DNA of 47,674 nt from Jimgerdemannia flammicorona (lineage: Eukaryota). The stretch is taken from the NCBI GenBank assembly GCA_003990765.1, contig RBNJ01000044.1:1-47674 (forward strand), read 5' to 3'. The position numbers and the translations under genes are program-made. The notes below the pieces were generated by a model. That model saw nothing but the letters and a program-made list of their open reading frames with translations. It ran no database searches and was not told where the DNA came from. Positions 1 through 47,674 of the stretch are shown piece after piece. How positions within the stretch are numbered: the first letter of the stretch is position 1; each line of letters begins with the position of its first letter.

Positions 1-2164
1 CGAGGGCCTCTTCTAGACCTTCTAGCGCTCTGCCGTGTCCTCCGCAGTCATCGACAAGAACCGAGACTATGTAATTGTCTTGAAAAACTCGTTCCAAGTT
101 ACCATTCCGACGGATCATTGGCGATTTCAGAGAAGCTACCGGTAGGTATATACGCTTCCGATGGGTCAATTTCAGGAATTCATCGACTGGGCCAGTGATG
201 GTCGCGGTGCAGCAGGGAATCAAAAAGATTTTCCCAAGTGCTAGATCTCCGATGGAGCTGAGAGTATAGTAAAACGGCGATGTTTCAGTCCTCCCATCCA
301 AACTGGATTTTAACATATCTTGCAAGCCGTCGACGACCAAGATAACGGTAATCTCCCCCAAGTCTCGTTTCTCGTGTTTTGCGACTATTTTCAAAACGTC
401 CAGCGGTTCTGGTGGTACAAAGTTGCGTGCGATATACCCTATATCTTCGTTTGGCAGAAGCTGCAGAAGCATCCGATTGGCTATGGCTAGATACGGATTG
501 CTTTCATCATGTCTTATGCTGTTGCCGGTTTCGAAGCTAACATTGAATACCCAGGCGCCCGAAAGTCTTGTCCGCAGGGTCGATGCCAGTTCAGAATCGT
601 CGGACGAAAGGGATTCTACTGCTGTTTTGCGAAATTCATTGGCGTTTCGGGATTTCCCAGTGCCGGCTCCAGAGAGGAAAAGATAGGTCGGAATGGTAGA
701 TTTGTCAATATGTGAGTCGTTGAAATTGATGTAGTGTTCCTTGAGCGCCTTTCCCAATATTTCATGCATTTGTTGGTCCGGTTGATATTCCCAATGCACG
801 CCGGAAGATCGGAGAAGATCTTTTGGCTTCTGCATTGGTAAGCCTAGCCAGGCGATAAAAATCTGGTGAGACTCAACGTAACAACAGAGGTGTTCCGGGT
901 GGCGAGAATTGTTGACGACTTACCATTGGGGAATGCATCTTTGATTAACATTTTGGAGTATGCTATAAATGAGGGTTTCAATAGAAATGATAAAGAACCA
1001 GTGGAGAGGTCAAGAACCGAAGCGAAATAAATGCATACACAAAACCAGTATTGAATTATCAAAGCAAATTGCGAAACGAAAAGTTAGTATTGAAAAATAA
1101 AGGAGAATAGCAAAATGAAAGAACAACGAAATACATACCTTGGGGAGCTGCCGATGGTGACCAAGGGCATTTCACGAACAAGGCAAAAGTTATCACGAAA
1201 GAGTAATACATTAGTTTAGGAACGAGTCAAAATGTATGTGATAACATCATAGCGAGGAGTCGTACCTTGCGTAGGGGTATGGAATAAGAAAGGGAATGGA
1301 TCGATGTATGGAAACGAATGAGTAAGTGAGATATATATATGCCGGACGATATGAAAAAGAAAACGGATAGTGATTCCAAAGACAGAATTTACCAAGCAAT
1401 AAAAATGTCGAAATGAAATTCGTACCTTGGAAAATCGCAGGATATGGTTCGGGTAACGTTGAGCCGCACGTTAACGGGTATATGAATGGGAAATAAAGAT
1501 GAGAAGAAATAATGGCCGGATTTTAGACAAAAAGATATAATTATACTAATGGAGATGAAAACTATAGTACCACACAATATCGCAAAAATGCCACACTTCT
1601 GCGGATGAATTAGAGCAGCAACAATGCAATAATAATCAAGAGTACTAGCATACCTTCAATGATACGATCTCCAGTTTGAGGAAATGATGGTTCAGACTGG
1701 GCATCTGTGTGCGGTGGATTGAGCAGTTAGAAATGATGTCTAGTGGTAATTGAAATCATACGAGGCTCTCTACCCTATCCAAAATCAGAATAATACTCGT
1801 ATGTTTTCGATAGAGTCTGATACTTACTAGTGAACACCAAAGGCATCACAACAACAATGTGCAGGTGCTTTGATGCAGGGCCTTCAGGAAAGATCTCTTG
1901 AATTTCGTCAAAGGGTGACAGCTCGATTCCGTAGTCTTTTATATCAAAGTTGGAGGTGAGCGTGGCAAGGTCGTCCTTCGAAATGTTGACGCTCCAGAGT
2001 GTGAGCTCGTCAGCTTCAATGTTACCCAACTTTTGTGCCTTCTCTGCCTTCACCAACTTCTTAAGGTCGCCGACCGTGTCAGTTTTGGTAACTTGAACAG
2101 TGAAGGTACGGCGAGGGTCATCACCACAGACAAGACAGAAGAGCTTTATAGTAGTTGTTGTCAT
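1..2164 (-). CDS. Crinkler (CRN)-family protein: ubiquitin-like CRN N-terminal domain plus P-loop NTPase; 3' end lies beyond the window
   Basis: Exon 2164-1828 reads KLFCLVCGD...VGDLKKLVK...LTLWSV...HLHIVV, the CRN header. Frame-preserving phase-1 exons follow at 1704-1654 (51 nt), 1147-1139 (9 nt) and 962-924 (39 nt). Exon 843-1 is open and contains Walker A LSGAGTGKS and Walker B ILVVDG. Confidence 0.9.
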
Positions 2165-2429
2165 TGTAGATGAGGTCTATAAAACACGTTGATAAAGTTG
2201 TAATAATGAGTCAGAAGCCCCCAAAGATCAAAGAGGAAGTATAGGGAGTGTAGAAAGAAAGTAATATACTTGGATTATGTATAAAGATGCTCGGTTGGCT
2301 TGGGTTGTCTGGCTGTCACATTTATCACGTGTGACTTGTGGATGAAGACGCCAGCCAATATTTTTTGGATTATTTCGCCTCAGGCGAGTCATAAATTTGG
2401 GGGCCTATTGTGGTTCTCATGTACTAGCG

Positions 2430-5040
2430 TACCATATCATCTATAAACATCATAAACTTTTTAATATATGGAAAAATTTATATTTAAAATTAATTCTGTA
2501 GAATAATTCTCAGCTTGATTTACTACAACTTGACAGAATTAGAATTTGTATAATTTTTTTTCATAACTCTTTGTAACTTTAAAAAAAAAGAATTTATATT
2601 AAATTTGGTATAAGTTACATATTTAAAAGAAATTCACCATATAATATTATATATTATTATTGATCTAATTATTATTATAAGTATTATCTTAATTAAATAT
2701 TAATAAGTATATAACTATTTTAATATTATATCAATAGATATAATATTTGATAATAGTTATACTATTTAGTATAGTTTATATATTTGATAACCTATATTTT
2801 ATAACAAACCTAATTAATTATTATTAATAGGATATTAAAGTCAGATTATTAGAATATTAAGAAAAAATATTATAAAAATATTCTGCTGATATATATTCAA
2901 ATTTGGATTTTTTCATATAATATCTAATTCTCATAATAATCTACTATAATGATTTACACTTATATATAACTTATATATTTGCTAAGCTTTACTGTTTTTA
3001 AGAAATTTATTATATAATACATTTAAATAATATAATTTTTTCTATTAATAAATAGAATATATAGATCTCTTATTTATATTTATACTAATAATAATTAAAA
3101 TTATATTTTTATAATAATATTTATAATTATAATAAAGACTACTTTTATTACTTAATCTCTATACTTAGTATCTCTATATTATTAGACTAAACTTATTATC
3201 TTTTTAATATAATATATATATATTTCTTTAAAAGATTTTTATTTTATTTTATTAATAGACTCTAAGTTTTATAAATTTTTATTAAAAGAGAACCTAGACT
3301 ATATAGGTCAGAACCCACTTCAATCTCTCTCTGAACACTATACTACTATTAATCTAGACTTGCTATTATACAACAGAGCTAAATAACCTATATCTCATTT
3401 TGCATACTATACTCTTCCTACTAATAACAGAAAAATAACTATATACTAATAACCAAAAATATATATCTAAAATCTCAATATATACATATATAAAACTATA
3501 TCAGAGCTAAATAATAAGCTCCCACTATCTCAAATAGAGTAATAGATAAAGAAAAAACTCTCTAAAAGATACAAAATAGTATATAGAACCTAGTTCTTAC
3601 TAATAGAGTAAGTGAAGAACTTATATATAAGGTGAGAGAAAACTCCTAATACCTCACTACCCAAGTCTGTAAGTCTTGATCATATAACTATATCAGTTCT
3701 TAATTTTAGTTAAATATAGTCTAAATATGTGATCTGAGTAGCCTCAGATTCTTTAATAATTCCAAATAATCAGAACCCAAACCTATATATTATTAAGAGT
3801 TGCTAAGAGTAATATCTATTATCTAACTACACTATATAAATCAGAAGGCTCTACTGATATAGTATCTATCCTAGCCCTGATAACTATCACCTATCTGATA
3901 TCTGACAGGTCTACTATAATTCTCCTTATACTTACTATGATGACTATTTTCTCTTCTATTTTAATACTATCTAAAAAACAAATACCTATACTTTAACCAT
4001 ACTTATACAGAAGCTTGCTAAAGCTCAGAGAGCTCTACTATAGATACTATAGATTTAGAGATAATCTATATTAATACTTAATATCCAAGATTAGCTAACT
4101 CTCTATATAGTCTATAATATATCAAAATAATATCTTATTAGTAATAACAAAAGAAAGAGATACTATACTAAAAACAGATATACTTCTGAAATAGCTAGAG
4201 GTACCAGAAACTGTAAAAAAGTAGAGAAAGTTCTAATTCAATATAAATAAAGAGATAACTTATTATCTCTCTTTTACTACTCTATTTTCTTTTGTCTTTC
4301 TTGGGCCTTAATTATCTGAGATTGGGCTCAATTATAAAATTATTCTGTCTTTTTGAAAAGGTCTCCAAGGTTCTCATAATTAGCAGTTTTGGCTTTTCTG
4401 GTAAATATTATCTTAAATGCCTTTTTTTTAGTTGAGGTAATAGATATGTTCAAAATTTCTTATAGGATAATAGGTATAGCAAACTAACCTAAGATAGAGG
4501 GAGTATAAGTTGTAGAAAGAGAACTCAGAAGGTCACTTACCAAAACCTTATGACTGGTATGATAGTAGAGAAAGGAGTTATTCTTCAAAAGTTCTTTATT
4601 AGTTATTAAGTCTAACTAATAATTTTTATAGTAAAAAGAAATTAATTTATTAAAGTTATAAAATTGTATTATTGATGAAAATAATGTAATTCATCTCAAG
4701 AAAATGAAGTATAAAGTCACATACTTATATATTGAGTTACTCTTTCAATAAATTATTTTTTAATTTTTTTTTAAATACATTTTTTTTCATTAATATAAAA
4801 TTCTAAAAATATAAAATAATTAGGAGATTATATAGAGGTATGCAGGAGATAGAATTGGCTCTAAATTAGAATATAATAATACAGAAAAATTGCACTAGAG
4901 TCAGTGGGATCAGTAGTAGAAGATAGCTATATGGGGAAGTATACTAATGGGGTTTTTAAAAGATTCTAATTATATAGCCATTAACAGCTATAATGCTGTA
5001 CTGAAATTCCTTGAATACAATGATACTAGGGGAATGCATG
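2430..5040. mobile_element. AT-rich, CpG-free degenerate repeat block between divergent CRN genes
   Basis: Abrupt composition shift, essentially no CG, TA-rich, no ORFs. Family not recognisable. Confidence 0.55.
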
Positions 5041-5274
5041 GATTATTTCTGCCAAGAACGTAGAGTATGACAAATTTGCCCACAGCAAAAATGGGGGCCG
5101 TGATGACCCATTTCTGTGACTGCCCACGACTGTTGACGGATCGTCCTTTGATGTTCCTTCACAAACGCCAGGCTGAATCATTAAGTAAGGCCCTGATCTC
5201 TTTTCATTTTCAACTTCACACTCTGACCTTGGTTATTCTTTCGCTCATTCTCTGTCCGTTTTTTAGAATTCAAA

Positions 5275-5619
5275 ATGGTCGACACTGTTACCCTCACTTG
5301 TTACATTCCCAGCACGCGGTCCATCTTTGACGTCATCATTGAGAAGGTGCACTCCGTTGCAAATCAAGCACCATCTATGGAAAAGGAAGGCATCGACATT
5401 CCCCGACACTGACCCAGATGATCTCCAAATCTGGCGTGTGAATATTTCTTGCGATTCTAGCAATGCCATCTTCGCCGCTCTTCAGCGCGAATACAGACCA
5501 GACATCAAGTTGCTTGGAGGTGAGGAATTACATCCAACGCAGAAATTATTGGAGGTGTTTTTCAATGTCCCCCAAGAAGGAAGACATATTCATGTGATTG
5601 TGGTGGCTCCTGGTACGTC

Positions 5620-5671
<52 letters not shown>

Positions 5672-7780
5672 CGTTACTTTATTAGATTGCGATTAGATTT
5701 GCTTTTTATTTCTACCTTCGCGTGTCCTTTCTTCGGGAACTCGATTAGCACTCTTATCTGTTTCTCTCTGTAACCGTGCTTTCGCTGCTTTGATTCTTCT
5801 TAACTATCAACACATCAAGGTACGTGCATACTCTAATTAGGGTTGGGAAGAAATGAACTGCAAAGTTGTGGTGGAGAGGATATACAAAGTCCATAGAACT
5901 AGGGTTTCCAAAGACTTTCGTATTCCGTGTCTATGTATGTACCTATTTTTACTTAAGCTTTATATTTTATTTCTTATATTTTATTTCACATTCCACATGG
6001 ACTCTGCCGTATTCGGTTTATTAGTGCTGTGGTACCGGTGGGAGAACCTAAAGGAACCTGGGACATTATCGACCAAATTGTTGACTAAATGCGTCAATTT
6101 GGGAGGCCTTGCCGTTGAACTTTCTCACAGTCACCCGGACGCCAAAAACCTTAGTCCATTTGGGATCTCCTTTGTTGAAAGTGATGATCTCTGCCGCACC
6201 AAAATCCTTCGCAGGGGCATTCCCCTTCGTGAGCTGAAAACATCTGACGAATCTCCTCTCATCATTCGTTTTCCATTCTCGGGGCGTTCCGGTGAGTCAA
6301 GTTATTTCTCTCTCTCTGATAGTGCCAGTAACCTAAACAACGTGGTTTTGATTTTTATATGCTTATGTAATTAAGCCATTGCTTATTCGACTTTGTCCTA
6401 CCTTGTAGTACGTGTGAACCTCAAATTTCTCAACGTTCCCGTTGAGATAATTCTTGTCCACTCTACCGGGACGTGGCATATGCTTTTGGATGGCACCAAG
6501 AAGAAATATCCGATGTTGGAATAGGCCGAGAATGAAATGTACTATGTTGACGCAAAGAAAAATATTATTGAAAATGATTTTACTTTCAACAACTATTTGA
6601 AGAATGCTCCCTTGAGCGATCAAGATGAAATTGTTCTCACTTTTATTGTTCGAATCAAAGGTGCCATTTTTTTTTCTTTTTTTTTCGAATTTGTAAAAAA
6701 TGTTGCTGTACTGTTATGGAATTTTTACACTTCTCTTACATACTATTTCTTAACGCTCTTCGGATAGGCAAGAGAGCTTACGGCGAGTGGGACGCAAACG
6801 ATGTGATCCGGGAGATCTTGCACCAACAATATACGAACATCACCTTATTGCCTGAATTCGACATAGGTAATGTTTTCAAGTCATGGTCTTCCCATTTTTA
6901 TGAATCAGCATTGTTACTGCGTTACTGCATTTTTATTAATTGATCGGGATCTTTTCTCGTAGAGGACGCCTTGGAGAACGAAGACGAGATCACCGACGAT
7001 GATAAGCGGACTTTCGTCACTGCCCTCAACGAAATTACAAAAGCATTCCATAATTTGGTAACCAGCAACGAAGCTACAGCGCGGAATTACATAAACCCTT
7101 TTATGATCAAGGCAGTTGCTATTGCCCAACGTAAACATCCTTCGGCCCGTCTCGCAGTAAAAGAGGACTTCGATGGAAGTCGCGGCTTTGGTCATCTAGA
7201 CTATGCGATATTTCTGGTCGCATTTGCGGTTCTTGTGACGGAAGCCAAAATGACCGAAGTTAATAAGGGAATAACACAAAATCTTGTACAACTTCATTCT
7301 GCGGCAGAGGTATGCAACATTGTTGCTTTTAGACAGGTTCTACTTTATTTCTCCCTATTCAAGGCTCATTAAGGCTTTTCAATTTAATTACATATTTCCC
7401 AGAATATTCGCAAGCGTAAGCGTAAAGAGTCACATCACCCCACCGATTATCTCGTCAATGTGTATGGGATAGTCACGACTGGATTGGAGTGGCGATTCAT
7501 ACACTGGTCGGACACACTGGAATCCCCGAAGGTGGTTATTTCCAAACCTTACAGGTGTACATTTAACCGAGAAGGCATGGAGGATGCCGAGAAGGTGCTC
7601 TCTATCATAATCCGCATTATTCATTCGCAAGCCATTGTCGTGGAATCGCAAATCGGAAGCAGCAAAGGAATATATGAAGAGGCAATGAAAAAAGACAATG
7701 TCCTAAGACCATCTCGACGCCAACGCTCTGACAAGGACGACGAGGAAATCGTAGAACCTGAACAAAGTCTTTTTGAGTGA
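5275..7780 (+). pseudogene. Crinkler (CRN)-family gene with PD-(D/E)xK restriction-endonuclease-like C-terminus; disrupted
   Basis: Exons 5275-5612, 6025-6291, 6409-6660, 6768-6866, 6963-7309, 7403-7780, all GT-AG. Header ...LQIWRV...HIHVIVVAP; C-terminus GHLDYAI...LVTEAK...QNLVQL...YGIVTTGLEWRF. One-base frameshift near 5358 and in-frame TAG at 6522-6524. Confidence 0.85.
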
Positions 7781-8959
7781 TACAGCATGGACGGAGGATT
7801 GTTTTGTGAAAATGTTTGAAGTTGTCTCCTCTTCCCATCGTTTTGCTTGCGAATAGTTTTGTAATTGTATTTCAAATTGTCATTCTATGTTATGTCAATG
7901 GAAGAAAGTCATCTCAGAATGTCGTGTTTTAGTTTGAATTATGACATCTTTCTCAATAACTTGCTCTTCCGGAGTAGTCGAAAATGGATACTGAGGTGGT
8001 TTTCAAATACAGAAAGATGCATAGTTGGCGAAAATAAATTGTTTCATTAGTAATTGGCTTTGATTTTGAGAAGATTTTTTTTACAATAACACTATTTACA
8101 TATATACACCTAAAGAGCATCAACTTGTTCACCTATTTTAATAATATCCAAATAATCTAGTACTCCGTTTTTATAATATTAAAAACACTATTTATAAGTA
8201 TCTATATTTAACTAATTCTATCTGAAATTTCAACCCTTCAACTTATGAATAAAGTTAAAGTAGACAATCTGCAACTATATTAATTATATTGATATTCTTA
8301 CAAATGAGGTAAATTTATCTACTGTAATTGAGACTGGAGTTATAAAAATAAAGATAAGATCCTGACTCTTATAAGAGATCAATATTATTATTACTGCTTA
8401 TATATATAAAAGCAATAGACTTATAGAGTACTAATATAAAATAATAAGTCTCATCAATAAGAATTTAATCTAGAAGATAGTACTAATAATAATGAAAAAG
8501 ACTTCTATAGCTCATATAGACAAAGTAGAATAAAGAATAAATAAGATCCAAAAATAAGTCAATAAATACTAGAGTATGATCAATAGAGGTTTGATAGTTA
8601 TTGTAATTATTATAAAAAGTATAAATAATAATTATTATAAAGATAAAAAGAGTAGTAAAAATTATTATGAATAAGAGAATAATAAAGACAGTATATGTAG
8701 TAATATAAATAGTACTGAAACTGATAAAAGTAGTAATCTATTCTTTACTTAAGCAATAAATGTTAGTGATGATATTTTCTAATTAATAAAAATTACATTA
8801 GTATAAGATCTATTACTAGATCTATAAGTAGTTTTATCATTGATTTTACTAATAATCTAATACTTAGAGCTAGTTATAAAATACTTTTGAACTTATAAAA
8901 AGTGACAACTTCAATAATATATAAAATAGCTTAATATACTCTATACATATATAATTATA

Positions 8960-9142
8960 ATTTTTATATCTTTAATACTTAATCTTCCTTGACTTTTTAG
9001 AGTTCTTGAATATTAGAGTGGGTGAGTTTGAAGTATATCTGCCTGCAGGCTTACTAGTTCTCTTGTCTCTTTACTTTGAACTATTTCAATCTGAGATTTA
9101 TTTTCTCTGGATACTAGAAATATTTATATAAGTTTGCTAGCA
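8960..9142 (-). mobile_element. LTR fragment related to the Gypsy LTRs at 23619 and 29870
   Basis: Reverse complement reads ctagcaaacttatataaata...ctcagattgaaatagttc...gaactagtaagcctgcaggcagatatacttcaaactcacccac, matching the R/U5 half of those LTRs. Confidence 0.85.
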
Positions 9143-9516
9143 AGAATTCTTTAAGAAAGTATAGGTGTTCTTTGAAATTTATTGAATAGATATTGAAGTT
9201 ATTGATGTATATAATTAGACAGTAGTAGATTAGTGGACTATAGACTTAGTTCATCATTCTCTAAAAGATTGGAGATATATTACAGAGTCTAAATAGTAAT
9301 TTAAAGATATTTAAATAATTTTTCTAGAGTATAGAAAACTGTTTTCTGAATATCTTTTAAATCCATAGAGATCTCATAGAATCCTGCAAAAAGATACTTA
9401 TTGCTGAAATATCTGATATCTTATAATTAGTCTAGGATATCATCAATTCTGGACAAAGAGTAGATATCTTTTTCTATTATTAAGTAGAGCTTTCTGTAGT
9501 CTATATAGAGTCTCTA

Positions 9517-9548
<32 letters not shown>

Positions 9549-10190
9549 GTCACTTAGACTTCACCATTTATTACCAGTCTATCAGATATAAATACAGTAC
9601 TCTCTTCCACTACCTACCCCCCTAGGGTCCCCTCCCCCCTCTACCTCCTTGTGATGAAAGACTACTTTGTTAGACACCAGCACTACTCATCCATCACTCT
9701 GTTTATAAATCTCTTCTACCAGTCAGTGATGTCACCCACCCTGAGGACTCCAACCAATCTACCACCCAGTCAGCAAATTACTCAACAACCCCTTCTATCT
9801 TAATAACTTCTCTTAGACACCCATCTGGTGTCTCTTCTCAAAAACGAAGAGCCAATGTCTAGCCAGCCCTACCTATACTACCAAAACCCACCCTATAGTA
9901 AGCCAATCATTGCCAACACCCCCCACTAAATAAGATTTCAAATTCTCCCAACAACCTCTCTCTCCATCCAGCCTCCTCACTACACTCAGCCAGTTCTCTA
10001 CTGCTATATAAAAGTTCCTAAGAACTTTACACTCTCCTAGCCAATGTTCTGGCATTTGCACAAATCTCCCAAATTGCCCTATATTATAACACTCCTCACA
10101 ATCAAATTGGCCACCATCCATCAGATATCCAGTATAGAAATTTAGCATAATATTCCTCCTCAGCTATTTCAATCTCTCTTATATATATAT
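9517..10190 (-). mobile_element. 5'-truncated L1/Tx1-like LINE 3' end with poly(A) tail
   Basis: Poly(T) on the plus strand, AATAAA on the minus strand, and a C-terminal CCHC motif (CEEC-x12-H-x4-C) in ORF 9873-10148. Homologous to 21195-21990. Confidence 0.8.
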
Positions 10191-11143
10191 ATTCTTAAAT
10201 AACTTAGATAATAAGATATTACTTAGAAACTTATTATATATATATATAAATATCCTCTATACTGAGTATATTATAACCTCAGCTCTACTTTCTCTAACTA
10301 TAAGAATAAAGCAGTATTCTTATTAAAAAAAACCCTCAAATCTGACTTATTAATAATTTTAAACCTGATCAACTTGAGATACAAGTATGGTATCTTTCCC
10401 AGTATAAGAATCTGAAAGCAATATCTAGACTATACTATTGCAACAGACAATTGAAACTTAGTAATTTCTCATAAGAACTCAGAACTTAGAACTGATAATT
10501 ATCTCAATTACATATCTACAATATATTAATTCTATCAGTATATAGTTTTATTACAATTATAAAACTAATAAATTATTTTAAAAAGATAGATAAGATATAT
10601 TAATTATAAAATTAATAAAATTATTAAGTTTCATAAGCTAAAATTATATTAATTTATTAATAATATATTTAAATTAGTAATTATCAATAAATGGTTTATA
10701 CATATATCTTATTTTTATCTCTTAAAAATTTATTAATATCTGAATTAAATTGTAGACAGAATTTGATGCAATTTACATTTAATCTCTGAAACTGTATTAT
10801 GTGCTTTATGATATATGTGTAATGCTCTTGGCTGATGTCTGTGTTTTTTTTTTTTTTTTTTTTTTAAGATTGCCATTGCCACTGTTCTATTTTCGGTTTT
10901 GATTTGCAAATTTCACCCATGCGAAAAGTCAAAAATTTGTCTATCATAATTTTACTAGAACTACCAATTTGTAGCGGCATCGGAAATGAGTTAAATTATC
11001 GACAAATCGTGGTATAGTTAATAGAAAAGAGAGGACAACCCCATAGGGACTAATAAGTATAAGAAACAGAGCGAAAGTTTGTTGACGTCAACTGCTTTGC
11101 TATGTGCAACAAGTGCACACATTATGTAAAACATTATCGTAAC

Positions 11144-12128
11144 CTACAAATACGTTCGTATTCTGCGAAGCAACTGTAGGGCGGTTTGACTCGCTGATGG
11201 ATTTGGTGTGTGCGGTCGTGGGATGCCATTGACATCCAAAGTGATGGTAGGTATTGTATCGGGATCTTGTGAGGATTCGCCCTCCACGTGCGTGTGATCC
11301 TGCCTTGCGGCGGACTTGTGGTCGTCAGCGCGATTTGGATGGCTGACGTTGTGCCGAAGGTGTGAGCAATCCCATTTGCAAATAGGACAGAGAGTCGATT
11401 TGGTTGTAAGCCATAGATCTGCGGAAAGATGAACGATGTTTATTTCCGGTTTAGTACGGATTGAGAACCAGTTAATGAGCCGAAAAGTTTTGCTTACCAA
11501 TGCACTTGACATGGAACCCATGATCACATGGCAGCACGCGGATCCTTTCCGTTTCTTTTAAAATAGCTGGCGGCGATATGACTACTATTTGAGAGGGTTG
11601 AGGGTCGACAGTGGCCCCTTTCCCTTGTTCCTCATTCATATCTGAGCCAACACTAAAATCCTCCAAGCAAATGGCACAACCTTCACTCTTCACCACGTTG
11701 GGATCGTATATTGCAGCGGGGAAATGGTCCTGCAGAACCGAAATTTGCAGAACGACGATCTCTTGGAGCGGGAAACCACCTGGTCCCAAGTTGGAATTGA
11801 TCGGGGAAAAGATTCCATTTCGTATAGGTCGTCTTGAAGACCAGTTGAGCGGGTTGCAACCGTACATGCGGGAGAAGAAGCAGAATAGTAATACTTTGGT
11901 ACATATACGGGAGAAGCGGGCATGGACATGAAGATGAGGTTATCCGAAGGGAAGTAATTCACAGATGTCTGCACAGTTTCACCGAAAAAAAGATGGCATA
12001 CATGCTAGTACGAGCGGCAGAAACATTACCACCAAGGCTAATATCTGACCAGCTCCGAAGCTCGAAGCTGTGGCTAAAACATCATTGGTGGGCTGCGAAG
12101 AACTGGCAGCGGTAATGGACATTGACAT
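11144..12128 (-). CDS. Transmembrane RING-H2 E3 ubiquitin ligase-like gene; N-terminal frames disrupted, possibly a pseudogene
   Basis: CAICLEDF...RVLPCDHGFHVKCI, intron 11497-11419, then DLWLTTKSTLCPICK. The hydrophobic segment ILALVVMFLPLVLA lies upstream and is separated by a stop at 11979 and frame changes. Confidence 0.75.
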
Positions 12129-13739
12129 AGTTACGGATGTGATGGAGAAGATGGATTCTGGGAGGTTTGATCCTGGTTGGTAGATTGAAGCGAGGTGGGC
12201 TAATGAGCCATTATAATCCTGTGCAAAATGTGTCGACAAACATTAATGATAAGATGGCGGGAACAAAGCTGAAAGTGCGAGCAAGCCGCAATGTCACCAA
12301 TGTCACAGAAGTAATACCCAGATCACATGATTTGCGTCCCTGAGGTTTATCACGTGTAGGAATACATGGTCATCCACTGACATCATCAGCCATTCTATCA
12401 ATTCCGTGACAGTCTGTGACAGCTTCCCCCCAAAAAAAATGTCGTCCAACAAAATAGTAATTATATTTCAAAAGTAACATAAAAATATAACACTAAATAA
12501 CTAAGTTCCATATATTGTAGAAAAGGTGAAGCCTCGCGAGGGTTAAGGCCGGAACGTCCCTGGGGTTGTTGGGTTTTGTACTAACGCTCTCCAAGACATT
12601 TTCAGAAAAAAAAAAAAAAAAAAAAAAAACGAAATACGATACGGAGAGGTCGTGATCGGGGAATGGAAAAACGTGCGAGTTTCGACGCGTGACGTCAATT
12701 ATTTACTGACACATTATTAGTATGTGATATTGAGTCGGAATTCGTAAAAATTGTCACCTGTGCGGACAATTTGTCCAGCGGCGAAGTTGAGGGTATCTGC
12801 CAAATGCATCAACCAATGTCTTCTTTCCACTTTACTTGGATAAATGAATTTATGCGAGACGACTAAAAAATAGGAGGTACAAAAGAGTAGTCAAAGCTAT
12901 ATGTAAGCCACACTATAGAAAACGAATCACCGTTTCTGACGATCGAAGGCATTCTGCTATTTGCGCGAGTGCATGATCTAGTTTTATTACAGGTTCTGCC
13001 AGACACCGTTCTCAAGGTCGGGCCCCACCCGAACAAGTGTGGTACAATGCGGGCCTTGCTTCTCGGGTTCCTTCTTGCGGATGAATCCATGTCGGCACGA
13101 CTTTGGGAAGGAGCGTCGACCTTCCTCGTTTGGACAACGCGTCGTCAGCGTGACCTCTCCAGCGGATTGATTAGGCTTCCTGCGCGCACCTGCAGCCGAT
13201 TTCGGGGTAGGTCGTGCTGACTATAAAATAATGGGCCAAACAATGCATATAACTATATAACTATGTGGTTGTGCGTGGTTGTGATTCCAAATCTCACGGC
13301 AGAGTTGGCGGCTAAGGAAAATGTGAATAATGCGGGCAATGAATTCGCGCATGTGAAACAAACGTTTTTGCCAAATATAAGATGGATTATAAAGATGGAT
13401 TCTTTAAGACTCGATCGTTTTGTGAGCCAATTTATCCCAAGGAACAACAGCAGGTCTAAAGGAAGCTGTTGTGTGTGTGAGAATGACAGTAGTGTGTAAC
13501 TGCGGGGGGGGATGGCTTAGCTGAGCAGTTGGGAGGAGAAAAGTCACACGCCGGATGGGGGGGTGGGGGGAAGGGAAATTTCTTGACCAGGCAGAAATAA
13601 TGACAACAGAATCAAGTCGTTTGTACGCACAAGCGGTTGATTGAACGGGTGCGGGGATAACAAGATGCTGTAAATGGGTAAGCGGGACGAGATGCCGAGG
13701 TGTTTGGACGGCGTCACCTGGTTAATGAGGGGGTGAGTG

Positions 13740-13965
13740 GTTGTGTGTGTGGGGGGTGGGGGTAGCGGGGGGGGCGGGCGAGATCTCACCAATCAGGATG
13801 CACACAGGCCAATCAGCCGTCTGGAGGTGCACAGTGAGGGGTGAGCTTATAACCCACCCACGCTGGCAATTTTCGCCCACACAGTTTGCACCGCACACAC
13901 GCACACACGCACACGCACACAGAGAGAACGCCCTCACCGACACACCGCACCCACACACACACACA
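13740..13965 (+). promoter_or_regulatory. Putative NHP6 promoter: G-rich tract, two CCAAT boxes, TATA-like element, (CA/CG)n tract
   Basis: CCAATCAG near 13789 and 13809, TTATAA near 13847, G runs at 13750-13780, alternating purine-pyrimidine at 13893-13965. Confidence 0.55.
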
Positions 13966-14286
13966 AAATAATAGCAGGGACACTCCCCACAAGGTATGCA
14001 CCCGCCGACAGTCGCGTCCCCCCTCACTCCCATACACACCCTGCCTCAAAAATACTCCCTTCCCCAACCTGCCCGCCAAGTTTGACACGTCCCTTTGCTT
14101 TTTTAAACCTCATCATCCTTTTCCCCGGCCTCTCTTGCCCCCTCACCTTACTCGTGTACCTTCCTCACCTGCCAAAGCCACCTTATACCCTCACCGTACC
14201 ACACCACCTCCCCCACCCCCTTTTTGCTCCCTTTTTACGATCCAAAATAATAACACCTTCTCAAAATCATCCCAGATTTAACTACT

Positions 14287-15017
14287 ATGCCTAAGGACAC
14301 TAAGCCGAAGGAAGCCAAGGCCTCCAAGAGGACTGCCACCAAAGAGAAAAAGACCGCTGCTGCTACGGACGGCAAGAAGCGGCGGACGCGCATCAAGAAG
14401 GATCCCTCTGCTCCCAAACGTGGCCTTTCCGCCTACATGTTCTTCTCGCAAGAGCACAGGAAGCTCGTTCAGGGCGAACATCCCGACGCCTCCTTTGGTA
14501 AGTTTCGTTTCCCCTTGGTACTGATTTATCCCCGTTGTTTCATGACGATGGCCGTGACGTGGAATGTCCTTGCTCGAGACGCCGGATGCCATAGCTACAA
14601 ATGGAATGGTTTATCATTGTGGGAGTTTATCACACGCGTGACACCGTGATACGACCAATGCTGCATGAACTGATGCGTCGTCCACCCTTTCAATTATTGC
14701 AATAGGCGAGATCGGCAAAATCCTGGGTGATAAGTGGAAGCACATGAGCGACAGGGACAAGAAACCCTACGTCGAGAAGGCCGAAATGGACAAAAAGCGT
14801 TACGAATCCGAGAAGGCCGCCGCCGCTGTAAGTGTTACTGTGGCTATCTGGTTCGCGGGACAAGAACTCGCGCAACTTGGACCCCCGTTGCTAAGGATTT
14901 TTTGCACGCCCACTAATTTCCTTTTGTCCATCTCTACTATCATACATACAGTCTGGGGCCAAGGCCGCGAACGATGATGACGACGAGGAGGAAGAGGATG
15001 AGGATGATGACGAGTAG
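14287..15017 (+). CDS. NHP6: Non-histone chromosomal HMG-box protein (Nhp6-like), 132 aa with acidic tail
   Basis: Exons 14287-14497, 14706-14827 and 14952-15017 join in frame: [22 protein letters not shown]...[35 protein letters not shown]...[14 protein letters not shown]. Confidence 0.95.
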
Positions 15018-16299
15018 AAGCACCTTGCACCGCATCGCCTCATGTCAACGTTGTTCAGTTATTCGTTCCGCCATTTTCAAAATTTAGAAATAATCCAGCT
15101 CCGTCTTTCTCTTCTACAAACTGGGTTGTCCAGTCAAAACCCTTTCCTGGCATATTCTCGCTGGCTTGTAGTTTAGTTTGGCCTTCTTAATATCCCTCCT
15201 CGTGCGTTTTCTTCGGGCCTCTCCCCTGTGTTCCCCAATATCTTCTTCCACGCTTGTACATTGCTTTTTCTTTCATATTTTAGAAGCGAACAACACACAA
15301 GAATGGGCGAAGATTGTGGAGTCTGGGTTACGTGGATTGGGCTGCTGTATCTGACCTTCCTCTGAAGGCGGAACTTTGGAACTCTTTGTTCATTTGATGT
15401 GCCACTCTTTGCTTACGTATTTGCGTTTATCTTCCATAGCTTGTTTCGTGTTTTGTTTCGGTTGAGGCCTCATCTCTTTCTTGTATGTATTTGGATCTCG
15501 TCCATTCTCTCTATGTATACGTATTATAAATGGTGCATTCTTGCGCAGGGATAAATGAAGTGTGTCGAACTTGACTTCCTTTTAAAGTAATGTGACCTGT
15601 CTATTTCACTTTCGATTACACCCGAAAATATCTCTTTGACGGATCTGTGATGAGGGAACCAAATCCCGTATCCCGGTCCTTGGTCCTCACATGATTGTGT
15701 ATTATATATAGAATATATAGAATACAAAAAGGAGACAAAAAGTTCCAATAACGTTAGCTCCGTATAACCGATCGATTTCGGCACTATATAGTTCCATCAG
15801 CAATTGTCTTTTTCGGGGATGGGAAGCCAACCCAAAGACTGAACTCCTTGTCGATATTGACATGCAGAGGGAGGCATAAATGTATTCGCCCTTGCTTCAT
15901 GTATACGTTCCTGATTTTGAGTGACCCGGCCTTGACTTTGCCAAATAATTATCCTCTGTTCAATCACACTGGTTTTCGTGCATCAGCGCATGTCGTAAAT
16001 AGTAGCAAACGTCGCAATGTTCACTGTATCTTTGAAGTGAACGCGCAACACATCCCCCAGCGCATGCAACCATCAAGGCGCCTTTTTAGTGGCAAATTTG
16101 TGACGAGCCCACAACATCGGACTTGTGCTTCGCCCAGCAGTGCAGAACTTCCATCGTGTGACCGACGGTCCCTCGCAATTCCGGCGGTCGGCCATTACTA
16201 GCCACACCGGCTAAACAATGTTAAACTGGGACCCCCCTGAGGCCCAAAGGCCCAAGGACATCTTTACCCAACAAAGTCCAGTAAATTCATAGACACATC

Positions 16300-16728
16300 G
16301 TTATTATATAGCTGTTCCCAGGTGATTTTATGAATAGTTTAGTGATTCTTTTATAGTTTAAATATAGATAATTATTTTAATTAAATATCTTCCAAAGCTT
16401 AAATTAATCATTGATCTTTATCATTATGACTGTATTTAAGGTTTCATTATTATCATTCATTATAATATTAAGATTAATTATAATAAACTGATAAATCAAA
16501 TTATATAATGTAAAAAATTGAAAATTATAATTAAAGTAATATGTAATAATAACTAAGAAAGAGAGAGAGAGAGAGAAAATAATAAAATAAAATAAATAAT
16601 ACAAAAAATAATAAAATGTCAAATAAATGATTGGTGTATATAAAAATAAATAAAGTAGTCTGTAGTTTTAATTAGGTAATTAAATTTATTCAATTTAATC
16701 AAATTAAATAAAATTATAGATTTATTTG
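16300..16728. mobile_element. Short AT-rich degenerate repeat
   Basis: Very AT-rich and CpG-depleted, with sharp edges. Confidence 0.4.
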
Positions 16729-17290
16729 ATTGGAAACACTAGTTCCTCATTCAGAAATCCTTGCACGGGAAGTCACGGATTATAATGGTATCGTTCGCAC
16801 TACGCGGTATAATACAGGTAAAAGGTCTGGAACGATCACACACGTGTCGGTCACTAGTCGTTGGTACCATGTTCGCCAGACATTGTTCATGACGCACAAG
16901 CTTGTAGGTTTTGGCTCTCTATATGCCAAGGCGCCTAGCCGTTTGACGAATAGTCCAAGCGTCTTTGAACTGCAACGGTGACCTTTGCGACAGACAGCTA
17001 TTGTGTGTATATCTATGCTTTGAACCGGCGCCATTGGCCTCGAACATACTTTGGCAACAAATACAAATCGTTTCTCAAACGTATATACAACATATAATGC
17101 ATACTGGCATAGCACTTGGACATCAGGCAATGCCAGCATTATCTACAGACAGCTGGTGTGAGCTAGGGTAATACTGCAAAAACGGCGAACTAGCGATAGA
17201 GAGAAGAATCACGGAAATATATCTGTCAAGCTTGTGTGTTCGTACAAAGAAATACAATGACTCTATCCACAGCATCCACATATACCTATT

Positions 17291-17798
17291 CTATTGACGG
17301 GCATTTTCGCCTTCATCGAGCATAAGATGCGCGGCGTCCGTGGCTGCCCTTTCTCGTGCAACTCTTTCCACAACATCATCGTTCACGACCTACGAAGCGA
17401 ATATTTTTGTTTGAATGATTTTACCGGGCCAACTCGTTACACAGATATATATATATATATATACAAACCTCCAAAATATTGTTGTGCTTGCCCCCGCTTG
17501 ACCCCACATCTCCTGACCAAAAAGTGCCAGACACATATTCTTCCGATCCGGCTTCCACTTTGTCGGAGTCGAGGGTGTTTCCGGCTTCGCGTTGCTGGTA
17601 TTGATGCTGCTGCTGCTCAGGTGGAATCTTGCCGCGGAGCTCGCCGTGGTCGGGGCGATTATCCTTGTCGTCCCACATGTCGCCGTACCCGACCGTAGTC
17701 GGTAGGACGGCTGTGTTGGACAGGGACCGAAGAAGGACCCATTCAGAGCGAGGGCGGAGGGTAGGGCGGATTGGAGTGTAGAGGCGGTAGTAGTTCAT
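17291..17798 (-). CDS. Small two-exon hypothetical protein (142 aa), possibly mitochondrion-targeted
   Basis: Exon 17798-17469 (110 codons), GTTTGT...CGTAG intron, exon 17389-17291 (VVNDDVVERVARERAATDAAHLMLDEGENARQ*). N-terminus is Arg-rich and acid-poor; the body is acidic. Confidence 0.6.
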
Positions 17799-18289
17799 GG
17801 TATTGGTCAATAGTGTCTGCGGAAAAAGCAAAGAGAGATGGGTTTTTGAGAGGTCGCGTGTCATGTGGATATCAAGAGCGATAACGTCATGCCATGCAGG
17901 TCTCAGATCAAACGCCACACCGCATCCCAAAAGATAAATCGAGCTTTTAAAATGTTTCAGGATTTCCAGAATCAAATTAGGTAAGTGTTTACCGCCCTCC
18001 CGAGGGCCACACTTTCTCTGGACAAGCTTTTTCCCATATTGCCAATCAGGAATTTATTTTCTGCGGTCAACGCCAGAATATCTTATACACACTGCGTCCG
18101 TGAACGAAAATATTCAGTAATAAAATTTGTACCAACCAAATTAGCGCTCCGGATGTTTTGCTCGCCGGTCACGATCCTTGAAGGATTCCTTCTAGTAGGC
18201 ACAAAGTTAGTGACTTTCGGCGAGGCGCGTGTCGGCGTTGTCGTCCGCTTCGCACTCGTGCTCTCAGACCTACAGGTTATGTCTTTAGA

Positions 18290-18395
18290 ATTAGAATTGG
18301 AAAATCCGGCAAAGGCTGTGTCCTTAGAATTGAGGAAAAGAGAATCCGGCGAAGGCTGTGTCCTTAGAATTGGAGAAAGAGAATCTGACGAAGGG
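18290..18395. repeat. Imperfect tandem repeat, about 33-40 bp, 3 copies
   Basis: ttagaattg...aatccggc(a/g)aaggctgtgtcc repeated. Confidence 0.8.
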
Positions 18396-18412
18396 AACTC
18401 CCTTGGGACGGC

Positions 18413-18503
18413 TTAGCCAGCGACAAGTAGGTTCAGCATACGAGACTGACTTATGAAGAGAATTGGGGGAAGGGTTATGGAGGAGGATGGCGAGGTAGAG
18501 GCA

Positions 18504-18571
<68 letters not shown>

Positions 18572-21195
18572 CCTTTTTTCCTTTATGGCCGGCATGACAA
18601 TCTGACGCGTCGGCTTAGCAGCCTTCCGGCGCTCATCGTCCTCGTCCGTCTCATGCTCGAACAAAACGGACTCTAGAAGTACCTTGCCACGAGCGAGCCG
18701 CATCGGCATTTCTGTCCTCCTACTTGTACGTTGCGAAAGACACAAAGATACACCACGAGATGGCTTTGAAGACGTTCGTTCAATCCTGCGAAACAGAGAT
18801 GCTCGGCATGAACAATGAAAAATTACGAACATATTCGAATTTCCACGCAATAGTGGTGTCGTATCAATATCATTATAAGATAATATTCACCAAAACGCGT
18901 CCATCTACACCATAGACAAGATTCCTGTTACGAGTAATAAGCCATGCAAATATACCAACTTGTAAATGGGGTCATAAACAGATGTATATTTTTACGGAGC
19001 GTAAAAGAGGACATCGAATTTGCTTTTCGTCAACCATGCGTCTTGAAGAGATCACGCGGAGGCTTGTGAAGAGACGCTTTTCGGCTTCCAGCTTTGTACC
19101 GCGAAGCAAATTATCCCAGCAGACGCTGAACATGAGATACTAGAGACACATTATGCGCAGATTACATTAAGTAATCATAACAATCAAATCCTCGCTTCGC
19201 GAAAAATGAACACTTAATGTATGATCTCCCCCTTCAGTTGCCAATCGGCGTTGCAGAATTCAGTATCATAGTATATACCATAATGTTACCAGCCTCTAGA
19301 TTTCCTTTGGAGCTTATGCAAAGGGGTTTCAAACAAAAGGCATGGGAAGTTAACAAAGAAGAGAAATTTAGGATGTAAATAAACATTAATATCGATACCG
19401 GAAAGAAAATATCACTTTCATTAAACTATCAACCTGGCCCGATCTGTTCTGAAGGCGAGAGACGCGTGGCGAAGGGCGCAAAAACCACGACGTCCTGGAG
19501 TAAGAATATGATTGTGACGCTCCAACCAACGTATAGGCACAAAAACTTTGCCATCTCTGATACCACAGACCCGCGCTGACCAACGAAATCGAAGAATACC
19601 ACAATAGCAAATATTCTGCCATATAAGTAGAGATATGGTCCCGCGCTTTTTCTTGTCTTCCACACGTATTTGTGAGCTTTAGTTAAGCGTCAGGATAGCG
19701 TGATAATAACCCTAGATGTCGAAAGGAATAAGTCTATAGAAATACACTCACGATATAAACCAACGGTATGTTATCATCCAGGTGGATATCTGAGGCACGG
19801 ACCGCGCCAGCATGTTGCTTGCCCATTCCTATATGTGTAGAGGGGGGCGCCACGTGCATATAGCTTGTGAGAAGACAATTTAAATTTATGAATCTCTTTT
19901 TACCACGAAAGTAATCGAGGAATCTAAACGAAAATGAAAAGGTAAGTATCCAACACATTGCGCTTCTCCTACCCTCAACTGTCTCGCATCCTCAATACAC
20001 GTCCCACCCACCAACCCGCCCATCTTCTTTGCCGACTTGACACGCCTGGCTCTCACCTTAGCGACGGAGCCTTTCGTTCGACCAGCGACTTCATGAAGGA
20101 CGACAGGAAGCCTCCGTTCCAAATCGTCATCAAGAAAGGCTCCGTGCCCGAGGTTGTGATCGTTGTCGTTGCTTTTAACAAGTTCCTGGGGAGAAAAGGG
20201 GGCCAGTGGGATGTGAACGACGTTATTCTCTAGCTCGCCAGTCGTGACCCAAGTCCTCAAACCCCGCTGCGTATCAGAATGATGACATATTCTTCAGATC
20301 TTGAAAAGGCCAATCGTTGATCGGATGGATATATATACTTGGTCGCAAACGTAGTTCATTCAACTCTTGATTCCCGCCGAGACTATACAACTGGTAGTCA
20401 GTGGTAAATGTCACATCGGTTGTGGATGGTCAAGGGTATCCCAAGTTCTTGCAACGTATTCTTGTGGATTGGAAAACACGCTAAAGGTTCTAACGCAAAA
20501 ATGAAATAGAAGGATACTTGGCTGATGGTGGCGTCTTGGTGGATCGATAGCTATGCAAGTTGGATACCTACACCATGTTAGCCACCTTAAGAAACCCCTT
20601 TAAATCATCTTTCTCCGCATCCGAGGGGCATTTCGTTACCACTTCCTTCATTTCGGATGTAGCGACGTAATAAAAAGCTAATCACTTCCATTTGCGCAAG
20701 CCTAAGTAGCTAACCCCTCACCCAAACGCCAGGTAAGTGATAATAAAATCAATGAGAAATAGAATAGACTATTTACTTATCCAAAATATCCTAACAAGAA
20801 ACAACCCCTTTTTGAGCCTGAGATGAATGAAGGCTCGATGTTGTCATGAATCGTGGTCTGACGCTCATCATCTTTGACGGTCAGTAAATAGCCCCTCATA
20901 TCTGCGCCTCCCGCGATTGAGACCTCGATTTGAAGAGATACTGCGTTTATGTCGTTTCCGTTAACCGCCGTTGCTGTATTTAAAATTACTTCGTTGGATG
21001 GCGCGCGCGGTTGCATCCCCCGTATGCGTCCATTGAAGTCAATGCCAGGTGCTTGACAGAGTTCTTGGTCGCTTGCTGGAATGTAGATGGATACAAGCGG
21101 ATCAAATTTAAATGGCAGCTATATAGTTTGTTAATTTCTGATAACGTTTGGCGTTCATAGCAAATGTTCGCCTTCATGTGCACGGTTCTTGTCAT
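18413..21195 (-). pseudogene. Heavily decayed gene-like region, cut at its 5' side by a LINE insertion
   Basis: Normal GC and CpG content, broken minus-strand frames (20986-21195, 20777-21016, 19886-20260) and splice-like signals. No recognisable domain. Confidence 0.35.
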
Positions 21196-21990
21196 TTTTT
21201 TTTTTTTTTTTTTTTATAGTCACTTATACTTCACAATTTATTACCAGTCTATCAGATATAAATACAGTACTCTCTTCCACTACCTACCCCCCTAGGGTCC
21301 CCTCCCCCCCCACACACCCTTATGCTTGAACACTATCTTACCACTTACTACTCCAATCCTCCCCCCACTCTGTCCATAAATATTCTATACTAAACAATAC
21401 TAATAATCTCTCTGCAGACCCCATCCCAGCCACCAACCTGACAAGATATCCTCCATCAACCCTTTCTATCTCAACAGCCTCTCTATTAAACCCAAATGCC
21501 TTCCTTTCTCAAAAACAAATAGCCTGTATCCTGCCATCTCCACTTATACAGCTAAAACTCAATCAATAGTGAGCTACTCATTTCCAACTCTCTCCACCAA
21601 TCTATCTCTCAGTTCCTCCTATCAATCTCTCAGTTCCTCCCATCAATCTCTCTCACCATTCTCTCTTCTCACAACACTCAATTGATTCTCAACTGCTAAC
21701 TAAAAGTCTATAAGTATCTTACACTCTTTCAGCCAATATTCTGGTATCTATTCAAACCCTCCTTCCTGTCTTACATTATAATACTCCTTACAGTCAAAGC
21801 TTCCCCCCTCCACAAGGTGACCTGAATGAAAGTTGAGCATAACATTCCTCTACAGTATGACCACCAAACCACCTAGTATTTAGATAGTAGCTATTACTAT
21901 ATCTCTGCATTCTATACCCAAACACCATTCCAGTCCTACTCTTCTCTAATATCTACCATCTGTCAGCCACTAGACCATATATTCTGTCCA
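21195..21990 (-). mobile_element. 5'-truncated L1/Tx1-like LINE 3' end with poly(A) tail (second copy)
   Basis: Poly(T) followed by the same roughly 93-nt tail as 9546-9639, with a homologous CCHC-coding region. Confidence 0.8.
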
Positions 21991-22029
21991 AACTCTCTTA
22001 GACACTCAACCCCATCACTAATATTGAAG

Positions 22030-23068
22030 TCAATTAGAGAAGTATCCCCCAACAATACTATTAAAGATAGCCTGTAATCAAAGCAGTCAGTTGAGATCAC
22101 AGTCCTATGAGTAAGAGTCAGATTCCTGCCAAATGCTCAAATATGATAGTAGGGCATTTCTACTCCATTTGGCTAGAATTTGATATTCTCTTGCTTTGAG
22201 CAAAGTCGACAGCTCTGAGGGGACACAGTCATGATGTAGGGGGTCATTGACTCACTGTTAAGAGGATTTGAAGGCCAGAATAGTGAGGATGCTATCAGAA
22301 TTAGTGGTAATATAAATGGAGTTGCCACTGAAGAGTAGAATACTACCAGAAGAGAGACTGAAGGTAGTAGGACAGAGGAGGGAAATATTGGCACCTGTAG
22401 TTATAGTAGTCAAGGCAGGTGATCTATTAAGATATGCAGTTAGTGCAGAGAGTAACTGTTCAATCAATATATCAACTACTTGGGTATCAGTGGGGGTTGC
22501 CAAAGCTGATACCATAGGATCTGCACTCAGACATTTAGGGCCTGATTTGTTGGTATCAAGACATGTAACCAGAACAGCCTTCTGACCATCTGTAGAAAGG
22601 TCATGATTATGATAGAGTATAATTAGTTGATCTTTGTATAGTGTACATAAGCCAGAAAGATTGGGAATTAATGGGCATATGTGCAGAGAGTCAGATACTG
22701 GAGCCAGAGAGTCAGAAGACAGACCTTGGGACCAGTGAATAGGTGGCATATTGTTGGATAGAGTGGGTAAGTATAAAAACTTAATTGTAGATACAAATTG
22801 CTAAATGACTAGTTGTTGACATATGATGGAATATATGATTGAATGTAAAGTACAAAAAGTACTAGAATATTTACCATAGAAGTAAAGTGGTACTTAAAGT
22901 GGACATATCACTAAAATGCAAACTAACTAAGGTGGTATGGGCATAGAGAAACAATTGAAACTAAGCTAAGCTGCATAATTGTATAAATATTAAGTGAAAG
23001 ATAGATGCATGAATATTAAGTAGCCATGGCCACTTTGCTGCAGTTTGAACTATATTTATAACTATATA
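22030..23068 (-). mobile_element. 5' part of an unclassified repeat with a SAP-domain-like ORF
   Basis: LCTLYKDQLIILYHNHDLSTDGQKAVLVTCL resembles a SAP motif. Terminus and ORF are homologous to 43930-44545. Confidence 0.6.
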
Positions 23069-23618
23069 ATTTTATCAGAATTTCTGTCAGAATTTCTAGT
23101 AGCTTATAGGTATATATATAATAATTTCTCTTCTTTGTCTGAGTCTACTCATTAGACTCAGTACTAAACTTTAGAACTAAAGAAAAGTATACTGAATTAC
23201 ATTACACCATTATTCATTACTCAAATTGATAATATTTTAGGAGATACTCCATAAAGATAGTTAAAGACTTAAGTTTAGGTATAAAAAAGGATATAGAGTC
23301 TTTTAGCAACAACATAAGTATAGTTGTCAATAAAAATACAGACTTATATTTAGTGGTACTAAGGGTAGCTTATTGATTGATGAGATATTCTATCTTATAG
23401 TACTTCTTAAATTCTTATTAATAGTAGAAATCTAGAAATATTAGATCTTTTTAAGATATTATTGAGCTTCATTTAGTTCTGGGTCTCTAGAGATTCATAT
23501 ATTAATAGAAGGTAGTTCAATTGAATTCTATTAGTATTTAATAATCATAAGAATAGTAGTAGTAATTTTGTTTTTAATTTATTTTCAGTATTATTACTAT
23601 TAGAGATAAGTTATCTAT

Positions 23619-24082
23619 TGTGACAGTATAGCCAGATTTCGAAGAAGGAAATAGGGAACAGACACTTGATTGCACCCAGTCCCAAAGTAGTATAGCCATA
23701 TAGTTAGTAGTCCTCGATTCTGCCATTTGCTAAATATTTTGCAAAGTGCAAAATTGAGCTTCTCGATTTAGTATAGTATTTTGCAACTGGCAAAATATTT
23801 CACAAAGTGTTAAATGACTCATAACTTAGCCACATAACCCAGTAACCATCTCATAGCTAGCAAACTTATAAATAACTCAGTATCTTCAAGTGAATAAACC
23901 TCAGATCGAAATAGTTCAAGCAAAGAGATAGCAAAGGAACTAGTAAGCCTGCAGACAGATACACTTCGAACTCACCCACCCTCCCTTGCAACTTCAAGAG
24001 ACTCTGCAAGAGTCAGAACAATTAAGTTTTCAAGATATAGAAATCTGATATACTTTCAAGAGTAAGCATCTGCTATGTTACA
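23619..24082 (+). repeat. 5' LTR (464 bp)
   Basis: TG...CA ends; contains TATAAATA and AATAAA; about 91% identical to the 3' LTR by manual alignment. Confidence 0.95.
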
Positions 24083-24085
24083 ACT

Positions 24086-24100
24086 TGGTGCCCATTGGCT
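24086..24100 (+). other. Putative primer binding site
   Basis: TGGTGCCCATTGG 3 nt after the 5' LTR. TGG complements tRNA CCA; tRNA identity not resolved. Confidence 0.55.
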
Positions 24101-24196
24101 AGTGATTCAAGATGAATCCCTCACTTTCAAGCTAAACAATGAACAACTGCCACTACCTGAACAACCATACAAACCGAGCCCCAATACCCAGACAAG

Positions 24197-25087
24197 ATGG
24201 ATATGAGACCACCAGTATTCCACAGATATACCTCAGATGAATCAATCATCACCTTCATTGATCATTTCGAGCAGTATGCTGCTGTAAGGACCCTGACAGC
24301 AGCACAGCAAGTAGCCCTCATGTCCTTCAGCCTATGAGGTCCTGCCAGAGCAGCATTCACAGCTGCAACCCATGCAGGAAATGATGCTGATGCTATACTG
24401 ACAGCACAGAAGACCTAGCTCCATAATATATATTATATAGATAAGATCAAGCAAGCCCTGAAGGATCAGCTCAATACAATATGCCAAGGAATGAGTGAGG
24501 ATCCAAACACATTCTATACCAGAATTCGATATCAGATAATCCTTGCAGATTATGCTGCTACTATCCGGGATGAAGTAGCTGAAGCAATGTTCATGAAAGA
24601 AGTCCATCCAGAAATAGCTATGGCTATCCACTCATCACCAGTGATTCTGGATCTGCCACAAAAGGTCACCTATGCTCAGCGATACTGGATAGCCAGACAC
24701 CCACAAGACCATATGATAGAGAGAGTTACAGGAGTCAGAATCGAGATACCCAAGGCAACCAGTGTGATCCCTACCACAATGATCAATCAAAACACACCTC
24801 AGCCAAAAGCTATAGAGCAGCAAAAGAACAGTGACCCTATAGAGGAACTTGCCAAGGGGTTTGCCGAAATGACTGCCTATCTGGGAGATGTGGTAAAGGA
24901 AATCCAAGGAAGAGATCACCACCCTGTTCAGAAGTTTGCCACCACCTCAGACAAGAAGAAAGGTACCTGCTACAGCTGTGGAGAAGAAGGCTACTACTCC
25001 TATGAATACATGAGCGAAACCAAGTACAAGGCCCAACTAAGCAATACCACACAAAAACAAGGAGCAGGCCAATACAATTACCTTTGA
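24197..25087 (+). pseudogene. gag: gag
   Basis: MDMRPPVF...FIDHFEQYA; decayed zinc knuckle CYSCGEEGYYSYEY (CxxCxxxGHxxxxC); internal stops. Confidence 0.85.
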
Positions 25088-28000
25088 AGAAATCAAAGAA
25101 TCTGATGAAGAGGAATGAGAGGCCTATCCTGCTCAGACCACCAAGAAGGATGCTTGCAAAGAACCCTACAAGAGACCACCAGGAAGACCCAAGAAGAACC
25201 CAGTGAAAAAGCAGATAGAAACCACCACAGAAAGCCAAGCCGAAGAGATGGACCAAGATATCAAGCTGGAGCAAGCAGTTCAAGATATCATCCAAGGAAC
25301 TACTTCAGCCAGTGAAGGAGAAAAAGAAAAGAAGCTTCACAAGACCAAGACCTTCAAGTATGATATCTTCAAGGATCTCAGTCAACAAAAGGTCAATGCA
25401 ACCTTTGGTCAGCTTGCAGAAATCCCAACATTCAGACAGCAAATGAGGTTTGAACTTACCGAAACAACTAAGGAATAGGGATGGAAGATAACTGAGACCA
25501 ATAACATTCAAGAGGACTCAGGAGAAGAAAGTGAGGACAATTGCAAAACCTCTGCTTATGCAATATGCCAAATCGAAGATAGAATCTTTGAAGCCATCAT
25601 TGATATGGGAGCAGGAGGGTGTCTCCTCAGTAAGAAGGCAGCAGACCGCCTAGGTTGGGATGTGAAAGAAGCAACTAAGCTGGTATTTGTCACAGCTGAT
25701 AGCACAAGAGCCACACCTCTGGGAAAGATCCAAGATGTTCCTGTTAAGATTGGAGGAGCAACCATCCCAGTAGATGTAATTGTAACCAATGCCACCAACT
25801 ATGACATCCTCATCGGCAATCAATGGCTTCACAAAGCCAAGGCAGTAATCAATCTCAATGCTCAGAAGATACAGATCACCTACCAGAGACAGAAGATATG
25901 AATTCCCATCAATGTCAACAAAGAAGTCCTGCCTGAGATGGAGGAAGAAGAGAGCGAGCAAGAGGAAGCTTATATGGTGACTACTCCAAAGAAGAAGAAA
26001 GTTGAATGGATGAGCGAAGAAGAATGGTGCAAGAAGATCACAGAAGGTTATGCCCCACAAAGAGTCTGTCCTCATGGAATCAAGATGTACTGTATGGAGC
26101 ATATCAATAATTGCTACCAGTACACCATCAGAACCAAGAAGACCTACCAGGAAAGAAGGCAGAAAGCTCTCGACAAACAGATCAGGAAAGAAGAGAAGGA
26201 GGAAGATGACAAACCACCAGCCCTCCTGGAGGACAGTGATGATGAAGAAGAAATCAAGGTCAAGATTCGAAAGATCCACCCTGATACAGTCTTGCCAGAA
26301 TACAAGTCAGAAAATACAGCTGGAATGGACATCGCCACAGTAGTAGAGACTGTACTGGAACCCCAGACAACTACCGTACTCGCAACTGGACTGGAGATGA
26401 CCATCCCAAAGGATCATGTTGGGATTCTCAAGATAAGAAGCAGCCTGGCTAGAAGCGAAATCACAATTGAAGGAGGAGTCATCAATTCAGACTATACTGG
26501 AAAAATTCTACTCATTGCTAGGAACCACAATCCCTTAATCCCATTTCTAGTCAAGAAGAAGGACTGATTGGCACAAATATTGATCTTTCCAATCCTACAA
26601 CCAAAGATCATAGAAGTTAAGAAGCTGGAGGAAACAAAAAGAGGAAAGAAAGAATTTGGATCCACAGGAAGAGGAGTATTCGCCAGCACCAAGATCGCTG
26701 AACTCGAGCATAAGAAGGAGGAAAACACAAGCAAGCACAGCTACACCATCAGAAATGAATTTCCACTCAAGAAAGAACTCAAGGAAATACTCTACAAATT
26801 TGAAGATGTCCTTGCTACAGACTTCAAGGATACAAAGGAAAGACCCCACACTACTATTATGAAGTAGATACTGGAGACACTGAACCAATTTATCAGTAGG
26901 CAAGACCTGTCCCACCAGCCTACCAAGAATGGCTCAGAGAAGAAATCAAGCAGATGGAAGAAGCCAGCTTCATTAAAGAAGCAAGCAGCCCCTGGTCCTC
27001 ACCTGTTGTACTAGCCCTGAAAAAAGGCAGCAAGCCTGGAGAATTTGCCTCAAGACTCTGTGTTGACTACAGAAAGCTCAACATGGTTACCAAGAAGGAT
27101 CGCCAACCACTGCTCCTCATCAATGACATCCTCATAATACTGGGAGACAAAGCACAGTACTATAGCACTGGACTTATACTCAGGATTCTACCAAATCGGA
27201 CTCACAGACATGGCAAGTGAAAAATCAGCTTTCATCACCCCAGACAGAACCTACGTCTACCTATGAATGCCATTTGGAATGTGCAATACACTAGCAAGCT
27301 TTTAGCAAATGATGAACAAAATCTTCCACTATAACATGGGAAGATGGATGATGGTCTATGTTGATGATGTAATCATCTACAGCCAGACACCAGAAGAACA
27401 CCTACAGCATATCCAGTAGATAATGGAAAGACTGAGAAAGCATGGCCTATACATCAAGCCCAAAAAATGCAAATTTGCAGAAATTGAGATCTCCTATCTC
27501 GGCCACATCATCAACCAAGAAGGAACATACACAGACCCCCTCAAGATATAAGCAGTGGCAGCATACCCAAGACCCACCACTGTTACAGAAGCCCAAGCCT
27601 TCATGGGACTTGCCTCCTATTATTGCAGATTTATTAGAGGATTTTCTAATATTGTGGGACCAATCTACAAACTTAACAAGAAGGATACCAAGTTCCAGTG
27701 GACTGGCAGACAACAAAAAGCATTTGATGAACTCAAGGTCAGACTGACCCAGGCATCCATCCTCAGAAGACCTGACTGGACTCAAGAATTCATCTTATAG
27801 ACTGATATGTACAAGTGCACAAGGACTAGGAGTAGTTCTAGCTCAAAAGAAAGATAAAGTGGAGTATGTCATCACATACCTCAGCCACAGAACCCGAGGA
27901 GCTAAAAAAGAATATAAATCCTACAAGTTGGAATGCCTCACAGTCATCTGGGCCATAGAAATATTCCACTACTACTTGGCTGGAAGACACTTCACCATCC

Positions 28001-29381
28001 AAACAGACCACTCAGCTCTTACATATCTGGCTACTGACAACTGGACAACCCAAAGGAATCTATGCCAGATGGATAATGAAGTTGCAAGCTTATGATGTAA
28101 CCATTGTTCACTGCTCTGGAAGAACCAATGCCAATGCAGATGCCCTCTCACGGACACCCTGAACTACTTTCAACCAATAAATCAATCATGAATAAGGAGC
28201 TCTACTATGGAATCATCACATACCTGGGACAGAAATAGATGCCCCAACATCTGGAAGAATGGATATAAACAATTATCAACAGAACATGGAAACAATTTGA
28301 AACTGATGGAGAAACACTAAAGAAAGGAAAACTACTAGTTATACCAGAATACAAGAAGGAGCAAGTGATGAAATCAGTATACAAACTTGGCCATCTAGGA
28401 GGAACAAATATATATGACAAAGCAAGAAGAACAATATGGTGGCCAGGGATGGAGGAAGATATCAGACAATTCGCCAAGACCTGCGACAAATGCCAGAAAC
28501 AGAAATAAGACCAACGAAATCAAGCCCCAGGATTAGCACACATAGAACGAGTATCTTTCGCCCACATTACAATGGATGTAATCAGCCCTCTACCCTTGAC
28601 TTTTACTGGCAACTGATACATCATTGTCATCATAGACCTTTTTACAAAATAGATAGAAGCAGGACCTCTTATGGAAGCCAATGCACAGTCAATCGCTGAT
28701 TTCTTTCACAAAGAAATCATCTGTCAGTTCAAGACCCCAACACAAGTAACTACAGATAGAGGAATGGAATTTGTGAACCAGTTCTTTGAAGTTCTCTACA
28801 AGAAGTACAAGATCCAGCATATCTGGACCACAGCATATCATTCACAAGGAAATGGACAAGTAGAAAGGACCAACAAAACTCTCAAGAATATTATTGCCAA
28901 GATCTGCAATAACTATGAGAACTGGGATCACTATCTGCCAATAGCATTATCTGCTCTCCAGGATATCCGATCACAAAGTACCCACTTTACCCCTCGAGAA
29001 ATGCTGTTTGGAGAAGAATGTTCTCAGGGAACCCTATCTTCCAATAGAGATGCCATATGGAAACATGTGGACATGGAAATATGGAGACTACACCAAATCA
29101 GGAAGAAGGCTGAGGATTACATATCCAAGGTGCAGACACTACAATGGAGGAATGCGGAAAAGACCCACAAACTCTTGGAGATTATCAAGATAGGAGACAA
29201 AGTTCTGGTGTATCGGAATATGGTAGAAGCTTCATGGTCACGAAAACTGGAGCCCAAGTGGGAAGGACCTTACCTTGTGCAAGATATAAAAGGGACCACC
29301 TTTTGGCTACGAAAACCCTCAGGCATAATAATTCCCACTACCATTCACCGAAACTGACTCAAGAAATATCATGGCCAGTAA
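25083..29381 (+). pseudogene. pol: pol (protease, dUTPase, RT, RNase H, integrase; no chromodomain seen)
   Basis: AIIDMGAG and DILIGNQWL (protease); SPWSSPVV, RLCVDYRKLN, MPFG, VYVDD (RT); TDHSAL (RNase H); TDRGMEF, QGNGQVER, KLEPKWEGPY (integrase). Confidence 0.95.
26253..26669 (+). pseudogene. dut: Trimeric-type dUTPase domain within pol
   Basis: All five motifs recognisable: AGMDI, RSSLA, GGVINSDYTG, D*LAQ (CGA to TGA), RGKKEFGSTG. In frame with the protease. Confidence 0.93.
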
Positions 29382-29832
29382 CAAAAGTACTGCAATGGCA
29401 CTTAAGATCACTAGTGCTGCCCAAAGAGCCATTGAGAGACAATGGTGCATCACCAAGCCTCTGACCATAGAGGAGTCTTATGATAGTATCCAAAGCATCA
29501 TACAGACTCATCTCTCTCAAATCTCACACTTCAAGGCCTAACAGTATCAAAATGAATTCCAAGAGTACTTCAAACTTGGCCAAGTACTCAACTAAGACCC
29601 AGAAATGACCAAAGAAAATTGGATAGCAGAATGCCAGCTCTCCTATTCCCAGATCATCATTGCTAAGAGAATCCACAAGCTATTCCGAGAGGATAAACCA
29701 GCACTAGCCCACCTGCGAGGAGTGACTCCCTCAGATTTCAACTGAGTCAGGCGACACCATTGGGAAACAGTAATGCAACAAATCGCACAATATAAGACCA
29801 TACAGACCTTTGAAGCCTGGGAGTTTGAATAG
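29371..29832 (+). pseudogene. Accessory ORF3 (about 153 aa) between integrase and the 3' LTR
   Basis: ATG overlaps the end of pol. One frame, MASNKSTAMALK...QEYFKLGQVL...IAKRIHKLF...FEAWEFE*, with three stops each explicable by a single C-to-T change. Confidence 0.75.
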
Positions 29833-29869
29833 ATACTTTAAGAATAAGATCATCTATTCAGAAGGCAGT

Positions 29870-30335
29870 TATGACAGTATAGCCAGATTTGGAAGAAGGA
29901 AATAGAGAATAGATACTTGATCACACCCAGTCTCAAAGTAGTATAGCCACATAGTTAGCAGTCCTCAATTCTGCTATTTGCTAAATATTTTGCAAAGTGC
30001 AAGATCAAGCTTCTCAATTTAGTATAGCATTTCGCAACTGGTGAAATATTTTGCAAAGTGTTAAATGACTCATAACTTAGCCATGTAACTCAGTAATCAT
30101 CTCATAGCTAGCAAACTTGTATAAATAACTCAGTATCTTCAAGTGAATAAACCTCAGATTGAAATAGTTTAAGTAAAGAGATAGCAAAGGAACTAGTAAG
30201 CCTGCAGGCAGATACACTTCGAACTCACCCACCCTCCCCTACAACTTCAAGAGACTCTGTGAGAGTCAGAACAGTCAAGTTTTCAAGATAGAGAAATCCG
30301 ATATACTTTCAAGAGTAAGTGTCTGCTACGTTACA
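29870..30335 (+). repeat. 3' LTR (466 bp)
   Basis: TA...CA ends (TG mutated to TA); direct repeat of 23619-24082. Confidence 0.95.
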
Positions 30336-30339
30336 CTAT

Positions 30340-33300
30340 ATAGGATAGTTTCAGAATAATTATACTTCTCTTTTTTAGAATTTTTAGAAGTATGACTGTC
30401 CTTCTGAAATTTCATTGAAATTTTCATTATATATACCAGATATCTGTATTGAGTTACTGCTTTTTCTATATTTAGTAAAAGATTGTCTTCTTTTTCTCAA
30501 GGAGTATCATACTCAAAGTATTCCTTCCATCTTATGGAATAGTATTAGATAGACTTGGCAGCTAATCTAAATTAGTAATTCTTGTAATCCAGAATATGAT
30601 CTACCTTATATTTTAATTACTGATCAATAATTACTAGATCTAGAGATAGTATAGTTCTTCTTTCTAAGATATTCAAACTATATAACTGAAGTTGAGAAAT
30701 ATAGAACATTGAGTGAATTCTTTTTAATATTGCTGGAAGTATCTTGAGCTCCTTTTAAGTTTTATCAGTTCTCTTATCTCAGTTCTAAAAAACAATAGAA
30801 CCTATCTTTAATAGATCTAAATATATTAAGAAAACCTCATCTTGGTAGAATATCTATTATAGACTTACCAACTACAGACCTACTATATAATTGGTCAAAT
30901 ACTATAAGACCTCAGAATAGACTTATATTTGTATAATACTAGCCTATTCCAAAGAAACACTCTTGCTGTAGTCAGACTTTATACTATCTATAAATACAAT
31001 ATTATAGCTCTGATCTGGACCCTATTCTCTCCAAATAACTTCCAGAGAATGATTATATATATCTACCTATCTGAGCAGTATCAATCATATTGAAGTCCTA
31101 TTCTCTAAGAAAGAAGAAGAGTTACTAAAATAGAGTAATTCAGATACTAGAGAAGATAATGGTACAGATATAGATATAGAAGATCTCAATAGATACTATA
31201 ATGATGACTAAAGGATAGTCTGAAGACAGACTATACTTTAGTGAAGCTAATGTAATAAGTGAATAACATAGTTATCTATATCTAGTTATTTATATATATT
31301 ACTACTTATATATATAATTAGTCAAAAGTACTAAATCAGATATATTAATCTATATTCTAAGAATACATCTGTATTCATCAAATATACCTATATCTACCAG
31401 ATATATCTGTGTTCTGTAAATATACCTAGTCACTCACTTCTCTATATATTATTATTATATATTCTATAGTTAGCTATATAGTAATTAAATAGTAACTATA
31501 ACTATATAAAATACTTCAGAGATAAGAGTTAATAAACCTCAGTCTTAAAAGTCTGCCTACTATACTTTGAGGGATATATCTACTAAAAGTCCCTTAATCT
31601 AAAAATAATTCCAATACTTAAGAGAAATATCTACTCTAAAATTACTTTTAGAAAATTGTGAGCTTGATATTCTTTTTCACTCTGGTCTACTTCTCAATAT
31701 AAAGAAGTTTACTATATTTTTGATCCATTTATCAGATTAAGCCAGAAGTCTGTTATATTTTAAATCTATATTAAGTAAGGCAGCTAGAGGATTAGCACTC
31801 AGACCCAGCAGTGGGTCTAGATGAACTTAGAGTCCCTGTATTGGGAGAGGAGATCTGTCAGGTTTTGGCAGCAACAAGTCTGGAGACAGCTCCAAAGGAA
31901 GATAGATTTCTATGGAATTTTTGAAATTGGATGGTTGTTATAGAGGTTATACTGGAGGAGATGATATAAATATATAATGAATTTATTGGCTCAGAGATCT
32001 GGATTGGAGGGCAGCACTTGGAGCTTATGGCTCTGTTGTACAAGAACAAGAAGAGCAGAGAGAATTGGAAGAACTGGAGGCTGATCATACTTCTGAATAT
32101 AGATTGTAAGTTAGTGATAAGATTTTGATGGTCAGGTTGCAAGAGATGGCTCAGCAGAGTATTAGAGATTGAGCAGAGGGTCTTTGTCAGAGATTATTTA
32201 ATATATGATAGGATCGCTTGGGTCTATAGTATCATTGAGGGAGCTCACACTACTAGGGTTGATAGTTAACTAGTATTTCTGGACCAAGAAAAGGCTTATG
32301 ATAGAGTTAGATATATATGGCTGGAGGGGGTGTTGAAGCAAATAGGTATTCCCCAAGAGTTTAGGAAATTACTGATTAGTTTATTAGAGGGAAGTCAGGT
32401 GGCTATTATAGTGAATAGATATAGAGGAGAGTCATTTCCTCTAGGCAGAGAAGTGCTATAGAGAGATCCACTGTTATCAATTCTTTATATCCTCTCATTG
32501 GAGCCATTTTTGGATAAAATATAGTACTGAGTTAGGAGGTTGAACATTCTAGGAGTGAACTGGAAGGTGGGGGCCTTTGCTGATGATATGGTTGTCAGGC
32601 TGAGCTCTGTAGAGGATATGGCAGTACTGAAGAGTATAGTGGAATAGTAGGAGAGGATGTGATTGAGACAGTTGTCCCAATAGAAAAAGTAGTCCATTAT
32701 CTGGAGATCTATTTTTCAGTATATAGTTCTCTATTACATATCTCAGAGATAATAGAAACAGATGCTATTTGAGTAGGAGGATGCTCTCTTAAGATAGAGT
32801 GGCTAATATATCTCTCTGGTGGAAAGAGTGATAGTGTTGAATATATATTGTCTGTCTAAGCTATAGTATATGGAGTATTACTTGGACTTCTGTATTAACT
32901 AAGTTATTTGATATTTTTGAATAATCTATATCATCTGAGTTATCTGCCTAATAAAAAAGTCTGCCAAATTATCCATATAATATTAAGATCAAGAGTGTTA
33001 TATAGATAATTGCATTCTTTTGAAAACAGATCATTATGTAGAAATTGCATATATAAAGAAGCTGCTTATACTATTAAGAATTATTGACTACTATCTAAGA
33101 AGAAAACTGTTAAAATTATCAAATTGCTGCTATATTTAAAAATCTATCTTAATAAAGAAATTGTCTGAATTATCCATATTATATAAATTTGCACAAGAAA
33201 TCATTAAATATATTATTACTTTTGACAAAATAACTAGAGGCTCAAGCCAATCTATATAGCAGTTTCAATCTTATAATCTATCTTTATTGAGCTGATATAT

Positions 33301-34080
33301 TATAATATAAAGAGAATTTGATTAAATAAGTTAGAAAGAATAATATTGAGTATTTATTATAAATAGCTTTATTATTTAAATTTTTATTATTTAGAAATTA
33401 TTAAAAAATTTATTTATAAATTTATAGCTCTATATAATTATTTAAATTATATAAATATAACTAATACTTTTTAGAAGTTCTAAACAAATTTTATTTTTGA
33501 TTATATATATATATTATAAATTTAATAGTATTTATTTTTGGATCTCAATATTTATAAAGGTCAATAAAACTTTAATATACTTTTGCCCCTTACTATATAT
33601 AAGTAAGTTAAAAATATTACTATGTTTAAAAAAGATAATAGTATACTATACATAATTATTATAATAATAATAACCAAATTGAAAACAATATATATATTTT
33701 ATATTTATGATGGAATTACTTTAAAAATAGTAATAAGATAACTTCAGATAATGATAAAGTAGTAGGTATACTAGGTAATAATAATAATAATATATACAGA
33801 CATATATATATAATGAAATACTAAGAACGGAATACAGTGTAATAAGTAAAAAATAGAGAAAGTAATTGTAGTAGCTAAAATAGATATCAAAGGTGAGATA
33901 GGAGTATTATCTATAGTATTAAAGTATATGAATTAATATAACTATCAAATCATTTAAATCAAATTGCTCAACTATCTCTATATATGAATTACAGCATAAT
34001 ATATTTAAGGGTCCTCTAGAAGTATTACAGAAACTGTCTAGATCAGAAAGTCAAAAAGAGTCTGGCATTGTAGGGCACCA
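30340..34080. mobile_element. AT-rich degenerate transposon block
   Basis: Nearly CpG-free and TA-rich; includes the LINE RT fragment. Confidence 0.6.
31780..32890 (+). mobile_element. L1/Tx1-like LINE reverse transcriptase fragment
   Basis: Manual translation: NWRLIILLNIDCK, FLDQEKAYDRV, L*RDPLLSILYILSLEPFL (decayed QGDPLSP), AFADD. Confidence 0.88.
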
Positions 34081-35046
34081 TCTATTTCATTATAAATTTC
34101 TTTTGTCTGCTTAGATTGGCCGCCTTAGACGCCGTAAGATATCCAACTGCTTACAGTCAACTCTCCTGAGCTTGGGATCTACTCTCTATATTTCATGAGC
34201 AATAGTTTTCGTAGTCCCATCAATATAATAGTCGCATGCGGAATAGCTGGGACACGACAATGCGAGCCTGCGTAATATCCTTTATAGTTACAGGATGCGC
34301 AACGAAATTACTCGCTGGCCACGATACATTATTCTATTGGTGCTTTTGGCTAACACCCTCTGGGTCTATTCTCTATGTAATCGCTGGGACAATTCACGTG
34401 AGGGCGCTGAAAGCAACGAATATCAAATGTTAAAACGTTTTTTTATTTTATTTTATTTTTTGCCAAATAATTCTGGCGGGATTATCAGGAGCCACACTCA
34501 AGCTCTCGCCATTCGACTTGAAATGGTACATTCTCCTATGCTCCTGAATGAGATTGAATTATCGTGGCGGATAATCATGAACATATCGCGGTGTCTAGGC
34601 GCCGTGGCAGGAGTCTAAGGTCATTTTATCTCATACTATAGTATTCTTTGGACCCAGTGATGAGTAGAGTGCTAGCGATTGGGCGCCACTCCCTTCCAAC
34701 TGGTGACCAAAGTGGAGTGGTAGCGCTATGCCTCAATGCATAGGATTGTCTGGGGGACATGGATCCCGTCCGCAAAGTGTAGTTGAAAAATGTCTACGAA
34801 CTAGTTTCTTAAAATATAGTTTATTAAAATATAGTTTATTAAAATATTTACAGTCGACCCTTCGTTTTCCGTAACTACGAAGCCTAAAGCACGGAAAATA
34901 TGCACAAGTTCGTGGTGCATACATGTTTCTCGGAAATTCGTGTTCCGGTCTACGAAACGTCGAATCTTCCATGAAAAAGGGCATACACTGTGTGCCAATC
35001 GCGTCGTATCCAAGGCTAACTAAATGCTGAACAGATCGTACATGAA

Positions 35047-37423
35047 CTACTCTTCCGGCCCTTCTTCCTTCGTTTTTTCCAACACCAGCGGTGCTTCCCT
35101 GAAAAAGGATAGAATTGTCCTACGCCTGTTAGAGTCAACCGGATTCTTCGTCTCGAGCGTGAACCCATAAGCGTGTTCGCCCATTTGCGCCAGATCCGTG
35201 CCAAGCTCCTCCTCGCCTTGCCTGAGACGAAGGTGAAGGCCGGGGATTTTGTCCATGATCCAGAGGATGGCGTAGCTGATTCCAAAAAGAAAGGTGGTCA
35301 ACAACAGATACCACACGCACGATAAAAAAATGTCACGATTGTGCCACACTTACGTTATGAAGAAGGACCAGCCCGAGACGGTGCCGATGGCAGCAAATTG
35401 AATGAGGATCTGAATGCACTGGCCGTCGAGGCAGCCGCCGGACGGGACGACGTCTCCAGGATTATAGGACAGACCGATGATGGCCCGCTCCGCAAAGATG
35501 CCTGTGATGGTTAGACCGACAAAGCCGCCAACGTAGTGAACTGGAGGGGAGGCGTAATTCGGAAACCCAACCAAATTGCATATTGTTAGACGGTGTGTAT
35601 TAAAGGAAATGCATCACACTGCGTCGGCCCAACTTACTGGCGAAAACATCCAACGCGTCGTCGAACTCGAATCTCTTCTTGCACGCGACCGCAAAGTTGC
35701 ATACGACGGCACCGACGAAACCGAACACGAGCGAGCTGGACGTACTGACGAACCCGGCTCCTGGAGTGATAGTCGCCAGTCCTGCGACAGCTCCAGTGCA
35801 GAAGCCGACGATCGACCACTTGCGCGTCCGGCCCCAGTCGATGAGGACCCACGTCATACCCCTGAGTTCACGATTTCGAAATGGTTAGGACGCCTTGGGT
35901 GATCAGCTACGGCTGTGCACGATATGCAGGATAATGTAGCAGGTGAAACACGACATACCCGACGCAACCCGACATGTGTGTGTTGATCAGGGCTTGGACG
36001 CTGCGAGCGTTGGCAGCCAGAGCGCTTCCACCGTTGAAGCCGAACCATCCAAACCTTATGCGCAAGGATGAGAATCGAAAATAAATTCGATGTTTTATAA
36101 GTGTCGTTTGCGACAATGACTAACGGCAATAAATAAATAAATAAATAAATAATAAAACCAACCAGAGAAGCGCTAGGCCGAGGAACACGAAGGAGACGTT
36201 GTGGGGAGTATGGTTGCTGGACCCGGCGTCCTTGCGTTTGCCAAGAACCAAAGCATATGCGACTGACATCCGATGCAGGAAAAAAAAAAGAACACTTATT
36301 ATATAATCTGTGCTACGATTCAAACAAAGCGTTATTTCAGGTAGTAGCAGAAGCTCACCGGCAGCGGCGCCGCTCGCAATGTGCACGGGAGTGCCACCGG
36401 CATAATCCATAACGCCGAGGAGGGCTAACCAGCCGTGCGGGCCCCACACCCAGCAGGTGACAATGTCTGTGAGCGAGCATGAATAGTTGGGTAGAGGTCA
36501 GGTCATTTACTATATTGAAAAACCAAAGTTGCTTGTGTGCCCAAAAATTTACTTCTTTTTTAATACAAACCATAAACCAACGTGGACCACACGAACAAGA
36601 AGACAATGGCCGAACCCAGCGACGTACGCTCAGCGGCGGCACCGAACGCGAGCGCTGGGGTGATGCAAGCAAACATCATCTGGAAGACCATGAAGACGGA
36701 TGCCGGGATGGTAGGAGCGCTAACGTATGGGTCCCGGCCGACGCCGCGAAGGACCACGTGAGCTTTTGAAGGTAGGTAACGTAGGTTGCGACCAGTTTTA
36801 TTACAAAGTGTCAAACATAAAATAATGAGGTATCAAATAATATAATAAAATAAAATTATTAAAATACCAAAATCGCCGATGAAGTAAGATCCGGATTCAG
36901 AGAAAGTCAGGCTGTAGCCAAAGAGATACCACTAGGTCCCACGATAGGTAAACAAGAAATATGGTTAGTATTTTTTCCGTATGGAGACACCCGCTCTCAG
37001 AACCTACGGGAAGAGGCGTACAAGTCCTCACCTGGAGCGAAACCACGCCAACACTCAGGACCGTGAGGTACATGAGTGAGAGTGCATTTTTTGTCCTGGC
37101 GAGTCCAGCGTAGAAGAAACCCAGTCCGGGGCACTATCGTGAGGCGATGAGTACAGAAAGTTAGATTTGCTTGTCAAACAACACTGCGCGAACTGCAGGA
37201 GGACAACAATTTTCAATTGTCATGCCTACCATCAGGAACACGAGGGCCGTGCTGACCTATATAACGGCAGACGCAAAAAGGGGGAGGAGTGGGGGTTGAT
37301 AGGTTACTCATCATTTTCTTCATACACGTCTCCAACACTCAATCCAGTAAACAACCCATCACTCACGATAGTCCATGAGACATCGCCGTCGTTGATTGCT
37401 ATCTGTGTTGTCGAATTAGACAT
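35047..37423 (-). CDS. Ammonium transporter (Amt/MEP family), multi-exon
   Basis: MSNSTT...TALVFLMCPGLGFFYAGLARTKNAL; FQMMFACITPAL; DYAGGTPVHIASG; FGWFGFNGGS; GLATITPGAG; DDALDVFA/VHYVGG. Both conserved His residues present; short introns. Confidence 0.96.
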
Positions 37424-38353
37424 GAGAAGAAATGTTCGCCAAGAGGTCAAGGAGTAAAATTCAAATACGAAACTTGAATATTATATATTTGCTTCTCGCT
37501 GTCCTGTTTTTTATAAGGCTATCTGAACCCAATCCGTCGTACCCAATTCGGAATTGGCCGCATTTGTGTGATAAGACCCTTACCGGAGATTATCTTCCCT
37601 ACATTTTGGTGCTACGTGACGGCGGTCACTCGTCGCCTCGATAATTCCCACGTTGTCTACGATAATTATTTTCGCCGCGGTTCGCCCTGCCATTTTCGGA
37701 AATCCATCCAGTAACCCCACGGGGAGCAGAAAACCACGTACACAGTATGCTGAACCTTCCAGGCATACCTTGTTATCTACCATCGCTACGGCGCAAATTG
37801 TGTGTGACAAGAGTGGTCTCCAAAGTTATTATTTCTCTGATTGTGTCTTGGTTGGAGGTCACGTGTAGGAACCGTGCTATATAGTAGTATAAGTTGAGGT
37901 ATCCTGGTAGCAGGTTTTTTTTTTTTTTTTTTTTTTTTTCTAAAGCGGCACTGCGCATGTCCGCGCTGTGGGATGGGCTCCAGGGGTGAGGAAAATTTGA
38001 TGCGGGGAAATGATTTGGTCAAAAGGACTATCGAAGCATGAGAATCTCACATATCTTACATTGATCTAAGGTACCGTTGTGCTTTGACGCAATTGTGGAA
38101 TAATGCGCCCAACGTCACACCGAATAAGCAAATTGTGAAGACTTGTGCTAATTGAGTTTAATTCAAGACAACAATAATATGTTACGGAGATGTTCGGTTG
38201 GATTACCCATACACTTCACACCCCGTTTCCCACGCAAATATACTGTAGAGGACAACACGCTTTACAACCGTGCCACATTTCCGCTTCTGGACTTCTCCGT
38301 ACTACGTCTTACCAATAAATAGCCGCCCTCCTATCATTATAAGCCCATCCGTC

Positions 38354-38439
38354 GGCAATCACCCGACGTCCACATTAAACAGGTAATGTCCCGTACGTCC
38401 ACATTAAACGGGCAATGACCCGTACGTCCACATTGAACG
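38354..38439. repeat. 29-bp tandem repeat, 3 copies
   Basis: ggcaatgacccgtacgtccacattaaacg-like unit; acgtccacatt core at 38366, 38395, 38424. Confidence 0.85.
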
Positions 38440-38452
38440 TTTTCTTATCTTT

Positions 38453-39502
38453 TTAGGACATCCTCTCGATCAGCTGTTTCGTTTTCGCATCGCTGAAAAA
38501 GTACTCGTACGCGCACGGCCCAAGCAATCTGGACCCAGGCGCCGGTGGTGGGTGACGGACGTCCTCCGTGTACACGATTTCCAGACGAAGATTCGCGCGG
38601 AGCGACATCGGAGGGGAGCAGCTCGTGGACGCGTGGGCGACTCCCCGGGTGCCGTAGGCCGCGTGTGCGAGGATGTTGTTGACGACCAGATCGATCGGGA
38701 TCTCGTCGATAATGTTGTGCCCTTTCTTGCTGTTGGCAGATGCCCAGATAGAGACCGGGCTGCGGTAAAGATGACGAACACGGTGCCAGAGCTGGGGGAT
38801 GTCGTCACAATCTCGAACCCCGGATAGGGTTCTTCTAATGCTGGGCCGATGCAGGGGGGACGGCTGATTATGAGATGTAGGTCGGGGTAACGTAACGTGA
38901 ATCGAGTAGCCGTTCGACAATGTTTTTGCTGAAGACGTAAGAGTTGACGTGTGCGGAATCGCCAATTTCGAGGTCTTTTTGGAGAACTCTTTCGGGATTG
39001 CCGAAGGGGTGATTGCGGACTTCTTCAGGGGCTAACATCCCAGAATGGAGGTAAGCGGGGTAAGCGGTCGAAAGGTAGATGAAACGCTCAAGCTTGCAAA
39101 ACGACCTTGCCGCAAGTTCGGCAAGTTTCAGAGAAACTTGGATGTTGTCGTTGAAAATAGTAACGATATAGAGGCTTTGAGATTGATGTTGGCGGCCGAG
39201 TGGATCACGATCTGAACTGTGCGAGATAGCCGCCCGACCGGCACGGAAGTAAATCCCATTTTCGGGAGACCAATATCGCCAACCAAAGGTGTGACATATC
39301 CAGACTTGAGCATCGCCTCGGCTTGACCAGGAAGGTGCTTCCGCCATGTTTGTTCTAGATGGTCGGTTGAATTTCGGACGAGGACGTAATTCCATGATAG
39401 GTTGGTGCGTCGAAGCAATTTCTCAACCAAGGCCATTCCGACGAAGCCAGTGCCGCCGGTAATGAAGATGATCTTGATGTAGTATTCGGCGATACGCCAC
39501 AT
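38453..39502 (-). pseudogene. Fatty acyl-CoA reductase / male-sterility (NAD_binding_4) family, frameshifted
   Basis: IFITGGTGFVGMALVEKLLR, VIHSAANI, FIYLSTAY, YVFSK and IPIDLVVNNIL are spread over three frames. Confidence 0.85.
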
Positions 39503-40179
39503 TGATGGGCAGTTTGAGCTAACGTGTTAGGGGTTTAAGTGCGGTCCCTGGTGCGCAGAGCGGCTGGTTTGTTTACTACCTCCATACGCCATGATTGACC
39601 TATCCAGGATAGACGCAGCAACGGTTCTCTTCCTTTCCGTCCTCTTGCCGGCGCCACCCCGCGACACGGACGCTACCCCGTACTAGTGCTTCTGTTACCT
39701 AATTCACTCCTAACCTCAGGGCGTGGCTTCCGTCACACCCCTCCCTGCATCGCGTCGCTCGCGACACTGTCCTTGCCAGCACTGCTTGACTTGCCTCACC
39801 AGTCGTGACATCGTACGTCCTGCACTATGGACACTAAAGGATGAAGAACCAATGTGGAAGCGATGTCGACATCAGGCAGGAATTAGTTCAGGAAGGGCCA
39901 TACGCGGGGATTTTTCATGTGATATTGTTGCCTAGAAACACCGTCAGCTCTAGAACCTGGCTCCAAAGTCCGTCTCACTTAATCACCAAGCTTTACGTTA
40001 CGAATATGCAAACAATGCACGTGATAACATTATATAATTAATATGATTAGATCACATACATACAGAATTAAGTTTAATTTACCCACTCGAATTATTATTT
40101 CCTCATACAAGAATCATTTCAACTATTAAAAATATATGCAACGCGCCTCTATTACGTACAAATAACTGCCCCATGCTTC

Positions 40180-40830
40180 CTATGCAGCTGTTACATTCAG
40201 ATTTCTCGTCTCCGTCATATTTAGCGCGACCTTCACCCACCGCTCGCATTCGCTCAACAACTTGTCAACCTCCTCGGATGTAGAATATGTCCTGGCGAGT
40301 GGGAGGTGCTGCGACACAACGACGCGGTCTGTTATCGAAGTCGATGAGGTGGCCGGGAAACAACGATTAGTCAAAAAAAAAAAAAAAAATGTGGCGCACC
40401 TCTCAAATCTCATTTCCATCCTCACCCCTCAACTTATCCCACCCCCTCACCCAAACTCACTCACCCAGTAAAAGCTTCCGCTCGGTATTGCCTCTGCCTC
40501 CCGACTGCACGCGGCCCAAACAATGGTATCCGCATCCTGGTCGGAGTTGCGCATGGACGACTTGAGCTTGTTGTAGAACCCTGTCATGCTCGTGGCCAAC
40601 CCGGGGGTGTCTACCCAGCCGGGGTGCATGGAGATGAACCCTAAATCGCTGCGTTGGCAAGCCCAGCAATTGGTTAGCTCGCCCTGTGCGCGCTGTAAGA
40701 GGGAGACAAGTCATGGGTGAAAAAATGTTGGCGGAAAGATGGGAGAGGATGGATGGAATAATGAAGGGGAGAACTACATTGTTCTGCGAATACACAAAGG
40801 TACCGTTAAAAAGCGACATTTTGCCGTGCT
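40180..40830 (-). pseudogene. C-terminal fragment of a DHRS12-like short-chain dehydrogenase
   Basis: FNGTFVYSQN, MHPGWVDTPGL, ADTIVWAA, DRVVVSQHLPLART across three exons. N-terminal Rossmann motif not found. Confidence 0.75.
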
Positions 40831-41363
40831 AAAGTTCGGTGACGTCAAGGCGTTCGAGGAGCACACCGGCTGAGGAGATGTTGACTTTCGTTTGTGAGAG
40901 ATAAAGGGTGTGGTATCAATACCGGCAAACGAGCAAGTCACCGCACAACGCTCTTCAAAAAGTATCAAATTATAAAATCGTACAAACTATGCACGCTTCA
41001 AATAGTTTGCGTGCTTGAGGGGGGCGGTATATGTGGGTTTTTGGGTAGAGAACAAGAAACTCGGGAGAAGAAAGAAACGTAGTAGAGAAACATTTCGACT
41101 ATAAATACCGCGAAAAACGATCACCCTCGGACTTCTTGTTCACGTTATCAATGTCTACGTCACCAATAATTAGTTTTGTAAATGCCGCTCTTCGCCAAAT
41201 AATTATATACGATCTAAAAATATTACAATAGCGGCAACCTAAACTATGTCCCCTGCACAGCCACGACAGTAGGCTCAACGATACATTGGGGCCCATCGCT
41301 CGGGCTGGCCTACCAGTCGCGAGGACAGTAAGTGAGTTACTTTAAAGTATGAGCTGGAAAAAT

Positions 41364-41966
41364 TCAAAATTTTACAATCTCAAAGTGCCCATATTCTGCT
41401 GTCCAATGCAGCTTGCGATGTCCTTGACGTTGACGTCTGCCCTGAAATCGGCCCGCGCAACTCCATGACTTCCATATGTCCATGTTTTCAGCAAAGGCCA
41501 GCAGCGTCGATCCATCATTCTTCTTGGCATTGGCATCCGCCCCGAACTCGGCTACAAGCAACCTCACAACTTCCACGTGCCCTTATTCCGTAACAAAGAG
41601 CAGCGGTGTCTATCCATAGTTGTTTTTTAGCGTTTGTATCTGCCCTAAATTCGCCCACGAGTAACTTCACGACCTCGATACTCCCGTTTGCCGTGGCCCA
41701 GTACAATGGCGTCGATCCATCATTGTTCCCGGCGTTGGCGTCCACCCCGAACTCAGCCACGAGCAACCTAATAACCTCGATGTTGCCATATTTCGCAGCG
41801 ATGGCCAGCGGCGTCCACCCCGTTGTCCTTTACCAGGACCTCCGCTCCGAACATTCTTTGTCATTCCCTTTCGCCGTGACCCGGTGCAGTGCCGTCTATA
41901 TCGTTGTCCTTGCCGCCTGCCCTGAACTCCGCCACAAGCAACTTCACCAGCACCTCCTTCACTCAC
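41364..41966 (-). pseudogene. Ankyrin-repeat protein, frameshifted
   Basis: Repeated TPLxWAxxxGxxEVVKLLVxEFGADAN units across several frames. Confidence 0.85.
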
Positions 41967-42700
41967 TTATTCCATTAGAGTGCTTAATAGTTAGGGCATA
42001 GAACAATGGGTATTCCTCACACTACTGATGAATCCGCCGGCAGGGTTAGCGCACTCCTTTTCATTGGGAAAATAAAAAAATGATGAGCTCCCTTCACCGG
42101 GGATGTTAGTATTACGGAAATCAGGAGTTCGACACGGTAGCACATTAGACTTCTTGTCGGAGAGGGGAGGGACGAAACGTTGCCGTCGCAGCGTAGAGAT
42201 TGCAGATGTACGGATCATGTGTCAATGCATCTATACGTTTCACATTTCCAAACGATAATTTATATGCTCTGCATTTCAGGATGTGACAGATGACCTGTTC
42301 CTCTGGACCTCCGAAATGTCTTACTTAGGTCTAGGGCTGCTTTAACAACCCCGCATGCAGATTAGCTGAGAAGTGATGCTTAAATTATGTGCTTCATTGC
42401 TCATGATATGCGTGGCTTCGGTGTACTGGAATCCTCGCAAGTTGAACAATATATTCATTTTACTATATATTGTTCAGGCAACTTGTTCCACAATTAGGAT
42501 ATACGTGGTATGTGTCATGCCCGTTATGATGCCACAACGCCATTTGTGATCGACCATCGGCTATTCGTTTATACAAGATTCGCAACAAAATCCATAAATT
42601 TATTATATGGGTTTGGCTTGCTAATATTTTGTTCCTGCAACTCAATACGAGTTGCCATCCCATTACAAAAGTTTGATGGCTACTTATATTCTACATTTGT

Positions 42701-42732
<32 letters not shown>

Positions 42733-43929
42733 GGGTTTTTTTTTTTTTTTTTTTTTTTGGGTTTGTTTTATTCTCTTTTAACTTGTATTGTATAATTAAT
42801 CACGTGAAATTAAATTTTTGATGGCAAGTCGTTCAATGAGATAACGTAGGCTCCGATTCGTTAAGCATGAATATATGAGGTACTTGCCAAAATATCCGTG
42901 TCTGCGACACCGATTAGTTGAAAGATAAGCCTGAGCACCAAATACCAAATAACGAACTAGACAATCAATATTCCAAGCCAAATGCGGTACATCATAATTA
43001 ATATAAATGGCAAGTCTGCCGATATGCAAGTTACGCAAATTTGAAAGGTTGATCAGCTGGATCGAATCACCCACGTTCAAACAGTCACACGACATGTCTT
43101 CGACTCGGCTAGAGCACGGGATAATATTTCCTGAAAAATGAATAAATACGAACAAGGTCAACTGCACATTCAAATGGCCACACTGATTTCCGACATATCC
43201 TCGGAGATTCAGCTGGATAAGGGTCGAAGTCTTCTTCTTTTCCTTGACTTACGCTCATGTTACCCAACCCCGTAATTTGCTCTCATCTGGACTAATGACG
43301 ATTCCTACAAACCAGCAGTCATAAAGTGATTTATTCCCACCATCCGACGGGTGGGGTAATATTTCTGTTCGAGGATAATAGCAAATGAGCGGCTAATACA
43401 TATAACTCGCATTCACCCGTACTGATTGGTGTTGGGAGCCTAGATCTGTGGAGCTTGATATCGATTGTGGTTGTATAGCCATGTTGGACAACCGGTTTGT
43501 CCTTGCTTTCAAGGATGAAAGCCACGGCGTGGTTTATGGCCCGCGTTCCCGTCACTGTGGCTATGGCTTGGGTAGAGGCGGGAAATGGAGCCAAGACACC
43601 TCACCTCCAATCGGGAAATGTAGTTTGCGTAGGTTGACAATTTGGGTGAAGAGAACGCTTTCATGTGTCGAAAGAGGCGGAGAAAGATGGGTGTACGGAA
43701 AGGAAGGCAATTTAAAGAAAGAGATGCATCAAATGTGATACTGATTTGACATAATGCAGCGATACTGATCATACCTATTCGAAATTACTCTTATTATTGA
43801 CGGGTACACAGAGGTTATGGCCACCAAGGGACGGAGCTTCTGTTTTAACTGTAAACTCGCTCAAAATTCCGGACTGTCATCAAGGTAATCAAAGCTATAC
43901 TGGGTGATGGTGTCGACTTAATCATAGTG

Positions 43930-44545
43930 TATATAGTTGTGAATGCAGTTGAAACTGCAGCAAAGTGGCCATTGTACCTAACATTCATGTGCTTAACATT
44001 CACCACTCAAACATTCATGCAATACAATCATGTAATCCACCATCTTAGCTTAGTCAGTTTCAATCACTTCTTGTACCCTACCTTAGCTAGCCCAAGTTTC
44101 AGCTGTATGCCCCAAAGTTAACAGCCATATATATAGTACATTTTCCTCCTAGTATTCTGTGGTATTCAACATACTCTAGCAATTGTTGTTAGTAATTTAT
44201 ATTAATCAATTTTACACACTTTTCCCAGATATATCATACTATCTATTCATCTGTCTCAAGACCTAACGTCTGGTCCCCCAGTTTCTATATCTGGTACCCT
44301 ACATATGTCTCTATTGATTCTCAACTTATCTGGCCTATGTATATTATAAAAAGACCAGCTTATCACACTTTGCCACAAATATGACCTCCTTATAGATGGT
44401 CAGAAGGCTGTCTTGATTATATATATTGATGTTAATTGACTTAGCTCTAGCTCTCTAGTTACAGAACTTTTGTTAATGGCCCCAGCACTATGTTCTTATG
44501 ATCATGAAGTTGATATACTGATTGAATGACTACTTTCAGCTAGTG
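43930..44545 (+). mobile_element. Second copy of the SAP-domain-like repeat 5' end
   Basis: Starts atatagttgtgaatgcagttgaaactgcagcaaagtggcc, matching the reverse complement of 23027-23068. Encodes NLSGLCIL*KDQLITLCHKYDLLIDGQKAVL. Confidence 0.65.
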
Positions 44546-44679
44546 GTCCCAAATGAATCAAATCAAACTGGGGATTTTTCAATTCAAATCAAGTTCAAAC
44601 TGAATTGAATTGAGGGTCTGATTTAAACTCTATTTTTCAAAATATAATAACTTAACAAATATATGTTCAAATTTAATAA

Positions 44680-45690
44680 TCTTTAGCTAGCAGAGCTTTC
44701 ATAATTGAATTGGTGATCATATACTCTGTAGAGATATATTTTAAGTATATAGTATCATTTTCTATACATTTGTATACAAAATGATATTGTATATTAATAT
44801 ATTCTATTTTACTATGATGTACTGGGTTCTTGATAAATACAATTATAGACTAGTTATCCTAGCATAGTATAGTATTCTATTTTTTAGTAAATCTAAGTTC
44901 TTTTAATAGTTCACAGAGCCAAATCACTTCCTGTATTACTAATAATAATATCTAGTACTCTACTTTTATTGATGATATTGTTATAGATGATTGCTTGCAT
45001 ATTTTTCACAAAATGACTCTTTGTTATTTTCACTAATATAGAAGAGATACTCAGTTATAGATTGGCAGTCATTGAGATTATCTATCCAATTAGTATTATC
45101 TATATATACCAGATAGCCAGATGTCATTTCTCTTATTATTTCTTCTACTCAATTTAATATTACTATTACCCAATATAAGTATATTATATACTACACCCTT
45201 AAGATATCTGAATATTCTCTTGATAGTACTCTAATATGATTATTATAGTAGAAGGAATACTGTACTACCTTATTTATAATATATAATATATCCGACCTCA
45301 TTCCTAGTATGAGATATATAAGGGAACTAACTACTTGCCAATAGAGTATATCTTTAGTACTATTCTTGACTGGTGTATTGTCATCATTCTCAGAAGTAGT
45401 GTCTGGCTGTCTTAACTTTTCAGAAGTATTCATAGAAGTACCAATGAGCTTGTATTTATTCATATTGAAATATTTGAAGATTTTTTAAGTATATATTGCT
45501 TGCAAGAGATATATGGTATATATATTTCTGTTATATATAATGGATATTCCCAAAAAGAGAAATATATTATCTATATCTGTTATATTGAATTCTTAGCATA
45601 GGGTTTCTTTAACTCTATTAAGTCTATTCTTAATAATAATAATAATTGTATTATCAATCCAGATACCAATGAATACTATACCATTATTAT
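44680..45690 (-). mobile_element. Ty1/Copia RT-RNase H relic
   Basis: YWQVVSSLIYLILGMRSDI (compare YxxxVGSLMYLxxxTRPDI) and INIQYHFVYKCI...MITNSIMKAL (compare HIDIRYHFVRE...ADxxTKAL). Confidence 0.85.
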
Positions 45691-45948
45691 AGTAGTGGAT
45701 ATTTATTATAATGGTGACCCCAGAATGATGACATCAGCACAGAAGACAGTCTTTCCTTGCAAGCCACCAGATTGGAGCACAAGAAGATCATATGGTATAT
45801 AAGATAAACAATGATGACCAACTGTGAATCATTGTGACCACAGTATGGGTATCTTGAGGAATATAAAAGAAGGATCAAGGAACTACAGTAGCAGCAACCA
45901 ATAAGACCCACCAATCCCAAAATAGCTCAAAGACTTACCACAAACAAA

Positions 45949-46797
45949 ATGCCTGCTGCTTACCAAACCTCAAGGTTAAAGAACTACCAAGATATCACAG
46001 TTGAAGAAAGGATGTTCCAAGACATCAGAAGAACCATGAGGATCTGCTCAAGAAGGACTCGTAGTATCAACCTGGGTACTGGTGACTCTTATCATTATAT
46101 TCTCTACCACAATAAAATGAGAACAAGGATCACCATTACTACTGAATGCCTCCAAATGTGACAGGAATATGAAATAGGAAATCTCCTCTACCAGGAGTTC
46201 TGATAGGCTAGCACTCAAGAGCTATAAGATGCTACTACCATGGATATATACAAAACAAAGATAGCTAAGAAGATCCATCAGATCTTCAGATATGCACTAT
46301 GGTTGATCTCCAACTTAGAGTATGTTAGAGTCTAAGACTTCAGAGACCTATCAGCTCACTATATCAATACACTAGAAGTCAGGGTGGCTACAGAAGTCCA
46401 GTCCACTATCACCCTTGATAGTGATGAAGTAGAAGACTTCTGGCACCCCATTCTTCAGAACAATCCAGACCAATTTCTACAAGAATTAATCTCAGTATTC
46501 CAAGGCCCAAGCATCCAGATTAGACCTCTCTAAGACCCCACATTTGTTTCCTATTTTGTGGAAGAGAATCTCATAGACTGGAGAGCTCCAGATCTCTTTG
46601 TTCCCACTGCCATCACCACTGAATATGATGATGTCATTGGTGATGATGTCATCCCACACAATATACATGAAGTATGTGAAGTATGCAAAATATGCAACCT
46701 ATACAATAATGATGAATTCGCAGACCTCATCTCCTTCAAAGACATCCTGACCTCTGATGAGGATGAAGCCCCTATGTTCTTGAACATTCCACTCTAA
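45949..46797 (+). pseudogene. Retroelement accessory ORF (about 282 aa) homologous to Gypsy ORF3
   Basis: ORF-track pieces 45949-46161 and 46558-46797 are one frame. The gap reads QEYEIGNLL...KIAKKIHQIF...LEYVRV*DF. Confidence 0.65.
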
Positions 46798-46804
46798 AGT
46801 TCTT

Positions 46805-47198
46805 TGGTTACACTGAATTATGCCAGTACTGGCATTCTGATGTAACACCAAATAATACTAGTACTGGCATTCTGATGTGATACCAAATAATGCCAGCACT
46901 AGCATTCTGAGGTAATACTGAATTATACCAGTATTCTGAACCTATACAACCATCAGTGCCAACTCTGGAACTTAGTAGTTTTTCCTGTCCTGGTATTTTA
47001 TTTTAGTTATTGGAATTTATATTTAGCTTTATATGTATCTTAGCAACTATTGAATTATATTTTGTATAAATACCCCTCTTATTTTCTTTGAAATAAAGCC
47101 AGTTCTAGTTTACTTACATACAATCTCTTGCAAGCAATCTAAGAGATAACAAGACAGTTTAAAGATAAGAAGTTTGAGGACTATAAGACCTTGGGAAG
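46805..47198 (+). mobile_element. CpG-depleted LTR-like segment
   Basis: TGTATAAATA followed by AATAAA at about 47063-47097, as in the other LTRs. Boundaries uncertain. Confidence 0.5.
46810..46940. repeat. 35-bp tandem repeat, about 3.6 copies, with internal palindrome
   Basis: Units begin at 46810, 46845, 46880, 46915; core atgccagtactggcat is self-complementary. Confidence 0.85.
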
Positions 47199-47674
47199 TG
47201 TAATAGAATGACGAACGACGAACGACGAGCGATCACATGACCCGGCGATGACGTCATCGTACGATCGAGCGCGACATATGAATAGCGAGTGACGAATGAT
47301 GCGAAACGACGCGGAAAACGATATCCAGCTTATCCCCAACAATCGGCGCCACAGCAACAGTTGCCACAGCAGCTGATTATTGCCTAGTAATTGAGGTCCT
47401 GATCACAAAGTTGTTTTTACCAAAAACCACCTGACAAAGGTCGCGATCACAAACCTCATTATAGTTACCAAATTAGTCACTTATACTTAGTCAGAAATCG
47501 CGGACCAACTTGTATAAATACCCCCCAGTTTCCATCCGAAATAAAGCAGTTTTAGTTCAGTCCTTGATACAAGAATCAAGTCCCCCCCACACACACACAT
47601 TCCCCTAAGTCTTAGTAATGACATCTAAGTGACTCTAGTGTTTCTGACTAAACTCCAGAAGCCTAGCTAACTTC
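47199..47674 (+). mobile_element. CpG-rich LTR-like sequence, runs off the window
   Basis: Begins TGTAATAG; has TGTATAAATA...AATAAA at about 47511-47545. Confidence 0.6.

Follow-up and report, generated by a model that had tools for sequence, protein, structure and literature searches.

On the minus strand of the window, the whole stretch of 47,674 nt from an Endogonales-like fungus that was analysed, the linker of a Crinkler-type gene contains two abutting AG/GT splice-site pairs (the slash marks the junction). These pairs are probably the relics of 9-nt micro-exons that lost their acceptors, a reading to which we assign a probability of about 0.68, because GA and CC replace the acceptor AG of two 9-mers. 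The linker would thus be a train built around 9-nt micro-exons of phase 1-1, each adding an x-x-Gln tripeptide. Of these, the last (1147–1139) alone has its acceptor in the window allele; the first two would have lost theirs and retained the terminal AAG together with an intact GTACGA donor. The message predicted from the window allele consists of exon 2, CTCCCCAAG and exon 3. With somewhat less than even odds, we may go further and propose that acceptor loss made the micro-exons into zero-length exons, that the resulting composite leaves recursively, or in no fixed order, as three units of 118–228 nt, and that an AAG/GTACGT site in the neighbouring Crinkler gene is a second instance.

Gene model

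The gene has two features of the Crinkler (CRN) family, an N-terminal header and an HVLxxP-like motif. Exon 1 (2164–1828, 337 nt, ATG at 2164) encodes the Crinkler N-terminal, ubiquitin-like header domain (Pfam PF20147, E=1.2e-23, residues 6–106), and the predicted protein leads from its N-terminus MTTTTIKLF... straight into this domain. The HVLxxP-like motif that closes the N-terminal module reads HLHIVVVMP at the end of exon 1, and the variable C-module follows. The exon ends in ...HLHIVVVMPLVFT in phase 1. Intron 1 (1827–1705, 123 nt, GTAAGT...CTAAC...CAG) is ordinary and lacks AG depletion. Exon 2 (1704–1654, 51 nt, phase 1-1) has the 3' end ATTGAAG. Exon 3 (962–924, 39 nt, phase 1-1, ...KMLIKDAFPNG) opens the conserved C-terminal module and is followed by intron 3 (923–844, 80 nt, GTAAGT...CTCAC...CTAG). 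Exon 4 (843–1) holds a P-loop (GAGTGKS) C-terminal module that is common to Crinkler- and SAM-headed proteins of Mucoromycota, and it continues beyond the window edge, so that its size of 843 nt is a minimum. Only the linker exons, of 51, 9 and 39 nt, are small.

This model was compared with contigs from two public runs, X1 and X2, which come from two studies of close relatives of the window's own strain. Their identity to the window is 99.3% (X1) and 97.6% (X2) in exon 4 and 94–96% in exon 1, and the relatives' copies may be paralogs rather than orthologs. We take the contigs to be RNA-derived because introns 1 and 3 are missing exactly at their GT..AG borders. Both runs confirmed the gene model: an X1 contig joins 1704 to 1828, skipping 123 nt between CT and AC and thereby fixing the 3' end of exon 1, and contigs of X1 and X2 join 842 to 923, skipping 80 nt between CT and AC with the cut shifted by +1. 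X1 record 4 contains exon 2, with exon 1 on one side and the letters of the micro-exon on the other, and pieces covering 923–964, which include exon 3, are matched in both runs. N-terminal contigs had two to three times the depth of C-terminal ones, and the parts of the window without contig cover include 1041–1120 and 1281–1360.

Structure of the linker gap

Between the end of exon 2 (1654) and the start of exon 3 (962) lies a gap of 691 nt that is composed of four intron-like units. U1 (1653–1426, 228 nt) reads GTATGC...TTAAC...TTTTCCAAG, and its final 120 nt are AG-free. U2 (1425–1266, 160 nt, GTACGA...GCAAG) has its sole AG in the last two bases, and the same is true of the ends of U3 (1265–1148, 118 nt, GTACGA...CTAAT...GGCAG) and U4 (1138–963, 176 nt, GTATGT...TATAG). 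U4 is a genuine intron, spliced out in every contig that reaches exon 3. U3 is followed by CTCCCCAAG (1147–1139) and then by GTATGT. At the two inner borders, acceptor AG and donor GT are juxtaposed inside the intron as AAG/GTACGA, in the contexts TTTTCCAAG/GTACG at 1426/1425 and TACGCAAG/GTACG at 1266/1265. Upstream of these junction AGs, yTnAy motifs, as candidate branch sites, occur at 45 nt (TTAAC) and at 19–61 nt, and the AG-free runs there are of 120 and 160 nt. AAG is a weak type of 3' splice site; the relic acceptors would be AAG, which counts against their use as acceptors. An earlier note on this DNA had described a 160-nt GT...AG segment, an AG-free stretch from 1265 to 1148 and 120 AG-free nt before 1426, and its coordinates and letters were exact throughout. 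Its picture of a train of abutting short introns likewise holds, as four units that meet twice at AAG/GTACG and once around the 9-nt CTCCCCAAG. A stwintron was also considered and rejected, since the adjoining units leave all motifs unbroken and each runs from GTAYG to AG in full.

The AG depletion in the gap is specific and goes beyond chance. On the minus strand from 1653 to 963, AG occurs only at 1646, 1600, 1597, 1563, 1547, 1427, 1267, 1149, 1140 and 964, that is 10 times, where composition predicts 20.1. Over 20,000 mononucleotide shuffles, 10 or fewer AG had a probability of 0.003, four AG-free runs of at least 116 nt one of 5e-5, and two or more AGGTAYG one of 2.5e-4. When the AG-free runs on the minus strand of the entire 47.7-kb window are ranked by length, the gap accounts for four of the top 12. 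The four AG-free stretches contain 14 internal GA and no internal AG, whereas the RNA-confirmed introns 1 and 3, used as controls, have AG/GA counts of 9/9 and 4/3, respectively. Half of the eight AAGGTA[CT]G in both strands of the window lie in the gap region (minus strand, 1656, 1428, 1268 and 1141), where they span about 520 nt. The region is 62–69% pyrimidine on the sense strand.

Micro-exons in the window and in close relatives

The 9-nt micro-exon at 1147–1139 is real: contigs of relatives contain exon 2, CTCCCCAAG and exon 3 in this order. It is bounded as CAG/CTCCCCAAG/GTATGT, lies in phase 1-1 and adds Ala-Pro-Gln; being a multiple of three and without a stop, it is symmetric. Among 19 candidate exons of the form AG...GTRNG in the gap, six keep the frame, and 1147–1139 is the only one of these that is also free of stops; the other 18 of the 19 bring a frame shift or a stop and were rejected. 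Two further 9-mers end at the inner junctions, TTTTCCAAG (1434–1426) with GA in the acceptor position and the donor GTACGA at 1425, and CTACGCAAG (1274–1266) with CC in the acceptor position and the donor GTACGA at 1265. An acceptor thus bounds 1147–1139 and is absent from 1434–1426 and 1274–1266, which have GA and CC instead, 9 nt before the respective junctions. Translated in frame, both relic 9-mers still give tripeptides with Gln as the last residue.

Several contigs carry the micro-exon letters. X1 record 4 shows exon 2 and then CTCCCCAAGC, and in X1 record 1 and X2 record 7 (G)CTCCCCA(AG) stands directly before exon 3. One contig of X2, beginning in exon 1, has ...ATCGTATCATTGAAG and then CTTTCCAAG, which is the end of exon 2 followed by a 9-mer that shares 8 of 9 letters with window positions 1434–1426; for the letters that come after CTTTCCAAG in this contig (TTTTCG...), no placeable match was found. 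The unspliced X2 record 9 (1197–1269, 5 of 73 letters differing) has ...CATCATTAG CTCCC right before CAAG/GTACG. At the site corresponding to 1266 it therefore reads TTAG/CTCCCCAAG/GTACG, with a canonical TTAG acceptor 9 nt upstream. In X2 record 8, 1426 is joined to CTCCCCA(AG) and then to 964–947, with seven letters between 1426 and 964; the stretch 1637–1426 is retained and the parts downstream are spliced. As this record splices 1426/1425 to the micro-exon, a relative makes use of the donor at 1425. Records 3 and 8 leave the window sequence upstream of 1637 for 71 letters absent from the window, of which a 16-nt piece had no window match at up to three mismatches.

What the earlier note had named as speaking against stepwise splicing, ordinary micro-exons in related copies whose acceptors are mutated here, is what the relatives' contigs contain. 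The note had also offered relics of duplicated micro-exons as an explanation. Its relic part is supported by the relatives' 9-nt exon one base away from 1434–1426 and by their TTAG acceptor at the counterpart of the 1266 site; its duplication part is not, as the bodies of the units resemble one another no more than shuffled sequences do. When U1–U4 and the two control introns were locally aligned in pairs and compared with 200 shuffles, p was >=0.05 in 15 of 15 pairs. Likeness between units is confined to the 9-mer and donor region (19 nt, 84%), and in a multiple alignment of the five junction regions the junction itself is the only conserved part.

Second Crinkler gene and distant relatives

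The second Crinkler gene of the window has CATCAAG/GTACGT in the middle of a 412-nt linker intron (5613–6024, plus strand), dividing it into 207 and 205 nt. CTTAACT lies 16 nt upstream of this site, and no frame-keeping exon is possible there.

A search with the C-module returned 129 relatives at E<=0.001, with a best identity of 55% and several named as crinkler family; in these, the module is found under Crinkler, SAM or other heads. Homologous proteins start the module with ..KKIT-DAFPxG-LPY, matching exon 3. Their linkers are short and variable, so that gain or loss of a tripeptide would be tolerable there. In many database relatives, the small DAFPxG exon is missing or the protein ends after the header domain. 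A search with exon 1 among longer proteins found no relatives; an exhaustive HMMER scan with exon 1 gave 2044, at identities of up to 52%. Among the 150 relatives listed of these 2044, a single one contains a run of two [AVG]xQ, and this run lies inside the header domain and not in a linker.

A metagenome scan with a single protein yielded no loci, and an alignment-based scan yielded 65, at 31–62% identity. After 16 loci with less than 500 nt upstream had been set aside, AG/GTRNG following at least 60 nt without AG was found in 0 of the 49 kept, the largest such run being 33 nt; AAGGTAYG occurs at most once per locus. We hence conclude that the intron train is not family-wide.

Removal of the composite intron

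For the 506-nt composite (1653–1148), removal unit by unit and in any order, with the relics as zero-length exons, has in our estimate an even chance or slightly less. We prefer this route because each unit would bring its own donor, a branch-site-like motif 45–63 nt upstream of the unit end and an AG-free tract running to the relic AAG, and because AAG/GTACGA would be recreated on the way. Judged by sequence only, ligation to exon 2 (...GAAG) or to the relics (...CAAG) would restore this site, since exon 2 and both relics end in AAG. After the loss of an acceptor, the next AG downstream becomes the 3' splice site in the second catalytic step; a lost acceptor would accordingly be expected to move the 3' splice site onto exactly these relic AGs. 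The contigs are assembled mature RNA, in which rare forms are dropped and lariats are absent, and they are silent on one-step versus unit-wise removal. No joints 1654/1425 or 1654/1265 are reported among the assembled contigs of X1 and X2.

As the main alternative, the composite might leave as one 506-nt intron from the donor at 1653 with a branch in U3, the AG/GT pairs being inert remnants that have not yet decayed. We hold this to be on the unlikely side, although several observations speak for it: the contig of the closest relative runs from exon 2 directly into CTCCCCAAG, AAG is generally known to be poor as an acceptor, and X2 record 8 excises at least 278 nt between 1425 and a single 9-mer, so that introns that large can be handled. 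A relative at about 97% identity also keeps the acceptors; their loss may therefore be recent, and intact donors and AG-free tracts could simply be inherited. Yet the acceptor at 1148 has two consensus GTACGA donors 118 and 278 nt before it, which would compete with a donor 506 nt away. If these two donors were used and the relic AGs did not serve as acceptors, U1 would stay in the RNA and bring an in-frame stop near 1610. U1 and U2 have also kept their branch-like motifs and AG-free tracts intact. The same stop near 1610 would be put to use if the donors at 1425 and 1265 were alternative 5' splice sites that, with upstream retention, give stop-containing RNAs tuning expression. X2 record 8 has such a form, at a depth of 29 against 128 for the main C-terminal contig, but it fits a normal splicing intermediate equally well and may be a paralog, since its sequence leaves the window upstream of 1637; we regard this explanation as improbable.

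It is more improbable still that the AG/GT pairs arose as ratchet points for subdividing a long intron and never were micro-exons. The mid-intron CATCAAG/GTACGT of the second Crinkler gene, where a frame-keeping exon is impossible, would fit such an origin; however, at both homologous positions a 9-nt exon or an intact acceptor is found in relatives, and the relic 9-mers keep in-frame tripeptides ending in Gln. An accident of composition, by which a pyrimidine-rich intron came to hold two AGGT, we consider close to negligible. The pyrimidine content would allow for it, but the 14 GA against 0 AG, the shuffle probabilities of 5e-5 and 2.5e-4, the crowding of half of the window's AAGGTAYG into about 520 nt and the RNA contigs of the relatives all speak against chance.

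Comparison with known systems

Micro-exons, exon intronisation and fungal recursive splicing are all known, and the locus is a variant of them specific to its lineage. Recursive splicing of the Drosophila Ubx type involves the micro-exons mI and mII and a zero-nucleotide ratchet point (bioRxiv 10.1101/006163, on ratchet points genome-wide). As in our gene, the end of the upstream exon recreates a donor, and micro-exons and a zero-length exon share one intron. In the part of that account considered here, however, the Drosophila recursive introns measure 11–133 kb with segments of 2.6–64 kb, whereas our units have 118–228 nt; the acceptor is a strong TT..CAG there and a candidate AAG here. The earlier note had placed ratchets in very long animal introns, which is too narrow: in BOT1 of Cryptococcus neoformans, a 375-nt intron is split into 210 and 165 nt by a zero-nucleotide exon (bioRxiv 10.1101/224170), and zero-nucleotide-exon recursion is thus not confined to such introns. 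BOT1 resembles our case in being fungal, in its short intron and in its unit sizes. Spliceosome-bound intermediates, junctions and branches demonstrated its recursion, which turns on a single pivot; the passages of the BOT1 report drawn on here describe no micro-exon ancestry.

In rtnA of Eurotiales and Onygenales, a 15–24-nt exon beside a stwintron was intronised after internal splice sites had been lost (PMC6616335). Like ours, this small exon is flanked by phase-1 introns and belongs to a disordered region of low conservation. According to the excerpt cited, some species include it and others can skip it, or it is intronised into a complex intervening sequence that takes several removal reactions. 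In rtnA, the internal intron splits the donor, giving a nested stwintron, whereas our units stand side by side with complete GT...AG and only the acceptor is lost. Schistosoma MEGs likewise contain series of very short symmetric exons whose inclusion or skipping leaves the frame unbroken, and both gene families are tied to host interaction (bioRxiv 10.1101/2023.06.21.545858). As far as the cited portion goes, MEG coding sequence consists mostly of micro-exons with long introns, in contrast to our gene, where they occupy only the inter-domain linker and the introns are short. A schistosome-type micro-exon gene was rejected as a class for the Crinkler gene, the bulk of its coding sequence being in the large exons 1 and 4. 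CRN proteins share with our gene a header ending in an HVLxxP-like motif (here HIVVVMP) and a swappable C-terminal module (PMC6131194). The sections of that CRN account used here mention no intron or micro-exon train at the junction, where we find phase-1 introns and symmetric exons of 51, 9 and 39 nt. Functional micro-exons were previously undescribed in filamentous fungi, according to a 2024 abstract (PMC11121469).

Implications

For annotation, a 9-nt exon and two decoy-like donors in a Crinkler-type linker mean that gene finders will fail there. For splicing evolution, the locus points to the birth and death of micro-exons among strains that are 97–99% identical, and it offers a concrete, testable path from a micro-exon without acceptor to a zero-length exon. 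If true, this would be a direct evolutionary route from micro-exon to ratchet point, and an organism with intron definition would routinely deal with long introns by recursive splicing where the domains of a modular gene family are swapped. In Crinkler biology, the junction of header and C-module is made up of phase-1 introns and symmetric small exons. Such a phase-1, symmetric layout would permit the exchange of modules and of linker tripeptides with the frame left intact.

Results

The minus-strand gene under study combines a Crinkler header with a P-loop module. Exon 1 (2164-1828) encodes the Crinkler N-terminal header domain (PF20147, E=1.2e-23) and ends in HLHIVVVMPLVFT, exon 2 (1704-1654) ends in ATTGAAG, and the 39-nt exon 3 (962-924) encodes ...KMLIKDAFPNG. 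Exon 4 is a long open frame (843-1) with the P-loop module GAGTGKS that extends past the window edge. This C-module had 129 relatives at E<=0.001 (top identity 55%) in Glomeromycotina, Mortierellomycotina and other Mucoromycota, several of them named crinkler family. As their conserved part opens with ...KKIT-DAFPxG-LPY..., we assign the module start to exon 3. In many database models of C-module relatives the DAFPxG piece is absent or lies just before the model's start (P0002-P0004, P0011, P0026 and others), and many Crinkler-header models end after the header, suggesting that gene prediction in these fungi often overlooks small linker exons.

The 691-nt gap between exons 2 and 3 divides on the minus strand into the intron-like units U1 (1653-1426, 228 nt, GTATGC...CCAAG), U2 (1425-1266, 160 nt, GTACGA...GCAAG) and U3 (1265-1148, 118 nt, GTACGA...GGCAG), the 9-nt piece CTCCCCAAG (1147-1139) and U4 (1138-963, 176 nt, GTATGT...TATAG). 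The letters and coordinates reported for it in the earlier note all proved correct against the window sequence. The sole AG of U2, U3 and U4 is formed by their final two bases, and U1 is AG-free over its final 120 nt. The pattern of AG|GT sites and AG depletion is not a composition effect, which is contradicted by 20,000 shuffles: the gap has 10 AG versus 20.1 expected (P(AG<=10)=0.003), and the probability was 5e-5 for four AG-free runs of at least 116 nt and 2.5e-4 for at least two AGGTAYG. Likewise, its AG-free stretches hold no internal AG versus 14 GA, with AG/GA of 9/9 and 4/3 in the same gene's two ordinary introns as control, and four of the eight AAGGTA[CT]G copies on both strands of the whole window cluster here.

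Window positions 1-2400 were compared with contigs from two small sequencing runs of close relatives, X1 and X2, which stem from two studies of one organism and whose sequencing kind is only guessed. The contigs lack 1705-1827 (X1) and 844-923 (X1 and X2) exactly at GT..AG borders, and exon 4 is 99.3% (X1) and 97.6% (X2) identical to the window. We hence take them as RNA of close relatives, not of the window's strain. Exon-1 contigs showed only 94-96% identity and two to three times the depth of exon-4 contigs, so paralogs may be among them, and the header exon may be common to several expressed paralogs in the relatives. One X1 contig skips 110 nt within exon 1 (1953-2064), with GT..AG on the plus strand; either antisense splicing or a paralog carrying a deletion could explain this, and with only 26 letters on the shorter side the evidence is weak.

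X1 record 4 runs from exon 1 through exon 2 into CTCCCCAAGC, and X1 record 1 and X2 record 7 carry (G)CTCCCCA(AG) directly before exon 3. From this it follows that the 9-nt micro-exon 1147-1139 is real and lies between exons 2 and 3, where it adds Ala-Pro-Gln in frame. Contigs end right at the micro-exon, which would fit branching isoforms.

In the relatives, the two abutting AG|GT sites at 1426/1425 and 1266/1265 likewise mark where 9-nt micro-exons end and their donors start. An X2 contig starting in exon 1 reads ...ATCGTATCATTGAAG CTTTCCAAG TTTTCG..., in which the end of exon 2 is directly followed by the 9-mer CTTTCCAAG, sharing 8 of 9 bases with window 1434-1426; the subsequent TTTTCG... 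could not be placed. X2 record 9 is unspliced, covers 1197-1269 with 5 of 73 letters differing from the window, and continues upstream as ...CATCATTAG CTCCC before CAAG|GTACG. Its canonical acceptor lies 9 nt before the homolog of the 1266 site, and its 9-mer is identical to the real micro-exon. In X2 record 7, CCAAG precedes the micro-exon, which fits two consecutive micro-exons. X2 record 8 follows the window from 1637 to 1426 and then reads CTCCCCA(AG) and 964-947, so that a relative uses donor 1425 with U1 still present. Upstream of 1637, X1 record 3 and X2 record 8 depart from the window for 71 letters, shared between the runs and found nowhere in the window, which suggests that the relatives carry an insertion here or that these contigs come from a paralogous locus. 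An X2 contig also seems to join exon 1 to ATCGTATCATTGAAG (1669-1670, minus strand). This alternative acceptor (GAG in the window) would shorten exon 2 in frame from 51 to 15 nt, removing 12 residues, a tentative reading based on 30 of the 48 loose letters.

The window has GA (1436-1435) and CC (1276-1275) 9 nt upstream of the two junctions, and no AG within 120 nt upstream of the 1426 site and 160 nt upstream of the 1266 site. Exhaustive enumeration of possible AG...GTRNG exons in the gap, to a maximum of 200 nt, gave 19 candidates, of which six keep the frame and only 1147-1139 is free of stops. Thus the 9-mers 1434-1426 and 1274-1266, which would encode Val-Phe-Gln and Ala-Thr-Gln, cannot be exons in this allele.

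The micro-exon train is not family-wide among C-module genes: of 65 metagenome loci of relatives, the 49 with at least 500 nt upstream were used, and none of them carried an AG|GT junction after at least 60 nt without AG. Linkers of homologous proteins had no x-x-Gln repeats among the matches listed.

A second Crinkler-headed gene (5277-7780, plus strand) has a header exon ending at 5612 (HIHVIVVAP, phase 1) and its next coding exon from 6025; one of its exons matches, at 91% identity, a Jimgerdemannia flammicorona protein whose annotation places the junction identically. From this match we conclude that the window belongs to a close relative of that Endogonales fungus. The phase-1 linker intron (5613-6024, 412 nt) is divided exactly in half by CATCAAG|GTACGT at 5819/5820 (207+205 nt); CTTAACT stands 16 nt upstream of the site, and an exon ending there could not keep the frame. 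This site is a candidate second instance. About 50 uninterrupted T stand at the start of this intron (5622-5671, plus strand). Elsewhere, A-rich open frames at about 24400-29400 (plus strand) with dUTPase (PF00692, E=8.5e-15) and an integrase core match under its cut-off (PF00665, E=1.1e-5) are probably a retrotransposon remnant, and an open frame at 11472-11939 (minus strand) contains a RING-type zinc finger (PF17123, E=3.8e-10).

Discussion

We consider the AG|GT sites most likely to be what is left of 9-nt micro-exons that lost their acceptors, within a linker built as a micro-exon train; each relic would consist of the terminal AAG of a former micro-exon beside its still perfect donor. The earlier note had offered recursive splicing or relics of duplicated micro-exons. 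Its relic part is borne out by the relatives' micro-exons and the window's GA and CC; duplication is not, as similarity among the unit bodies does not exceed that of shuffled sequences (15 pairs, all p>=0.05). The 1426 junction and the micro-exon junction are alike only at the junction plus about 14 nt downstream (19 nt, 84%). The real 9-nt exon is documented in the relatives' RNA, and recursive use of the relics as zero-length exons is a plausible hypothesis.

Mature RNA cannot discriminate between removal routes of the 506-nt composite U1-U3 (1653-1148). We assign unit-wise removal a probability of roughly 0.45-0.5. Each unit would offer a donor of a type in use by the organism; GTACG-type donors also bound the second Crinkler gene's intron, whose junction agrees with an annotated ortholog. 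In each, a branch-like motif also lies 45-63 nt from the end, and an AG-free tract runs up to the relic AAG. Splicing normally shifts to the next downstream AG once an acceptor AG has been lost; here the former exon's own final two bases supply that AG, so that a zero-length exon would remain. Because AAG terminates exon 2 as well as both relics, each ligation would recreate the donor AAG|GTACGA. Moreover, two good internal donors lie nearer to acceptor 1148 than donor 1653 does and would otherwise yield U1-retaining RNA, which has a stop near 1610. Removal of the composite in one step is the main alternative, which we hold less likely. In its favor, AAG is a weak acceptor type, the acceptor loss may be recent, so that intact signals could be inherited, and in X2 record 8, where a micro-exon is skipped, no fewer than 278 nt are removed around it.

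The Drosophila introns in which zero-nucleotide ratchet points were defined span 11-133 kb, and the founding one, in Ubx, has two micro-exons and one ratchet point (10.1101/006163); a fungal recursive case is the C. neoformans BOT1 intron of 375 nt, split 210+165 (10.1101/224170). For rtnA of Eurotiales, intronisation following internal splice-site loss is described for an exon of 15-24 nt that is flanked by phase-1 introns and lies in a disordered region (PMC6616335), and human exons are known to combine distant branch points with AG exclusion zones (PMC1431707). A stwintron proper requires a split splice motif, and the window units have none. Schistosome micro-exon genes share symmetric tiny exons with our gene but differ in layout. 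Searches of related literature surfaced no published description of micro-exon trains in Endogonales, though one may exist.

The linker exons of the first Crinkler gene (924-1704, minus strand) are all symmetric, phase 1-1 (51, 9 and 39 nt). With the phase-1 layout of both Crinkler linkers of the window, module exchange without frame loss would be possible.

Follow-up and report, generated by a model that had tools for sequence, protein, structure and literature searches.

A CpG-dominated C-to-T footprint on a dead Ty3/gypsy retrotransposon of a Mucoromycota fungus

Introduction

What process disabled the retrotransposon at positions 23619-30335 of the window, the 47,674-nucleotide stretch of fungal DNA analysed here? 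A preliminary description of the locus reported that its two long terminal repeats (LTRs) differ almost only by transitions. It labelled the pattern RIP-like and proposed a repeat-directed C-to-T process of broad sequence context, either non-CG methylation or an analogue of RIP, in an apparently non-Dikarya fungus. The host assignment holds: proteins encoded in the window match Mucoromycota, with Jimgerdemannia (Endogonales) as the closest named relative. On these protein matches of the window genes, an ascomycete with ordinary RIP was rejected. The main target of RIP in Neurospora is CpA, and bimodal GC content is a hallmark of RIP in Ascomycota. Canonical RIP leaves mutations that cluster strand-coherently in a given copy; it requires a methyltransferase of the RID class and acts during the sexual phase on duplications that exceed thresholds of length and identity. 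Sequence affected by RIP is recognised by a TpA/ApT ratio of at least 0.89 and a substrate index, (CpA+TpG)/(ApC+GpT), of at most 1.03.

Results

A dead Ty3/gypsy element inserted once

The element is a dead Ty3/gypsy retrotransposon with a dUTPase domain. A direct-repeat search placed the two copies of its terminal repeat at 23618-24082 and 29869-30335, and blastn aligned the LTRs at 90.8% identity over 467 columns. Both LTRs have TG..CA termini, and the pair is flanked by a 4-bp target-site duplication, CTAT. The matching flanks indicate a single insertion. The internal domains follow the order PR-RT-RNase H-IN: the protease, RNase H, integrase zinc finger and integrase core were identified by Pfam, and the reverse transcriptase by homologues carrying PF00078. 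The features are as follows.

23615..23618, plus strand: target-site duplication CTAT, left copy (LTR alignment; the same 4 bases lie directly 3' of the 3' LTR)
23619..24082, plus strand: 5' LTR, 464 bp, TG..CA, GC 0.37, 5 CpG remaining (LTR alignment)
24419..25087, plus strand: Gag-like ORF (translation)
25566..25832, plus strand: retroviral-type aspartic protease domain (Pfam PF13975, 1e-10; PF08284, 5.9e-10)
26292..26528, plus strand: dUTPase domain within pol, between protease and reverse transcriptase (Pfam PF00692, 8.5e-15)
26858..27700, plus strand: reverse-transcriptase region, interrupted by frameshifts and stop codons (tblastn; polyprotein homologues carrying PF00078 align)
27811..28053, plus strand: RNase H domain (Pfam PF17917, 1e-22)
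28146..29372, plus strand: integrase (H2C2 zinc finger, core and C-terminal part), in a single frame with 6 in-frame stops (Pfam PF17921, 4.8e-17)
29870..30335, plus strand: 3' LTR, 466 bp, GC 0.37, 4 CpG remaining (LTR alignment)
30336..30339, plus strand: target-site duplication CTAT, right copy (LTR alignment)

The integrase is 72% identical over 409 aa to an intact metagenomic integrase (P0121). Pfam searches returned no match for the ORF at 26900-27220 in the reverse-transcriptase region and no family for the Gag-like ORF, whose C-terminal end we take to be a degraded zinc-knuckle-like stretch.

The twin LTRs differ by transitions

Counted column by column, the twin LTRs differ by 41 substitutions and one 2-bp indel. 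All but two of the substitutions are transitions (39/41); the transversions are at 23640 (C/G) and 24038 (T/G). The sequence context of each substitution was classed by hand from pentamers and then recounted by script. Twenty fall at CpG: 14 of them form 7 reciprocal TG/CA pairs, and 6 are single changes. Of the non-CpG transitions, 11 are at sites where CpA or TpG stands opposite TpA; CpC accounts for 5 and CpT for 3. All of this reproduces exactly the counts given in the preliminary description (41 changes, 2 transversions, 20/11/8 by context). The reciprocal pairs point to ancestral CpGs at which the two copies mutated on opposite strands.

The overall transition bias is solid: if transitions make up two thirds of mutations, two or fewer transversions among 41 changes has P = 1.4e-5. 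For the 21 non-CpG changes the corresponding P is 1e-4, 0.013, 0.075 or 0.18 at a transition fraction of 0.5, 0.67, 0.75 or 0.8. Paralogous contigs have an overall transition:transversion ratio of 3.3-4.0, and with this ratio as the null the non-CpG excess is not significant (P = 0.075-0.18). Judged on the LTR pair alone, this excess is moderately supported. The T or A states are divided 18 to 21 between the LTRs, and by strand there are 24 C/T and 15 G/A differences. No strand-coherent runs were detected in the pair (runs test P = 0.42 and 0.52, combined 0.40, for a small sample of 18 + 21 sites). The even split and the lack of runs are expected of independent events after insertion.

Two potential polarisers of the LTR sites were rejected. 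Contigs assembled from public runs differ from the 5' LTR exactly at the twin-variable sites 23659 and 23671, among the 40 of 448 differences listed; the simplest view is that they represent the 3' LTR or copies nearly identical to it. Stretches left uncovered by these runs are given no weight. Small shares of the stretch also occur in soil and root metatranscriptomes, on which we base no claim about habitat. The other candidate is an old fragment from the element's own LTR family, on the minus strand at 8960-9141. It has the A/T state at 5 of the 7 twin-variable transition sites that could be polarised, and two of the five are CpG sites. By simple parsimony these states imply that one of the LTRs underwent T>C or A>G; the alternative is parallel decay. 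With a GC content of 0.28, the fragment is too decayed for parsimony.

Conserved codons give the direction of change

The direction of change was read at codons conserved in homologues. Ten stop codons were compared: four stand opposite R (TGA), two opposite Q (TAA/TAG) and one opposite W (TAG). Two of the other three are opposite K or I, indicating a transversion or misalignment, and one has no informative homologue. The preliminary description had traced the stops mostly to CGA, CAG, CAA and TGG. His>Tyr changes, also proposed earlier, are seen against homologues at 28350, 28380 and 26858. Across 285 codons conserved in intact homologues, 22 G:C>A:T transitions (plus two ambiguous R>stop changes) compare with 8 transversions and a single A:T>G:C transition. 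When the comparison was repeated more strictly across the entire element, the counts were 13(+1) G:C>A:T, 6 transversions and 1 A:T>G:C. The C>T / G>A direction proposed in the preliminary description is supported at conserved codons, by 22-24 changes to 1. Per opportunity the bias is about 20 to 1, which implies an equilibrium GC near 0.1. The baseline of 6-8 transversions is uncertain, because five of them are L/I/V/M exchanges that may predate the insertion. The internal region has the same mutation spectrum as the LTRs.

CpG changes most, CpT least

Normalised to the number of cytosines in each context, the changes in the LTR pair amount to 20/56 at CpG, 11/112 at CpA, 5/56 at CpC and 3/150 at CpT; the difference between CpA+CpC and CpT is significant (Fisher P = 0.004). 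The polarised 285-codon set gives 8(+2)/23, 6/78, 7/93 and 1/72 in the same order, and the stricter whole-element rerun 5/13, 5/60, 3/70 and 0/49. In two independent data sets, then, the rate per cytosine is about 0.36-0.43 at CpG and about 0.08-0.10 at CpA and CpC. At CpT it is about 0.01-0.02, or 0-2% with the stricter rerun included, and for the other classes of change about 0.4-0.7%. CpG exceeds any other context 4-5 times, and CpA and CpC exceed CpT about 5 times. The claim of a broad context is borne out: beyond CpG, about 8-10% of the cytosines in CpA and CpC have changed, vs 0-2% of those in CpT. In the LTR pair, no difference was found between CHG (5/74) and CHH (14/244), a small sample, nor any preference for the 5' neighbour, TCG included.

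CpG loss is confined to sharply bounded repeat blocks

In the gene blocks of the window (1-2400, 5060-8160, 10900-21180 and 33830-43900), CpG observed/expected is about 1.0. It is 0-0.2 in five repeat blocks, and the switch occurs within 250 bp at the block borders. The repeat blocks are as follows (no strand assigned).

2428..5059: CpG-free, AT-rich block, GC 0.23, passes the RIP indices (0 CpG vs 33 expected)
8166..10894: CpG-free block holding the old fragment of the same LTR family (blastn and CpG scan)
21183..23640: CpG-free repeat block left of the element (1 CpG vs about 63 expected)
30329..33828: CpG-free block right of the element, GC 0.13-0.41 (1 CpG vs about 68 expected)
43914..47212: CpG-depleted repeat block (4 CpG vs about 91 expected)

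Outside the element, the repeat blocks hold about 6 CpG vs about 300 expected, and CpG retention in gene and repeat blocks is about 50-fold apart. For the whole element, CpG observed/expected is 0.19 and that of TG+CA 1.25. Within the window, depletion of CpG with gain of TpG/CpA is a property of the repeats and is absent from the genes. The GC content is bimodal (0.10-0.30 vs 0.40-0.55), and non-coding stretches with normal CpG have a GC of 0.29-0.40. The CpG loss also covers sequence for which no second copy was found in the window, and its limits are the sharp borders of the domains rather than the edges of the LTRs. The block left of the element has repeats in common with 9525-10158 and 43930-44430. 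A Pfam scan of 84 ORFs of at least 45 aa from the other CpG-free blocks found no transposon domain; its sole matches were one weak DUF and the margin of a Crinkler gene.

The old LTR fragment differs from the twin LTRs by 26 transitions and 16 transversions, and other repeat pairs have transition:transversion counts of 103:78, 27:5 and 19:8. The description of the changes as transition-only does not extend to the older copies.

The element does not carry the signature of canonical RIP

The element has a TpA/ApT ratio of 0.73 and a substrate index of 1.57, and so fails both RIP indices. As in RIP, the transitions in its repeated DNA are polarised (C>T / G>A). The dominant target, however, is CpG (0.36-0.43) and not CpA (0.08-0.10). 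Canonical RIP is not supported, and neither is the label RIP-like: CpG changes 4-5 times as often as the other contexts, both indices fail and strand-coherent runs are lacking. Across the window, TpA/ApT minus the substrate index is above 0 in 9 of 48 one-kb windows, 8 of them inside CpG-free blocks. As these older AT-rich blocks pass the RIP indices, a broader repeat-directed C-to-T process may nonetheless be at work, though this is improbable.

Discussion

The observed mutation spectrum, its direction, the hierarchy of contexts and the sharply bounded domains of CpG loss are best read as the outcome of 5-methylcytosine restricted to repeats, where it is strong at CG and less so at CH, and of its subsequent deamination; we give this reading a probability of roughly 0.55. 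Methylation as the cause is inferred from the footprint. The element would have inserted once into a pre-existing repeat block of a Mucoromycota genome closest to Endogonales, in which cytosine methylation covered repeat blocks but not gene blocks. Nearly every CG would be methylated, and CH, mainly CA and CC, to a lesser degree. Deamination of 5-methylcytosine to T, spontaneous or promoted by a methyltransferase, would then erode the element. A cytosine in CpG would consequently decay at about 4-5 times the rate of one in CpA or CpC, while CpT changes, A:T>G:C changes and transversions would be rare. Old copies would drift towards CpG-free, AT-rich DNA.

Methylation of this kind has been measured in related fungi. 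In Phycomyces, a member of Mucoromycotina, 5-methylcytosine on transposons is reported to be enriched at CG and CHH and highest on LTR elements (PMC11258239, PMC7862722). The non-CG methylation offered as one alternative in the preliminary description thus has a published precedent in the Phycomyces report (PMC11258239), which also describes DNMT1 and a DIM2 homologue. By analogy with Phycomyces, DNMT1-type and DIM-2-type enzymes may be at work here. Transposons of R. irregularis have high CG methylation with a bimodal pattern (PMC8647823).

Several other explanations were weighed against methylation and deamination. The differences might be older than integration or arise at it, through deaminase editing of the cDNA, errors of reverse transcription or recombinant LTRs of different elements. 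In principle the LTRs could become unequal if editing followed plus-strand strong-stop synthesis, but such editing should load one strand of one LTR, against the splits observed (18/21 by LTR, 24/15 by strand). The CTAT flanks favour a single insertion, and the internal region shares the spectrum of the LTRs. Because the changes are symmetrical and a target-site duplication is present, editing and recombinant LTRs were rejected, and a pre-integration origin is highly improbable. It is also possible, though quite unlikely, that CG methylation makes only the CpG component repeat-specific and that the non-CpG C>T changes reflect the ordinary AT-biased neutral spectrum of the genome. The non-CpG excess in the LTRs is weak if the transition fraction is 0.75-0.8, as the ratio in paralogues (3.3-4.0) would have it, and many Mucoromycota genomes are AT-rich. 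Yet an equilibrium GC near 0.1 is hard to reconcile with a GC of 0.29-0.40 in CpG-normal non-coding DNA, and deamination of unmethylated cytosine would not be expected to affect CpA and CpC about 5 times as much as CpT.

A true analogue of RIP would be active and duplication-sensing, possibly premeiotic, and dependent on RID or DIM-2, with the preference CpG > CpA ~ CpC > CpT. The C>T direction and broad context speak for it, as do change per site at CpA and CpC far above that of transversions, the bimodal GC content and the 9 of 48 windows with a positive index difference, 8 of them in CpG-free blocks. A composite-RIP-index signal is reported, with caveats, in Entomophthorales (PMC11105155), and RID-class genes are said to occur in AM fungi (PMC8298701, citing Bewick 2019). 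The element itself, however, fails both indices (0.73, 1.57), its dominant context is CpG, and strand-coherent runs are absent. CpG loss reaches sequence lacking a second copy in the window and stops at domain borders rather than LTR edges. In addition, a kingdom-wide k-mer screen reports repeat-directed signatures in Ascomycota only (PMC12543289), and RIP signatures are reported as undetected in Mucoromycotina (PMC8647823, citing Venice 2020). We consider such an analogue unlikely; a CpG-dominated C-to-T footprint makes a poor case for a genuine RIP system.

Methylation followed by deamination also accords with decay described elsewhere. Transposon CpG decay tied to methylation is known from fungi with DNMT1/DNMT5 or Dim-2, among them Basidiomycota and Tuber, according to Amselem 2015 (PMC4352252) and Horns 2012 (PMC3318451). 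The C>T bias confined to repeats, the CpG signature and the TpG/CpA excess are the same as those accounts give; the host here is Mucoromycotina-like. The roughly 5-fold excess of CpA and CpC over CpT is not seen in what Horns et al. describe of Agaricomycotina and Ustilaginomycotina (PMC3318451). Phycomyces blakesleeanus belongs to the same subphylum-level lineage, and Lax et al. 2024 report its 5-methylcytosine almost only in repeats (PMC11258239). That study measured methylation, whereas we read a mutational footprint from sequence; it reports no CHG enrichment, and CHG and CHH mutate alike here in a small sample (PMC11258239).

In Neurospora crassa, RIP likewise puts polarised G:C>A:T changes and premature stops into duplicated DNA and ends in AT-rich products. 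The present locus differs in its preference for CpG over CpA, its failed indices and its lack of strand-coherent runs. A review describes DIM-2 acting on heterochromatic repeats to raise non-CG C>T without RID (PMC13297926); the rise of non-CG C>T in repeats is alike, but that system is from an ascomycete. Entomophthorales are, as here, non-Dikarya fungi with Ty3-rich repeats and windows that pass a RIP index (eLife 2024, PMC11105155). They belong to another phylum (Zoopagomycota), and the signal reported there is one of dinucleotide indices, not of a polarised or context-resolved spectrum.

Measurements of repeat methylation exist for a few Mucoromycota, and our literature search found no account of its mutational footprint in that group. 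The window displays a methylation-type footprint very clearly, with a context-resolved, polarised spectrum and borders about 250 bp wide. Should the CpA/CpC component prove not to be repeat-specific, this would be ordinary methylated-CpG decay in a lineage where it is expected. More tentatively, Endogonales-like Mucoromycotina may have a repeat- or heterochromatin-directed C-to-T process that extends well past CpG (CpG > CpA ~ CpC >> CpT) and in time leaves old transposons AT-rich, free of CpG and within the RIP indices. We think this improbable on present evidence. If true, fungi outside Dikarya, for which the screens published so far report no such process, would have a functional counterpart to RIP or to DIM-2-dependent mutagenesis. 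If the CpA/CpC component is repeat-specific genome-wide, genome defence of the DIM-2/RIP type would extend to early-diverging fungi, and such a process would help to explain how elements are inactivated in the large, transposon-rich genomes of mycorrhizal Mucoromycota.

Twin LTRs bound a dead Ty3/gypsy element

A repeat search and blastn identify a direct repeat pair at 23618/9–24082 and 29869/70–30335, with 90.8% identity over 467 columns. Each LTR has TG at its 5' end and CA at its 3' end, and the four bases CTAT lie directly before the left LTR and directly after the right one. ORF fragments between the LTRs have Pfam matches, in this order:

Retroviral aspartic protease, first in order (1e-10)
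26292–26528, + strand, dUTPase, inside gypsy pol between protease and reverse transcriptase (8.5e-15)
RNase H, after the dUTPase (1e-22)
Integrase zinc finger, after RNase H (4.8e-17)
Integrase core, last in order

The element is a dead Ty3/gypsy retrotransposon with an internal dUTPase, located exactly where the preliminary description placed it (23619–30335). Its integrase region (28146–29372) forms one frame with six stops; over 409 residues it shares 72% identity with P0121, an intact metagenomic integrase of 433 amino acids. Metagenome fragments at 75–80% identity indicate that this dUTPase-bearing family is widespread in environmental samples.

Substitutions between the LTRs

Compared column by column, the LTRs differ by 41 substitutions (39 transitions and 2 transversions) and one 2-bp indel. 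Twenty changes are in CpG context, of which 14 form 7 reciprocal TG/CA pairs and 6 are single; the remaining transitions fall at CpA/TpG (11), CpC (5) and CpT (3). The recount returns the numbers of the preliminary description, whose observation is thus real and accurately described. If transitions made up two thirds of mutations, two or fewer transversions in 41 changes would have P = 1.4e-5. For the 21 non-CpG changes alone, P ranges from 1e-4 to 0.18 for assumed transition fractions of 0.5 to 0.8; at fractions of 0.75–0.8 the LTR data by themselves give no significant non-CpG excess, which counts against methylation as the cause.

Read as C>T, the pair has changed at 20/56 CpG, 11/112 CpA, 5/56 CpC and 3/150 CpT cytosines (CpA and CpC versus CpT, P = 0.004). 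The LTR changes are not biased towards any 5' neighbour, and CHG and CHH sites behave alike; that CHG is not spared also counts against methylation.

Direction of change at conserved codons

Because the LTR pair cannot show direction, we compared the broken ORFs with intact homologous proteins, both close (P0121, P0179, P0190, P0192, P0195, P0199 and P0203; 69–80% identity) and more distant, keeping only the 285 codons at which close and distant relatives agree. The window copy differs at 36 of these: 22 G:C>A:T transitions, 1 A:T>G:C, 8 transversions, 3 multi-step changes and 2 Arg>TGA, the last from CGA or, less likely, AGA. Unchanged codons offer 242, 258 and 1234 non-synonymous opportunities for G:C>A:T, A:T>G:C and transversions, respectively. 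Per opportunity, therefore, G:C>A:T is about 20 times commoner than the reverse transition. By context, the changes number 8(+2)/23 at CpG, 6/78 at CpA, 7/93 at CpC and 1/72 at CpT.

In a stricter rerun, all homologues were aligned to the whole element by tblastn, and a codon was kept if 80% or more of at least 8 sequences agreed. The resulting 193 codons gave 13(+1) G:C>A:T, 1 A:T>G:C and 6 transversions (five of them Leu>Ile), with contexts of 5/13 CpG, 5/60 CpA, 3/70 CpC and 0/49 CpT. The LTR and codon rates are two independent data sets that agree on the per-cytosine hierarchy: CpG at ~0.36–0.43, CpA and CpC at ~0.04–0.10, CpT at ~0–0.02 and the rest below ~0.01.

Seven of ten stops lie opposite Arg, Gln or Trp in the relatives, two opposite Lys or Ile, and one is uninformative. 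His has become Tyr at 28350, 28380 and 26858. In raw counts, 9 of 11 polarised changes in the protease–dUTPase part (25701–26652) are G>A on the coding strand, a skew that may only reflect codon composition, as opportunities per strand were not normalised; the integrase is mixed (8 C>T, 5 G>A).

CpG landscape and older repeats

CpG content across the window is switch-like. Observed/expected is ~1.0 in gene-bearing blocks, and five blocks, with borders sharper than 250 bp, together hold ~6 CpGs versus ~300 expected:

2428–5059, near-CpG-free
8166–10894, near-CpG-free
21183–23640, near-CpG-free
30329–33828, near-CpG-free
43914–47212, near-CpG-free

The element, inside one CpG-depleted block, retains 56 CpGs (observed/expected 0.19) and has TG+CA in excess at 1.25. 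GC remains near 0.40 in some CpG-free stretches (e.g. 21251–22750) and is 0.10–0.30 in others.

The preliminary description called the process transition-only. This holds for the young LTR pair and not for repeats at large, since transition:transversion counts are 103:78, 27:5 and 19:8 for other repeat pairs in the window, and 310:77 and 97:29 when contigs of paralogous copies, taken from two public runs, are compared with it. An old LTR-family fragment at 8960–9141 (minus strand; GC 0.28 versus 0.37) shows 17 G:C>A:T, 9 A:T>G:C and 16 transversions relative to the states common to the twin LTRs. It carries A/T at 5 of 7 polarisable twin-variable sites, which cuts against decay by methylation.

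Among 84 ORFs scanned, none in the other CpG-free blocks has a recognisable transposon domain, so we can only infer, from repetition and the paralogous contigs, that these blocks are old transposons. Repeat families common to them, at 70–85% identity and without recognisable protein domains, pair 9525–10158 with 21195–21850, 22555–22682 with 44301–44430 (inverted) and 23008–23068 with 43930–43989 (inverted). A contig of run X1 has a very high word depth (~6600) and partially matches the AT-rich flank 23078–23305 with several small insertions, suggesting a highly abundant related repeat or transcript.

The CpG-normal blocks contain a tandem duplication (41504–41615 and 41709–41820; 76% identity, 19 transitions to 8 transversions) and poly-T runs of 50–75 bases at 5620–5672, 18505–18580 and 42709–42760. 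A CpG-free stretch of 467 bp (16299–16766, GC 0.18) interrupts a gene block that is otherwise CpG-normal; it could be an old, small insertion or an AT-rich spacer between genes.

Host affinity

Two host ORFs were used for taxonomy. The Crinkler/P-loop ORF (2–919, minus strand) has 171 protein matches, the best at 50–55% identity in Gigaspora, Funneliformis, Ambispora, Rhizophagus, Mortierellomycotina, Calcarisporiella and Jimgerdemannia. For a fatty acyl-CoA reductase, the first exon (39128–39526, minus strand; 14 matches) is 77% identical to Jimgerdemannia flammicorona, followed by insects at ~35%. Genes of these two kinds in the window are:

2–2176 (minus) and 5267–5773 (plus), genes with a Crinkler N-terminal (ubiquitin-like) domain, on either side of a CpG-free, AT-rich block
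38393–39526 (minus), fatty acyl-CoA reductase (NAD_binding_4), split over at least three frames, with close named relatives only in Jimgerdemannia

The whole reductase gene is 48–76% identical to two Jimgerdemannia proteins, and its frame splits are presumably introns. One Crinkler gene is fused to a P-loop-like region, at 50–55% identity to large families in Glomeromycotina, Mortierellomycotina and Endogonales. Judged by these protein matches, the host belongs to Mucoromycota, and its closest named relative to Endogonales. An ascomycete is ruled out, and the host is non-Dikarya, as had been proposed.

Methylated-repeat decay or RIP

The preliminary description read the LTR differences as a repeat-directed, RIP-like C>T process of broad context, either non-CG methylation or a RIP analogue. 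In favour of a RIP-like process, the changes are broad in context and strongly polarised, GC is bimodal, and the AT-rich blocks pass the RIP indices: of 48 one-kb windows, 9 have TpA/ApT exceeding (CpA+TpG)/(ApC+GpT), and 8 of the 9 lie in CpG-free blocks. The repeats' implied equilibrium GC is near 0.1, versus 0.29–0.40 in CpG-normal non-coding DNA of the same window, and an index-based RIP claim outside Dikarya, with stated caveats, is reported for Entomophthorales (PMC11105155). However, the main target in the element is CpG rather than the CpA of canonical RIP, and the element fails both indices, with 0.73 for the first ratio and 1.57 for the second, a strongly negative difference. T/A states number 18 and 21 in the two LTRs and 24 and 15 on the two strands, without runs of like-strand states in the LTRs (P = 0.42 and 0.52; 0.40 combined). 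A kingdom-wide k-mer screen reports repeat-directed signatures in Ascomycota only (PMC12543289), which counts against RIP. That screen looks for k-mer enrichment and is blind to the loss of CpG. PMC8647823, citing Venice 2020, likewise describes RIP signatures as undetected in Mucoromycotina.

The most economical account is that only repeat domains would carry cytosine methylation, almost complete at CG with less at CH, and that deamination, either spontaneous or helped by an enzyme, would follow. This proposal would explain why CpG dominates, why TG/CA pairs are reciprocal and TG+CA is in excess, and why the domains have such borders and the genes are untouched; for the CpA and CpC changes, non-CG methylation would be required. 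For Endogonales, we found no paper dealing with the methylation of transposons or with their mutation spectra. Non-CG methylation is documented in Phycomyces, of the same subphylum as the host, where 5mC is reported almost only in repeats, enriched at CG and CHH and peaking over LTR elements; Phycomyces also encodes DNMT1 and a DIM2 homologue (PMC11258239; PMC7862722). CG methylation of R. irregularis transposons is reported as high and bimodal (PMC8647823). The earlier interpretation is half right: it stands for a polarised C>T process broader than CpG and fails for its shape, which is that of methylated-repeat decay, not RIP: a known kind of process, with a precedent measured in the same lineage.
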